DNA of 64,000 nt from Tubulanus polymorphus. Its lineage: Eukaryota > Animalia > Nemertea. The position numbers and the translations under genes were made by a program. Below the pieces are notes generated by a model. It was given only the letters and a program-made list of their open reading frames with translations. It had not been told where the DNA came from and did not search any database. The stretch spans positions 17,305,653 to 17,369,652 of the forward strand of contig NC_134028.1 of assembly GCF_964204645.1 (NCBI RefSeq), in the 5' to 3' direction. Shown one piece after another: positions 1 through 64,000 of the stretch. Positions within the stretch are counted from its first letter, which is position 1; the number at the start of each line of letters is the position of its first letter.

Positions 1-1479
1 ATTAGAATTGAAATAACAAGTATTTCATTTAAAAGACGATTAAAAGTGATGGAAAAAATAAAACAATACTTAAAAAAAGAAAATATTTACTATTCACCTA
101 CATATTTACAACTTAAATCATTATTTGATGAGGTTCAACAGACTGTATGTATTTATGATTTGATTGAAAAATGCTTCTATTTCTGTTATTATGGTGATTT
201 ATAAGCAAGGAAATTTATAGGATATAAATCTAGGATAAGTAAAAATATTGAAGAGTCCTCCTTTTTACTTATTTTATCAATGTTTACAATTAAGAATATC
301 CCATGTTTATACCTAACAATTGATCAAAATGATGATAAATCAGAACTCATTATTGAAGCAAAAACATATATTAAAACTGAAGGAGCAACTGTTATATATT
401 CAACTAATTCAATGTTTACAGTATTGAATAAATTTATATTTAGATTTAAATTACGTGAAACAGGAATTAGTTTTACAACTTTAAAAAAGAGATACAATAT
501 AAAATCTAAACCTTTTTATAAATTAGATGCACTTGATATTGAAGAAGATTTTGATTTAAAATTATTATCTAAAAGTGAATTTAAAAAGTTATAAGAAATG
601 AAAGAACTTTAACAATTACAAGAAGATATAGATGAAAATGGAAATAAAATTTGTAATGAATTAAAGCAACAATTAGATATTGATAATGAATTATTTGAGA
701 CAGAATTTTAAAAACTTGAAATAATTCCTGAAGTAAAATTAAATGATTATACTCCTAAAATATCTGGAATTGACAATAATACAATTTTTGAAATTAGAGG
801 TTTTTCAACTCAATGTAAATGTATAACAAATCTTTATTTCAGTTATATTTTAACAGATCAAGGCTTTTATGAAACTACTACTGATTTAAGAGAATTATTG
901 ATAAAAACATTACAATTAGACGTATTAAATAATAATTATTTTGAATTGTCTTCGATAGAAAAAATCATCCAAAAGTTAAAAATAGGCGTTCATAGCCCTG
1001 ATAGACACTTTATTTTATCAAAATTAGAAAAACCTATTTTCCAAGTAAAGAAAATAACACACAATCATTTTGAAATAATTGATAAAATGGATTTTGAATT
1101 GATGAAAAAATATACTGAATATTTAAAGATAAATTCTGATGATTTTATAAATGTATGTGATATACGTAAAGAATCTGATTATTTAAGAAAAATGAAACTT
1201 AACAATATGAAAATTAAGCAATGCGAGCGTTTAGAACTACTGAAAGATGATTCTGAATATAATATTGATTTCATTAATCCTAGATATTTTAGAAATAAAT
1301 TGCGCCATCTAATTTTAATTCATAATGATGAAAATATTTACATATCAAATGAATTTTTCGATAAAGAAATGATTAAGAATAATATAACAGAATATCAGGT
1401 GATAAAATTGATTACGCACAGGCAAAAATATAATTCTCAGCGGCATAAAGAATTAGTAGTAAGTTTAATTGTTATTTGA
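1..1479 (+). pseudogene. C-terminal part of a long viral ORF (frame 1, several stops), possibly a Rep_trans-like initiator family protein
   Basis: Frame 1 from base 1 reads IRIEITS...; ORFs 280-594 and 898-1479 are in the same frame. RIE resembles the motif that follows KIYNK in Rep_trans-like proteins (inference). Confidence 0.4.
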
Positions 1480-1536
1480 ATTGAAACATATAAATATTTA
1501 ATATTTTTTAAACTGTTTAATTTCTTTCTTAAATAA

Positions 1537-1743
1537 ATGGATGGTTTCATCCCAACTGGGAAAAGTGATTTGAAACATTATTTAGTTGCTGGAGGTTTAA
1601 TATTAGCAGCATTATATTTTTACTATGAGAATATTTCAAAAGATTTGATGAATGAAAATAATAAATTAAAGAAGTTAAATGTGAACAATCACAGGAATAA
1701 AAAGAATAAAAAAGTTAATTTAGAAAATGATTTAGAGGATTAA
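1537..1743 (+). CDS. Small single-TM viral protein
   Basis: Hydrophobic YLVAGGLILAALYFYY and basic tail; starts in TTTCTTAAATAAATG like the other viral genes. Confidence 0.55.
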   Translation: MDGFIPTGKSDLKHYLVAGGLILAALYFYYENISKDLMNENNKLKKLNVNNHRNKKNKKVNLENDLED

Positions 1744-1781
1744 AACAGCATCTTTTAATTTCATATAATTTGACTATAAAA

Positions 1782-2084
1782 ATGAGTGAAAATATATTAA
1801 ACTTATTACATCTAATATATAAAAATCAACAGAATATTAAATCAATTATTATGCTTACAGGTTTATTTTCTTTTTCAATTTATAGTATAAAACAGTTGTA
1901 AAAATGTTCTTGTAAAATTAGATATACAGAATTGAAAGAAAATATAAATTATCTATCAGATCGAATAGATAATATTAAATGCTGTGTAATATGTAATAAA
2001 AGATATAAGAATAAAAAGAGTTTAAAAACTCATAAATATATTCATGAATTAGATGATAAACTGTATAATTCTAATTCTAATTAA
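1782..2084 (+). pseudogene. Small TM + C2H2 zinc-finger protein with one in-frame stop
   Basis: MSENIL...IIMLTGLFSFSIYSI..*..CVICNKRYKNKKSLKTHKYIH, all in one frame; TAA at 1899-1901. Confidence 0.5.
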
Positions 2085-2197
2085 GCAATAGACTGTTAAA
2101 TTGGTTGAAAATATAAAAATAGATAATATTATAACTATTTCAATATTTAGATTAATAATTTATATTTATGATTTTTATAAAAACTAATTTATATATC

Positions 2198-2282
2198 TAT
2201 GTACTAGACGTACGAGTAAGAAAGTAAGATTCTTGCCAAGAAAGTAAGAATCTTGGATTCTTACTCGTACGTCTAGTACATA
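2198..2282. repeat. Perfect 25-bp inverted repeat (hairpin) with a 35-nt internally repetitive loop
   Basis: tatgtactagacgtacgagtaagaa (2198-2222) and ttcttactcgtacgtctagtacata (2258-2282). Confidence 0.95.
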
Positions 2283-2472
2283 AATAGTTTTATCATATAT
2301 ATTTCTGTTTCAATATCTATTTATCTCACAGATTTATTATAAATATTTGGAAAAGTATAAATCATATTCAATTATGTATTTACATTTATCATTAATAAAA
2401 GAGGATTACAATGAACCCGCTAGATTGTTTAACTGTTTAAGTATTAAATTGTGTACATTGTATATTCATAAC

Positions 2473-3240
2473 CTAAATGAAATAAATCACGAATAAGACT
2501 GTTAAATTAGTTGAAATATATGAAATATTGTATGAAATATTAGTTAACCAAAAAGGACATGCTGTTTTATTATAGATCTTTATTTTATCATCCTTATGTA
2601 ATGCTGAAACACAACTATTGGAAAATTCTTTTAGAACTTTATATTTTCTATTTTCGAACATTGATTTTATTTCATCTGAATTAAATGATCCTTTAAAATC
2701 TTGTGTCACATCTACATCTAATATATTGTAATTTTTTTCATTTAATAATTTTTCAATATTATCCATTTTCTGTATTAATTCATTTAAATTTTGATTGCAT
2801 AATGAAATTTTAAATACAGCAATATAATCTGTTAATTTTAATTCTTGATTAATTCTACTTAATATATATGATTTTGAATTATCATCATGAATTGTTAAAA
2901 CACGTGTAATTTTTATAGCTAAGTTATCCAATATAATATCTCCTTGATTAAAACATTCTTTAATTTCATAATGTGTTATCTTTCTCTGATTAACGTTTAG
3001 AAAAGTTTTTCTATTTTCTTTAATAATTTCTTTTTCTAACATGATTTTATATAGCATTATATTATCGCAAAATATATCTGATGTTTCAATTGATTCATTA
3101 TTTTCAGATTTATTATACTTATTTATATTTACTCCTGAAATATCTGCTAAACTATTGTTAACAGTTAAATAATATAATATTGAATTTATATATTTATTAC
3201 TCATGTCTTTCGCGGGAACTTTAATTAATCTTGTGCACAT
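2473..3240 (-). CDS. Truncated viral protein, possible Rep_trans-like rolling-circle initiator N-terminal half
   Basis: ILDVDVTQDF ... KIKIYNK motifs; ORF degenerates right after YNK; ATG in TATATAAATG context. Confidence 0.4.
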   Translation of the reverse strand: MCTRLIKVPAKDMSNKYINSILYYLTVNNSLADISGVNINKYNKSENNESIETSDIFCDNIMLYKIMLEKEIIKENRKTFLNVNQRKITHYEIKECFNQGDIILDNLAIKITRVLTIHDDNSKSYILSRINQELKLTDYIAVFKISLCNQNLNELIQKMDNIEKLLNEKNYNILDVDVTQDFKGSFNSDEIKSMFENRKYKVLKEFSNSCVSALHKDDKIKIYNKTACPFWLTNISYNISYISTNLTVLFVIYFI

Positions 3241-3397
3241 TTATATATCAAATTTTTATTAAAATAGGTTAAAATTCAAAAAGAGTTAGAGTTCGCTGAA
3301 ACCTTACGCTTTAAAATATTTTTTTACCCTTATTGGTTTCTCGGATCTAGCCTTTTTCTTAACGCTATCACTCATTCATTTTAGTTAATTTTTTTTC

Positions 3398-3976
3398 TTA
3401 TTCATTTTCTGTTTCGACGTTTGGTTGTAGTACAGCGTTATCTGTTTCGTACTTACCTGATTTATATTCCATAGGTTTGATATTCGAAAATTTTATGACA
3501 CCAGTAGAAATTAATGTCATAACCGATCCTAATTGAAATGAAGCATAACCAACCCATTTGTGTAATTCAGTCATAACTAAATAGTCATTTTTCAAATCAC
3601 TATATAATTTATTTTCATCATCAATTGGTATTAACTGGTTACATAACTTAGAATAACATTTGACAATACCATTTGAAATAGAATCATTTATTCTAGCTAA
3701 TCTAGCTTCGTCATAAATCTTAAAATATTTTATTACTTTATCTGGTTTCATACAGTCTAGTTCTTGAAAAATAATGATTCTATTTAAAAACTCCTTAGTT
3801 TTTCCACCGGCAATCAATAGTTCTAGATGATGCTTACAATATAAATAGTATTCATAATCTATATTACAATTAACTTGAGCACAATTAGTTACAACTGTAT
3901 CTTTATTATCACTAATGCCCAAATCATCTAATGTTTTTTCAATATCAATAGTATTCTTATTAGATTTCTTTGACAT
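3398..3976 (-). CDS. Conserved PLV hypothetical protein (paralog of 36056-36659)
   Basis: YEYYLYCKHHLELLIAGGK...LYSDLKNDYLVMTEL..W.GY.SFQLG nearly identical to the copy-3 gene. Confidence 0.8.
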   Translation of the reverse strand: MSKKSNKNTIDIEKTLDDLGISDNKDTVVTNCAQVNCNIDYEYYLYCKHHLELLIAGGKTKEFLNRIIIFQELDCMKPDKVIKYFKIYDEARLARINDSISNGIVKCYSKLCNQLIPIDDENKLYSDLKNDYLVMTELHKWVGYASFQLGSVMTLISTGVIKFSNIKPMEYKSGKYETDNAVLQPNVETENE

Positions 3977-4223
3977 TTATATTAGAGAAATTTAATTTAA
4001 AAAATATTATAAGTATTATAAAATGATACCAGTATCTCTTTAGATTAATACTAGCTTAGTTAAAGGTAAAGAATTTTAGTATTAGTTATTGTTTTTTTAG
4101 TATTTTTTATTTGTGATATAAAGTATTCTTTTTTGAAAAGAAAATATTAAAAATTAAAATAGAAATAATGGCTAGTTGAAGGTAAGTAATTTTTATTATA
4201 TTTTATTTGAGATATATTAATCT

Positions 4224-5029
4224 TTAACCACTCAATAAAGATTCAACATATTGTTCATTATTTGGATTATTGTTCCATAATTCAATGAATTTCTTTACTT
4301 TTGTTAACTGTTCTAAATATAACTGTAAATCTAGTTTGTCATGTTTAATCATATTTTCCTTCTTTTCAAGAGGTCTCAGGTTTTTCCAATTCCAAATTAA
4401 CTTTTTATCATATTCATCATTCATGTCAAATTTAGAAATAGGCAACACATGATCAATATGAAAATAATTACCATAATTATTTATATTCATTTTATCATCG
4501 AATTGAAATATTATCCATGATTTGAAGAATTCATCCGAACAATCTAGTAAATTAGATAGTGTGTATGAGTGACTGTCTTTACTGAATAATTGTGTTAATC
4601 TATTTATCAAACATTTTTTCATTTTAAAATTTAGATCTGTTTGATATTTTTCATTTTGATAATTGTTAATATTCTCTCTATTATTTTCCCTCCATTCTCT
4701 CATATATTCTGGGTGATTTTCTCTCCATTCTCTCATATATTCTGGGTGGTTTTCTCTCCATTGTTTATTATAAACTTTCCACTTTTCTGGATTATATTCT
4801 CTCCATTGTTTATCTTTTTCTTTACATTTTTCAGGATTATTTGCTCGATATTGTTTATTATATAGTTTATTACAAGTTTTGCAATAACAACTTTTACCAT
4901 CTTTAGTTTTTTTTTATGTTTATTAAATTCTGTTAATGATTTATTCAATTCACACTTATTACATTTCTTATAGCATATATTTATTACACCATTATTGTTT
5001 ATATTTATAGCTTGTGATTGTTCCTCCAT
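4224..5029 (-). pseudogene. HNH endonuclease of the large-DNA-virus type (CxxC zinc ribbon, REWRENHPEY repeats, HNH), frameshifted
   Basis: KKCNKCELNKSLTEF N-terminus; YFHIDHVLPISKF...WKNLRPLEKKENMIK HNH core. Confidence 0.8.
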
Positions 5030-5056
5030 TTGTAATATATATTTTTATTAAAATTG

Positions 5057-5384
5057 ATTAACATTTTAGAATCCTCTTCCCTTTCTTCGACTAACGTCAT
5101 CCTTTTTCATTCCTTAAAATATCATTATTCTTATTTCTAATATGACTTTTAGATTTTAAATGTTCTTTATAATATCTTTTATCACTGAATGATTGATTAC
5201 ATGTATCACATTTGTATGTTTCTTTTTCATTCTTTAATTCATCTAATTTAGTTTCTAATATATCATCTTTATATTCTAGTTTCAATTTATTCTCTAAATG
5301 TGTTTTAGTTTTATTGTGTCTTGCTTTTTGGGATTTATCTATATTGATATTACATGTTGGACAGTAGTACTTATTTGCTTCCAT
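5057..5384 (-). pseudogene. pPolB remnant: N-terminal zinc fingers joined to the last codons of pPolB
   Basis: YYCPTCNINIDKSQKARH and YKCDTCNQSFSDKRY match 25540-25800; an alternative frame ends KRILKC* like KRILTC* at 22097. Confidence 0.75.
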
Positions 5385-5623
5385 TTTAATACTAAATTTT
5401 TTATTAAAATTGATTTTAGAAGTTCAATGATTTATAGGCTCAAATAGAATCATGTTCTAGTATAAACAGCTATGCATTATTTCAATCACACTTTACTAAC
5501 ACTTTTAATGTTTAAAAATCTAACTCACACAAATATGAATATTGAAATAATGTTGTAGATATATACTTTTATATTGAATAATCTGTCAATTTAAATGTTA
5601 TTCATGTATATGATTATTTTAAG

Positions 5624-5963
5624 AGTAATATGGGTAATGGGCTTTCAGGTTAAAGGTTGAATGGTCGAGTTCATTAAAAAATGAGAAACATGAAAATAAT
5701 AACAATTTCTACTTGAATTAGGAGTGAAACTCATAAAAAATGAAAAATAATTCTCACACTCGAATTTATTTCACTCACACTTTACTCACACTTTTTTCTA
5801 GCGAGTAAAAATGAAAAATAAATTCGAGTGTGTGAGAATTTATTTTTCATTTTTATGAGTTTCGCGAGTAATTCAAGTAGAAATTGTAATTATTTTCATG
5901 TTTTTCATTTTTACGAGCTCGACCGTTCGACCTTTGGCTTGAAAGCCTATTATCCCTATTACT
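5624..5963. repeat. Imperfect ~340-bp terminal palindrome built from TIR sequence
   Basis: agtaatatgggtaatgggctttcaggttaaaggttgaatggtcgag... versus ...ctcgaccgttcgacctttggcttgaaagcctattatccctattact. Confidence 0.9.
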
Positions 5964-6900
5964 CACGGTTACGCGACTTTATAGCAGAGTCAACTGATTC
6001 GTTGAACCATGGCAGGCTACTACTAGTACACTTAATTACCTTATTAGGTATATTTTGTTTAATTAATGGGAATAGGCGTTTGATAAAATTTTCAGTCGCT
6101 CTATTTACGTTATTGTCATTTAATATGTCATGCCAATTAGTATCAGAGATAATTGCATTTAGGGAATCCTTATCACATGAATCGTACTTCCAAATTATTC
6201 TGTTAACAGAGTTTTTGGTAGAACATTTTATATTAACGTTGACATATACTGTTGAATGGTCAGCATTTCCAATCGGTGGGCCTACATGAGCAGTTGTTCT
6301 GCCTGGTGAGTCCGTAATAATGTGATCGATACATGAATTGGAATTTGCCGTTATACGTGTAGGCTCTGATACTATTTGGCTCATATACACCTCGTCTATG
6401 GTTTCTTTTTCTTCTCTACCAGCAGTATCGGTAGTATCAGATTTACAGAAAAACTTTTTTTTGCATTAAAATCACCATATACTAAAATGGTAGAGTTTGT
6501 TTTAAGTGTTGACTGTACATTTACAATAGACTTTTTAAGGTCTGCAAAAAATGTTCGACGTTCGTTGGGTGGACGTTCGTCGGGTGACTGAGAGGGCGAT
6601 CTGTAATATAGCCCAAAACAGACAGTAGTATTTTCGACTCTAGTATCAACCCATATGGCGCTTGAGGTTGTCTCTCTTCTGATATTACAAACCAAGGAAT
6701 TGTGTCCATATAGCATCAGACCACGATTGTTATCTGTGTAATGAATTATAGTGTAATCTTTTAGTTCAAAAGAATTGAGTTTGTCTTTTATATTCAATGT
6801 GTCACACTAATTATGCCACAAATAGTTGCTTAGCAAGTGAACTGTTAATTTTTGACTTAGGTCAAGTGCCCTCTAAATAGAATATTGAGTAAAACCTATT
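5964..6900 (-). mobile_element. LINE ORF2 fragment, AP-endonuclease domain (CR1/L2-like)
   Basis: GLYYRSP, GDFNA, PTR, SCIDHIIT, DH motifs and LPWFN; broken frames. Confidence 0.8.
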
Positions 6901-8899
6901 TCTTCTATGTGATATGTGTGTAAGTGATATGTGGGTTACTAATTTTAATTTTGGTAAAGCCATTTCTGAGAAATAAGACTTTAAAATCGGCTATTTTCAC
7001 CAGCTTCCCGTACACAGGATGTGCGCGTTTGCTGTGAAAAAACCCACGATTGCTGACCTCATTCCTAGCTGGCATTTCTACGTCGGTACTACGTAAAAAC
7101 AACGTCTAAAACCAACGTACCTGACGTTGTTTTTTTTTTTGGTTGGAAAATAGGTCGAAAATGGAAGTTTTCTAGACGTATTTTTCTGACGTTGTAAAAA
7201 CGCCTGAAATATTATGGCGTCCCAACGTTGTATTCACGTTGTTCTATCGTTGTCTCTACGTTGGCAGATTCCATTCTTCCTAGGCAGTAACATTGATTAA
7301 GAGAAAAACAATCTTTTCTTTTATTGAATGTAAAAAAAAACTTTATTTTAAACAAAAATAAATTAACAATTGCCTACTTTGCCATCAATAACAAGTCACT
7401 AAAAATAGGGACATAAGATTGGACTTCATCAAAAGACTGTATTCATCAAATACTTTTCGTTCTAACAATTAGGTACTTAAGCTTCACACCTTAAGCCTAT
7501 CTACCACCACCACCCTTGCGGTCGGGGGCATATTTCAATGCATTTCCAATGGACTTGAGAACCCCAGACACGCCGCAATACACATTCTGAAAAAGATTAC
7601 CATCTAGATATAGTCAAATCAATTTCAGGCAAGTTTTCATTGGTCTCTACTGCAGACCAGACTACCTGATTGAAGTAATCTTCATAACAGGACAGTAATT
7701 TGACATCGAAAATAGAGTATAGAGTATATTATTGGATATTTTTGGAAGTTTGTAGTTGAGTTTTTAGAAAAGAGTAGTAACTACCCTAAAATAGTAGTCA
7801 TAGTCAGGTCTGGTACCAATATTGAATTGCGGAATTCTCATTTGTAAACCAAATCAAAGCAGCCGATAAAGAGTTTGTAGTCCAGAAATTCTAAACCTAA
7901 TCCGGAATATGTTCAATTTTAACCTACCTTTGTTTTCGTTATCTGAAACTAATGGAACAATTTTAAAGTGCAATAAAAACCCAGTATGAAATTATATTTA
8001 CCCTTTATGGCTTGACACATGTGTTTTCGAATGCTCTTTTTACCTTGCCCTTCACGTTAAACTGTGCCATCACTTCATTTGTCATGATTCTACGAAAGAA
8101 ACAGCAAAACTTATGTTTAGGCTAACAAATGATATATACCTTGTTTCTCTGCAGCAGCTGGGTCAGTGAAAATCGAGCTGGAAATTTGTAAAAATAAATT
8201 CTTGCGGCCGGGTCTCCTCGAAAGGCCTGTGTGTATTTAATCTAAGAATAAAATCCGGTCTGCCAGGTGTATATAAAGCTTATTTGAGCTAATTTTAATT
8301 ATTCTTTGCATATAGATCTGGAGGAAATTCAACGGAGCACCACACGTGCTTAAACCAATGGATCCAGGGTAAAGAAAGGACTTCAAGGCGCGGGGTTGCC
8401 AACCTATGAAAAGTGCAACCCAGTAACAAATTGAATTTTACATGAAATCAAGTCCATGACAGTAGTTTGTTCTATACCCGCTGAACGAAAAGTGTTTCAA
8501 AATCTGGATTCGAATCTAAACTGACTTTTATTTCCCAATAATATCTAAAATAAACCATTTTGGGAGGAGATACGAAAGTACAATAGCGCCAGTAGTGTGG
8601 GGTGGTAAATCACTTCACGTTTAGGGCGTAAGCATAAAAAGTAAAAACTATATTTGAATTTGAATTGGTTTAGAGAGCCGTAGAGAGGGATGGCTCGTTG
8701 CCTCGTCTAGCCTATAATTGCTCATTTCAACAGGCTTTTCGTCCAGCGCTCTAATGCGATCTAGCAATTTAAATATATGATGTTACTTACCTTTTGATAA
8801 AAATAAATGTAGACAATAGACAAACTGAAAAAACGGCGGTTCATCAGCATCATCAGTTACATCAGCAAGCGCCGCTGCGCCAAGATGTTGTGTACTTAG

Positions 8900-10020
8900 T
8901 TTCTCCACTGCTCACGATCTGTAGTACCGGGTAATTTGTTTTATGATTTCAATTTCTGGTGTTCTATTGTTGAGGTTTATGCAAATCATAGAAAGATCTT
9001 GTTATGTTTGACAGCTAGGTTTTACGGAGTCGTCCTCTGGGTCTTTCAGTTGGTCTCAAGGCCTCTCGTAGTGCTTTACGTACTGGTGTTTCAGATGGTA
9101 GACGCATCAGATGTCCAAGCCAAGTTAGTCGTCTTCTATGATTTTACTCCAGGCACAGTATCCGTTCTTGTATGCAGTTCTTTTATGCAGTTTTATGTTA
9201 GTCCATAGTTCGCTGTTATACAGAAATATTCTACTGAGATAGGCATTAAAAGTTCGGATTTTCGTTTCCATGCTAACTGTTCTGCTTTTAAAAATATCTT
9301 TTAAAGTGTTATAACCGTTCAGAGTTAGATGTTTCCTTCTGTTGATGTCTGATTCCGTGTCCAATAAAGAGCCAAGCATTTTACACTTTTTCCAGTTTTC
9401 TTCACTCTCCCTAGATATAGGCCCAGTATGTTCTTCCGTTTTCGTCTCGTTGGTTTCTAGAGCTCTGAGTTTTGAAATTGAAGGTACAATTTGTATTTAG
9501 GCTCTAGGCCTATTTCAAAGAAATCTTCCGTTCCTCTAATTTTGTAATTATGATTTCGTAGTTCTTTTACGCAGGTGTCAGTTGTTTTCTTGCAGTAGCT
9601 ACGATCCTTGTGATTCTCTTAAGGGTTGAGTGTAATTGCTAGGTAAATGAAGAGTACAGCGCTGAGGCAGTCACCTTGTAGGATACCTTTCTTGGTGATG
9701 AAACTTGTCCCTGTTGTATTTCCGATTCGTATTTGAAGGCCGAGGTCTGTAATCAGGATGTGCATTAAGTGAAACTCGTCTGGATTTAGTATTTGGTAGA
9801 GATCTTCCAGAAGTTTGTTTCAGTCTACTGTGTCAAGCGCTTTGCTCACATCAAGCGTAAGAAGGTAGATATCGTATCCTTCTGATGCAATCGCTTTCTC
9901 GGAAAGTAGTTTTAGTGCAGCTACTTGCTCTGTGGTGCTTCTTCCTGGTTGATAGGCACTGTGATCGATAGGTATTCTTGGGAGCAGTCTTTCCCAGCAT
10001 CTATTTACGGCCGTTCGACG
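8900..10020 (-). mobile_element. LINE reverse transcriptase remnant (RTE-like)
   Basis: SAYQPGRSTTEQV, LLTLDVSKALDTVD, GILQGDCLSAVLF, LGSLLD, IFLYNSELW. Confidence 0.8.
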
Positions 10021-10733
10021 TTCGAAATGGTGGACGGATCTCGTGGGCGGATTTTGTTCGTTACGAAATCGAACGCAATAGCCTATACCTGTCAGGTTCG
10101 AATCCCGCCGCCATACCGACTTAACACAATCGTTCTTTTTCTGTTGCCATGGCAATTTAGTTAATAATTTTCGCCATGAAATTTAAAACTCAACTTTTTA
10201 GAGAAGTATTAATGCACTTTTATCATCTTAGTATCCAACTAGCGATTAACTACTGCAAATAAAATAATGAAAATGTTTTAATTTAAATGGACAAAGTATT
10301 TTCAAAATATCATATTAATAGAAAAACCTACCTAAATTGGGAGTCATAAAATTCTCCTTTATACAAACAGAGGTCAACAGTCCAAACGTCAGTAGCAATG
10401 CGCAGAAACAGATTCAGCCCCAAGCAGGCAAATGTGAAGCCTTTTATGATGTAGCAAAGTAATCAATTGTGACAAAAACTAGTACACACAAGGATATTTC
10501 ATAATGTACGATGTAAACTAGAAAACTGATTATCATACAAAAGTCATAACATCGTCTTTTAAGCACTCGCGAGTCAACCCTACGCTCACATACGACGAGT
10601 ACACGGCAGGCTACAGAATCCCGTTATCGTTAGGGAGCATTTCAAAATTTCGAAAGTTACTTCAATTAGAATAACTCGCTGAAGGGGGTGGGGGGTTGAG
10701 GCTTTCCGCTGTTTATCGATATGTATCGATATG

Positions 10734-10737
<4 letters not shown>

Positions 10738-10829
<92 letters not shown>

Positions 10830-10849
10830 GTACGTACGTACGTACGTAC

Positions 10850-10908
<59 letters not shown>

Positions 10909-10963
10909 CGCGCGTGCGTGCGTGTGCGCGTGCGTGTGCGTGTGTGCGCGTGTATGTATGTAT
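10738..10963. repeat. Compound microsatellite (TA)n(CGTA)n(TG)n(TGCG)n
   Basis: Direct reading. Confidence 0.97.
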
Positions 10964-12147
10964 ATTTTTCAATTAAAAGTTGTGATCAAACACACGTGAC
11001 AATGTCCTGTGGTCTCTCATTAGAAAATAGTTCCAATTTTGGCATGTGTCTAATCAAGGGGGGTGGGGTGGGGGCTAAAACCAATTAGGCAGTTATTCTA
11101 ATTGAGGGAACTATTGAAATTTTGAGATGCTCCCTAATATTTGTTATTTCGAAGAGAATATATACAAGAATTAATCTTAGCATAATGAATCTACCTGTTA
11201 CATACGCCCATCTGTTTATCTGACTCGCAAACGCATGTTTTACATCCTTCTTTAACAAAAATCTCGTGTTTACCAGTTGCTGCATTCAGATGCGTTTCAT
11301 CGGGAAACAACTCGTTGCATTTATCTATAAATTTAGATTGGTGTCATAGATGAGTAGGAATCATCGGAACCAGCTCATTTCAGCTAATTTGATAACTTAC
11401 AGCAGGGAATTAAATGAGGATAAAGGAAGATGCACACGTTTATAATCATTGTTACATTTGTATGATACGGTATTAAAGGGCCATCAAAATTGTTCTTTTC
11501 GCGAATTCTTAACCAGAAGAAACTTTAGTATACATAGACCGACGTGAGAGTTACTTATTGAAAAAAGGAGCACGAATTAGCCATAATAGTTAGCGGAATA
11601 GTCATCCATTTATCCTTCACTCCGTGCGTATAGTTCATATTCAACCCACGGGTGGCGCTATTTATGATGTTACCTATGACAATCAACACAAGCACGTGTG
11701 CGCGCTCTTACGCGTAGCCTATGTATAATCAATAAAATAAACACCATTTGTTCACCGTATTCACTGACATACAGCGCTGCTCACTGATATACGATTGTCA
11801 TGTCATATACAACGGTAGCAACGCTATATATACAATGGTAAGAGTTAATTAATTCAAATCACTCGCAAAACGATAAAATATCGCATGAAATGTGTAGTGA
11901 AATGACTGAAAGCCGCGAGCGTTTGTCAGAGATGACGTCAGAAACACGCACCTGCTAAGATAAACAATAACAGTGAGGACGTGCTGAAATTGCCGATTTG
12001 AATGTTTCATAATATTCTATTTTGATGGCATATGCTCTTTAACCTTTATCAGTATTTAGGTTAGAGGGCCAGCGGAAATAAGCGGTGATTAGCAGTCCAA
12101 TGGTTTAGATTGATTGTTTTTTTACAAAAGTCTTGCTAATTTTGTTT

Positions 12148-12510
12148 TCATACGTGAAAATGGTTTGTTATTCCAATAAAGGGAGAGAGGGACAAGACTT
12201 TTAAAAAAAAGGTATATATGGAACTACAATGAATTCTAAATGTTTTTTTATCTTCTGGAAGTTTAGAATTTAGGAATGTACATTTAGCCTTAGAAATAGC
12301 GATTTTCAATATGTGATCAGGGTAAGCAAGTTTTTTAAGAGAGTTGGATTGGTCAAATGCAGCCGAAAGGAAGGTTTCAACGCAGATCTGTAGTGCACCG
12401 AGAAAGAGGCCTTGAGCGAGACCAATTTTGATTGATTTAGTAGTAAACGAAAAGAAATGGAGATATGCTTCAGCGTTGATCGGTTTACGGTAGACTGAGA
12501 AAATCAAATG
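12148..12510 (-). mobile_element. Penelope-like element RT C-terminal/thumb fragment
   Basis: SVYRKP...YLHFFS...K.GLAQGLFL.ALQIC...L.YP pattern. Confidence 0.6.
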
Positions 12511-12534
12511 AGAATCTGAAAGTTTGTGACGTTA

Positions 12535-13810
12535 TTTCATTAATAAATAAAGAAGAAAGGCTCTGATAATATCCAAATCACAGGTTGCTGTGAATAACTG
12601 TGAATAAATTAAATGCAAGATTCGGGCCCAAAAATTAGAATTTTCATTTAGAAAATTAAATGATTTATCAGAAGATGATGAATATCATATTAATAAACTA
12701 GAAAAATTTATACCAAATATGGGAACAGAATGAGTGCGCATTCAATTTATGAAGGATTAAACAGCGTGCATAAATGCAGAACTGTATTACCTGAAAGATA
12801 TATTCAATTAACAGATGAAGAATTGGGAGATTTAAGTAATAATCATTTTCATTTGAAATATGATGGAAAAGATGAAGATCGGTGTCATTTAATAGAATCT
12901 ATTGAATCTGAATAATATGAAATAATTAAAAAAAGATATCAAGTAACTGAAATAAATTAAATATTGCCCCATATAGATATAAAAGTAGTGAGATATTGAA
13001 TTAAAATAAATTTTGTAAATATTTTTTTTTTCGATTTTAGCTCTTTTTGATATAATAAAAGTGAAGATGAAAAAGTGATCTATTTATTAGATTTATTAAA
13101 AGAATATAGAATATATGTAGATTCTAGAAAACTTATAAATCATAAATTTCATTCATAATTTACTAATACAATAATTAGATAGAGAATTTAAAAATTGCGT
13201 TGATTTGAAGTTAGTAAATGAAAGTTTATGTAACTCTTTTTATAATGTATCGGATAAAACTATTGAACATAAGAGTCTTTTTAATTCATGATAGAAATAA
13301 AAATAAATGGTTTTATCTATATCTAAAACCAGGATTTATATAATTTAGGTACATTATCTTTAGAAATTAATAGAAGAGCTCGGTCAAAAATGGGTGCATC
13401 TGCTGGATTTGGACTAAGACTCATTAAAAGTGATAGCTCTGTTAAAATGAGAATAATTATTAGTTTAAAAACCATTAGCTAAAATTTTAGGAATAACTCC
13501 AGATGTACGGATACATTATGTTGATACTACACCAAATTTAAATACCTTTACACATTTTAATGTTTATTGTAATTTGATTGATCCTACGAAAACATTTGAA
13601 GCAAATCAAAGTATAACTTGTAATTCTAGTATTTTTTAATATTTCACCATTGAAAAATGTTTGGAACGCAAATAAATCATAATTTATCAGAATGTGATTT
13701 TAAACCTTGCATTTCTCAATTCAATAATTTAAGTTAGAAATTAGAAATCATAATGGATATTTGATTGATTTAAACAATTTTCCTGTAATTTATGAATTAG
13801 CTTCAAGATG
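12535..13810 (+). mobile_element. Decayed PLV fragment: small KYG/LP-family gene (~12600-12915) and minor capsid pseudogene (~13070-13810)
   Basis: RTVLPERY..L..EEL..L...F.L.Y.GK.E..H matches 21714-22067; KEYRIYVDSRKL and KPG.YNL match 44351-45106. Confidence 0.75.
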
Positions 13811-14339
13811 TAAAGAATTGATATTTTTTTATGATAAAAAGCAGCAGAAGAACACACCATCAATGCTGCGTCTGTTGTAAGCGCCAGTACCCGTGCGTAC
13901 AGCCTTACACACGACACCGCTACCGGCCTCCACTTCAAAAGTTATGAACAATATATTTGAAACATTTTTGATCCGATTTACACCAAATAAACCTTTAAAG
14001 CAAGGTATTTAGCATCGGATATTGTGCCGAAAATTCCAGATTGATACACAACATAGTTTTTCAAGTAAGCACATTTTTAGTGGAAACCAATTATGTTGAT
14101 TGACAGGCAGGATCAGCTGCGTGCCTCATTTTATCGATGACGTCAGATGTAAACGATAACATTACCACGTGCGCAATGCAAACGGCGAACAAATTGAATT
14201 TTTTCAAGCAAACTTCTCTAATGGAATATTAATTTCTTTTTCATAATTTGCCTTTCTTTTATGTAATTTATAAGTTATACATCAGACTTTGCTTCTTCGA
14301 ACCTCAGGACTTTGAAGTCCTCTTGTATTAATAAATAAT

Positions 14340-14664
14340 CATATAATCAGAAAATTTCACACCGAGATTTCCAATCAGTTGATGAATTGATATGATTCAG
14401 TAACAAATTCTGAAACGTGAAATCTATCAGGTGAATACGTTCTGAATTTATATTTATTTGCTTTCCGTCCTTCATATTATAAATGTATTACTAATTTATC
14501 ACCATATTTATTTGTAATTATATTAATATTTGTAATTAAATATTTCTTATATTATGTCAATAAACTTTTTAGATTTATAATCTACAGATTGAACATTTGT
14601 AGTATCTTTAATTCTATCTAGAAATGATTCTTTTATTTTCGCTTTGTGTTTGTTTACTCTCCAT
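14340..14664 (-). pseudogene. Decayed copy of the small KYG/LP-family PLV gene
   Basis: MESKQTQSENKESFLDRIKDTTNVQSVDYK nearly identical to the start of 21714-22067. Confidence 0.75.
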
Positions 14665-16107
14665 AATATGTACATTTTTTATTTAAATTGATTCTCGAAT
14701 AAATATATTATACATTATATAAATATCATATATATAAATATCATATTGATATTATATTTATGAAATTATTAGAGTTGTTGTAAATATTGAAGTTTAAACT
14801 CAATGGTTGAAAAGAGCGGAGCGAGGCCCGCGGAGTAATCAATAAATTTGAAATTTGTTATGATTGTGATAAAAAAATAATGATATTCTTTATATTTTTC
14901 AAAATTCGACCTTTGAGTTAAACCCCAATATCTACAATTACTATCCCCATTGCCTGTCTCCACCTTGGAATAAATGGGTACCTGGCCTGAAAGATGACTT
15001 TGGTTTTACTCTCAAAGATAGAATAAAATCGGCTGGGGGGTTACTTTTGAGAAGCAATGAATCTTTAAATAGACTTACCACTAGAAAGAAAGTCCAACGA
15101 TTCAGATTCTAACAGACAGACGATTCCTAATGTCAACAGCACCAAAACTGCCTTGATCATCTTTATAACTAATTTACCAAGAGTTTCACTGAAAGAACAC
15201 AGGACAAGTACATGTAAACCATGGATTATTCGCCATACATTTGAGATCATTCGCATTCTTCGTTCCCATTTTTTATAATTATTTACTTATGTTTTTTTAA
15301 CATACGTACTCAACGTGATGCCCTGACGTTGGATATTAAAGCTTTCAAAAAACCACGGTTTGGAAAGAACCATGCTCAAATTTCACGTAGCGCTAATTTG
15401 TCGAATGCTTATGTTCATACGATAGTTCACATACGTAACATACGCTAAACAGCTAATGTAATTGGCTTTTTCCTACTCGGAACTCACTTAATTTTTGTTT
15501 GAGCTTTGCATTATCATTATTGTTATCATAACTGTTATAATTTAAATATAATCAAAAATGACACTTCAAGTTTTTACCGTTCTCCGGTGCAGTAGCGTGG
15601 AATTCGACAAAGTAAAATGCCACAGAGGATTAATCTGTAAACTTAAAACCCAGTATGGTTTGAATGATGGAAACTTACAAAAAATATCAAACCAATCATA
15701 ACAAGCAGCGAGTGTAGGTCCTTAACTATTTCTGTTATTTTTTCAATGACATATCCGGGAAAACTGTGACCCCTTTAGACTTTTTGCCGATAACATTCGG
15801 ACTTAAATCTCGACTATGGAACCGGCCCCTGGTTGCTGCTCATCCTGGGTTACTAAAGCATCTTGCCAACGTGACTAGGATCACAGGTCCCTCGTAAGTC
15901 TCGTGGAGGTGTGGGGTACAAAAACGTATTTGGAACTCGTGTCGTGTAAAACCATCTATTACCGCGTTTAGTTGAAAATTTTATCAACAAAACGCGATAT
16001 ATCGCGATTTATTACGCAAGCAATAAATACTGAAGCTTGCGGAAGCGTATAAGCGCCTGTTGTTGTCGTGCGACATCTAATAAAATCGACATATTTCCGA
16101 TGCTTAA

Positions 16108-17361
16108 AGTGGTCATGAAGAGGTTTTTGAGATATGGCTAAAAGTATTTTTTATCATCAATTATACCCTATTTATTGATTTAGTGGTCAAGAAATTAATT
16201 TTTAATTCTTCAATTAGTGTTGAAATGGGGCTTTTGATCGGCCGCGCTGATTCCTTCCCAACCCGGAAGTGTGACAACATTCTGAGAACCCAAACCAAAA
16301 CAACATGGTGTAGTGTATAGAAACGGGCGATACTAACAGTGATAAGTGCAAAATAATGACTCAAATACATCAGATTCCAATCAAACGTCTGATATTTAGG
16401 AAGCCAACAGTTGGTATTAATAGACAGTCGAAATTATTTCATTTAATTTAGACCCGATGCCTTAGAACGAAGGAATTTGTGACTATAGTGTACAGCGTAT
16501 TTCTACGTCTGGAGCAGCGAGCATTCGGTCATCGTCATTAAGTCATTCCCTCTGTAAAAACCACGCGGAGGGGATGACCAATATAGACATCACAGATATT
16601 TCTGTGGGTAGAGACATTTTTATCCAGTACTGGACCATAAAAGCGTCCTGAAACCGTGAATTTGTTTCTGAAACCCAGCCCAGCCTGCGCCATCCCGGCC
16701 GTGTAATAGTAATGTGTGCTGCATACATACAGTCAGTATGTTGTACATACTACAGCGATGTGGGTCACTAGGGAAAGCCAGTACTATATGCAGTGGAAAG
16801 CGCGTATCTCTTACTGCGTATTTAATTCGCGAAAATAGCGTCACTTAGCAGGATAAAAGGCTCTTAGATGATAAAAACATAAATTTTGTGTATCCAAGTT
16901 TATGTGTGCCGTAATATTTGCCGTAATAGAATCTTTCTCTAAAGTGTAAAGCTATTTACACACAGGCCGGGTGTTCTCGCTCCTACGGTCCATAATCTTG
17001 GGGCCAAATCTTTGGTTTCGGCCACTAAAATTTGTCGCTGCCTTTGTGGGTACAGTTCATAGCTACACGCAGCCAAGGTATTCAAAAGACGGTAAAATTA
17101 GCGCGATATTCAACGAAAATGAGCATTGTATAATAACGCTTCTGAGTGTGCTGCAGGTGATGTGTTCTCAGAATGACGTCATCAACATCACCGCGCAAAC
17201 GCGAGCATCCTGTTGCTAGGGCCGTTGCTACGGGCTTTTCTCGAGTTTGGATAAAGATATTTTAAAAGTTTTTTCACGAGACTAACATAAATGCATACGG
17301 TGAACGTTTTATACAAAAAAATTAGATTTAAAATTGTTTTCAAAACCTCTTCATGACCCAT
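16108..17361. mobile_element. Non-autonomous DNA transposon with TTAA target-site duplication (Kolobok/piggyBac-like)
   Basis: TTAA|agtggtcatgaagaggtttttga ... tcaaaacctcttcatgacccat|TTAA. Confidence 0.7.
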
Positions 17362-18292
17362 TTAATCGTTATATATCGCATCTTTTCGTCGATTTATTAT
17401 TTTTCAAGTCGAGATTATTTCGATGACTGAAATTGCTTCCGTCATTTTTGACTACTTGTTTTAATCGCCACAAATTGGCGCATTAATATGGCGGCATATC
17501 GCAATCTTTTTTGTGGTAAATCGACAAATTAAGCCGACTTGTTCTAAAATATTGCTGAAATATGAATATGTCCCAAAAATTATATTGGCAAATCCCAGTG
17601 GCAAATCTTTCAGTGGCAAATCGACAAAATTTCGTCGCCTCTTTTACTCTAACTTGACAGAGGGTCGAAAATATACCGCCACGCCGAGTTGAGATGATGT
17701 GTGCATAGCTAGGTGCGCCCCTTGGACAGTGGGAACGTATACATATATCCCCGGTAAACGTCACGTTAGGATACAGTGTTCAGCAACTTAGCGTCAGAAG
17801 TTATTGTGTCCGGTTGTCGTTGTTGTGCTGGGCTAATTCGGGCTCGAGATTCCATCGGGCTAACGAATCCTGTTGTGCAACGACGGTATCAGGACAATTC
17901 CCCCGGACAATTGTCTCCAGGTCTATTGCCCCCCCCCCCGACAATTGCCCCCGGACAATCCCGATCAAATCCCCAAGAAAGTTTCCCGCCGTAAAAATTC
18001 ACCCCCGTTTTATAATTCGACGCAAAGACGCGATAGATAACAATGATTAGGGTGTGGATTTACATTTTCGGGATTTATTCTCTGTTCAGCATTTCTATCA
18101 AACTCGTCTGTTGATGGGGCTTTAGAACCACTATTTGCTAAATTAGAATTATATGCCGTTTCATTATCATTATCAATGTTAGTATCAGCAGACACATAAT
18201 CATCATTGTTAGTATTGACATCATTATTATTTCCCATTTCTCCCATTTCATAAGCTTCTCCACCTTTTACATCCATATACATAATAAAATAA

Positions 18293-19522
18293 TTAAAATT
18301 TAAAATATAACATTCCTCCTATTAAATTCCTATACAAGTTATAGCTAATTAAGTATTTTCATGTGATTTATTATCATTATTAGTTTTAATTATTTCATGT
18401 TGAATAATATCAGTTTTTATATTTTCTGTAGTATTGTAATCTTTTATTTTAGAATCATTATCTAATTTAATCTAATTTAATATTCTTAGTTTAAGTTTCT
18501 GTTGATTGAATATGTTTTTTATTTTTTTCGCCTTCCATTAATTTTGGAGCAGTAATAATCTTTTTATTTATATCATTTAATCCAAATGAATTATTTATTG
18601 TTGCAGTTTTAATTAGATTATTATAACCAATTATATTTCCCATTTTTAAAACTTAATCATTAGAAATAATTAATAAATTGGAACCAATACAATAATTTAA
18701 TCTAATATGTGATTTATCTAAATAATTTTGGTACCTAACTATATTTTCTGGAATCGATCTATTTTTATCATTATGAATTGAATCTTCAAATAAAACTTTA
18801 AATTGTTTCTGCGCGTCAAATGAAGTATTATCATTTTCAACGATTGGTGATCTTGTTTCAACTTGCGCACCTAAAATACAAATTAAATATATTCTTATAG
18901 ATTTATTTATTCTCTGTATTCCAGCTTTAGTAAATCCTTCACTATTTCTAAAATAAAATCAATCCATCCATTATTGTTTTGTTGTTGTATATTATTATAA
19001 TATTTTGGTAATTCATTCCAATTTAGTGTTCTTAAATCTGAATTTGTTATTATTTTACATAGAAAAATTAATATTATTATTTAGTTCATTAAAATATTTT
19101 GAACCTGGTAAAGGACATTCTAATTCATCTCATATTAATCTTATTTGAAAATATGTATGAAATCTAAAAAGTGATAATATTAATGGTAAACTTGGTTTAT
19201 TTAAATGATCATTCCAACTTATACCACACCCTGTTGTTGCACAATAAACAGCAAAATTTAATTGATTCTGCCAATACTTCATATTAGATTTTAATAACCA
19301 TTGTTTTGCCTCATTTAAATTTTTAAAAATAATTACGTAAATATTGAATATATTTTCCATCTTTGCATTAAAATTATTAGTTTCAGTAACAAAAATATCT
19401 AAATTAATTAATGAATCTAAAAATTCATTTCTATATGAAATATCTTTATTAAAACCTATTGCTGGAATATTATATTCAATTGATTTATTATATTGAAAAG
19501 CTTTTGGAAAACTATCTGCCAT
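18293..19522 (-). pseudogene. Conserved PLV protein with C-terminal TM (paralog of 41452-42835)
   Basis: WQNQLNFAVYCATTGCGISWNDHL, GAQVETRSPI. Confidence 0.8.
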
Positions 19523-19538
19523 TTATATAATTAAAAAA

Positions 19539-20974
19539 TTAATAATTAACTTAGTCTAATTCTTTTTATAATTTATCTTCAACTGTTATATTACCATTTA
19601 AACTTATTATATAATCTAATGTATTTTTTAATTTATTTATTTCTTTTATATTAGATTTTATTTTTTCTTTATAACTTTTTATATTTAATTTTGAACTTAT
19701 GCCGGTTAATACACTTGAACATAATCCTAACACACCAATAGCTAGGTGTTAATGGACTGAATATTGCTAGAAATGTTATAACATAACTAATTGTAACTGA
19801 ACCACTGATAATAAAATAATATATAATTTTAGATTTCAAATATTTTTTCTTTTAAACTTTTAAATCATTTTCAAATTCTAATATTTGTTTTTCCAAATAT
19901 AATTTTAATTTAGTTTTATTAATATCATGAGGAATAATATCAATATTATCAACTTTATCATCCATTTATTTAGCAAAAAAATACTAATTAGTAAAATTTA
20001 TATGCTACAAATATAACAATAACTGTTCCACCTAAAATCCAAATTATTTCATATTTCTTCTGTTCACTACTTGGGGTATAATAATCTGATAATTTGGGTT
20101 TGTATAGATGTAATTTTTCTTTATTTGTTACTGCATTATATAAACTCATAATAAGTTTTTCGTAATTTTCTGATCATATAATTCTTTGTTAATATAATCC
20201 ATATAGTTTTGTCTTTTTTCTCTATATTCTTCTGCTGCTTTATTATATTTTTCTAAGGCCAAATTATGTCTTTTTTGTTCTGTTTATGATCCATTTTTAT
20301 CAATATGCTTAAATAAATATCCACCACCAGTAAATGCTAAAGCGTTAACTATTGCTGACCCTATAATAGTTATAATTGCAGAAGCCATTTATTTAGTAAA
20401 AAAATTACGCATTTATATAGAAGGAATATATTTCTGTTTTTCTAAATAATCAATAGTTAAATTAGATAAAGTAACTGCTAACGTTAATTTTAAAATATCA
20501 TTTATATCAAATCTATCAACATTAACACTTCCCATTTGAAATACTTTTTTTAATACCATTGAATAACCAACAGTTCCCACTGATAATAATGCTCCATTAT
20601 ATAAACCAGTTATTTTCCACTTATTATCAGTCATTTATTAATAAAAAATTACTATCTTCAAAATATTTAATTATCTTAGTTATGATTATTTCAACATTTA
20701 TAATATTACTTCTTTTATGATTATCATATATTTCAGTTATTATTTGTTTAATATCATCAATAATTCCATCTTCTTTTAATTCATAATATTCTAAAGATGT
20801 CTTGATTAAATCAATTACTTTTTCTATATTATAATTTTCTTTTTCAATTATTGATGCATTGTTAAATGATTTACTTTGAATATCAGTAATTACATCATTT
20901 AGTTTAATTCTCATTTCTTTACCATGTTTAAAATCAAACCCAAAACATATACTTGGCCCAACAGTTATATTCAT
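19539..20974 (-). pseudogene. Four small PLV membrane/virion genes (~19539-19965, ~19984-20388, 20413-20634, 20627-20974)
   Basis: Paralogs of 42852-43286, 43306-43728, 43753-43974 and ~43967-44334. Confidence 0.8.
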
Positions 20975-20990
20975 TTATATATCAAAAGAA

Positions 20991-21696
20991 TTACTCTTTG
21001 CATCTTATAACTAATTCATAAATTACAGGACAGTTATTCAAATCAATTAAATATCCATTGTGATTTCTTACTTCTGACTTAAAATTATTGAATTGTGAAA
21101 TGCAATGCTTAAAATCACATTCTGTTAGATTATAATTTATTTGCATTCCAAATTCTTTAACATTCTTCAATGGTAAAATATTTAATTTACCAGAATTACA
21201 AGTTGTATCTTTAGTTGCTTCGAATGTTTTTGTAGCATCAATTAAATTGCAATAAATATAAAAATGCGTGTAAATGCGTGTAAGGTATTAAGTTTGTTGT
21301 AGCATCAATATTTGTAAAAGATCTATCTGGTGGAATTCCTAACATTTTTGCTATAAGTTTTTTTTACCATAGATTTATGTTTTTCACTATTAGTCAACCT
21401 TATCTTAATTTTATCAGAACTCTCACTCTTTGAAAATCTTATACTAAACCTGGAATTACTACCTAACTCGTACCAGGCTTTTCTATTAATTTCTTGCGAT
21501 AATGTATTAAAAAGGCTCTATGTTCAATAGTTTTATTCGATATATTGTAAAATGAGTTACATAAACTTATATTTACTTATTTTAAATCCACACACTTTTT
21601 AAATTCCCTATCTAATTGTATTTGTGAATTATGAGATTTGTAATTTGTATGTCTTCTTGAATCAACAAATATTCTATATTCTTTTAATTCTACCAT
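20991..21696 (-). pseudogene. Minor capsid (penton) protein, decayed
   Basis: MVELKEYRIFVDSR... start identical to the copy-3 gene. Confidence 0.7.
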
Positions 21697-21713
21697 TTAT
21701 TTTACATATTTTC

Positions 21714-22067
21714 TTATTCGAAATCTATTTCATGGTGCCCTTTTTCATTCTTACCTTTATATATGAAATAGAAATCACCTGAACATAATTCTTCTAAATC
21801 TTCACTTGATAACCTATGAAATCTATCTGGTAAATATGTTCTGAATTTATATGTATTTCCTTTTAATCCTTCATATTCTAAGTGAATAACTAATTTATCT
21901 CCATATTTGTTAGTAACTGTATCAATATTTGTAATTAGATATTTCTTATGAATTGTTAATTCTGTTAACTTTTTGAATTTATAATCTACAGATTTTACAT
22001 TTGTTATATCTTTAATTCTATCTAGAAATAATTTGTTGTTCTCACTGTGTGTTTGTTTACTCTCCAT
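21714..22067 (-). CDS. Small PLV protein (KYG...YLPxRF family; possible OB-fold ssDNA-binding protein)
   Basis: Intact 117 aa directly after pPolB; five homologous copies in the window; fold is inference. Confidence 0.65.
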   Translation of the reverse strand: MESKQTHSENNKLFLDRIKDITNVKSVDYKFKKLTELTIHKKYLITNIDTVTNKYGDKLVIHLEYEGLKGNTYKFRTYLPDRFHRLSSEDLEELCSGDFYFIYKGKNEKGHHEIDFE

Positions 22068-22096
22068 TTATAATACATATTTTTATTAAAATTTGA

Positions 22097-25000
22097 TTAA
22101 CACGTTAGAATTCTTTTCATTATCTCGTTCTCTTTTGTTTCTTCTCTTTTAAATTTTAAGTATTCATCTAAATTACAACCATAAGCAACTGTATGAATTC
22201 CATCATCTAAAATATATCTTTTATCATCGAATGGGTTCAAACTAACTTTTTCTATTTCTTCAATAAACACTTCGTGATCTTCTGATCTTAAACATTTCAT
22301 CTTATGTTTTCTAACATAATTGCTTCTTCATTGAATATACAATTGATGTAATCTTTGAAATGAATGTTTTTTTCTACTACACTTTTAATTATTCCTTTTA
22401 ACTTTTTGGCTTCATGTTCTTTAGTTCTATAACTATACATCTTAGATCGAATACCTATAAATTCTATCATTTCTTCAACTCCTAATTCATCTTTGAATTT
22501 ACCAGGACTTTTTTTTATTATCATTGTTAAACAATTCATGATCTTTTGGATAATTACTAAAGTCGGAGTGATGTTTTAATGTTTGTAAATCATCTGTTAT
22601 GTTATTAGTTTTTATCTTTAATATGAAACTATCTGTATCAAAGTATAGAATTTCTGTATGCTTTTTCCCAAAATGAGGTTGTAATACGTTATAGTAAAAT
22701 TCATACATTAATAATTTTGATATTTCGTAAACTGAAGCTCCAACATAAATTGGTTTATTAAACTTCATAGAAGTTCTTTTCATTTTAACTGCAGCTAAAT
22801 TTCCATCAAATATTCTGTTACCAATAAGTCTAGGATATGTTTGTAAATGTCTAATTCTTTTAAACCATTACTAACTAACTCAATATCATTTCTATTTCTT
22901 ATGAATTCACAAGTCTTACCATAGAATGCATTATTCATTAACTTGAAAAAATCTTTCTCGAAATCAGTTTTAGCTTTAGTTCTCTGTTTGGTGTTAAAAT
23001 TTATATATTTTTCTAACCATTTAGATTATTATTTTCATACTGTAAAACTTCAGTTATTTCAAATACTCCATAACGTTGTGGTTCCATCATTGCCCAACCA
23101 TATAGATTATTTGCGTCTATATATAATAACTTATAGCCAGGATTATCATTCACATTGAAATATTTATCACTTAATACACCTGAAACTCTCCCTCTTATAG
23201 ATTTTTCAAATAACAATAATTGATCTATATTTGTTAACAAATCCATTTTTATATCTGTAAATGTTAAACCACAATTTCAAGTTAAACCTGGACTCGAATA
23301 ACAATGACATCGATCAATATTAAAATATTTTAGATTTACATCTCTAAATCTTTCAAATATATCAGTTAATAATAATACATCTGATTTTAAATATAAATCT
23401 ACTAATTGTCCATGATTTTTTTATTTTGAAATGATTCCAAATATTCAATGTTCTATTATATACTTCATCTTTAACATATTCATTTTTTAATTCATCATAA
23501 AATTGTTCTTTTAATAATTCAGTTATATTAAAATCATTATGATTTTTATAAAATGTATATGGAATTGCTCCTTTATATCTCATTAATTGAAAATCATTAT
23601 TATTTGGATAGTGTTCCTTTAATATCTTTAATTCATCATCAACTAATGATTTTGATAAATTATCTAATGAACTACTTAAAAATCTATATGAATCAATAAA
23701 TCTTAGGAATCCAAATTGGAAAGATATATAATTTTCAGATGTTTTAGCTAACATTTTAAATTTATAAATTGGTATTTTATCTTTTGATCTATTTGAATTT
23801 AATCTTGCTATTTCATTATTGATTTCTTCTATTTTATGACATAGCTGTCTGATAAATAAATGAGCATCATACCCTGAAAAATTATAAAATATTACTGGAG
23901 CAAAATTTATTTTCTTAGCTTGTAAGTTACAATTCTCATGCGCCGCGCCTCGAAACTTTCCATTCAAATGATCATGGTCTCTAACGTTTTAATCTTTAAA
24001 ATTAAATAGTTTTTCACAATAAAAACATTTATCTGAAAACTCAAATTCTTCTTTATCTTCTTCTGTCATTATAATTTCTTTATTTTCATTTAACTTTTCA
24101 TTAAACTTTATTTCATATTCAATTAATAAGTCACAAAAATGATTGATGACATTTTCATTTCTATAATGATAATATTCACTTTCAATTAGTTCTGGGTAGT
24201 CTGATTTTATATATAATCCAAAAGACGCAGCTGATTGATGAATCTTTTTAATAGTATTTGTTTTTGGTGGTTCTTCTGAGAAATCATTTTCAGAATTTAA
24301 TTTCTTTCTTTTATAATATATTTCTTTTCTATCTTGATCAGTTAATTCTTTATTTAATGATTCAAAATACTTTATTCTTGTAATTATATTTCTTGAATTC
24401 TAATATTTTATCTTTTTCATTTGGTAAAATCATTTTACAATAATCATGATTTTCACATAATTGTTTATGATTTAATAATGCACTTTCATTACTAAATTTA
24501 GTTATACATTTTCTACATAGATATATTTTATGGTGATCATTTTCTGTTCTAAAAAATACATCTATTTGTTTTATCCACATATAATGATTTTCATAATATA
24601 ATATATCTATAACCCCATTTGAATCATAATCTTTTGATAGATATAAAGGTTCTAATGTATAATGTTCAATTTTATTGCCCTTTGTATTTGATAATTTAAT
24701 TAAATCGAATACATTTATTTTTAGATTATTATCACTTTCTATTTTTGGAATATTTCTAATTCTAACAGGATAATTGTCTCTCTTATAATTATTTTCAAAT
24801 TGTTTATTATTTGTTAATCTAAAACTATGTGTAATATCTTCTGTTGGGTGTAAGCAACTAATTATTGTCCATAAAAAACATTTATTATCTTCATTTTGTA
24901 CATTTATGATAGCATTAGTTTTCAATGGTAATTTGATATAACTTGATCCATTAATATTATCATCTTTATAATATGATAAATTATTTTCATCAATTTGTTT

Positions 25001-25800
25001 TGATTTAGTTAACTTATATTTTGTATTGTACACATGTAAAGTCATAAATATTATTTCATCGAATATTAAACCAGATCCTTCAAAATATTTATCTTCTATT
25101 TTACTTTTTATTTCATTATAAAATTTATCTAACCTATCATCTATTTGCTGTTTCGAAATGATATGTTGTGAATGATAATTTATATTATATATTTGTTTAT
25201 CTTCAGATTCTAAAAATCTAACTTAAGCGGATATACTAATTTTAGGATATTCTACGTCTGTAATTATTTTTATAATATTTTTCATATTTTCTAAATGTTT
25301 TTTATTTTCTTCTAATGTTTTACCTTCATGAAATTTAAACTCGATTGCAGCGGGACCAATATCAATTTTAAATGCATCAGTTATTTCAATATCTTTTTTA
25401 TTATCTAATGAATTAATATAATTTCTAACATTTTCCATATATGATTTCTTATTATTTAGAATATCTTTTATTCTTTTAATTGTCTTCGGTTTATTATTAT
25501 CATTATCAAAATAATCTTCACCTAAAATATCATTATTCATATATATTCTAATATGACTTTTAGATTTTAAATGTTCTTTAAAATATCTTTTGTTACTGAA
25601 TGATTGATTACACGTATCACATTTATATATTTCTTATTCATTCTTTAATTCTTCTAATTTAGTTTCTAATATATCATCTTTACATTATAATCTTAATTTA
25701 TTTTCTAAGTGTGTTTTAGTTTTATTATGTCTTGCTTTTTGAGATTTATCTATATTGATTTTACATGTTGGACAGTAGTACTTCTTAGTAGTGCTTCCAT
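22097..25800 (-). pseudogene. polB: Protein-primed family B DNA polymerase, intein-free allele
   Basis: NEDNKCFLW, DHDHLNGKFRGAAH (EndoVII-like), FYNFSGYDAH, FIDSYRFL, YIDANNLYGWAM, KLMNNAFYGK, LYFDTDSF, GKFKDE, RSKMYSY. Confidence 0.93.
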
Positions 25801-25879
25801 TTTAATATCAAATTTTTTATCAAAATTGATTTTAGAAGTTATTCATTTATATATTATTCATATATATGAAATTATTAGG

Positions 25880-26024
25880 AGTAATAGGGAATATGGGGGT
25901 TCAGGTTAAAGGTTGAAGGGGTGAGTGAGTAAAAAATAAAAAATAAATTTTAGCGTACGAGAATTTATTTTTTATGAGCACGACCCTTCGACCTTTGGTA
26001 TGAACCCTCATATTCCCTATTACT
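25880..26024. repeat. Imperfect 145-bp terminal palindrome of TIR sequence
   Basis: agtaatagggaatatgggggttcaggttaaaggttgaaggg / cccttcgacctttggtatgaaccctcatattccctattact. Confidence 0.9.
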
Positions 26025-27259
26025 TCTGAGAAAAACTGATATTTTACTCCTATACACCAAACTGGCCGTGGGATAATCTGGTCCAAAAACAATTTTGAAA
26101 ATTAACTTGGGGTTCTAGTTTGTCACTCAATTCAATATCTTGTGATTGGAAATTTTAGAAATATAACACCTAGGAGCCCCCTTAACCAAAAAAACTTATG
26201 ATTTGACAGCAATGATTCTTATACATCTTTTAGATTTCAGGATCTCTGTAGATTCACTCTGTCAAAAGAATTTTTACTTGGCGGTTCCTTGTAATAATGA
26301 GGTTAGTACGTGTTTGAATAATTCTTTTTCTCCCTTAAATTTAGGTAACGCTATGCATACGGTACGCAAAAAAACACTACGCCAAAAACTGGTATGATTT
26401 GTGTGGATTTGACATAAAAGGATCGTTTTAACCATCTTACTTTATTTCACACCATTATACCTGAAGGATATGTTCCTTTTACTTGAATTTTTACTGGAAA
26501 AGAGAACTAAAAATCAGAATATTGATTACTTTGCAATACTTGAATTTATTTTCAGGCAAAATGCTTCGTACAAAGAATAATGCATAAGAATCTTTAAATT
26601 GTATTATGGTTTCTTTATTTGGGTTCATTGAGAATGTAGCAAAACCAGGTATCCCGCCAGATTGCGTGACGAGAAGTAGGTCGATCGTTGTCAAAATTAG
26701 TTCATTTTCAATGAACTTTGAAATGGATTTTTAGACTCCCCATCCCATATAGTATCACAGCACACACCAAATATATCATCCTTCTACTCGTATATCGGTG
26801 TAATTTTCTTAAGTATTGATTCATCTAAGAAAAAAGATGATTAAGATCTATTCGAAATGCAGATGGAATCGAACGCAGACGACAACTATCTACAAGCGAA
26901 CCTGGCGGTTCCTAACATGTCATTGGTGGAATCCTCAATTTGATACTCCAGATAAACGGAAATATCCCAATTGGAGTGTTATTGGATTAAATCTAATTTT
27001 TAACCACCTCCATTGAAAATCTCAAGAACACAAGCACATTCTTGTTGTTGGCCTATTTCCAGATGAATTTTAGATTATGTATTAATTTTCATCAGTTGGG
27101 ACTCTTTCATATCTACTCACGATTGAGGCGAAATTAGATTTGGTCGATATCATTTAAATAACTAGACCTACAAGTAATGTACAGGATGTTGTTAAGGCGA
27201 TTTCAGTTTAAAGTTAAAAATCGACTGTTTTAGGATAGCAAGGGGTTCTTATAGGCGAT

Positions 27260-28150
27260 CATATTCCGTGGATGACGTTAGAAAAGCGATTAAACTTTAT
27301 CAGAACGGGAACTATCATTCGGGCATCTAGTCGGGCATATGGTATACCAGAGGCTACTTTAAGAGACAGACTAGCTGAAGGGCCTGAAGTAATCGAAAAG
27401 AGTGGCCCACAGCCCATATTAGGATAAGACATTGAGAGCAAGTTGTGTAACTGGATTGAGAGTATGGGGAAAAAAGGGAGAGCCTAAGAAGAACTGTTAG
27501 ATACCGTCCAACGATGTATGAATGCGGACAACAAAAATACCATATTAAAAGATAACAAATCTGGAAAGGATCGTACAATCCCTTCATGACACGCCACCCA
27601 CACCTTGTTGTCAAATCCTCAAAAAACTTCTCGGTCCCAAGAGCTTTTTGCACATCAGAGGAGGTTATTGGTTGCTGATTTTCCAATTTTGTAAAAGAGA
27701 TAACACGTCTCGAAGGCGGCAAGGATTTACGAAATGATGGAAGTCGAATTTGCAGTTTTGATGAAAGTGGCATTTATTTCTCTATGCCCTAAACCAAGAA
27801 ATGTCATTGGTATACGAGGAAAGTCATCGTATAATGTAGTTAGTGAGGACAGGTGCCTGTGCCAGTGCAGTTGGTTCCGCTATCCCACCTATGTTGATTT
27901 TTCCTGGCCGATGTTTTCGTTATAATTACGATCACTGGTGCTCCCCCAGGCACATACATAGGTTGCAGTGATAATGAATGGATACATACCCCTCTATTTT
28001 GTGGTTGGCTTGCGAATCACTTTATGGCGAACATACCAAAACGGAGGCCAGTCTTACTTTACTGCCCCCCCCCCTCCCCCATGCTAGTCACGTAATCCAA
28101 ACACTCAAGTCTTTTCAAGCCATTTTGGCAGCTTGGAGGAAGCAAGTAAA
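27260..28150 (+). mobile_element. pogo/Fot1-like (Tc1/mariner superfamily) transposase remnant
   Basis: RASSRAYGIPEATLRDRL (psq-type HTH), RICSFDESG, ACASAVG...PPMLIF, SDNEWI. Confidence 0.7.
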
Positions 28151-28600
28151 ACTCTATCGTGATTCCTACGATAGACAACAAGTGACGAAAAAGTGTTTTC
28201 TCCCGTTTTCTGTGATGCCTGGTCTGTTCTTTTCCATCATGTCCCAGCCAAGATATTTATATCAATCAAGATTTGGATACAATATAAACGATAAAACAAG
28301 TATTCCAGTCGAGCTAATATCAGACCATCATTAAAAATGCTATCAGATGCTATCTGAAATTTAATTTCTATATTAAGGACGCCTTCAATCAATCAGCCGC
28401 ACCCCTGTGGCGAACATGGAAGTAAATTTCCGCATTTGAACCTACTTTTTACCAGATATCTCGATGCAACGTTACCTTATGCACGGGATTTCAAAACTAG
28501 ATGAATCTGTAAATCGATGTAAAAATTTCTCCTAATTTACACTTTTGAATCAGTAATATATATGTAATCTATCACTTATAATCGCTAAAATTTATCATAA

Positions 28601-29176
28601 GGCCACGCAAAGAAATACTCTAGTTTCTCAAGAAAGTCAAATGCCGCCCGCATCATGAAAAACGTCCCTCTAATAAAAATCAAAAAGACAAATGCGCATC
28701 GACAAAGCATCAATCGTCTTTTTCTAATAAAAAATTAAAACCCGCTCGCCCGCATAGTTGTGTAGTGTACGACAGTGGCTTTTTTTCTGTGGGCGTTTGT
28801 ATGCTCATCCTCGACGTGCTGGTAATCCACATTGACGATGACAAAAAACAGCGCCAGTTTCGTTTCCTTTGACTTCATCTCGAGGAAGCGCGAAACTAGC
28901 GAAAGTGATTGTCTCAGTTTCGATTAAATGAGTCGATATAGTTTGATTTTATAGGTTTTGGGGATTCTAATTAAAGTTATTTGCGTGTTCTACTTGCTTA
29001 ACTGGTATTTGTTTGGCATTGGTAAAAAAACTTCCCTCCGCGTCTGTTCTATAAGTGTCAGGTTGAGCTTTTTATATCAACTTTTTTATAAAAAAGCAAT
29101 AGAAATAAAATTCGCCTGCCCTCGTCGCTTTCCGAAAAAAATCTGATGAGAAACTAGGGTATTTCTTTGTGTGGCC
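28601..29176. mobile_element. MITE, PIF/Harbinger-like
   Basis: TAA|ggccacgcaaagaaatactctagtttctc ... gagaaactagggtatttctttgtgtggcc|TAA. Confidence 0.75.
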
Positions 29177-31277
29177 TAACATAATCGTTAAAAACAGAAA
29201 CTATTTATCAAGCGATAGTTGATCTTTGAAGAAATCTTGAAAACGTACATGAATTTCTTTTTCCTATAAAACATACCTTAAAAACTGACGTGCGATGTGT
29301 TCTAAGCCTATGCGATTACAAATGATGACTAATGGTGTCTGTACTGATTACGTAATATAAGTTGGTAGGGCGATCATTATATCTACGTATGTGCATAACA
29401 TCGGGGTCATCAAATTGTGGGAACCTGTAATTGCAGTAAAGGGAAAACATGTTGTGCATCCCGTCTGACTATTAATGATACTGTTATTAGTTTGGCGAAA
29501 TCAATTAAGGACTTAGAAAATAGAAAGCTGTCAATATAATTTAGCATGCTTTAATGGAGGCTGGATTAACCTCCTAGCTCATCCACGCATTTCATGTGAA
29601 CTAGGGGTAGTCAATTCGACCATGGTTCTATTTTCCCATACCTACCATGCGTTATCCAATGTCCATGACCTCGCCTGTCGCTTTTACTGTAACCTACTCG
29701 TATATTTTCATACCAGCTTGCTGTGTTACCAAACTTGATGCGCAATAAAGAATTAATTTGATGGAAATATATCTTGGCTGGGTTTCATGACAGAAAATAA
29801 TTCCTCAACATAAAATCGTGCACCGACAAACACTACATCATTTATTACACAAATATAGGTTGTACGCTTTTTCTGAGCCTAGGTTCATAAATGCAACCAA
29901 TAATGCAACCTGGATACCACAAACGCACGTGCGTACGGTCGTATGATATTTCTTCTCGTAAATGTGTTCTTTTTCTCTTTTTATTGTTTTCCTTTAGTTG
30001 TTTCACTTAAATGAACTCTCTTCATTAAAAGCCTGATTATATGTTTCATTTTTTTCTGAACTCCACAAGAACGAAACAAAGATGTGGTATTCTATGTGAA
30101 TTTCTTATAAACCACTTTATTTATGAATGTATATAACATAATCAGAAATAAACACATCTTGATACAAAAAACATTGAAATCAACAATACGTACTGACAAA
30201 CCAATAAAGTGCATCACCTAGCAGCCCACAATCACCATTTAAGAAAGCGTATTGCTTAAAGCAATAAACTGGGTTTCCAGTAGTAAGGCCATGATAACAA
30301 GAAGAACTAGAAGGACTTTTTTGGCCGTTTTAGAATCTAAAGGAAGGACTTTTTCACTCGGAAAAAAGTGCTTTCCAGTAAAATGAGAGCCCATATGGGA
30401 ACCTTTTCGCAATGCCTTGGCCGGAATACTAGTCATGTATCAGACGAGTCATATATTCCAGGGTAATTCCATAACACGTTCCTGTATATCAATCTCATTA
30501 ACAAGTGAATTAATTACCGGGCCTAAGTACTAAAATACTTCAAAAGTCGAATTCACAACAGGATTGCACGTGAAAAATACATAGAAATCAAATTTTGAAG
30601 GTCTTTTTTATCAAAAGGAAGGACTTTTTTATCAAAAGGAAGGACTTTGAGTTAAAAGGAAGGACAAAGATGATGACGCCTGATAAATGTCTGTGGAATA
30701 CAATGATAGCCCATCCGGTTCGGTATCATTTAAAACAGCTAGGTAGTACGTACACAACAGTAATCCGATCCTTTGGGATTATTTGAATTGTATAATAATA
30801 AAATACATCACATATCTTTTGATTACACAAATGTGTTAATGTGTTAATAGAGATAAAAGTAAAATGATAGAAACCCCGAAATGATAGAAACACAACATCC
30901 ATACATTAAGCTGGTGAGATAAAGGTGCACCGCTGTGTTGAATAAACTTGTTGCGTTGACATTTCTGACATCCTTTTAAATTGCGGGAGAAGCCACTTGT
31001 CCTTGACCTGTTGCGATTGAACTTGGGTGACGGTTTCTGACTAATCGACGATCTCGATCTGACTCATGAATATCTCCTATCGAATGGAATGAGGTACATT
31101 AATTGATTCGAATATGATGTGTCATGGAAGGAAAAAAGAGCCGAATCCTGTTGTCAGCGGATTCACTCGACAGTGCTTTTAATCGGAAAACGTAGCTTAC
31201 TACTTACTACTTAATAAACATCTCTTATATGATATCGATCATTCTTTAAAAAAGCCATCATTAAATAGCGATGTATT

Positions 31278-33466
31278 TGTAGTATTAGACGAGAGAGACG
31301 ACCAGAGAACAAGAGCCCAGTACGACGATCAGTTTGATCTTGCAAAATGCGTCACGATTTATTAATACACAGATATTTATATGCAGCGAATATGACGGTC
31401 ACAGACCATCAATAACAAATAGTATTGAATTCGGAAATATACAGTTCACTGGACAGCTGAGTGACATTCGTAATAACAACAGAGTTGAGTCACTCCATAG
31501 GACCGAGTCCCGACATTCTCCCGGAGCAAAGTTTCTGCAAGGCTGCAACGGCAGCAGCTCGTTTTGGGCGAATGAGTTTACTCACTTTTTCTGATTGTGC
31601 CTCCTGTTATTCTTGAATTCTTGATGATTTATCTCAAGCGGGTACAACTTATTAATGGGTCTGCTCGTTCGACCCTTAGCGGTTCGCACGACCGCCGATC
31701 GCACACAATTATCATTTCCACGATTCAACTTTTCAATGATACCCAAACGCCATGTAAGACGAGGCTTTTCCGCGTGGATTTGAACGATATCACCTAATTT
31801 CACTGTTTCCTGATTATTTCCGGACTGACCCTGAGTGCGGCGAGGTACTCATTTTTTCCATCTACCCCAGTAATGCCTCACGTGTACGGCGCGATGCTCC
31901 TGCCGACGATTCAGTCATCGCCAGCATCAGTAATAGGTTACAGAAGTGTCGATATTCTGCGCTCGTACATTAAGTGAGGAGGAGTTAGTGGTTCTGGTTC
32001 TAAAACGCGACTATCAACATATGTTAAAGGGTATCATTAATTTTATATTCACATTCAATGACAACAGTGTTCAATTCATCATAGTTAAGTTTTGCACGAC
32101 CGAGGACTCTTTTCAGACAGTTTTTTTTTGCTATTCCAACTAACCACTTCCCAGAATCTTCCGAACCACGGAGCTCTTCTTTTTGGAATGAAACGCCATT
32201 CGACCCCATTCTGGGCCATGAATGGGAAGATTTTCAGTGATTGAATAGTTTCGAGAGTTTCTCGGATGCGCATGTAAAAGTTGAAAAAAAGTTGAAGCAT
32301 TATTAGGTCAGATACAACTTCTAAATGTAATGCTCTAGAAATACCGCGTGTAATAAGACAAATATAAACCTTTGCATCAAATGATTCGGTTCTTACGATC
32401 AAAGCGCCTGTATAATCAATACCAACTACTGAAAAGGGTGGCGCTTTCTGAATGCGTAGGGCGGGTAATGGAGCCGAATCGGGTAACACGAATGGTTTAC
32501 CAGTGCCAGCCTTAATACAAGGCACACACTTTTGTATCAAAGAGGTGTACGACGACAAATTTGTGGTACCCAATTTTCTGTCTAACAAATGCTATTGTTC
32601 CATTATCACCTTCGTGCATTACCTGAATACGATGGACGTAACGGAGATACAAAAACGTGAATCGATGGGTTATCGGCAACAGGATTGGGTACTTCGTTTT
32701 CACCGGAAGCCTAGCAATCTGTATTCTCCCCCGCAGCGACGGACGCCATCCGTCAAAAAAAGTTTTAACTGTCTTACCAAAACTGGTCGTGGCTTCGAAT
32801 TGGAACGTAACATCAGCAAACCCTTCACTCTGAATACCGAACACCCATTGATTCTCCAAATCCGCGTTCTCCGACAGTGATTGGATCTAAAAGAGGGACA
32901 AAACATTTACGCAGTGGCATATTTACAAATCTGTATACACGAACCGTCACTCTCAACAGGCGATTCAACGAATGAAAGCTATCAATATCCATAGCCTTGT
33001 GTATACCGTAACAAGTATTTGATCTAACTGACATAGCTGTAACAGTTACGAAAAAATTATTTGCACAATCAACAAACAGTATCAAAATGAAAATTTGGCA
33101 GCTGAGACTCTGATAGCCATGTAGGCTCTTTCCAATTCACACGAAGCAAGAGTATCCGCAGAAATCCCACGTGAAGGAAGATCTGCAGGATAACGTTCAC
33201 TGTTACAGTAATGCCAGTATGACATGCATTTAGTGGTCAACTTTCGAATTTCTAAAATCCGATTCATAACAAACGTACTCTAATTGTAACTAATTGTTTA
33301 TCGGAAATAATCCAAGACAGAACAATTTGGCTATCGGACCAAATATGTGTAGCAATATGTAGTCGAGAATCCATCGATTTTTTAATGTAAGTAGCCAAAC
33401 GTGATACGAGAAATTCAGCCATGAGTTCCATTTCTGGAATTGTTCTTACTTTGATAGGAGATACCC
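31278..33466 (-). mobile_element. BEL/Pao LTR retrotransposon 3' part (RNase H, integrase, C-terminal domain, PPT, putative LTR ~31278-31515)
   Basis: PEMELMA, WSDSQIVLSWI, PADLPSRG, PPFSVVGIDYTG, SRALHLEVV, APWFGRFWE, GDIVQI..WRLGII..VRSAVVRT..RPINKLYPLE; gggagaa|TGT...ACA. Confidence 0.85.
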
Positions 33467-33467
33467 A

Positions 33468-33584
<117 letters not shown>

Positions 33585-33769
33585 ATATACCCTATTAATA
33601 ATATTCCTGATAATATTCAACTCTAACTGAAATTGTAAATTCTGAATTATCCAAATTATATATTTGGTTTCGTGCAAATAGGCTATCACCGAATTTAACT
33701 AAAACACACTATATGGTATTTAGCCGTGCTAAACTCAAAGATTCTATCAATATATTTATCAATGATGCT

Positions 33770-33950
33770 AGATTATCCATTATAAGTTCATGAGACTAAA
33801 TTCCTTGGTGTTCAGAAAGATAGCAGTTTAAACTGGAAATCCCACATCACACAAATTACAAAAAATTAGCAAGATTTATTGGTAACATTGGTAAACTATC
33901 GAAATTTTTGTCTCAAAATGTACTTAGACAAATGTTATCATTCATTTATT
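33770..33950 (+). mobile_element. LINE RT C-terminal fragment (L2/CR1-like)
   Basis: ETKFLGV..DSSLNWKSHI motif. Confidence 0.55.
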
Positions 33951-34137
33951 TTTTTGTCACCGAAGCTATTGTAACATTATCTGAGATAACACATATATCC
34001 CTTTTTTTCCTTAAAATTTCCTTCAAAAGAGTTCCAATACCCGTTGCGATACCAGGACGTTTTTCACTTAAAGTTAATGGCCCAAAAAAAATGTGGAACA
34101 GTCTAGATGAAATCCTTAAGATTTTCCCCATCTATTA

Positions 34138-34326
<189 letters not shown>

Positions 34327-34417
34327 AGTAATTGGGAAAGTAGGCTTTCATACCAGAGGTCGAGCGGTCGAGACACCACTCACCACCACAAGTAATTTTT
34401 TTTTCCTAATAAATGGG
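34327..34417 (+). repeat. Left TIR (includes the TAAATG start of the first gene)
   Basis: agtaattgggaaagtaggctttcataccagaggtcgagcggtcgagacaccact...cctaataaatggg; reverse complement of 51515-51604 with one substitution and one T-run indel. Confidence 0.95.
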
Positions 34418-34738
34418 AGATAGAAAAGCATTCTTAGCAACAATAAATAACAGAATTAAACCAGCAAAAAAAAATTTGAAATAAAAAAGTTAGTTGATGT
34501 TACAAAAGAAATTGAACATAAAATATTGAAATTAGAAAAGATAAAAACTAAATATGGAGAGAAAGTATCAGCGAATTTAAGCTACTGTAATGTTAGTACA
34601 TCGCGAGAATTTAAAGTATTTTTACCTGATAAATGGGTTTCATTGAGTACAGAGGAATTAAAAGATTTAGAAGGATTTAAAATAATCTACCATGGGAAAA
34701 ATGAAGACGGTCATCATGATTTAGAAATTGTTGATTAA
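34413..34738 (+). pseudogene. Small KYG/LP-family PLV gene (one frameshift in an A run)
   Basis: MGDRKAFLATIN.../KIKTKYGEKV...KVFLPDKW...IIYHGKNEDGHH. Confidence 0.7.
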
Positions 34739-35008
34739 ATAAAAAATAAAAATAATGAATATCTAGAATCCAAAATGACCTTAGTCGTTTTACAAAAAAA
34801 ACAATCATACAGTCAAACATCTGTTACATGTTATTATAAGAGAGTGCTTCATTTGAATATTGATCGATCAAACAGGTGTTGCAATTCAACGTTGTTGTTA
34901 TAGCAGTTATATGATAAGCACGCAGTACATACAACACACACAGGACAGGAGGATATATTACCTCTCGTGATTAAAAGGAATATTTCAATGTTTTTACGGT
35001 AAGTTTTA

Positions 35009-35323
35009 GCAAAACCACCCGACTTGACTTACAGAGTTTTTAGGGGATAAGCATCCCGTTATTGAGAGGCGCCACGAGATACCTATCCCCAAGCATTTCT
35101 ACTTACACCCCTGTGACCCACACCTCGCCAATTCTCCTTCAATGGTTGACAGGAAACACATTATATTAAAGGCGCCTAATGCATTTCCTATCAACCCCTT
35201 ACCCCCGAAAGGAGGATCGAAAGTCGAACTTGAAGGAGAACCACGGAGGGTGGACAAAGGTGCATTTTCGAAATGCCCCTGCAAGCCAAGCCCGGCGGAA
35301 CTCCAGTGGTTGAATGAATTGCC
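35009..35323 (-). ncRNA. Putative structured RNA of unknown class
   Basis: Nested long stems whose mismatches are A-C on + and G-U on -; two hairpins with GGCGCC-containing loops. Confidence 0.55.
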
Positions 35324-35754
35324 TTATATACTTAGCTAAAAGTAAATGTTGCTGGTGCTAAAAAAATATGTGAAATTTGAAATTATAAATTATTCCGAAT
35401 GAAAAGAATATAAGAATGAAAACTGATGAATGAATTATGGATTTTTAACTTAATTATGATATAATTTTTAATCAAATTAGTAATCAATTACCATGTTAAT
35501 TGATTAACAAATTCAAATTCAAATTCAAATATTCATTTTAGCATCACACCCAGTGCTGCCATCTTTCAATTTAAACAAAAAACTAATAATAAGAAACGAC
35601 TGTAATACAATATTCAAGTAAAAACAAAATAAATTAATAAAAATAATGAATATCTATAATCCGAAATGACTTATCTGGACAATTTAATTGCTCCGCATAG
35701 ATAGACAAAAGTAGTGAGATATTCAATTATTTTTTTTGCTTTTTTTCTAAAATA

Positions 35755-36123
35755 TTAATCCATTTTTTTTATTGTCAATTTTGGAATTTCAGAAGTATTT
35801 TCATTTTTGATAGCAGTTGTTTCAGAATTATAAATATCATGAATTTTATTTGATTTCTTATACCAATTACACCCAATCAAAATGAATACAATTACAAATC
35901 CAACTGTAAAATATAGACATTTATCAAATATTCTATCATTAGAAGGAGTAGAAATAACAATATTTTCACTATTTTTATTAACATTTTTATTACTTATTTT
36001 TTCTTTTACAGCTTTTTTATATTCTTTTGATTTAATTCCTAATTGCCGAGACCATTCAATTTGTTTCTGTGATCTCGGTTTTTTCTTCACAGTTAATTCC
36101 TTCACTTCTTCCACCTCGCTCAT
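35755..36123 (-). CDS. Basic single-TM viral protein
   Basis: KKKPRSQKQIEWSRQLG N-terminus; CLYFTVGFVIVFILIG TM; TAATAAATG start. Confidence 0.7.
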   Translation of the reverse strand: MSEVEEVKELTVKKKPRSQKQIEWSRQLGIKSKEYKKAVKEKISNKNVNKNSENIVISTPSNDRIFDKCLYFTVGFVIVFILIGCNWYKKSNKIHDIYNSETTAIKNENTSEIPKLTIKKMD

Positions 36124-36659
36124 TTATTATAGAAATATTTTTACTTTCAATATTTGAAAATGTTATAACCCCAGTTGATAATAATGTCATAAATCCGCCT
36201 AATTGAAATGATAAATATCCAATCCATTTATTTAATTCAGTCATAACTAAATAGTCATTTTTTAAATCGGAATATAATCTATTTTCATCTTCAATTGGTA
36301 GTATATAATTACATAATTTACTATAACCTTTTACTACATTTTCTGATATCGCGTCATTAATTCTAGCTGTTCTCGCGGCTTCATAAATCTTAAATAATCT
36401 AATAATTTCATCTGATTTCATTGTATCTAATTCATAATAAGTTAAATTTTTACCGACAAAATTTTTACATTTTCCAGATGCTATTAATATTTCTAATTGA
36501 TGTTTACAATAAAGATAATATTCATAATTATTATTTGTTGTAACATTATTAAAAGCACCATCATCTGGAATTAATGTTTTCTGTTATTCCTAAATCATCT
36601 AAAGTTTTTTCAATTGGAACATCACCATTTTTAGATTTTATTTTCTTTTCACCTCCCAT
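36056..36659 (-). pseudogene. Conserved PLV hypothetical protein (frameshifted)
   Basis: Paralog of 3398-3976. Confidence 0.75.
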
Positions 36660-36690
36660 TTATATAACAAAAAAATTAATTGTGTTGTTG

Positions 36691-36951
36691 CAACTAGAAT
36701 TCAACTAGAATGTAACTAGAATTCAACTAGATTAACAAGCTAGTTGAAATATTGTTGTTTTTATTTATTTCTTGTTAAATCTAGTTGATTTTTGTTCCAA
36801 CTACTAATAACTAGAATTCAACTGGAATGTAACTAGAATTAAACTAGATTAACAAGCTAGTTAAAATATTGTTAAATCTAGTTGACTTTTGTTCCAACTA
36901 CTAATAATTAGAATGTAACTAAAAATATACTATATTAACAAGCTAGTTGAA
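36691..36951. repeat. Intergenic AACTAG/CTAGTT repeat block
   Basis: caactagaattcaactagaatgtaactagaatt...aacaagctagtt present about three times. Confidence 0.85.
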
Positions 36952-36952
36952 T

Positions 36953-37541
36953 TTAAATAAATTCATATTTAAATGGGTGTTGTAATCTAAATAGTAATTT
37001 TGATCTTTTAATATTTTTCAACTTATCCATATATTCATTGTGTAAATCATGTGGAATAATATCATTTTCCTCAAATGCATTTTTCATCGATTTTCTATCT
37101 TTATTGTAGAATAAAACTAGAAATCTAAGGTTTTCTCTAAAGTCTTTAACAATTGAATTATAATTTTTATTTAAAACCCAAGTTGTTATCCCAAAATGTC
37201 TGCCAGAAAAAGCTAAATAACATAACTCACTCTCTCTAATTTTTGAATCATGTAAATTTGCACAATCATCTATAATGAATAATGTATTTGATCCTTTATA
37301 AATTATTATCTAAATTTTCTTTTACTGTTTTAGGATCTAATATAATAAATTTATTATTTCTAGTAATATTTCTATCATAAGTTTGATTAAATTCATATGT
37401 TGGACAAAATAATACTATATTATCAAAATAGTTTTTATAAACAGTTTCTAATAAGTTTAATATAGAATAAGTTTTTCCACAATTTGTTACACCAGAAATT
37501 AACATATTATGAGGTTCAAATATAAATAATTCCTTATTCAT
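36953..37541 (-). pseudogene. A32/FtsK-type genome packaging ATPase (one in-frame stop)
   Basis: Walker A ISGVTNCGKT, Walker B LFIIDDC, SGRH motif. Confidence 0.9.
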
Positions 37542-38671
37542 TTATACATTTTTTAATTTTACTTGACAATATCCATTCATTGAATTTATCTGGCCATCCA
37601 ACCCATTTTACTAAAGAATATTTTTTTCTTTTAATAGTTTTTGTTTTAAATACTTTTTCAATTTTATATTCTTGTTCTAGATTTTCAGTAGTTAAACTCA
37701 ATTCTTCTTCGTAAAAGTAGCCATCAACTTCTTCACCATCTAAATCTTCTAATTTATAGACATATGGTTTTGTTGTTATTACCTTTTTTATTTTATATAT
37801 TTCCCTAGTAAAATTTCGATCGTATCCTTTGTCAAATATCTTTTTATACTTAGAAATTCTAACATTTTGACCAACTTTAAATTTAGGTTCACCAGAATCA
37901 TCTACAAGAAATGCTCCATATAAATTATTCCAAACAATTTCAGCATTTTCAGGTTTTCTAGCATCAATAGGTTTCATTCCAATAGAAGAATGATAAGAAT
38001 TATTATATCCTTCTATCAATTTTGGTAAAACATCAATCCATTTAAAAGTATTATTTGCTGTAAAATATTTCCACATTCTTGTTCTTAATGTTCTATTAAA
38101 TCGTTCAACAACTGCCGCTTTTTTATCCGATTTTGTTGAAAAATATTTAATATTATGATTATCTAAGAGTTCATGAACAAGTGAATTATCAAACTCCTTT
38201 CCATCATCAAATTGTTTTTTTTTCTGGTTTTAGTTTATCATCCGAAAGAAATTTTCTTAAAACATTTGATGTTTGTTCAGCATCTTTTCTATAAAGTGGG
38301 AAACTCCATACATAACGACTAAAAATATCAATTATATTCAATATCCACCAATAATCATCATTATGTTTCTTAACATTTTTCATATCAATTAAATCTCCTT
38401 GCCACTGTTGATCTACATAACTTACCATAGTTTTACTAGTTTTATATTTTCTAACAATTTTTTTATGTGTTGTATATGTTGGTTGTTCTAACATAAATTC
38501 ATTTATATCTTTATATTTAACTAAATTTTGTGGGATTATCTTATCTAATTTATCTTGTTTTACTTGACGCCATATATTTTTGGTAGAAGAATAAGTAACC
38601 CAACTCTCAGGGTTGTAATATAAATTTCTTAAATATTGTTCTTTAGTATTAGGAGTTTTTTTACCGCCCAC
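37534..38671 (-). pseudogene. int: Retroviral-type (rve) integrase with C-terminal chromodomain
   Basis: QWQGDLIDM, IDIFSRY, QFDDGKEF, VVERFNRTLR, YN..YHSSIGMKP, YKIEKV...LVKWVGWPDKFNEWI. Confidence 0.93.
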
Positions 38672-38701
38672 TTATATATCGTTAATTTTAACTTTATATT
38701 T

Positions 38702-39965
38702 CTAATATTGAATACTATCTAATTGTGAATTCACAATATTTAATTGTGCGTCAGATATAATATAAATGTGCATTTTGAAATTGTTGCCTCTTTTCTTCGC
38801 CATGAATAATTGTATTCCATCTTTAGTATTTTGCAGTTTTTTCCCAGAACCATGTAATGAATTTTCCTCTGTTGTTCTAAAATCTAACCATAATGCATAT
38901 TTATTACCGGTATAATAATCAATTTGATTAATATTACAATTTTCAAATGATTTTACTTTTTCATTCATAAAATGTTTTCTAATTTCTGGCCACTGATCTA
39001 TCATTCTCATTCCTTGACAAAATATTATATTTGCTATTCCTTCGATAGTTATTTCTACTTTTGTTATTTCAGGATTATAATAATTATCAACATTTATTGC
39101 GCCATTAGTATATGTTGCAATGGTAAAAATTTAATATACCTTTAAATATATTAATATACCTTTAATAGATCTTCTTGGGAAGTTAATATTCTCATTAATA
39201 ATTTCATCATTTGCATTAAATAGTTACAGTTTTAAATTTATCAATATAATCATATAATAATGAAAATCCTTGATTGTATTTAGTTTGAATTATACTTGAA
39301 ATATTTTCATCAGTTACTGTATCATATTCTAAACATATATTCGATAATTTATAACTCATATCTTTATTAACGCTAGGTATTACAATTTCATTAACAGGAG
39401 CAAATGTTATTTCGAATATAACGTCTTCTTGAATTGCGTATTTATATAAAGGCGCATTATTATTTATCAATTCAAAGTCTAATGGAATTTTATATTTGCT
39501 TCCATAAATCGTTTTTATCAAATTATCTACAGCATTAGTTACTACTGCATTATTGGCTTCAGATCTTAATTTATTATGGTTTTCCGATTGAATACCCTGA
39601 AATATCATATTATTTCTATTTTCTTTAGTTAACCATAAATCTTTATAATGCATAAATAGATTATAATCATCTAATGAGAAAACTGTTTCTCAACCAATCT
39701 TTATAGTTAATTTTTTAATCAAATATCTCCCAACATTATCGACAACATAATTATTATCATGACCGGTTACTTTTATATCGGCTGATAAATAAATACTATT
39801 TGGAACATAAAAAGTATTTTGTGTTAATCTAGGAATTCTAACATATAAAGTTTCATCGGGATTAATATTTGAAGGATTATGAGTAATTATATGATGTGAT
39901 CTTTCTGCTTTAATAGCATTAGATATTCTAGAAATCTTAGAAGGACTTATATAACTCCCACTCAT
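38702..39965 (-). pseudogene. Major capsid protein (double jelly-roll), frameshifted
   Basis: ~420 codons; NPSNINPDETLYVRIP, IPLDF, LSNICLEYD, PRRSIKGI, ALWLDFRT...LHGSG; size and position typical of Polinton MCP. Confidence 0.75.
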
Positions 39966-39989
39966 TTATTTAACAAAAAAATTAATGAT

Positions 39990-41435
39990 TTATTTTTTAT
40001 TATTTTTTCTTGATATCTTTTTGATATCATATTCAAAAATAATAGCACTTACAACTGTAATTAAAAATAAAATAATATGTTCAGCAGCAAAGTTAAGAAT
40101 ATTCCCAGCAGATTTCAATATAAAACCAACAATTGATGCAATAATTCCTGGTAAAGCTGCAGCAGATTTTTTAGATAGTTCCCATAAATATTTTGCTAAT
40201 TTCTTTAAACCATCTTTAACTTTATCTTGTATAGAATTATTATCATTCGGGGGTTTATCCGGTTTATTTGGAGTAGGAGTAGATTTTAAAGCATTTGATA
40301 TTGCTAAACCAATTGTTGTAAATAACATAGTTACAGCTGTTAGAATTGAAAGAATTGTTATTCCTTCTAATTTAAATAATGACTTTATTCTATCTTTCAA
40401 TGATATTTCAGAATTTGGTTTAATCAAAAAATCTTTAAAAATAACTTTTAATCTATTTATATTATAATCATATGATTTTAACAATAATTTAATTTCTTCT
40501 TTTTGTAATTCTATGTTATATTCTAAATCATCTTTTTCTTTTTCTAAACGTAATTCTTTTTGTCTATATTCTATTTCATCAATTACTTGATGATCTAAAT
40601 CAGACTTTAATTGTTCTATTTCTTTATTTTTATCAGTTAATTCTTTTTCTAAAGTTCTAATTTTAAAATCTCTTATACTTTTATCATGCGCAATTTTATC
40701 AGATGCAAGCCTTATACTTTTAATTTCTCTAATTGCTTCAACAGAAAATATATTATTTAAATCTTCTTGATCTGTTGCATCAATTAATCCATTCGGTAAA
40801 AGTTTTTCAATTGGAACTTTATTTGATTTAAGTTTACTAGTTTTGGAAGTTATATTCTGTTCAGAAGTTGTTTCTGTTTCTGATTTCTTTTTGATTATTT
40901 CAAATAATTCATTAATTCTTTGTTTAAATACGTCTATATTATCATCTCTTTCTTTTTGTGTAACATCAGTTATTTCATTACTATTACTTATTCTCTTAAT
41001 TCTAAATGTTTCTAAATTTTTCAAAGTTGATTCCGCTAATATTGTTTTTAGTTTTGTCCTTTGATTAGTGATATCAATATAATAATCAATTTTCAAACGA
41101 TAATAACATTTACCATTATCTAAAAATTTTAATTTATGTGCTAATGGTCCAACGTCTTTATCATTTATGTTAAATTCAGAATTTTCAATTATATGTTTTA
41201 ATTTAGGTATTTTGTTTAAATTATCTAAATCTTGTTTTACTAAATCTGGGTCTAAATTTTCAGGATTTAATTGTGATTCTGCATTTTTGATATAATCAGG
41301 CATATTTAAATTATTATTATATCCTGGCTCATTACCATCATTAGAACTTGTTTCACTAAAATCAGGTTGTTGTTCTTCAGTTATGCCGGGTTCATCATAC
41401 GTATCCATTCCAATATCTTCTCCTTCTACATCCAT
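39990..41435 (-). CDS. 481-aa coiled-coil protein with C-terminal hydrophobic/amphipathic helices
   Basis: Intact ORF; EGITILSILTAVTML and KSAAALPGIIASIVGFIL segments. Confidence 0.8.
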   Translation of the reverse strand: MDVEGEDIGMDTYDEPGITEEQQPDFSETSSNDGNEPGYNNNLNMPDYIKNAESQLNPENLDPDLVKQDLDNLNKIPKLKHIIENSEFNINDKDVGPLAHKLKFLDNGKCYYRLKIDYYIDITNQRTKLKTILAESTLKNLETFRIKRISNSNEITDVTQKERDDNIDVFKQRINELFEIIKKKSETETTSEQNITSKTSKLKSNKVPIEKLLPNGLIDATDQEDLNNIFSVEAIREIKSIRLASDKIAHDKSIRDFKIRTLEKELTDKNKEIEQLKSDLDHQVIDEIEYRQKELRLEKEKDDLEYNIELQKEEIKLLLKSYDYNINRLKVIFKDFLIKPNSEISLKDRIKSLFKLEGITILSILTAVTMLFTTIGLAISNALKSTPTPNKPDKPPNDNNSIQDKVKDGLKKLAKYLWELSKKSAAALPGIIASIVGFILKSAGNILNFAAEHIILFLITVVSAIIFEYDIKKISRKNNKK

Positions 41436-41451
41436 TTATATAATAAAAAAA

Positions 41452-42835
41452 TTAAAATTTAAAATATAATATTCCTCCTATAACAATTCCTATACAAGTT
41501 TATTTAGTATTTTCATGGGATTTATTATCATCATTTAGTTTAATTATATCATGTTGAATATTATCAGTTTTAATATTTTCTGCAGTATTGTAATCTTTTA
41601 TTTTAGAATCATTATTTAATTTAATATTCTTAGTTTTAGTTCCTGTTGATTGAATGTGTTTTTTATTTTTTTCACCTTCCATTAATTTTGGAGCAGTAAT
41701 AATCTTTTTATTTATATCATTCAATCCAAATGAATTATTTTTTGTTGCAGTTTTAATTAGATTATTATAACCAATTATATTTCCCATCTTTAATACTAAA
41801 TCATTAGAAATAATAAAAAGATTAGGGCCTATACAATGATTTAATCTAATATGTGATTTATCTAAATAATTTTAATATCTTACAATGTTTTCTGGAATCG
41901 ATCTATTTTTATCATTATGAATAGAATCTTCAAATAATACTTTGAATTGTTTCTGTGTATCAAATGATGTATTTAAATTTCCAATTATTGGGGATCTTGT
42001 TTCAACTTGCGCACCTAAAATACATATCAAATAAGTTCTAATAGATTGATTTATTCTTTGTATACCTGATTTTGTAAAACCTTCATTATTTTCTAAAATG
42101 AAATAAACCCAACCATTATTGTTTTCTTGTTTTAAATTATCATAAAATTTCGGTAATTTATTGAAATTAATTGTTTCTAAATCCTTGGTTTCTATTTTAC
42201 CATAACCTAATTTATTACTATAGATATTATAAAAACTATTAGATGGTATGGGAAGTGCACAATATTCTGCAATCTTTTTAGGGCAAGGAAGTGATCTTAT
42301 TGTTCCAATTTTTGTTCTAAAATCAGAATTATTTATATCTATATTAAATTCATTACAAATTTTGTAAAACTTTGATAAATTAATATTATTATCTAATTCT
42401 TTAAAATGCCTAGATCCTGGTAAAGCGCACTCTAATTCATTTAATATTATTCTGATTTGAAAGTATGGATGAAATCTAAATAAACTTTGAATTAATTTAT
42501 ATTTAGAATTATTCAAATGATCATTCCAACTAATTCCACAACCTGTTGTTGCACAAATAAACAGCAAAATTTAATTGGTTCTGCCAATACTTCATATTAG
42601 ATTTTAATAACCATTGTTTTTCATCTTTCAATTTTTTAAAATTAATTAAATATGCATGAAATATATTTTCCATCTTTGCATTAAAATTATTAGTTTCAGT
42701 AACATAAATTTCTAAATTAGTTAATGAATCTAAAACTTCATTTCTATATTGAATATCTTTATTAAAATCTATTGCTGGAATATTATAATTAATTGATTTA
42801 TTATATTGGAAAGCTTTTGGAAAACTATCTACCAT
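41452..42835 (-). pseudogene. Conserved PLV protein with C-terminal TM
   Basis: Three ORF pieces; paralog of 18293-19522. Confidence 0.8.
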
Positions 42836-42851
42836 TTATTTAATTAAAAAA

Positions 42852-43286
42852 TTAATAATTTATTAATTCTTTTAATAATTTATCTTGTTCTTCAACTGTT
42901 ATATGACCATTCAAACTTATTATATAATCTAGTGTATTCTTCAATTTATTAATTTCTTTTATATTAGTTTTAATTTTTTCTTTATTACTTTTTATATTTA
43001 ATTTTGAACTTATATCAGTTAAAACACTTGAACTTAATCCTAATACACCAATTGATATAGCTAAAGGTGTTAATGGACTGAATATTGCTAGAAATGTTAT
43101 TACAGAACTAATTGTAACCGAACCACTAATAATAAGATAATATATAATTTTACTTTTTAAATATTTTTTCTTTTTTATCTTTAAGTCACTTTCAAATTCT
43201 AATATTTGTTTTTCTACATATATTTTTAATTTATTTTTATTTATATCATGAGGAATAATATCAATACTATCAACTTTATCTTCCAT
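42852..43286 (-). CDS. Two-TM small protein
   Basis: Intact 144 aa; two hydrophobic segments; TAAATG start. Confidence 0.75.
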   Translation of the reverse strand: MEDKVDSIDIIPHDINKNKLKIYVEKQILEFESDLKIKKKKYLKSKIIYYLIISGSVTISSVITFLAIFSPLTPLAISIGVLGLSSSVLTDISSKLNIKSNKEKIKTNIKEINKLKNTLDYIISLNGHITVEEQDKLLKELINY

Positions 43287-43305
43287 TTATTTAGAAAAAA
43301 AATTA

Positions 43306-43728
43306 CTAATTAGTAAATGTATATGCTACAAATATAACAATAACTGTTCCACCTAAAATCCAAATTATTTCATATTTCTGTTGTTCTTTACTTGGGGTAT
43401 AATAATCTGATAATTGTGGTTTGTATAGATGTAATTTTTCTTTAATGGTTACTGCGTTATATAAACTCATTGCATCATCAACTGATTGAAAATCTCTATG
43501 TGAAATCTTCTGATCATATAATTCCTTGTTAATATAATCCATATAGTTTTGTCGTTTTTCTATGTATTCTTCTGCTGCCTTATCATATTTCTCTAATGCT
43601 AAATTATGTCTTCTTTGTTCTCCTAATGAACTATTTTTATCAATATGCTTAAATAAATAACCGCCACCAGTAAATGCTAAAGCGTTAACAATTGCCGATC
43701 CTATAATAGTTATAATTGCAGAAGCCAT
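43306..43728 (-). CDS. Small protein, hydrophobic N- and C-termini
   Basis: MASAIITIIGSAIVNALAFTGG...; conserved in copy 2. Confidence 0.8.
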   Translation of the reverse strand: MASAIITIIGSAIVNALAFTGGGYLFKHIDKNSSLGEQRRHNLALEKYDKAAEEYIEKRQNYMDYINKELYDQKISHRDFQSVDDAMSLYNAVTIKEKLHLYKPQLSDYYTPSKEQQKYEIIWILGGTVIVIFVAYTFTN

Positions 43729-43752
43729 TTATTTAGTAAAATAATTACGCAT

Positions 43753-43974
43753 TTATATGGGAGGAATATATTTTTGTTTTTCCAAATAATCAATAGTGAA
43801 ATTAGATAAAGTAACTGCTAATGTTAATTTTAAAATATCATTTATATCAAATCTATCAACATTAACACTTCCCATTTTAAATACTTTTTTTAATACCATT
43901 GAATAACCAACAGTTCCAACTGATAGTAATGCTCCATTATATAATCCAGTTATTATCCACTTATTATCACTCAT
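43753..43974 (-). CDS. 73-aa hydrophobic protein
   Basis: Intact in both copies and nearly identical to 20413-20634. Confidence 0.8.
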   Translation of the reverse strand: MSDNKWIITGLYNGALLSVGTVGYSMVLKKVFKMGSVNVDRFDINDILKLTLAVTLSNFTIDYLEKQKYIPPI

Positions 43975-44334
43975 TTTTTAATCAAAAAAATTACTATCTT
44001 CAAAATATTTAGTTATCTTATTTATAATTATTTCAACATTTATTTCATTACTACTTTTATGATTATCATATATTTTGGTTAATATGTTTTTGATATCATC
44101 TATGATAAAACCTTCATCTAATTCATAAAATCTTAAAGATTATCTAATTAAATTAGTAATCTTTTCTACATTTAAAGTTTCTTTATCTATTGTTGTTTCA
44201 TACTCAAATGTTGTTTCATTAGAAAATGCAATATTTTTGATATGTGTAATTACATCATTAATGTTAAATTTCATTTCTTTCTCACGTTTAAAATCAAACC
44301 CAAAACATATACTCGGTCCAACAGTTATATTCAT
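43967..44334 (-). pseudogene. Hypothetical PLV protein
   Basis: MNITVGPSICFGFDFK; intact paralog at 20627-20974. Confidence 0.7.
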
Positions 44335-44350
44335 TTATATAGTGAAAAAA

Positions 44351-45106
44351 TTACTCTTTACATCTTATAACTAATTCATATATCACAGGAAAGTTATTCA
44401 AATCAATTAAATAACCATTATGATTTCTTATTTCTAATTCAAAATTATTGAAATGTGGAATACTAGGTTCAAAATCACATTCAGCTAAATTATAATTTAT
44501 TTGCGTTCCAAATTGTTTAACATTTTTTAATGGTAAAATATTTAATATACTAGAATTACAAATTGTATCTTTAGTTGCTTCAAATGTTTTTGTTGGGTCA
44601 ATTAAATTGCAATAAATATAAAAGTGTGTAAAAGGTATTAAGTTTGATCTACCTTCTGCGTATGCTGTAACAATTTGGGTTAATTCCTAACAGTTTACCT
44701 AGAGGTTTTCTTACTGTAAATTTAAATTGTTCGTCATTAGCTAACCTAATCTTTATTTTATTAGAACTATCACTTTTTAAAATTCTAATACTAAATCCGG
44801 AATCACTTCCTAATTTAGCTCGAGCTTTTCTATTAATTTCTTGTGCTAATGTATCTAAATTATATAATCCTGGTTTTAAATATATAAAAAACCATTTATT
44901 CCTTTTTTGTAAAAGATTGAAAAAATTAAATGTTCTAGACTTTTATCCGATATATTGTAAAATGAGTTACATAAACTTATATTTACTAATTTTAAATCAA
45001 CACAATTCTTAAATTCTCTATCTAATTGTATTAGTAAATTATGTGATTTATAATTTGTAAGTTTTCTAGAATCAACAAATATTCTGTATTCTTTTAATTC
45101 TACCAT
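44351..45106 (-). pseudogene. Minor capsid (penton, single jelly-roll) protein
   Basis: IFVDSR...LDREF...SLCNSFYNI...KPGLYNL...FYIYCNLI pattern typical of Polinton/virophage mCP. Confidence 0.7.
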
Positions 45107-45174
45107 TATTTATAACATAAAAAAATTACCGCTCATCACTAAAAATTAATTTTAATAAAATTTTTCCTTAATAA

Positions 45175-46523
45175 ATGGATGAGAAGATAGCATGTGAAAT
45201 TTGTGGTGAACTTCTAAGAAAAAGTAATATGGCTCGACATATGAAAATGTGAAAATATGAAAAAAACATGATGAAAATTATAAACCCCCTAAACTAAACT
45301 GTCCAAAATGTAATAAATTATTCTCAAGAAATTATGTTAAAAAACATTCAGAGAAGTGTAAAATTAATGGCGCAACGGCTAATGTTGATAGTAATGAAAG
45401 TAATAGTAATTCTGTTGAAGTTGAACCTGAAATTATTTGAAAAAGACCTTTCTTATTCTATGACAAGGATAATATAAAAGATCATTTCTGCGAGCCTTGT
45501 CGAATAAAATATAACGCTGAAAATATAGTATAGAAGATTGGGAGAATCATCAATTTCGTAAAGTACATATAGATAAAATTTCTAATAAATTTGAAACTGA
45601 ATTCAATGAAAGAAAAAATAGTTTATTAGAAAAAATAAAATATGAGAAAACGTTACCAGATAATAAAGAAACAGTTGAAAAGTTAGAAAAACAATATAAT
45701 ATATTAACAAGAAAAACATATTATTGTAAATATTGTAAATTGATTATTACAACAAGTAATTCAAATCGACATAATAGAACAACAAAACATAAAGAAAACG
45801 TAAGAAAATACCAGGAGCTTAATGAAGATCTATTACCAATAAATTATAAACGAAAATGTCCACAATGTAGTTATGCGACCTTAAGACAAGAAGGTACTGT
45901 TATTTTGTGTTGATTGTGGATGGCAAAAGAATTTATGGGGTGAAGAAAAAACTAGAAATTTTCTCATAGATCCAAAATTAAATTATCTAGATGAAATTTT
46001 TAAAATATTTTCTATAGAAGATCATACACCAGAATATATGCAATGGCTTGAAAAATGAAAATAATAGAAAATAAAAATGGTGAAATAACTAAAAAAGATA
46101 TTATAAAAACAATTATTCCGTCAACATTTAACACAAAACAAAAGAAAATGTATTTATATTTATTATTTAACGATTATTATGAAAAACCTAAATTAACAGA
46201 AGAAGATATGGAAAATATAAAAAAAAATATTTAAACAAATATTAATGTATCATTTGGAAAATAGAATAACAGATTCAATAAATTATGAATTCTTTTTAAA
46301 TAAGATTGTAAATTATTTAAACATAGATATTATAATTCCATTTGATGAATTAACAAACAAAAAGAAACAAAGAGAGCGAGATGAAATGTGGAATAATATA
46401 ACACGTTATTTAAATGAGAAAAATGAAATGGAAGAACCTAAACAAATTATACAAGAACAATTAAATGAAAATGAAGAAGCCAATAGTGATTTCGAGTATG
46501 ATGATATTGATTTTCTGTTTTAA
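45175..46523 (+). pseudogene. Multi-zinc-finger protein, decayed
   Basis: CEICGELLRKSNMARH, CPKCNKLF, YCKYCK...RHNRTTKH, CPQC. Confidence 0.65.
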
Positions 46524-49500
46524 TGGCCATAAGGTAATGTTTTTATACCATCATCTAAAATATGCCTTTTATCATCAAATTGATTCAAACTAGTTTTTTC
46601 AACTTCATTAATGTACATCTCGTGATCTTCTGATCTTAAACAATTCATTTTGTGTTTCATTACAATTGAGTTATATAAACACTTTATATAATCTTGGAAT
46701 TCTATATGTTTATCAACCACATGTTTTGTTATTCCTTTTAACTTTTTAGCTTCATAATCTTATGTTCTGTAACTATACATTCTACTTCTTATCCCAACAA
46801 ATTCAATCATTTCATCACCCCCTAATTCATCTTTAAACTTACCAGGAATCTTTTTATTATCATTGCTAAATAGTTCATGATCTTTGGGATAATTGCTAAA
46901 ATCAAAATGATGTTTTAATGTTTTTAAGTCTTTTGTTATGTCATTTGTCTTGATTTTTAGTATGTAGGCGTCCGTATTTTTGGCTATTAATGGAAATCCA
47001 CAGTTAAATGTACCATCTTCAGTTGATAAATCATAAACATAATCTGTTGGGTTATATATTTCAAATAAATCTTTAACTTCTTCAGTTAAATCTTTTTCTG
47101 TGTGGCTTAAATTAAAGCAATTTGGTTTAGATTTAATCAATCCAATATTCATATTGAAGCCTAATGAATTACATAATATATTTAACCCTGAAGTAGCAAC
47201 TTTTCCTTTCTGTGCAAAGGTTATCTTTTTATCCTTTGTAAATTTTTTAGCACCATCTGCTGCGTAGAATCCAATGAAGAACCATAATCTGGAACTATCT
47301 TTTCTTTAGTTGAAGTATTATTTTTAACTATTGCATGAATATAGAATTCATCATTATATTTTATAGCAAAATCTTTAGGATTGTTTACAAGTATTCTATA
47401 AACTGCTGTTGATTTCATATGATCCATGATTCTAAATGTTTTATGTGAATAAACTTCTTCACAGAATTTCTTAATTCTTTCTAATAATTTTAAGTCTTGA
47501 TTGCATAAATACTTACAATATTTATTACCCCAAACATAATTATACACACCTGCTGAACCATCTCCCATGAAAAATCCTTTGATAAAATATTCTTTTTCTT
47601 CTAATGTTTCGGGTTCTATGTTATAAGTATTATCAGTAATTTCATCAAATGACATATGATTCATTCTTTGGAAAAATCATTTATGTAATAATTCATCTAG
47701 AATTTTTATATCAGTTGGTTTTATTTCATCACCATTTCGTTTAATTAAACTATGATCTTCTGTAACATCTACAAACCCTAATTTAGTTCTAAATCTATAG
47801 ATTTTCTTATTTGTTTTATGCTTAATAATATTCTTTAATTTTTTCCACCCATTTCTTGTCCAAACATCCATTAATTCATTTATTTGTATTAATTCTTTTT
47901 CACCGTATGAAATATAACATTCATTTTGTTTTGGAATTATTTCTGATATTCTTCTTATCAATATTTTATCATTACATTTTAATAATATTGGGGTGTCAGC
48001 TGTTACAGAATCAAAATATAATATTTCAATATGCTTTTCCCCAAAAAGTGGTTGTAAAACATTATAATAAAAATCATACATTAATAATTTTGATACTTCT
48101 AAAACAGTTGAACCAATGAATATAGGTTTATTAAATTTCATTGACGTTCTTTTTAATTTAACTGCTGTTAAATAATCTTCAAATCTTTTATTTCCTAAAT
48201 GTCTAGGACTTGATTGTAAATGTCTTAATCTTTCAGAATTATTTACTAATTCAATATCATTTCCATTTCTAATATTTTCGCATGTTTTACCATAAAAACT
48301 ATTATTCATTAATTTGAAGAAATCTTTTTCAAAATCTGTTTTTGATATGGTTCTCAGTTGAGTATTGAAATCTATATATTTTTCTAACCACTTTGATTGA
48401 TTAAATTCAATATATCTATGTACTTTCTTTAATTTCATTCCTTGTTTTAGATAAAATTTTAACATTCTATAATGAACGATATAATTGTATTTATTATTTT
48501 GAGTAAGTATTAATTTTTCTGTAAAAACATGATCTTTCGGTTTTATTTTCTTCTGGTATTCACTTAAATAACTATCATCTACAGTTAAATGTTTTTGGCA
48601 ATAAGGTAAGTTTCTTGTTTTAAACTTTATATTTTCAGGATATTCTAAATCAACTACAAAGAAATAACCAATTGGTGCTTCATCTTCTAAACTCATAATT
48701 GCGCTTTCCCAATTAGTTTAATCATCATTTTCAACTTCTGTTAAGATAAAATTTTTATACGGTTGAGGTTGCATCATTGCCCAGCCATATAAATTATTGG
48801 CGTCAATATATAATAATTTATATTCATCATTTGCTTTAAAATATCTATCTCCCATAACACCACTAATTCCACCTCTAATTGATTTTTCAAATAATAAAAC
48901 CATATCTGGTTCCTTTAATAAATCTAATTCTACATTTGTATATTTTAAACCACATTGCCGGGGTAAACCAGAACTAGAGTAGCAATAACAAGGATCAACA
49001 TTAAAATGATTCAAATTAACTTCTCTAAATTTTTCAAATATGTCAGCCAATATCATAACATCTGATTTTAAATATAAATCAACTAATTCGCCATGATTTT
49101 TCATCTTAAAATGGTTCCAAATACCTAATGTTCTATTAAATACTTCGTCTTTCACATACTCCTCTTTTAATTGATCATAAAATTCTGTTACATTAAAATC
49201 ATTGTGTTTTTTATAAAATGAATAAGGAATTGCGCCTTTATATCTCAATAATTTAAAATCTTGTTCATTTGGATAATAATATCGAGTTATAACAAAATCA
49301 TTATCAACTAAACTTTTTGATAAATTATCTAATGAACTTGCTAGAAATCTATAAGAATCTAAAAATCTAATGCAACCAAATTGAAATGAAATATAATTTT
49401 CAGATGTTTTAGCTAATAGTTTAAAATCATATTTTCTTACATTTACACCATTCATAGCATTATATTCTTCTATTTCTTGCATAATTGTGCCCAATTTCCT

Positions 49501-51519
49501 TGATAATTGTTTTATAAATAGATGGGTATCATAGCCTGATAAATCATGAAATAATCTTGGAACGAAATTTACTTTTTTAGCTTGTAAATTACAATCTTCA
49601 TGAGCAGCTCCACGATATGTTGAATTTAAATGATCATGATCTCTAACTTTTTTATCAAATGAATAAAAACGTTTTTCACAATAACAACAATGAGTTGCAT
49701 AATTAAAATCAATTTCATCTTCTTTTTTCATAACTATTCTTTTATTTTTGTTTAATAATTTTGCAAAATCACTTTCTAATTCAATCATTTTATCACAAAA
49801 ATCATTAACTACATTTTCACCTCTAAAAGAAATATATTGACTTTCATATAACATAAGCAGCAGCTCTTTGATGAACTTTTTAAATTGTATTTATAATTGG
49901 TGGGTCTTGTGTTGTGTCTTCATTTAATTCATTTCCTTTATCCATTGATTTTAATAATTGCTTTTTGTTATATATTTCTTTTCTATCTTGATCAGTTAAT
50001 TCTTTATTCAACGATTCAAAATCCCCATAAATTACAAATGGAACAATGTTCTTATATGATTTTATGATTAGTAAATTTCAATTTATAATCTTTTTCTGTT
50101 GGCATTATCAATTTGCAAAAATCTTTATTATCACATAATTCTTTATGTTTTAATAATGTATTCTCAGTCATAAATTTAGATAAACATTTTCTACATAGAA
50201 AAATTTTATTATGGTGATCACTTTCTGTTCTAAAGAATAAATCAATTTGTTTTAACCACATATAATGTTCATTTTCATCTTTTTTGTAATATAACAAATC
50301 TATAGCATTTTAATCATCATAATATTCTGTTAAATATAAAGCTTCCAATGTATAATCTTTAATATTTTCACCCTTTGTCTTTGGTAATTGCATTAATTCA
50401 AATACATTTATTTTTAAATTATTAACTTTTTCTATTTTAGGAATCATTTTTATAGTTACTGGATATTGATCAATTTTATATAATGTTTCATATTTCCGGT
50501 AATTTGTTATTCTAAAACTATGCGTCATATCTTCTGTTGGGTGTAAACAACTAATAATTGACCATAGGAAACATTTATTATCTTCATTTTGAACATTTAT
50601 TACTGCTTTTGTTGTAAATGGTAATTTAATATAAGATGATGCTTTAATATCCTTTTCTGTTGTAAAGTTTGAATCATTTTTAAACATTTTATTACTTTTT
50701 GATGTTTTATTCCTTTTTGTATTGTAAACATTTAAATCTAAATATATAATTTCATTCAATGTTAAGCCAGAACCCTCAAAATATCTTTCTTCAATATGAC
50801 GTTTAAATTCATTAAATATTTTTTCTAACTTCTCTTTTATTTGTGATTTTGAAATTATTTCGTCAGAGTGTGTTTGAATATTATAATTCATTTTTTCTTC
50901 TGACTTTATAAATCTTACTTTCCCAGAGATACTAATTTTTGGATATTCAACATCTGTTATCAAATCTAGTATTTTTTCTATTATTTCATTAAATTTACTA
51001 TAATCTTCTATTGTTGTTCCTTTAAAAAATCTAAATATAATAGCTGCAGGACAAATTTTACTATGTAATGTTTCTAAAATTTCAATTGTATCTTTTATTT
51101 CTAGTGAATCAATATAATTTCTAACATTTTCCATGTAAGGTTTATTTGAAATTGATTTAGTTTTTGAAGTTGGTTTTTTTACTTGTTGAGGTTTATCATC
51201 AAAATAACCTTTTCCTAAAACATTATTACTCAAATTTTGGCGGTGTTTTTGTGATTCGAGATGTCTATTATAATTCCTTTTTACTATAAATTCATTACAA
51301 ACTTCACATTTTATTTCATCCACATTCATATTTTCTAATCTTTCTTTTCTTTCATTGGAATTTTCTGGAGTTTCAAAATCTATTACATTTTTTATATGAT
51401 TTGCAGTTTTTTCATGTCGTGATTTTTGGGATTTATCAATGTATTTTTTTACAATATTGACAATAATATTGATTTTTATTAACATTAGTGTTTTCTGGCT
51501 GGTGTTCATTCTCCCCCAT
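46520..51519 (-). pseudogene. polB: Protein-primed family B DNA polymerase containing an intein
   Basis: ZnF N-terminus, NEDNKCFLWS/HYMW, RDHDHLN..YRGAAH, FHDLSGYDTH, YIDANNLYGWAM, KLMNNSFYGK, YFD|intein|TDAY, GKFKDE, DDKR. Confidence 0.95.
46976..48009 (-). mobile_element. Intein with LAGLIDADG homing endonuclease in pPolB motif C
   Basis: Block A SVTADTPILL, block B VDVTEDHSL, EN motifs FIKGFFMGDGS and FFIGFYAADG, block F YVYDLSTEDGTF, block G LIAKN|T. Confidence 0.93.
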
Positions 51520-51608
51520 TTATTAGGAAAAAAAATTACTTGTGGTGATGAGTGGTGTCTCGACCGCTCGACCTCTGGTATGAAAGCCTACTTTCCCAAT
51601 TACTTACT
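51515..51608 (-). repeat. Right TIR (includes the pPolB start codon)
   Basis: Reverse complement of 34327-34417 plus an extra terminal TACT. Confidence 0.95.
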
Positions 51609-51617
51609 GTGTGTGTG

Positions 51618-51661
<44 letters not shown>

Positions 51662-51670
51662 TGTGTGTGT
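51609..51670. repeat. (GT)n(GCGT)n microsatellite flanking the right TIR
   Basis: Direct reading. Confidence 0.95.
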
Positions 51671-54600
51671 ATAAACTTAAAAACGCCCACTTAACGGGAC
51701 TTACATACGAGACCTGCAAATCGGGCCCTAGTGGAAGGGCATGTCTTTGAACTACCAATGAAAGTCAAATCGGTATAAAACCACCTGAAGAGACTATGTA
51801 TCACTTCAGTTAGTCGATGTATTGCTTTCCCTTTATGAAAATGACTTTTCCTTTCAGACCGATTTTTTGACCGATTGATTTGACTTCCGGGTATTGGTAC
51901 TCTTTATTAAAAAAAGAGTACCAATGTTGAAACAATAGTGGATGTTTAAATGAGCAATTAGCGACAGCTACGGCTTATGATCGAACCCCAAACAGTCCAA
52001 TGTGAAAAAATAATCCAACACACTTAGGATCGTCGGCAAACGGGGATATTTGTGAAATTCACATTATGTTTCGTGCACAAAGTACGTACTATTAATATTA
52101 ACCCTCCCCCCTTGGAAAGTATGTACGTTTTAGCTGACCCCTCCCCCTGTACGCTTTTGTACGGATTTTAAGAACCCCCCACCCCCCTACGGCCCTATGC
52201 ACGGCCCCTTAGAGATCCTTAGACCAACGAAATGATTATTGATGAACTAGTTAATTTTGGGCTTGGGTAATCTAAATAAAATGCCGCTGACACATAATGC
52301 AAGATTGCTGAGAATTCACAAATTGTTAGTACAGGCTAAATTTGTCACGTAAGAAAAATCATATCGTGACGTTGGCATACAATGGTGCGCGCCGATTGGC
52401 CGTTCCATCACGCAAATGCTTTAAAGATGCGGCTGGAACTGCATCCGAAAATCTGCATCCCAATTGTATCTCATTTTGGAGGTGTGTCATGCAGATATAT
52501 GTAGCCTATATACTTTAGTGTTACCCCATTATCCTGATGCTGTTTCATTGTTTGAGGCCATATTTTATACGGAAATATTATCTTGCAATTAAATGGAGAG
52601 ATAATTATTTAGGTCGTAACTTTTCTGCTTTCTTTTTCTTCTATTTCGTTTTTCATTGGTCATCGTTAGTAGTCAAAGCTTGCTCAATTCGAATCGGTCT
52701 ATCCCAGCTTGAAGCCAAAATAGATGCTGGTTCAGTCGGATTAATTAGTTTTTTCACCCGCTTTAAGAAAATTTGACTATATCGAACGTGCAGGTATCTG
52801 GATCCAGGAAATCTGGGTAGCCGCTCTATTTTTGTGACGGTACCGAATTGGCTGCAACGTGATTCCATTGCAGTTTTGATTCATTCATCGCTGATTTTTT
52901 AATACAATCTGGAACAATTCTAGAGGCCAAATGCTCGCAGTACTAACAGTGCTCACAGTTGATACTTTTTACTGATTCAAGAGGACCACAGACTTGTCAG
53001 TTTAAAACCAGTAACCATGGGTAGTGTATAAACATATAATGATTAAACATTATTATTTTCCAACAAATTTACAAAATTTTACTGTGTGCAATGGAGAAAT
53101 GCAACAATTATTGTGAGTACATTAATGCCTTCTTTCATTTTTCGTTAAATTCTAACATCTGGATAAATGCAAAAAGTGCAAATATTGAAGTAATGCTCTC
53201 TAATAATATGATTTGTTGATAGGATCATGTATCCGTAGTCGCGATAGCTTTAAATTAGATGAAAGTAGCAGAAATCCCTTGAAATAAGTGCAATATCATC
53301 AATATCAATATAATATCGATATCATCGAGCCAGATTCATCTTACGAAGTATCCTACCAGGCCTTCGTTATGCGACCGGTTGACGATTTTGTTAAACAAAT
53401 ATGCTGTTTCATGTATTGTTCATTTTGATGAAAAAGGTATGGCTGATTTATTGATGGATAGACAAATAAATGAATTTAAACTCGGATATTGCGAAATAAG
53501 TCGACGCTTTCGTAACAAATATATAGTCCACACTAATCTGATACAGTATTAGTGGGTCATGTTTTTATACGAAACTGATCCATAGGACCATTACACACAC
53601 ACACACATACACACACAGTCCCTCGAATATTGGGTTTTCAATGTGTTATAGCCCATTGCATGCCATTCCACATGATAGATAGAACGACCATTTGAGACCT
53701 GGGACTCAAGCACCAGCAGAGAATTCGGGGGCACGACAGTCCTTATTGCGTCTTGTATAAAACTTAAATAGCATACTGGTATATCGGGTACCCGGTATAT
53801 GATTTCGAGACCAACAGAACGTTGTGTTTCCTTTGTAATAGTCATCTCCATACACCCCCGATACACCACCAGCCTCGCACCCTCCGATACACCACCGGCC
53901 TCGCAAACCGCCGACGCTTTTCAAAAATATCGAACGCGAACGCCTAGCTACTCGATCAGGGACGTGCCACCTGCGACCGTAAAGCGACATGCCGCGCCAA
54001 TAATTGAATAACCCAGGACGCCATAGTAAATGTTATTCTGCATTTAAGGGGGGGGGGAGTATCAAATTAGTCCGAATTGCAAACAGCAGCATTTTGTTCT
54101 GAGGCACACATACGGTGACATTTAAAGCAGTTGGGATTTTCTGTGTACGGGTGACATTTTCATTACCAGGCGGATCTAGGAAATTTGGAAGAAAAGAAAA
54201 TGTATTTTTAAAAAAATTAGCTCTTATGGCCTCTAGAAAATTGGTCAAAGTGGTCAAAATTAGCTCTTATGGCCTCTAGAATTCATCTAAGAAGTGAATA
54301 TTTAATCACGAATCCCCGATGTCGGCTGTGTATCCTGATATTACTGTACGGTACATAATTTTATATATATTCATATGGTAGACTTTACTTACCTATTGGG
54401 ACCTATATGGTTTCATACTAAAAATTATATATTCCATAGATTTAACAGACTTATTGGGTGCCTCAAACTGCGGAAACATTATGTACAGGTCTATTGGGTC
54501 ATCACCTTATGAGTCCCAAGTTTGAACTGCTTATTCAAATTAGTAAATTAATCATTATTTCGAGTCAAAGTTTAATTGTAGTGACGACCCAGAAGTGGTT

Positions 54601-55849
54601 CTAATCTCTTAAGAATTACAGTGATGGAGCTGTCGTCATAATGACGATCACCTAATCGGATTTTACAATCTTAAAATTTCGTCTTGTACGTTTTCTGTAG
54701 CGCAGGTGATCAAGTCTTAGGATCAACTTCTGTCGCGAATATATCATTCGGCGTATATGGTTGTATTTATGTTGTAGTTTTCATTCATGGTTGTTGTATC
54801 ATATCAATCCATATAATTCATGTGATAATCCCTTTTCAGTACTGTACAGGTTGTTTACTAGATTCTATCCAATAGTTGTACAGATTTGACACAATGTAAT
54901 CTCAATATCATTTATATGAACGTATGGGCAGAATAAATCAGTGCTGTTATAGATCTTTCAACGATAAGGAAGTCTCGTCGTTCGTAGTCGTTTTCTCTCG
55001 GACCTAGGGAATTCTTTGGAGTCCTCGATAGTATGGACATTTTGACAAATGATTTCAAATATCAGAAGCCCAATGCGTTTAATGATTCAATTAAATGGTA
55101 TCGTGCTGATTGGATGAAAGTGGGGGTAAATCATTGTATTGTGATCTTATTCTTTTTGAATTGGTCATTGGTGGTCAATGGTCAATTTATGAATCTTCAA
55201 TGGCGAATCTTTTCTAGTTTCACACCAAACGCGGTATATCGTTCTCATGTTCGTGAAATTGTAATTCGTCAGTAGTGGTCAGTGTTGGTCAGCTTATGAA
55301 TTTGCAATGATGAATACTTGGTAGTTTGTAAACAAACATGGCTTGAGAAATTTCCGATATTCGAAGTCTGAATCGTTCAGACTCGGGGATCATATCTCAA
55401 TTGGTCAGTTTCTGACTATCACGGTGTCAGCATTGTGGTCGATAGCTTATATGAAACATTTGGAGATAACCAACGAAGGGGCCCAAAAGCACCAGCCAAT
55501 TTCCAGTGATGTGATCCAAAAAATGCCCTACTGAAAAAAGCAGTCTCTCAATTGGACGAAACCAAATCGCACAGGAAAATTAATTTAGAAATTGTCGACT
55601 AGTAGCCACAGGCACTGGTTTTTTCTACGTAGTCTCTCATTTCATATCATAAGATTTCCCCCGTTTCAAACTGTTGAGTTTATTAGATAATATTAAACAG
55701 ACATATTGGGGCCCTCAGTAATAACTAATATATTTCTTTTGATATTTGTACCTATCTGTTGGGTCCATCAAACAGTTAGTTTTCTGTAGTAACTAATATA
55801 TATCACATGATACATGATTGTACCGATCTATTGGGTCAAATATGGTCTT

Positions 55850-58330
55850 ATATCAAACTTATACATTCCGAATGTACCCATATGGAAGACTTTAATGCCT
55901 CATTCACATCCTCTTTGCTTTGCTTTGAAACTACTAAATTACTCACTATATCTTGGAGTGTTGTATCTGCAATATGCAGAGCGTTCCTATAGTCGTTTAA
56001 TTTATGTTCATCCCACTTTATTGAAGATATTCTTTTAGCCGGAGTTCTACCTTTATCTTTGCAATTCACTCGGATTGAGGCATGAATTACAGAGTGGTCA
56101 GAAAATGCCGTTGGGCATGACACATCAAATACACTTAAAACTTTCAGTGCTTGTTCATTAACAATAATATAGTCGACCACACTTTTGCCATTAGCATTTA
56201 AGCAGGTTACCCTTCCGCGCCCTCTATCACCGAATGCTCTACCGTTCATAATATAAAGTCCACTTAACTGGCAGAGTTCAATTAGCTTTCGACCATACGA
56301 GTTGGCCTTTTTATCTTCGGACACTCTTTGCTTATCTATACTATCATAATCGAATAATATATCTGTGTTTTTTATATTGATATATTCATCAAGGTCTGTC
56401 TCAAGTTGTATTACATCCTCACATAGGTCTTTTGTCCCACTATTCAAATCTCCCCAGATCCACACTAGTGCATTAGGGTCACTACTGTAGATCTCAGCCA
56501 TATTGCTTTCCAGCACCCTGAACATATCTACATCATCGACGTCGCGCCTAGATGTACCTTCAGGCATGATATAAACATTGCAAATATACATATCAGCTCT
56601 TAGTTGAAAAAAATTCTTACATAATTATATCCATAAGATATCAGAATGGTTATTCTTATATACACTAATGCCATTTTTTAACTCATTCTTAAAATAAAAT
56701 GCTATACCACCAGAATTTCTTCTAGCTCGTCTTTTCTTTGTTCTCGTTGAGCTAATACATGTATACCCTTCCATATCATATTTCTTAATGTTTTTTGTTT
56801 CAGCCCACGTTTCTATCAGACAGTACAGATGATATCTAGATCAGCAAGTAGACTATGAAAGTCTTGTGTTTCCCATTTATAGTCGCTTAGGCCCTGGACG
56901 TTCCAAACACCTAATTTTAACTGACGGGTGGCCGCAACCTATTCATCGTTCGTCTGCGGCATGAGTGGGTCGATTGAAATGTGCGGTATATTTACGCTAT
57001 CCAAGTCAATTAGAGGTGCTACTTCAACCAGTATTTGATTTTGATCATTTTCCAACGTTTCGAGTGGCGCCGCGGTGGCACTACTCGGTGGTTTTTGTAA
57101 CCTAGGGTCCCTTGTTTTATGAGTATCCACTGGTTTCCTGCTGGTTTCTGTAGGTGCCTGTGGTCGGGGTACCACATTATCATTATCTCTGATGTTATTT
57201 TGTCTAGGCTTCGGTTGCCTACGTCCTGGAATTTGCTTGTTTACAGCCGTATTCACTTAATTTTGTTGTCGATTACTTTATAAGTGTCGTTATTATATAT
57301 TAACTTATCATACGTCACAAACGCGACAGAGGTAGGGTCTGTTTCTTTTATTTCACGGGCCCTTGCGTACAGCATTTTTCTCCTTTCTCTCACTTCGATT
57401 GGGAAATCCTCTAATATCCGCAATGTGGAGTTCTCTTTGATATGAAAACGCACTTGGTAGATATACTGCCTATCTGCAGTTATTGAGCGTGGCCTCGTGC
57501 GATTTTTGAAAAACTGTCGCCCCGATGGGTTTCTATGGGCACGATGGAGTCTTAGCGAGTCCACATAATATGGATCAATGTCCTCTATCTGTGATTTTAG
57601 ATACTCTTTTAATTCCTCCTCGCAGATTTCGTTTAGTTTCTCCGGTATGCCAAGGAATACTAAATTCGTTCTCCACGCTCTAGCTTCCTGGTCAATAATT
57701 CGATCTTCCATTGCCTGCAGACGCGTATTTTCTTGTTTTTGGACAATTATGTTCTGCTCAAATTCGCTTATTTTCACACTAAGTTCATGCCGTAGCTCAT
57801 CTTTTACTTCATTTATCCTGACATCTATTTTTTCTTCGAGGTCCGATCTGCAATGCTCAATCTCTTCTCTTAGTTCTTTGAATTTTGTATCCATTTTCTT
57901 TTCAAGACTTAATTTCATATTTCTTATCTCTATTAGGACATCTTTTAGTGATATATCTTCAGCTGCCTCCTCATCAGCTTCTAGGTTATCCTCTTCATTA
58001 TAATCAACATCACATTGGTCGTTCTCATAACTAACATTCACAGTGGTCGCAGTTTTTTTCTGTGGCGGGGTACTAACTGAACTGTTCGATGACCCGTTCG
58101 AGCGTTCTCTTTTTTTGCTATCGGAGATTTTGTCGTTTCCATTAGTTTCAACTTGCTCACACTGGTTATTTGACTGTTGTGACTGTTTTTTGGTTGTTGA
58201 ATCTACGCACAGGTTTTTATCGCGGTTGGCTTTACTGTTGGCTTTATTGTTACTATTGTTCCCTGATTTAGTTTTCGTTCTAGGTTTAGGTCCAATTTTG
58301 CACTGGTCAGTCTGGTCAATCCACCTTCAC
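55850..58330 (-). mobile_element. LINE 5' part: ORF1 (coiled coil + RRM-like, 57253-58041) and ORF2 AP endonuclease (~55850-56940)
   Basis: RTNLVFLGIPE, RAHR, EDFP in ORF1; GVWNVQGL, LIETW, SGGIA, GDLN, NGR, SVVDY, SDH in ORF2. Confidence 0.85.
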
Positions 58331-58631
58331 ACAAAGCGGATTGTTAATGCGGAACGATTGCGCTTCAACACTAAACTATATGCTGTGCCACGTATACCAC
58401 ACACACATTTCAGACCTGTCAATGCGATATATTCCCACACTTATCACAACTTCCTACAGAATGTCAACTTTTAAAAATGTCGATCACATCCACTTCGATC
58501 ACAGTTTCACAATCAAATTACACAGTTTTCGTACCTTTTCTTAGCATTAAAATGATGTTATAATCCGCTTTAATGGAGAGCCTACATTCGCGTGACTTTA
58601 TGCGGCGGCCATTGTGATATGCAATAGGTAT

Positions 58632-59063
58632 TTAGTATTTATAATCAACAATTTCTAAATCATGATGACCATCCTCATTTTTTCCATGATAGATTATTTT
58701 AAATCCTTCTAAATCTTTTAATTCCTCTGTACTCAATGCAACCCATTTATCAGGTAAAAATACTTTAAATTCTTGCGATGTACTAACATTACAGTACCTT
58801 TTCGTTGATACTTTCTCTCCATATTTAGTTTTTATCTTTTCTAATTTCAATATTTTATGTTCAATTTCTTTTTTATTTCAAATTGTTTTTTACATTCATA
58901 TTTTCTAATCGTTCTTTTCTTTCATTGGAATTTTTTGAAGTTTCAAAATCTATAACATTTTTTATATGATTTGAAGATTTTTCATGACGCGATTTTTGAG
59001 ATTTATCAATGTATTTTTTAAAATATGGACAATAATATTGATTTTCATTAACATCAATTTGTT
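58632..59063 (-). mobile_element. Chimeric PLV fragment: pPolB N-terminus joined to the small KYG-family gene
   Basis: 58890-59063 matches 51326-51500; 58632-58870 matches 34505-34738. Confidence 0.85.
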
Positions 59064-61182
59064 CTGGCGACAAAACCAAAATAATGAATTGTCGCAGGCG
59101 ATAAAACCAAAATAATGAATTGTCGCGGGCGACAAAACCAAAATGGTGAATTGTCGCGGGCGACAAAACCAAAATAATGAATTGTCGCGGGCGATAAAAC
59201 CGTAATAATGAATTGTCGCGGGCGATAAAACCAAAATAATGAATTGTCGCGGGCGATTAATCCAAAATAATGAATTGTCGCGCGCAACTAAACCAAATAA
59301 AATTTGTCGTGGGCGACAAAAACAAATTACAAAACATAAATAATGAATTGCTGTGGGCGATAAAACCAAAATAATGAATTGTCGCGGGCGATAAAACCGT
59401 AATAATGAATTGTCGTGGGCGATAAAACCAAAATAATGAATTGTCGCGGGCGATTAAACCAAAATAATGAATTGTCGCGGGCAACAAAACCCAAAAAAAT
59501 TGTCGTGGGCGACAAAAACAAAATATAAAACCAAAATAATGAATTGTCGCGGGTGACAAAACCAAAATAATGAATTGTCGTGGGCGATAAAACCGTAATA
59601 ATGAATTGTCCCGGGCGATAAAACCAAAATAATGAATTGTCGCGGGCGATTAAACCAAAATAATGAATTGTCGCGCGCAACTTAACCAAAAAAAAATTGT
59701 CGTGGGCGACAAAAACAAAATATAAAACATAAATAATGAATTGTCGTGGGCGATAAAACCAAAATATTGAATTGTCGCTGGCGACAAAACCAAAAAATTG
59801 AATTGTCGCGGGCGACAAAACCAAAATAATGAATTGTCGCGGGCGATAAAACCGTAATAATGAATTGTCGTGGGCGATAAAACCAAAATAATGAATTGTC
59901 GCGGGCGATTAAACCAAAATAATGAATTGTCGCGGCAACAAAACCCAAAAAAATTGTCGTGGGCGACAAAAACAAAATATAAAACCAAAATAATGAATTG
60001 TCGCGGGTGACAAAACCAAAATAATGAATTGTCCCGGGCGATAAAACCAAAATAATGAATTGTCGCGGGCGATTAAACCAAAATAATGAATTGTCGCGCG
60101 CAACTTAACCAAAAAAAAATTGTCGTGGGCGACAAAAACAAAATATAAAACATAAATAATGAATTGTCGTGGGCGATAAAACCAAAATATTGAATTGTCC
60201 GCTGGCGACAAAACCAAAAAATTGAATTGTCGCGGGCGACAAAACCAAAATAATGAATTGTCGCGGGTGATAAAACCGTAATAATGAATTGTCGTGGGCG
60301 ATAAAACCAAAATAATGAATTGTCGCGGGCGATTAAACCAAAATAATGAATTGTCGCGGGCAACAAAACCCAAAAAAATTGTCGTGGGCGACAAAAACAA
60401 AATATAAAACCAAAATAATGAATAGTCGCGGAAAAACCAAAAAGAAGAATTGTCGCGGGCGATAAAACCAAAATAATGAATTGTCGCTGGAGATGAAACC
60501 AAAATATTGAATTGTCGCGGGCGACAAAACCAACAAAAAAAATTGTCGCGGGCGATAACACCAAAATAATGAACTATCGCGGGCGATAAAACCAAAGTAT
60601 TGAATTGTCGCGGTCGATAAAACCAAAATAATGAATTTTCTCGTGCGACAAAACCAAAATCATGAATTGTCGCGGGCGATAAAACCAAAATAATGAATTA
60701 TCGCGGGCGACAAAACCAAAATATCGAATTGTCGCAGGTGACAAAACCAAAAGAAAAATTGTTGCGGGCGACAAAAACAAAATATAAAACCAAAATAATG
60801 AATTGTCGCGGGCGACAAAACCAAAAGAAGAATTGTCGGGGCGACAAAACCAAAATATTGATTTGTCGCGGGCGACAAAACCAACTTAATGAATTGTCGC
60901 GGGCGACAAAACCAAAATATTGTTTTGTCGCGGGTGATAAAACCAAATTAATGATTTGTCGCGGGCGATAAAACCAAAATAATGAATTGTCGCGGGCGAT
61001 AAAACCAAAATATTGAATTGTCGCGGGCGACAAAACCAAAATATTGTTTTGTCGCGGGTGACAAAACCAAATTAATGAATTGTCGCGGGCGATAAAACCA
61101 AAATAATGAATTGTCGCGGGCGATAAAACCAAAATAATAAATTGTCGCGGGCGACAAAACCAAAATTATTGATTTGTCGCGT
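59064..61182. repeat. Tandem satellite, ~31-bp monomer AAAACCAAAATAATGAATTGTCGCGGGCGA(T/C), roughly 65 units
   Basis: Direct reading; variant monomers recur about every 390-455 bp. Confidence 0.95.
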
Positions 61183-61292
61183 TATTTTAGTTTTTTCGTT
61201 TTGTCATAATGTCGCCCTCATTTGCATATACGAGTTTTTTTTACGCATGGCCCTTATCAGCCACCATACTAAAGCCTTAAGGTCGCGTACTC

Positions 61293-61607
61293 GATAAACA
61301 CTTCAAGCGACACAGCGAACGATCTCCTTTCTCCCACAGCGAACGCTTAACCTAGTAGAAGCTACTAGCCTATGTAGGCCTAACATCCGGACAGATTGGT
61401 CGTAGGCCTATTGAATAACAACTCACCTAAATATCGTAAGTTTTGTTTTGAAGTTCAATCCAATGAGTCCGTTAATAAACGCAACAATTGTACTGTGTTT
61501 GTTTGATACAGTAAAGCTCAGTACCGGTAGGCCTAAAGCCGCGTCATACTAGATAAACACTTCAAGCGACACAGCGAACGATCCCTTTGCCCCACAGCGA
61601 ACGCTTA
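61293..61607 (+). repeat. ~55-bp direct repeat pair
   Basis: gataaacacttcaagcgacacagcgaacgatc...cccacagcgaacgctta at ~61293 and ~61552. Confidence 0.85.
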
Positions 61608-62544
61608 CTCCGAATGTCAAGTGTGAGTCCAGCATACGGATAGGAGTGTGTTATATACTTGTATTTAGTAAATACCTTGTGCATTTGACAATGATCGGTA
61701 TGTACTGTAGGAAATATAGAGTATTGATATAGAGGTTGAAGCCCGCGGCCGAATAAAGTAATATATTCTTTTATTTTGATACCTCGTCGACATAACAGCT
61801 TTTCTCCGCTATATCTCTTCGGCGTGTTTAGTTTAGGCCTACGATTCCCCGGTACACTAAAGATTATCTTAGTAAATACACGGTTAATTCGGTAAAGAAA
61901 AATAGGTATTGTTATACTAACTCCTTGAAACCCGCAGCCAAATCACTGGTAGTAATAAATTAATTTGTACTCGATTTGATTCTCATGATGAGGAGAAACT
62001 CGCAGCTGATCCCCGGAACGACGATGTAGTAACACACGTCGATTCGTCGATGTTTACGGCTCGACAGTGCTTTTAAAACCTAAAGTAATAAATTTCCAGT
62101 GTATCGGTAATATGATTTGATGAGGAAAATGGGCTATTGTTAAAATCACTGTTTGAAGACCGCGACTGAATTTGAAGTCTGCGGCAATAAATTAGTTCAT
62201 TTATACTTGAATTGATAATCGAAGTGACAGTCGGCCTGCGGGTTGATTTCGGGATGACGACTCGAAAAACATGTCGCCCCATTGAATGGGGCTAAATTTT
62301 CGATGATTCGTGAAAAAACACGCGGGCTATTTGTAGATCTCAGTGAGCGGAACGATATTATATGGATTGTATATGAAACAGCGGTAAGGTAACAAAGCCT
62401 ATGTTCTTTTGGTAAAAATAGTGTGGAAGAAAATAATAATAATAATAATCACGCGGATATCAATAGGGTTTTCTGTGAAATAACAGAAAACCCTAAATAT
62501 AGCTGCAAAGCAGCGATAACGGGTTTTCTGCACAGTCTTAGAAT

Positions 62545-62790
62545 CCTGTTCAACGGTGGATTTTGACGAAGCATTTGATAAGGCACAACATCAGCCATTA
62601 CTAAACAGGCTATTAGGAAACAGTTTCAATGATAGGTCGCCCAAATGGCTCAGCAGTTATCTCTGAACGAAAACTTGTAGCCGAAATCAACGGAACGCCT
62701 CATCTTGGAATAAGTCGGTCAAACTAGTGGAGTCACGCAAGGTAGTATCCCAAGTTGTCTTCTGTTTAATGTCCTGACATATGACATACA
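62545..62790 (+). mobile_element. CR1-like RT fragment
   Basis: VDFDEAFDK..H..LL..L, WLSSYL, TSGVTQGS. Confidence 0.65.
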
Positions 62791-64000
62791 CAGTAATCCA
62801 ACATATACCAGACCGAGTAAATTTCTAAATCGACCTTAACACGCTGTTCGACCAAAAAACTTAATGTTCCAACAAGAAAATCTTGTTCGAATGAAAATAA
62901 TTCTGTTTGATCGAACAATACGCTTTTTGCTTGAACCAAAAATTTTCTTCATTCTGACAAAAAATGTGTTCGAATAAAAAGCTATGTTATTGTTGAAATG
63001 AAAAAAAATTTGGTTGAGCGAAAACAATTTTTTTCGAACGAATGTTTTAATGAAAACAATTCTGTTCGATTGAACGAAATACTTAATACTTTCGGTTCGG
63101 AGAAAAACTTTTTTTAATATACTTGTTCGAACGAAAAACTTAATGTTCTGACAAGAAAATTCTGTTCAAATTAAAACGATTCTGTTCAGTTGAATGATTG
63201 TTCGAACGAAAAACCTTTCGTTTGGACAAAAAAAAGTTTGTTCAACTTTGTTCTAACGATTTTTTCAAATTGGTTCAATTGTATAGAATATTATTGGTTC
63301 GAACGAAATAAATTTTGTTCCGACGAAAGAATTTCCAAGCGAAAGGTCTTTTGAACGAAAAAAAAAGATATTTCTGGTGCTCCGCAGTAACTTAAAGCCA
63401 GACGTAGGTTGTTCTTGTGACACGATGCGATCCTCGCGTTGCATCGCAAGTTTCGATGCAAGTCGCTTGCAATACGATTGTGTGCGACTAGTTTCTGCCA
63501 GTCGCAAGAGCGCGTCGGTTGGTTGTGACAGTCGTGTCGCGTCGCAGAAAGTAGAACACGTACGACTCCATGTGACTGGCGTTGCTGAAAGATGAGGACG
63601 CCAGTGATATGACGACTGAGTTTCAAGTCGTCAAAACGTCACGATATGTCGACATATTCATGTCGAATTGATGCGATATATCGACATAAATATGGTGACT
63701 TGTTGGAACGCAACAACTCGAGGCCCTTTATCGCTTCCGTAGATCTTTCATTAAGTAGGATAACTTGAATGATCGCTTTAATATCACTTTTAAAAAAAAG
63801 AATCTGCCAAAATGACCTTAATATTCGACACTATATCTACGGAAGCGATACGGGGCCTCGAGATCACGCGTTCCAACTCGACAAGTCGCCATATTATTGT
63901 CGACATACCGCGATATATCCATTATGAGTTTTCCGGTTTGCTCGGCTACCCGTACTGGCGGGGTAGTCTAGATAGGCAAATGAAAGCTCCGGTTTGCTGA

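Follow-up and report, generated by a model that had tools for sequence, protein, structure and literature searches.

Animal Mavericks have been described by their proteins. Adintoviruses have virion genes in common with adenoviruses (PMC8502044). The VA RNAs of adenoviruses, structured transcripts of Pol III, inhibit PKR and serve as substrates of Dicer (PMC4378190). Polinton-like viruses carry RNAs of Rfam classes: tRNA, group I introns, snRNA and snoRNA (PMC12220804). ROOL, GOLLD and OLE serve as models for pairing between RNA molecules (PMC12286853, PMC12990946), and ROOL is abundant and non-essential (PMC12286853). In MMTV the PBS palindrome, the hexamer GGCGCC, has been put forward as a site of dimer contact (PMC4264320). 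Among the papers listed for Mavericks, none reports a structured RNA specific to these elements or one that is VA-like, and neither came up in term searches of PMC8502044 and PMC11296320. It must be noted that tables S11-S12 of PMC12220804 list Polinton-like virus RNAs and may bear on novelty.

Here we describe a predicted structured RNA from the window, the whole 64-kb stretch of DNA that was analysed, which is a cluster of Maverick elements. The structure lies on the minus strand, and it is real and selected. The predicted RNA is a new family of virus-borne structured RNA whose function we infer below.

The Maverick and the slot of the RNA

The element at 34327..51604 is a Maverick/Polinton. 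It is 17.3 kb long, within the 15-20 kb of such elements, and has a terminal inverted repeat, pPolB, an rve integrase and an A32 ATPase. We take the host to be probably an invertebrate animal; Atlas matches, under 0.9, gave weak leads to its group. The repeat is 94 nt at 96.8% identity (left copy 34327..34420, partner 51512-51604), and both element ends sit in microsatellite, where a 6-bp target site duplication was sought. The element is endogenous and its genes are in pieces through frameshifts. Its Pfam matches are Pox_A32, VLTF3-like, rve and chromo, the last two below the Pfam cut-offs. The polymerase piece has 3084 relatives at E<=1e-30, some with PF03175. PDB and PHROG searches with the element's viral proteins gave no match, and the pieces at 38702-39965 had none in Pfam, PHROG or the Atlas. 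We take these pieces as a candidate double jelly-roll capsid. VLTF3 is known in a Maverick subgroup (PMC11131425).

The window holds other features as well. Four further Maverick pieces (1-6000, 13095-14385, 18243-26024 and 58616-59068) are 71-90% identical to the main element. At 2200-2285 another Maverick copy has a long near-perfect inverted repeat with arms of ~26 bp, in a position similar to the slot of the RNA. By eye, an intein that includes a homing-endonuclease-like part seems to interrupt the polymerase motif C region (46760-48717); one relative (P0027) carries PF14528 and PF14890. A LINE (endonuclease and ORF1-like; 55848-58600, 58900-61300) cuts a Maverick piece beside a 31-nt satellite.

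The RNA sits 590 nt inward from the element's left terminal repeat, in a cassette of ~850 nt between two 44-nt direct repeats:

34737..34779, plus strand: first copy of the direct repeat that bounds the RNA cassette, 44 nt, 90.9% identical to 35627-35670
35627..35670, plus strand: second copy of the direct repeat that bounds the cassette, paired with 34737..34779
35755..36583, minus strand: two overlapping viral ORFs upstream of the RNA, family unassigned, conserved in related Mavericks

Judging by sequence, the RNA is an accessory part of the element, because six related Mavericks and the other Maverick copies in the window are without it. The six are metagenome loci with the neighbouring gene (57-74% protein identity), and they have no GGCGCC, GC island or model match; little can be drawn from the two that are shorter than 1.6 kb and the one that stops within the gene. 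The slot is occupied by another gene in L001 and by the integrase in L004. By eye the gene in L001 (8870-9507) is deoxynucleoside-kinase-like, with a P-loop. None of 23 distant polymerase loci has such an RNA. Since our covariance model was built from a single sequence, it could miss distant homologues; in these 23 loci it gave two matches of the same score (26 bits) and length, and the one examined proved to be a tandem array of palindromes. L110, a polymerase-bearing viral contig, has a tandem array of ~21-nt palindromic units at 10880-11130. Motif scans gave 91 loci (32 + 30 viral, 29 prokaryotic). In the 62 viral loci BLAST matched the seed alone, both hexamers are open in loops in none of the 32 twin-motif viral loci, and the model gave one weak match (14 bits) across all 91. 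Phage BLAST with the RNA gave no match, nor did the neighbour protein in viral contigs.

The earlier note on this DNA did not recognise the family, and the search of Rfam agrees. It found no family for the RNA: its matches were three microRNA ones on a microsatellite and six by chance at E 6-7.5. SRP, 7SK, RNase P and MRP have no covariance-model match at E up to 10. The VA RNA family has no Rfam match in sequence or structure and significant internal A and B boxes are absent; the terminal stem followed by a U run, a feature of VA RNA, is present. A retrozyme or group I intron is rejected, with no catalytic core or Rfam match. The note's suggestion of a ribozyme finds no support either: the hammerhead core CUGANGA is absent from both strands and no Rfam ribozyme matches.

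The fold and its covariation

Folded as RNA, the minus strand of 35009-35323 comes to -153.3 kcal/mol (z -13.66), and 0 of 100 shuffles do as well. The plus strand reaches only -96 kcal/mol (z -4.12). The earlier note had claimed a strand-specific structure from five stems, and folding both strands bears this out. All five stems are present: 15 bp at 35021-35035/35278-35292 (11 Watson-Crick pairs and 4 A-C), 7 bp at 35013-35019/35305-35311 (6 and 1), the 17-bp stem of hairpin 35043-35090 (14 and 3), the 20-bp stem of hairpin 35144-35196 (17 and 3), and 11 bp at 35132-35142/35230-35240, which is Watson-Crick throughout. Their non-Watson-Crick positions are A-C on the plus strand, and hence G-U on the minus strand, in 11 of 11 cases, with 0 G-T on plus.

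The stretch 35011-35304 alone folds at -152.8 kcal/mol (z -12.2). The minus fold has 96 Watson-Crick and 19 G-U pairs (115 in total). A closing stem and P1 lead to a three-way junction with hairpin B and a 40-bp arm, and beyond the arm is a top junction that carries two small hairpins and hairpin A. The longest run of Watson-Crick pairs in a helix is 11 bp. The main helices have mean pair probabilities of 0.89-1.00, compared with 0.40 for the outermost GCAA/UUGC pairing. GGCGCC occurs three times in the window and two of these are in this RNA. As the note had observed, the loops of both long hairpins hold one each, and both hexamers are unpaired (P unpaired 0.91-1.0). The parts of the RNA, all on the minus strand, are:

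35345..35357, minus strand: YACC-N-AACATT motif by pattern, a possible but weak PSE-like element
35323..35330, minus strand: TATA box TATATAAG by sequence, its first T 31 nt before 35299
35011..35299, minus strand: predicted RNA gene of ~290 nt, with a predicted start and its end at T4; fold z -12.2, covariation
35298-35294/35019-35015, minus strand: closing stem, 5 bp, pair probability 0.98
35292-35277/35036-35021, minus strand: P1, 16 bp, pair probability 0.99
35093..35276, minus strand: long arm from the fold, 40 bp in five helices (7+11+4+4+14)
35269-35265/35103-35100, minus strand: purine-rich 5x4 internal loop of the long arm, from the fold
35202..35227, minus strand: two small hairpins at the top junction, from the fold
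35144..35196, minus strand: hairpin A, 20 bp, 13-nt loop, GGCGCC at 35171-35176; 3 compensatory doubles and 1 G-U exchange
35043..35090, minus strand: hairpin B, 17 bp, 14-nt loop, GGCGCC at 35068-35073; 5 Watson-Crick/G-U exchanges
35011..35014, minus strand: T4 run, likely Pol III terminator, directly after the closing stem
34987..35001, minus strand: second YACC-N-AACATT motif by pattern, just past T4; 9/12 to the human PSE, not significant

The 5x4 internal loop may resemble the AGUA/GAA motif of loop E.

Copies were studied in public raw DNA reads. Run X5 is possibly the window's own sample, and X1 is from a different sample and study. The X5 depth is 509-810 on the RNA and 348-488 on the upstream ORF, so the RNA is present in many copies, about as many as the element. 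There are two subfamilies that are ~18% apart and have the same viral flanks. At diagnostic sites ~29-42% of the X5 reads belong to subfamily B, which one X1 contig also represents, with 30 differences in 169 nt. The promoter side is common to both subfamilies, since from 35300 on the reads of B follow the window sequence again. The best-supported loose read ends are uniform (agreement 0.74-0.99) and stay in viral flank, and one X1 contig leaves the RNA at 35104 into unrelated DNA. As far as the reads show, the RNA is confined to the viral element, a point the earlier note had proposed to check; free copies may exist in the host genome. Neither the best-supported read ends nor Rfam gave a host SINE, LINE or Rfam family dispersed independently of the virus. 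In X3 the summed contig depth on 34794-35678 is 5-10 times lower than on both flanks; this may reflect elements without the cassette, and summed depth is no copy number.

Covariation was counted between the window copy and B over the 35 pairs of hairpins A and B that have both sides in view, which makes it a test of two lineages only. Nine of these pairs hold 12 changes in B, as 3 compensatory doubles and 6 Watson-Crick/G-U exchanges, and no pair is broken. When the same 12 changes are dealt at random, no pair breaks in 5 of 100,000 trials (P 5e-5), and at least 3 doubles arise in 1.3% of trials (P 0.013). Two of the single changes are tolerated on the minus strand only, because the new G-U there is a mismatch on plus. 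Positions 35041 and 35092 change together and lengthen hairpin B. Five of five further variants at paired sites are compatible, assuming an unchanged partner. Between 35006 and 35204 no indel reaches 9%, whereas 34440-36200 has 56 indel rows at or above 5%. The homologs thus covary, and this supports the selection on a minus-strand structure that the note had read from the G-U pairs.

Other differences between the subfamilies must be considered too. Four of the six single exchanges are G-U in the window copy and Watson-Crick in B, which may be drift in the window copy. The end pair of P2, at the junction, is changed on one side in B (35093). In loose-end rows read by eye, P1 has one mismatch in B, the outer stem is remodelled, and the second small hairpin of the top junction is absent (rows at 35194). 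Eleven changes at 35112-35132 were left out of the count because their partners lie outside 35006-35204; by eye, the new G/C run there has a complementary run opposite. Both hexamers are unchanged in B, an invariance that is weak alone (P 0.096). The loops have one change in 27 bases (P 0.035), and through it they resemble each other more. In the host, CpG is not depleted (o/e ~1.0), so the kept CG in the hexamers adds no support. Hairpins A and B are alike in their stems too (P 0.014), and the twin hairpins probably arose by duplication of one hairpin. The 2e-4 chance of a shared palindrome therefore overstates the case.

Transcription and possible roles

The promoters of the element's genes are a T-run followed by WAWATAAATG, with 8 minus-strand matches. 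At least eight viral gene starts in 36675-45125 have a T-run and TAAATG, and the element has a VLTF3-like gene. Such starts resemble poxvirus late promoters. The earlier note saw a site like these just upstream of the RNA. The site stands, as TATATAAG at 35330-35323. Its likeness to the gene promoters is reduced, since it has no ATG and the T-run before it is broken by 7 extra letters in most reads (364/641). To us it looks nearer to a Pol III TATA box than to the element's mRNA promoter.

A Pol III type 3 gene has a PSE and a TATA ~25-30 nt upstream (PMC5493778). Such genes also have a distal element. A TATA 31 nt upstream of 35299, a closing stem and an immediate T4 follow this layout, and they suggest a Pol III RNA of ~290 nt (35299-35011). 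Position 35299 is a purine on the minus strand in 461/478 reads and extends the closing stem. The RNA has no internal T4 run; this is weak, as the same holds for 17% of shuffles and 20/340 element windows. Within the window YACC-N-AACATT is found only at 35345..35357 and 35001, the two sites from which the pattern was drawn. Neither is above background as a PSE against the human consensus, which may not be the host's. A and B boxes in the RNA are not above background (best 7/9 and 6/7 to the consensus), and the B-box-like G at 35229 is changed in all reads.

The motif at 34987..35001 may be the head of a second small-RNA unit, partly deleted in the window copy. The stretch downstream of it has a fold z of +0.65. 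At 34942-34962 many reads have an extra GC-rich segment that is absent from the window copy (loose ends: 135 and 271 reads). This segment and the motif at 35001 may together be the second unit.

We argue, tentatively, that the best explanation is an accessory Pol III RNA of ~290 nt, probably from a stand-alone gene, that is clamped by its own loops and serves as a VA-like decoy. The structure very probably acts as RNA and not as single-stranded DNA. Host Pol III would transcribe it from 35299 to T4; initiation ~31 nt after the TATA and a stop at T4 seem somewhat likely. Hairpin A would then fold back to meet hairpin B, and the loops would kiss. We consider it likely, on the model, that the two GGCGCC loops pair. 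Hairpin A could reach B because the 40-bp arm and loops are about as long as 20 + 6 + 17 bp (43 bp). The kiss would hold the RNA together as a compact bundle whose helices are short and interrupted by G-U. Such a bundle would occupy dsRNA sensors or Dicer and so help the active phase of the element. That it would tie them up without triggering them is an analogy with the VA RNAs (PMC4378190) that we find conceivable but somewhat doubtful. The grounds for the reading as a whole are the accessory slot, the terminal stem and U run, the short helices, the matched lengths and the absence of indels in 35006-35204. Junction rules would stack hairpin A on the arm with the loops pointing apart, which favours pairing between molecules over an internal kiss.

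One can imagine a scenario where the RNA assembles itself, its palindromic loops pairing between molecules to give dimers, rings or chains that scaffold the capsid, the motor or a replication site. Palindromes are needed for pairing of identical molecules and not for an internal kiss. Each loop-loop duplex would be worth -14.1 kcal/mol in any combination, linkers of 1 nt and 0 nt favour a straight rod, and the element's A32-type ATPase is 1.6 kb from the RNA. Palindromic loops mark the intermolecular bridges of OLE and GOLLD (PMC12286853). A two-copy cofold (-318.9 vs -305.6) was not used, as it cannot represent kissing. However, a duplicated hairpin explains the twin palindromes without selection for them, and the relatives and window copies without the RNA mean that it cannot be essential for packaging. 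The same relatives weaken an essential packaging role of the kind that phi29 pRNA has, an RNA the earlier note had named for comparison. By this analogy self-assembly is possible but unlikely. It is less probable still that transcription begins near 35323 at a late-type promoter of the element, giving an RNA whose GGCAA pairs with its 3' end as the earlier note drew it. TATATAA resembles the WAWATAAATG gene starts and the VLTF3-like gene would fit, but the missing ATG, the interrupted T-run, the 0.40 probability of the GCAA pairing and a T4 exactly after the inner closing stem all argue the other way.

Perhaps the structure works as displaced single-stranded DNA, a signal for replication, packaging or integration made symmetric by selection or by template-switch repair. 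The minus strand folds better as DNA too (-64.9 vs -49.7 for plus), the position is near the element terminus, and pPolB replicates by strand displacement. Yet the multi-way junctions and the 19 G-U among 115 pairs look like RNA, Watson-Crick pairs rather than wobbles confined to one strand would be expected from template switching, a TATA and T4 frame the structure, and relatives do without it. We regard this as quite improbable. The same can be said of a captured host RNA gene or SINE that is a passenger in the element, for which one can cite a GC of 0.50 inside an element of 0.23, the direct repeats around the cassette and the higher X5 depth on the RNA than on the neighbouring ORF. There is no Rfam match for such a gene, the best-supported loose ends keep viral flank and not mixed host DNA, and the structure went on covarying from one viral subfamily to the other. 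With two long hairpins, a likely Pol III unit such as this could also be cut to microRNA-like guides, as in the Pol III pre-miRNAs of BLV and foamy virus (PMC4378190). We find a small-RNA precursor very improbable, since the stems are 17-20 bp, their letters change while the loops stay, and no match longer than 11 nt is found elsewhere in the window.

Comparison with known RNAs

The RNA is a reason to screen the intergenic GC islands of Mavericks for further unrecorded RNAs. It is also short and easily made, so it suits tests of natural self-assembly via twin palindromic loops.

SRP (7SL) and 7SK RNAs are like it in being long rods of ~300 nt made by Pol III, as is predicted for the Maverick RNA. 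The Alu domain of SRP has kissing loops. The Maverick RNA differs in having no GNRA-capped S domain on the minus strand, a single GAUC and no Rfam match. The RNAs of Polinton-like viruses were found with Rfam models, whereas no such model matches the Maverick RNA, which lies outside genes. It shares a GC-rich self-complementary hexamer with the retroviral dimer initiation palindromes (HIV-1 DIS, MMTV PBS), but it has two such loops per molecule and is an intergenic unit of a dsDNA element, not the leader of a genomic RNA.

phi29 pRNA, ROOL, GOLLD and OLE are structured RNAs with loop-loop contacts and are virus-borne as here, where the contacts are predicted. The loops of phi29 pRNA are complementary and not palindromic, and pRNA is essential. 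Compared with ROOL and GOLLD the Maverick RNA is smaller and its host is eukaryotic. If it did assemble, an animal virus of the Polinton lineage would encode an RNA-only building block, a rod with sticky loops that forms rings, chains or cages. It would stand beside pRNA, ROOL and GOLLD as their eukaryotic counterpart, and it would mean that the VA RNA idea arose independently in relatives of adenoviruses; we doubt it.

Adenovirus VA RNAI and RNAII, with the EBERs and BocaSR, are likewise small, highly paired RNAs of DNA viruses with a terminal stem and U run. Pol III transcription is a further likeness to the VA RNAs, likely for the Maverick RNA from its sequence. It is longer (~290 nt vs ~160 nt), and it differs in its upstream TATA, the lack of significant internal A and B boxes and the twin palindromic loops. 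If it is a true RNA gene kept by covariation, these Maverick families were under selection as active viruses, and Mavericks carry RNA tools just as adenoviruses and herpesviruses do.

Follow-up and report, generated by a model that had tools for sequence, protein, structure and literature searches.

Poxvirus-like start-site motifs in a decayed, multi-copy Polinton: candidate promoters of a possible helper-dependent element

Late promoters of vaccinia carry TAAAT across the ATG and a T at -10 (PMC11980589), its intermediate promoters have a spacer of 12 bases behind a core described as having no consensus (PMC12917281), and A2L, which encodes its VLTF3, belongs to the intermediate class (PMC5294985). 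Precedents for small elements that live with larger viruses come from Mavirus, which has its helper's late promoter ahead of all genes (PMC6723459), and from the Polinton-like viruses (PLVs) present in entomopoxvirus occlusion bodies (PMC11296320); VLTF3 has already been reported in a polintovirus subgroup (PMC11131425). According to a 2026 preprint (bioRxiv 10.64898/2026.06.19.733378), virions of animal Polintons have yet to be observed. A precise promoter code would make the transcription and spread of animal Polintons amenable to experiment. Our literature searches, which covered open main texts, turned up no description of pox-type promoters in these elements, and the word "promoter" is absent from the main texts of PMC11296320, PMC11161782, PMC8502044, PMC11131425 and three preprints. 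The original prediction for this locus had invoked promoter reports for entomopoxvirus PLVs, but the main text of PMC11296320 contains neither "promoter" nor "motif".

The window analyzed here, a 64-kb stretch of DNA, holds one complete Polinton (element A) and several partial ones, with a GC content of 20-25% (Table 1). Element A is 17.3 kb long, has 22-25% GC over most of its length and belongs to a multi-copy family, with a read depth of ~185-1030 versus 7-9 in the lowest host bins; contigs from three further runs under the same species label showed nothing over the element part, which does not bear on expression. Its terminal inverted repeats (TIRs) are 97% identical and lie 17.3 kb apart, the 94-bp repeat stopping a few bases beyond the ATG; microsatellites adjoin both ends, where we looked for a target-site duplication. 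Three metagenomic relatives (L002-L004) served for comparison. Another candidate relative, L001, was rejected as a phage with a spurious match. No Polinton relative came up when IMG/VR was scanned with the ATPase, with an alignment of the capsid, or with the 140-aa protein and an alignment of it.

Table 1. Features of the window and their positions
Feature	Position	Strand	Basis or remark
Element A, full-length decayed Polinton/Maverick	34327..51604	.	TIRs and gene content
Left TIR, 94 bp	34327..34420	+	Holds late-type site; ATG 34413 opens terminal gene
Right TIR	51512..51604	-	Holds late-type site at polymerase gene start, ATG 51519
A32-type packaging ATPase gene, broken	36953..37541	-	Pfam Pox_A32; TAAATG start without T-run
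RVE integrase-chromodomain gene, broken, start decayed	37534..38671	-	Pfam rve and Chromo
Major capsid gene, double-jelly-roll, broken	38702..39965	-	Fold of intact L002 orthologue
VLTF3-like late transcription factor gene with zinc-finger, broken	45175..46523	+	
Putative B-family DNA polymerase gene, protein-primed, broken	46520..51519	-	Motifs spotted by eye
Intein in polymerase gene	46976..48009	-	Weak LAGLIDADG signal; sits in YxD-TD motif
Late-type site, ~200-aa gene of no assigned function	36657..36675	-	
Late-type site, major capsid gene	39963..39981	-	Matrix score 17.3
Late-type site, 481-aa coiled-coil/hydrophobic protein gene	41433..41451	-	
Late-type site, conserved ~440-aa gene (broken in A)	42833..42851	-	
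Late-type site, 144-aa hydrophobic protein gene	43284..43302	-	Weak SLATT match in L002 orthologue
Late-type site, 140-aa conserved protein gene	43726..43745	-	
Late-type site, ~120-aa gene of no assigned function	44332..44350	-	
Hybrid site of VLTF3-like gene	45150..45177	+	AT-rich core, 13-base spacer, TAAATG; T-run within spacer; also in L002
Element B, partial Polinton, related subfamily	18243..26024	-	
Element B late-type sites	19522, 19965, 20388, 20634, 20974		
Element B core-spacer sites	22067, 25800		
Element C, partial Polinton	1..5964	.	
Element C core-spacer sites	3240, 5029, 5384	-	
Element C TAAATG sites	1537 (+), 3976 (-)		
Element C endonuclease VII/HNH-type ORF	4224-5029		

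The gene content of element A is that of a decayed Polinton. The intact capsid orthologue in L002 was modeled with a pLDDT of 88, and its structural matches are the capsids of iridovirus, PBCV-1 and mavirus; Pfam rve matched the integrase at 2e-5 on the window fragment and at 1.5e-10 on the L002 orthologue. Fragments of the putative polymerase gave no polymerase match in Pfam or PHROGs; the gene was recognized by eye from motifs of this polymerase type, and its intein lies at the YxD-TD site of B-family polymerases. In neither element A nor L002 did an ORF match the adenovirus-like cysteine protease that characterizes group 1 Maverick-Polintons and Lavidaviridae-type virophages, and PDB sequence searches gave no meaningful result for the capsid profile or for four ORFs of unknown function. 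A tentative "SSB-like" label for the terminal 115-aa gene gained no support.

Late-type sites share one layout, with A at -15/-14, a T-run centered near -10 and ATAAATG, and they stand before virion genes and most others. In element A, where the starts of the decayed genes were assigned manually and with knowledge of the motif, TAAATG marked 12 of 15 gene starts and 40 of the 667 remaining ATGs (Fisher p=4e-12), and TAAATG together with a run of at least five T marked 9/15 versus 2/667 (p=3e-15). The seven motif strings behind the original prediction were all found on the minus strand with their ATGs correctly placed, and the motif recurred, as it had also claimed, in both TIRs, at 1537 (+) and at the five late-type starts of element B. 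Enrichment over an AT-rich background was likewise borne out: the pattern T5-N2-7-WATAAATG occurs at 13 distinct ATGs in the window, every one of them a Polinton gene start, against an expectation of 0.98 from whole-window shuffles and of 0.84 +/- 0.91 (maximum 5) from 200 element-only shuffles. A matrix trained out of sample on 24 starts of L002-L004 scored at least 8 at 13 of the 15 element A starts, at 0/667 other ATGs of the element and at 0/1014 host ATGs (0/1,681 non-starts together), which lessens the bias from placing the starts by hand. Automatically called ORFs behaved similarly, with TAAATG at 13/14 in L002, 5/5 in L003 and 3/4 in L004. Pooling the three elements of the window with the three relatives gives TAAATG at 46 of 53 starts, with A at -1 in every one of the 46 and T at -10 in 39. 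The motif, originally described at nearly every structural gene, heads all gene classes rather than structural genes only, and three starts of element A (38671, 43974 and 45106) depart from it. Nor is the code universal in the group, since the distant relative L126 (33% GC) has TAAAATG-type starts in 3/3 long genes and no TAAATG, and the motif is absent at the ORFs listed for another, L127 (55% GC). Among the matches listed for a pattern scan of viral contigs were phages, giant viruses and the end of one poxvirus; in none of these was the motif as dense as in the Polintons.

In elements of 20-25% GC, a motif of this kind might simply follow from high AT content and closely packed genes, where the preceding stop codon touches the ATG, or it might act in translation or termination instead of as a promoter. 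The stop of the L002 integrase supplies the TAA of the ATPase start, and T5NT is avoided within coding strands (6 versus 12.8 expected, z=-3.2), which would suit terminators too. We nevertheless consider this explanation highly improbable: controls of matched composition fall short by orders of magnitude, the nine intergenic gaps measured in L002 span 3-107 bases, the motif also occurs where no stop codon precedes it, at terminal and divergent genes (34413, 51519, 45175), and the upstream elements keep a fixed spacing.

The second class of site consists of an AT-rich core, a spacer of 12-13 bases (in 8/8 listed sites) and TAAA(A)TG, and it precedes the polymerase gene in copies B and C, the VLTF3-like gene, the terminal 115-aa gene and the endonuclease gene. 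The full pattern was seen five times versus 0.07 expected, with a core defined after the data had been seen; the core motif alone is not significant (5 versus 1.66 +/- 1.26). At the level of sequence, this class has the spacing of vaccinia intermediate promoters, and the G8R start in the orthopoxvirus stretch that we examined likewise has a spacer of 12 bases. The VLTF3-like gene is preceded by a core in both element A and L002. The two classes sort imperfectly, as the polymerase gene of element A is late-type and the minor-capsid gene of L002 is of the core type.

How far the late-type site is specifically poxviral was assessed by comparison with viral gene starts. The positional A/T profile of the Polinton sites fits nine orthopoxvirus TAAATG starts (p=0.023-0.034; effectively one genome, with a window picked after the data had been seen), versus p=0.74 for 97 other giant-virus starts and p=0.98 for 46 internal TAAATG; the pox counts leave out L204 and L205, which are phages among the five loci of the pox control scan. 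T at -10 occurs in 7/9 orthopoxvirus controls and 54/97 other giant-virus starts. TAAATG is nonetheless frequent elsewhere: in 52 non-pox giant-virus loci it occurs at 99/431 starts versus a few percent of other ATGs (13/21 in L169), mostly as ATAAATG, as in the Polinton, and two records whose capsids are closest to that of Singapore grouper iridovirus (E ~1e-113 to 1e-115) have ATAAATG at the capsid start. TAAATG alone is thus not pox-specific, and the original designation as a poxvirus late-type promoter holds for TAAAT over the ATG, T at -10 and the A/T profile, but not for exclusivity. Among the observations counted against a pox-type helper, neither helper sequence nor transcripts came to light, A at -1 fits the giant-virus starts (71/97) better than orthopoxvirus (8/14), and orthopoxvirus sites score low on the Polinton matrix (0/14 reach at least 5, versus 14/97 giant-virus starts).

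These counts bear on whether the element is a satellite of a nucleocytovirus outside the poxviruses, for instance a large DNA virus that is related to iridoviruses and encodes an RNA polymerase. The intein also speaks for this: it is 37-47% identical to 17 viral loci, with an identical YGD|S site in 13/16 examined (L201 left out), and the relatives found lie in giant-virus DNA polymerases, none shown to be poxvirus; the original proposal that a pox-like helper would explain the intein is not supported. The intein is missing from copy B and some genomic copies, with reads skipping 46966-48006/48010. That its site is common to giant-virus polymerase inteins was itself counted toward a pox helper. 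Even so, the A(-15/-14)/T(-10) spacing is missing from the giant-virus starts and only 6/97 reach a matrix score of at least 8, and we regard a non-pox helper as unlikely; the 52 loci were gathered via one Rpb1 fragment of a motif-bearing locus and two of them are typed, so that the comparison speaks for iridovirus-related records and not for other lineages such as asfarvirus-like ones.

The VLTF3-like gene was examined by profile and fold comparisons. Pfam Pox_VLTF3 matched over 46221-46520 with E=8e-6, above the cut-off; there are intact homologues (P0113/P0114); 26/30 Atlas matches were Pox_VLTF3; and the top BFVD fold match was cowpox VLTF3 (E=2.6e-4, from a low-confidence model with a pLDDT of 50), a match counted in favor of a pox helper, with entomopoxvirus VLTF3s at ranks 6 and 14. 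Pfam searches of the intact homologues were negative, a lack of uniformity that was counted on the other side, and a word-index search found no VLTF3 homologues of greater length. With three lines positive, the protein is likely a divergent member of the VLTF3 family (PF04947).

This gene, absent from the original prediction, also keeps an autonomous route in play, in which a nuclear virus would use its own factor to bring the host's RNA polymerase II to a T-run/TAAAT promoter private to the virus, the pox likeness reflecting shared ancestry of that factor. Medusavirus, a virus without its own RNA polymerase, expresses VLTF3 (PMC8400408), integration requires nuclear entry, and the element is multi-copy. 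The earlier argument that tight packing leaves no space for Pol II promoters is weak, as these may overlap coding DNA. We still find autonomy doubtful. The polymerase and VLTF3-like genes stand behind the same initiator, so that for no gene is a host-type promoter evident from which the cycle could begin. In templated animal mRNA, a T at -3, the base that the element's starts have there, makes for a poor start context. Coding strands show no avoidance of AATAAA (75 versus 75.5 expected, 5.5 per kb, with no host Pol II control); this, like the avoidance of T5NT, was counted for a pox helper. Alternatively, a cytoplasmic linear element could have its own reduced pox-like RNA polymerase, or a sibling Polinton could carry one. 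Yeast pGKL elements combine a TAAAN initiator, slippage and their own polymerase (PMC6211774). We think this very unlikely here, as no RNA polymerase or subunit of one was recognizable among the ORFs scanned in the element, and none of the unknown ORFs tried resembled a pox RNA polymerase subunit.

Together, these data lead us to favor, with a probability of roughly one in two, the reading that this decayed, multi-copy Polinton is a satellite of a putative co-infecting poxvirus-like helper, whose RNA polymerase it would use. The pox-type reading originally put forward is reinforced by the second class of site and by the element's VLTF3-like gene, whereas the occurrence of TAAATG outside poxviruses weakens it. 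Under this satellite reading, the linear genome, once outside the chromosome, would be transcribed as naked DNA within the cytoplasmic factory of the helper. Intermediate factors of the helper would fire the core-spacer class, yielding polymerase and VLTF3, and late factors would next fire the T-run class, with the element's VLTF3-like factor predicted to aid the switch-on of the capsid genes. Initiation within the AAA may be followed by slippage that adds a 5' poly(A) leader, replacing the T at -3. More tentatively, this animal Polinton family may represent endogenous virophages of a putative AT-rich poxvirus-like virus that copy its whole post-replicative cascade, with intermediate-type promoters for polymerase and for a VLTF3 acquired by capture, and with late-type promoters for virion genes; chromosomal copies would then be a fossil record of the helper and possibly an inherited antiviral defence. 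If the pox-type reading is true, the virophage lifestyle extends to integrated animal elements, a poxvirus-like virus is predicted in the host, and a sequence signature would be at hand to sort helper-dependent from autonomous Polintons across genomes.

Among described systems, entomopoxvirus PLVs (Barth et al. 2024, PMC11296320) are likewise small Polinton-like genomes proposed as poxvirus parasites; compared by description only, those are ~12 kb and come from occlusion bodies, whereas element A is chromosomal and multi-copy. Like Mavirus and Sputnik, the element has integrase and capsid genes, a putative protein-primed polymerase (pPolB) gene and, ahead of almost every gene, what may be a late promoter of its helper; unlike them, its helper is putative, its motif is another one, its host is likely an animal and not a protist, it has its own VLTF3-like gene, and no protease was found. 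Among Mavericks/Polintons (Polintoviricetes), it comes nearest to group 2 of bioRxiv 10.64898/2026.06.19.733378; it shares with these elements a size of 15-20 kb, TIRs, RVE integrase, A32 ATPase and double-jelly-roll capsid, carries a putative pPolB recognized by eye, and differs from them by the lack of a detected cysteine protease, a polymerase intein and a two-class, pox-style promoter code. Vaccinia promoters resemble that code in the TAAAT over the ATG, the T peak at -10, the core with a 12-base spacer and TAAA, and the late-factor gene behind an intermediate type. In contrast to vaccinia, the element's sites are far more AT-rich and uniform (an invariant A at -1 and a longer T-run) and occur on nearly every gene, with no early class seen. 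New here are the motif on all gene classes, the intermediate-like second class and the broken VLTF3-like gene within the element.

The host DNA of the window (35-42% GC), which contained microsatellites and a fragment of a LINE-type endonuclease, was interrupted by AT-rich islands of 20-25% GC, the largest of which was element A, bounded by 94-bp TIRs that were 97% identical. Its broken genes encoded an intein-bearing B-family polymerase (polymerase motifs read by eye), a double-jelly-roll capsid protein, a probable minor capsid protein (assigned solely by eye), several hydrophobic proteins, an integrase of the RVE type with a chromodomain, and an A32 ATPase; no protease was found among the ORFs of this element or of its intact relative L002. 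An intact orthologue of the capsid protein gave a fold at pLDDT 88 that matched iridovirus, PBCV-1, and mavirus capsids. Raw reads with the same species label covered element A about 185-1030-fold and the lowest host bins 7-9-fold; if the latter are single-copy, the genome would contain from tens to more than a hundred related copies. The microsatellites on both flanks of the element may be its preferred target.

Coordinates of Polinton-related and neighboring features (window positions unless a locus is named)
Feature	Position	Description
Element A	34327-51604	full-length, decayed Polinton
Element B	18243-26024	partial relative
Element C	1-5964	partial relative
Short Polinton fragment, first of two	about 12600-14700	inverted, minor-capsid-like sequence
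Short Polinton fragment, second of two	58616-59068	terminal-gene and polymerase-start sequence
VLTF3-like gene	45175-46523 (+)	element A
Polymerase intein	46976-48009	element A
Terminus of element C	5623-5964	imperfect 340-base palindrome, 80% self-complementary; element A's short TIR differs
End of element B	about 25870-26024	related to palindromic terminus of element C, shorter
Flanks of element A	34094-34327, 51604-51690	TA/TG/TATG microsatellites
Direct repeats	36685-36951	about 60-170 bases; between ATPase gene and the 36659 gene, upstream of the latter
Tandem array	58900-61300	31-base period
Deoxynucleoside kinase gene	L002:10340-10981	Pfam dNK, E=2e-31; late-type site; absent from that place in element A

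All seven T-run/TAAATG sites quoted in the original prediction were present, and the motif was enriched over AT background: T5-N2-7-WATAAATG occurred at 13 distinct ATGs in the 64 kb, every one a Polinton start, where whole-window or element-only shuffles gave fewer than one. TAAATG stood at 12/15 gene starts of element A vs 40/667 other ATGs, and together with a T-run at 9/15 vs 2/667. In the metagenomic Polinton relatives L002 (intact), L003, and L004, the motif was found at 15/15, 5/6, and 4/5 hand-listed starts and at 13/14, 5/5, and 3/4 automatically called starts, respectively. A position matrix trained on 24 starts from these relatives alone scored 8 or more at 13/15 element A starts, 0/667 other element A ATGs, and 0/1014 host ATGs. 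In the 46 TAAATG starts profiled, A was invariant at -1 and frequent at -15 (39) and -14 (34), with T across -13 to -7 (39 at -10, 41 at -9). Of two more distant relatives, L126 had starts of the TAAAATG type, and the motif was not seen at the ORFs listed for the GC-rich L127. That the start motif is a compositional or termination signal is very improbable. T5NT was rarer than expected in coding strands of the intact relatives L002-L004 (6 vs 12.8; z=-3.2), as was T6, so the T-runs may double as terminators.

As predicted, both TIRs of element A carried the motif, and because each ends just past the ATG, each carries the start signal of a terminal gene, including the polymerase gene, which had a late-type site at its start. 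The motif had been assigned to nearly every structural gene; since the terminal genes have it too, it is not limited to structural ones. The promoter-like code in this Polinton family is real, strongly enriched, conserved, and richer than originally described.

A second class of start sites combined an AT-rich core, a spacer, and a TAAA initiator. Each time TTTTAATAAAA occurred in the window or in L002-L004 (seven times), a gene start followed 13-14 bases downstream, and the spacer to the initiator was 12-13 bases in 8/8 core-spacer sites, one core variant included. In element A such a site preceded the VLTF3-like gene, as it did in L002, where the probable minor capsid gene had one as well. 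In both B and C it preceded the polymerase gene; element B also had one at its terminal 115-aa gene, a homologue of the TIR gene, and element C at an endonuclease gene and one uncharacterized gene. With the core defined after seeing the data, the full pattern occurred 5 times vs 0.07 expected, and the core alone 5 times vs 1.66, which was not significant. In vaccinia late promoters, TAAAT overlaps the start codon and a T at -10, one of several T residues, is conserved; intermediate promoters lack the -10 T, have an AT-rich stretch further upstream (PMC11980589), and place a 12-base spacer ahead of TAAA (PMC12917281). The G8R start in an orthopoxvirus stretch had a 12-base spacer.

The term "poxvirus late-type promoter" held only in part. 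Between -16 and -4, with composition fixed, the A/T profile by position fitted orthopoxvirus starts (9 sites, the three records being near-identical; p=0.023-0.034) but neither giant-virus starts (p=0.74) nor internal TAAATG (p=0.98), suggesting on thin data that the spacing is pox-like. TAAATG itself, found at 9/18 starts of the orthopoxvirus control stretch, was however also present at 99/431 unique starts in 52 giant-virus loci (maximum 13/21 in one locus), a set gathered through one RNA polymerase fragment, with 2 records typed and iridovirus-like capsids in two. In four loci of large DNA viruses (L169, L171, L172, and L184, two with iridovirus-like capsids), roughly one in two gene starts carried ATAAATG, a pox-like initiator beyond the poxviruses themselves. 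Raw matrix scores of 5 or more were reached by 0/14 orthopox vs 14/97 giant-virus sites, and A at -1 agreed better with giant-virus sites than with orthopox sites. The exact letters of the Polinton signal match no tested virus. A non-pox nucleocytovirus as helper, closer in these letters and not in the A/T profile, is a less likely candidate.

The broken zinc-finger gene of element A, not noted in the original prediction, matched Pfam Pox_VLTF3 above cut-off in its last part. Two intact homologues were found: VLTF3 clusters made up 26/30 Atlas hits for one, and a low-confidence model of the other returned cowpox VLTF3 as top match (E=2.6e-4) with many VLTF3s below; a Pfam search of both did not detect VLTF3. 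VLTF3 has already been reported from a subgroup of polintoviruses (PMC11131425). The vaccinia VLTF3 gene, A2L, is an intermediate gene required for late transcription (PMC5294985), and the core-type site at the VLTF3-like gene is in keeping with that status.

The element thus has two fixed-spacing classes of start signal and a VLTF3-like gene, but no recognizable RNA polymerase gene, and no pox polymerase subunit was found among the ORFs tried. A pox-type helper is the leading but unproven explanation of the code, with a probability of about 0.5. A freed linear Polinton genome would be read in the cytoplasm by the polymerase of a poxvirus-like helper, the core-spacer class being transcribed first and the T-run class next, aided by the element's own VLTF3. 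Slippage on the AAA of the initiator, shown in vaccinia and yeast linear elements (PMC6211774), would add a poly(A) leader to transcripts. Transcription by a sibling element that encodes a polymerase of its own is very improbable. Medusavirus (PMC8400408) sets a precedent for host Pol II directed by the element-encoded factor, likewise a less likely reading than the pox-type helper; AATAAA occurred 75 times in 13.6 kb of coding strands of the intact relatives vs 75.5 expected, in a comparison without a host-gene control, so the nuclear poly(A) signal is not avoided.

The pox-like helper had been proposed to explain the intein as well, but the relatives of the intein in viral loci indicate no poxvirus. 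It was 37-47% identical to 17 viral loci, 13 of the 16 examined (two confirmed as B-family polymerases) sharing its YGD|S insertion point, and its site in the element A polymerase is that of giant-virus PolB inteins. It is polymorphic in the genome: reads occurred both with and without it, and the element B copy lacks it. These intein matches are compatible with past contact with large DNA viruses.

In the main texts of the openly available Polinton-related literature searched, pox-type promoters were not described for Polintons. Similar reports had been mentioned for PLVs with entomopoxviruses; PLVs are indeed found in entomopoxvirus occlusion bodies, but the main text of that source contains no promoter analysis (PMC11296320). 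Virophages, for their part, carry the late promoters of their helper (PMC6723459).

Follow-up and report, generated by a model that had tools for sequence, protein, structure and literature searches.

A LAGLIDADG intein of the pol-c type interrupts motif C (YFD/TD; slashes mark insertion sites here and below) of a protein-primed polymerase B (pPolB) encoded by a Polinton element, a new host protein class for such inteins. The element, copy 3, lies in the window, the 64,000-nucleotide stretch of DNA analysed here. The intein is now broken, and it quite probably represents a family that resides at motif C of Polintons and persists by homing among intein-bearing and empty elements, likely in an animal host.

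Anatomy of the intein and its Polinton

The insert measures 1,034 nt (2 modulo 3) and carries one stop and one frameshifting deletion at 46976-48009, as the initial annotation had described. Its reading as a pol-c-type LAGLIDADG intein in a protein-primed PolB is borne out by Ser1, TEDH, VYD, the terminal Asn, Thr+1 and a match to the TIGR01445 profile. The features of the insert are as follows.

46976..48009, minus strand: coding sequence of the intein (1,034 nt), disrupted by one stop and by a single frameshifting deletion
47746..48009, minus strand: N-terminal Hint region with Ser1 (block A) and TEDH (block B, 47752-47763); TIGR01445 match
47677..47679, minus strand: premature TGA, private to copy 3 by read comparison
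47557..47586, minus strand: LAGLIDADG motif 1, FIKGFFMGDG, acidic residue retained
47283..47290, minus strand: frame break near 47285, a deletion relative to relatives and absent from many other copies
47252..47281, minus strand: LAGLIDADG motif 2, FFIGFYAADG, acidic residue retained
46976..47041, minus strand: C-terminal Hint region with block F VYD, the FN-C-GFPL signature and a Lys-Asn end
46973..46975, minus strand: Thr+1 of the C-extein

The N-terminal junction reads EKHIEILYFD/SVTADTPILL at 48010/48009 and the C-terminal junction reads NCGFPLIAKN/TDAYILKIKT at 46976/46975, the insert ending in FNCGFPLIAKN with Thr next. Profile searches for Hint and LAGLIDADG domains succeeded in part: the intein_Nterm profile TIGR01445 matched residues 2-88 of the N-terminal piece at 31.2 bits (cut-off 24.5), but PF14890 and PF14528 (LAGLIDADG) remained below cut-off on the window pieces, and Pfam profiles alone missed the intein on the unsplit window ORFs. 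In intact relatives PF14528 scored above cut-off in six of six, and PF14890 did so for P0004 and P0125. Class 1 inteins are characterized by Ser or Cys at position 1, TxxH in block B, Asp in block F, a terminal Asn and Ser, Thr or Cys at +1, and a penultimate His is usual in inteins as an assisting residue (PMC7765530). The window copy has the full class 1 set except for this His, in place of which it carries Lys, as do P0005 and P0385; P0003 has Ser, while P0004, P0125, P0138 and P0139 have His. Among related inteins, Lys-Asn ends occur more often than any other (53 of 119).

The frame change is a deletion, because the alignment with the intact intein-bearing pPolB P0003 shows it as such, and the window copy is not expressible because of the stop and the frameshift. 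Its frame is not continuous with that of the host protein, whereas it is continuous in P0003, P0005, P0125, P0138 and P0139. The G+C content of the insert (25.5%) is close to that of the host-gene flanks (24.2% and 26.7%). In the first codons after the intein (46961-46975), third positions are richer in G+C than is usual in this A+T-rich gene; these codons are possibly a co-copied flank.

The initial annotation had called the element a Polinton-like virus, a label that did not hold: with an integrase and terminal inverted repeats it is a Polinton proper. It spans 34327 to 51604 (17.3 kb) between the inverted repeats, and its pPolB, rve integrase, packaging ATPase and terminal inverted repeats identify it as a Polinton/Maverick of the Beta adintovirus type, Beta being the term of Starrett et al. 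for the divergent pPolB type (PMC8502044). The features of the element, its host flank and the empty site of a second copy are listed here.

33264..33698, minus strand: BEL/Pao retrotransposon peptidase fragment in the host flank (PF05380, 23.5 bits, cut-off 22.3)
34327..34420, plus strand: left terminal inverted repeat, 94 bp, 97% identical to the right one
36953..37541, minus strand: A32-type packaging ATPase, frameshifted (PF04665, 23.7 bits, cut-off 22.8)
37534..38671, minus strand: frameshifted integrase, retrovirus-like and with a chromodomain (rve and Chromo scores under cut-off)
38702..39965, minus strand: probable major capsid protein, broken, assigned from a sequence motif
46520..51509, minus strand: copy-3 protein-primed PolB pseudogene, divergent (Beta-like), 54-78% to P0249
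51512..51604, minus strand: right terminal inverted repeat
22607..22666, minus strand: motif-C site without insert in the pPolB pseudogene of copy 2, junction 22637/22636

The integrase, ATPase and pPolB of copy 3 are all broken. Of 16 Polinton-like contigs, 11 carry integrase-like ORFs with 28-45% identity to the copy-3 integrase, and the polymerase has an intact, intein-free relative in P0249. Outside the intein the polymerase bears stops at 48718-48720 and 46760-46762 and frame changes near 50060-49900, and it also holds an EndoVII/HNH-like insert at about 49579-49740. PF03175 is absent or weak for this type of polymerase. Profile searches gave no capsid match at 38702..39965, no match for double jelly-roll capsid or penton genes in the copy-3 element, and no maturation protease gene there. 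A poxvirus VLTF3-like late transcription factor piece (46221-46523, plus strand; PF04947, 26.1 bits, cut-off 25) lies tail to tail with the pPolB of the same Polinton.

No target-site duplication is readable, both ends of the element lying in microsatellites. These TA/TG microsatellites abut the element at 34141-34326 and 51605-51667, and may reflect either targeted insertion or later expansion. Elsewhere in the window, at 58616-59068 and 59066-61181, a 31-nt satellite array is immediately adjoined by two short Polinton fragments, which are 89-90% identical to 34471-34763 and 51322-51499. The flanks of copy 3 also contain LINE pieces in addition to the BEL/Pao fragment. BEL/Pao elements are described as a metazoan subclass of retroelements (PMC3118150), and therefore an animal host is likely; this assignment rests on one Pfam match, to the Pao peptidase, just over its cut-off.

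Only two motif-C sites occur in the window, those of copies 2 and 3. Copy 2 reads KKHTEILYFD/TDSFILKIKT with no insert, and the initial annotation had presented it as the empty allele. The site is indeed empty, but at 71-78% over the pPolB (22179-25765 compared with 46527-51453) copy 2 belongs to a different subfamily, and a role as the pre-insertion allele is ruled out by a likeness of 70-82% in the 50 nt beside the site. Another block of the two copies (18243-21702 and 41405-45111) is 85-90% alike; the contrast between this value and the 71-78% of the pPolB suggests module exchange between Polinton subfamilies.

Relatives, residence and origin of the intein

We found the same intein in other pPolBs, three among the best 120 of 174 matches in one search and five among the best 120 of 1,252 in another (P0003, P0004, P0005, P0125, P0138 and P0139), and in further pPolB pieces, namely fragments P0251, P0254, P0314, P0372 and P0385 and the locus L012. 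Intact members are present in at least five other polymerase lineages. The two intein pieces of the window copy are 60% and 67% identical to P0003; in the comparison of inteins the identity is 63.8% to P0003 and at most 44.4% to any intein outside pPolBs. Ser1, TEDH, VYD, Asn and Thr+1 are present in all 13 full pPolB inteins, and both LAGLIDADG acidic residues are kept in six of six aligned lineages.

An AlphaFold model of the intact relative P0004 (pLDDT 81.5, pTM 0.53) matches TliVMA, PI-PkoII, PI-PfuI, PI-SceI and I-DmoI, the last with an rmsd of about 2.7. The archaeal and yeast proteins PI-PkoII, PI-PfuI, TliVMA and PI-SceI share the same Hint and two-motif LAGLIDADG fold but reside in cellular hosts and are only 11-19% identical to the P0004 model. 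Their activity has been demonstrated. In BFVD, giant-virus polymerases (phycodnavirus, pandoravirus, megavirus) rank first for the P0004 model. The tenth entry in this fold search, A0A8D9PE63, is a deposited adintovirus PolB of 1,413 amino acids.

The initial annotation had linked the intein to giant viruses, and the link stands to the extent that most relatives reside in giant-virus-type, RNA-primed PolBs: among 261 inteins extracted from 382 proteins, 240 belong to PolBs of the RNA-primed type, 13 to pPolBs and 7 to topoisomerase II, the remaining one being unclassified. Among intein-only IMG/VR loci, 20 of 64 are labelled giant-virus metagenome-assembled genomes (MAGs). The C-terminal junction pattern recovered four viral loci, all Pol-delta-like PolBs and three labelled giant-virus MAGs, as well as 11 metagenome loci. 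One of the latter, L012, is a pPolB with 54% identity to P0125 across the intein; of the other ten, seven were translated and are Pol-delta-like, and three repeat viral loci. The same pattern gave no loci in prokaryote genomes, annotated phages gave one weak match per query, and P0003 as a single query gave no match against viral contigs.

Several members of the wider family occur in other settings. P0058, a Pol delta catalytic subunit by name from the green alga Chloropicon primus (1.86-Mb contig), carries a pol-c intein that is sister to that of P0052. The inteins of P0051, P0071, P0073 and P0133 lie at D/TDG sites of type II topoisomerases and form their own clade. In the polymerases P0010, P0185 and P0293 the FPL intein end of giant viruses takes the variant form GTPL. 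P0010 also has a strong phage-polymerase match (PHROG 262, 536 bits), a hint that phages and giant viruses have exchanged inteins.

In a tree of 173 inteins of 300-420 amino acids, from which six near-copies had been dropped, eight pPolB inteins form one clade (support 0.945). The clade recurs on subsets of 56, 43 and 42 rows with supports of 97/92, 98/93 (mixture model) and 98/99, and in the subset trees the window intein pairs with P0003 and then with P0005. The phylogeny thus gave a firm Polinton clade (97-98), but its sister varies between trees, so that no donor can be named. Two trees place three phage-like PolB inteins on long branches next to it (91/97 and 93/93, unstarred), and the third, of 42 rows, resolves no sister; the AU test does not reject a sister position for a giant-virus clade with the same FN-x-GFPL end (p-AU 0.43). 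A common FPL end was not taken to prove a giant-virus sister, since the trees keep the two clades apart or leave them unresolved. By sequence, the closest kin outside Polintons appear to be pol-c inteins of giant viruses and some phage-like polymerases, and the inteins nearest to the window copy occupy the same motif-C (pol-c, position III) site; descent, long ago, from the pool of pol-c inteins found in giant viruses and phages would account for the family.

We compared the inteins with their exteins, using a FastTree extein tree of 104 rows without short rows and near-copies. Five gains or losses are needed for the 7 intein-bearing rows among the 104, and all 7 fall inside one 20-row subclade. 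Pairs of Beta-type members are 44-66% identical in the intein and 41-68% in the extein. For P0005, which belongs to a different pPolB class, identity to the other members is 44-49% over the intein but 22-26% over the polymerase domain, and the AU test does not reject a placement of P0005 apart from the inteins of the Beta type (p 0.167). The matched divergence in Beta-type members and the mismatch of P0005 therefore indicate long residence plus at least one jump between classes. As judged from these alignments and trees, the family is a Polinton-specific clade that appears to have diverged in step with its host polymerases and once to have crossed to a distant polymerase class.

Intein-bearing and empty alleles

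The P0125 cluster has 136 members, possibly from more than one assembly or host, and we compared the 15 listed ones as proteins. These sit on contigs of 57 kb to 1 Mb and comprise seven full-length intein-bearing members, six intein-free members and two without coverage of the site. The exteins of the family are about 99% identical, except for one intein-free allele at 95%. Of ten residues diagnostic of intein-bearing versus intein-free alleles, nine map to the interval from -6 to +44 around the insertion site. Up to 10 residues away from this site, diversity is 0% among intein-bearing and 16.5% among intein-free alleles, as compared with 0.7% and 2.3% far upstream. The intein-free alleles have three site types, and these look derived because the outgroups P0004 and P0248 have the site type of the intein-bearing alleles. 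Such a tract is, as indirect evidence from sequence comparison, the pattern expected from copying of the intein with its flanks and escape from cutting; the same clustering could also be obtained from one recombination tract without an active nuclease, the sites not being independent. Two intein-free members, P0235 and P0237, have Cys for Thr in the catalytic D-T-D motif.

Both allele types are also present among reads of the host species. Four of ten listed sequencing runs contain part of the stretch. We used run X5, which consists of raw reads from a second study with the same species label, and mapped it to 46300-48700 at 80% likeness or more. This gave 7,360 reads, just 207 of which are 99% alike. 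Read depth over the intein is 133-258 in 12 bins (mean 216) and over the exteins 358-732 in 14 bins (mean 521), a ratio of 0.42, and 81 reads join across the empty site. At the TGA site (47677-47679) 241 of 250 reads carry another letter, and at the frame break (47283-47290) 73 reads have extra letters. From the depth ratio, the empty-site reads and the lesion-free reads it therefore follows that the family is diverse, that it includes both allele types, and that the lesions are private to copy 3. By formula, a mean intein depth of 216 in 1,934 Mb read corresponds to about 22, 56, 112 or 335 copies for a genome of 0.2, 0.5, 1 or 3 Gb, respectively, single-copy depth not entering the calculation. 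In the reads of the host species, many intein-bearing copies without the two lesions are present alongside empty alleles.

Proposed homing, alternative explanations and significance

In the mechanism that we propose, the precursor of the intact copies is predicted to splice by the canonical Ser1/Asn/Thr+1 route, which would restore the YxDTD active site. The released endonuclease would then cut the empty motif-C site of a sister Polinton, integrated or replicating, and repair from the intein-bearing copy would introduce the intein together with a little of the adjoining sequence. Empty alleles whose sites have changed would evade cutting and survive, and the window copy would be a dead record of this homing family.

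An unlikely but better-surviving alternative is that a single Polinton lineage acquired the intein in the distant past and that it has been a passenger from then on, descending vertically, being spliced out and repeatedly lost through recombination with intein-free relatives, with no current homing. It is consistent with the matching divergence of intein and extein in Beta-type members, where both trees agree, with the confinement of all intein-bearing rows to one extein subclade, and with the absence of the intein from the 16 longest ORFs found in 16 Polinton-like IMG/VR loci. However, both endonuclease motifs are kept across lineages merely 44-66% identical, the contrast between uniform intein-bearing and divergent intein-free alleles falls exactly at the site, and P0005 requires transfer between polymerase classes.

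The intein might instead be retained because it favors its own Polinton: the nuclease would eliminate intein-free competitors that share the cell, be they Polintons or giant viruses, and copying of the intein would be of secondary importance. Such a benefit has already been proposed for giant-virus inteins and introns (10.1101/299784), and the divergent empty sites fit cutting pressure. We regard this as improbable, since the flank tract of the intein-bearing alleles points to copying and ordinary homing covers the same facts.

The initial annotation had favored a direct jump from the PolB of a co-infecting large virus. A recent single jump of this kind from a giant-virus PolB into the copy-3 element, followed by integration and decay, would agree with the predominance of giant-virus-type PolBs among the relatives, with the giant-virus clade that the AU test retains as a possible sister, and with the leading viral polymerases in the fold search. 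It is very hard to reconcile with the rest of the evidence and was abandoned: the nearest inteins are all in other pPolBs, the clade is deep, old and resident in Polintons with in-step divergence, the G+C content is that of the host gene, and many copies occur in the host species.

That the insert is an assembly chimera or contaminant is scarcely credible. Contigs of study P1, one without any difference, bridge the N-terminal junction, although P1, which gave the best read matches, is possibly the assembly's own source, and no contig bridging the C-terminal junction occurs among 24 of about 1,880 records listed. The raw reads of the second study cover all of the insert, both junctions keep the frame at a canonical site common to intact homologues, and the element has paired terminal repeats and is set among host retroelements.

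Homing of a Polinton intein would have close parallels in known systems. The Mimivirus PolB intein (pol-c, position III) occupies the same motif-C site, YGD/TDS, and its 351 amino acids with Ser1, Asn, Thr+1 and LAGLIDADG resemble the intein described here (about 350 amino acids) (PMC549080). Its host protein is an RNA-primed, Pol-delta-like PolB, whereas here the host is the protein-primed PolB of an integrated multi-copy Polinton and the intein belongs to its own clade. Nuclear scaffolds of Klebsormidium, Tetrabaena and Hondaea carry viral-like polymerases with inteins, and Anaeramoeba has inteins as well; these cases resemble the present one in the virus-derived inteins of nuclear DNA and in homing between paralogous copies of one genome, as proposed here. 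The cases in the available text of that report are from algae and protists, in giant-virus insertions or host genes, and include no Polinton and no animal (PMC10710043). Beta adintoviruses and Polintons share with copy 3 the divergent pPolB, rve integrase, packaging ATPase, terminal repeats and animal association, but the available text describing them has no occurrence of the word intein (PMC8502044). The HNH and VSR inserts of Polinton pPolBs are nuclease domains too, the EndoVII/HNH-like insert of the copy-3 pPolB being comparable, and Krupovic et al. suggested that nuclease inserts in pPolB stem from intein invasions; as far as the available text goes, these inserts lie outside motif C with no Hint domain reported, whereas here a full Hint and LAGLIDADG intein occurs with intein-bearing and empty alleles (10.1101/2023.08.22.554363, PMC11071308).

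According to a survey of inteins in eukaryotes, they occur in fungi, algae, some protists and giant viruses; its available text names no animals (PMC5784728). As the initial annotation had supposed for Polinton pPolB, inteins of Polintons or of other protein-primed polymerases are not reported in the full-text literature that we searched; an annotation of this kind may exist in repeat databases, subscription papers or supplements. The clade extends inteins to Polintons and protein-primed polymerases and, likely, to animal nuclear DNA, and the pPolB inteins are direct evidence for the invasions that Krupovic et al. merely proposed. It also records gene flow between the giant-virus and phage pool and Polintons. 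Families with intein-bearing and empty alleles and conversion tracts are an independent sign of expressed, recombining endogenous Polintons, because homing needs both alleles in one nucleus. The natural intein-bearing, empty and divergent empty alleles make homing and resistance testable, and inteins with cysteine-free (Ser1/Thr+1) junctions are added tool candidates. Finally, the evidence leaves about evenly balanced the prospect that animal genomes harbor an active, self-splicing homing intein of the Polinton-specific pol-c clade. By driving through multi-copy families of endogenous Polintons, selecting cut-resistant alleles of the polymerase active site and moving across polymerase classes, it would amount to a natural gene drive, with resistance, in a transposon-virus family of metazoan nuclei.
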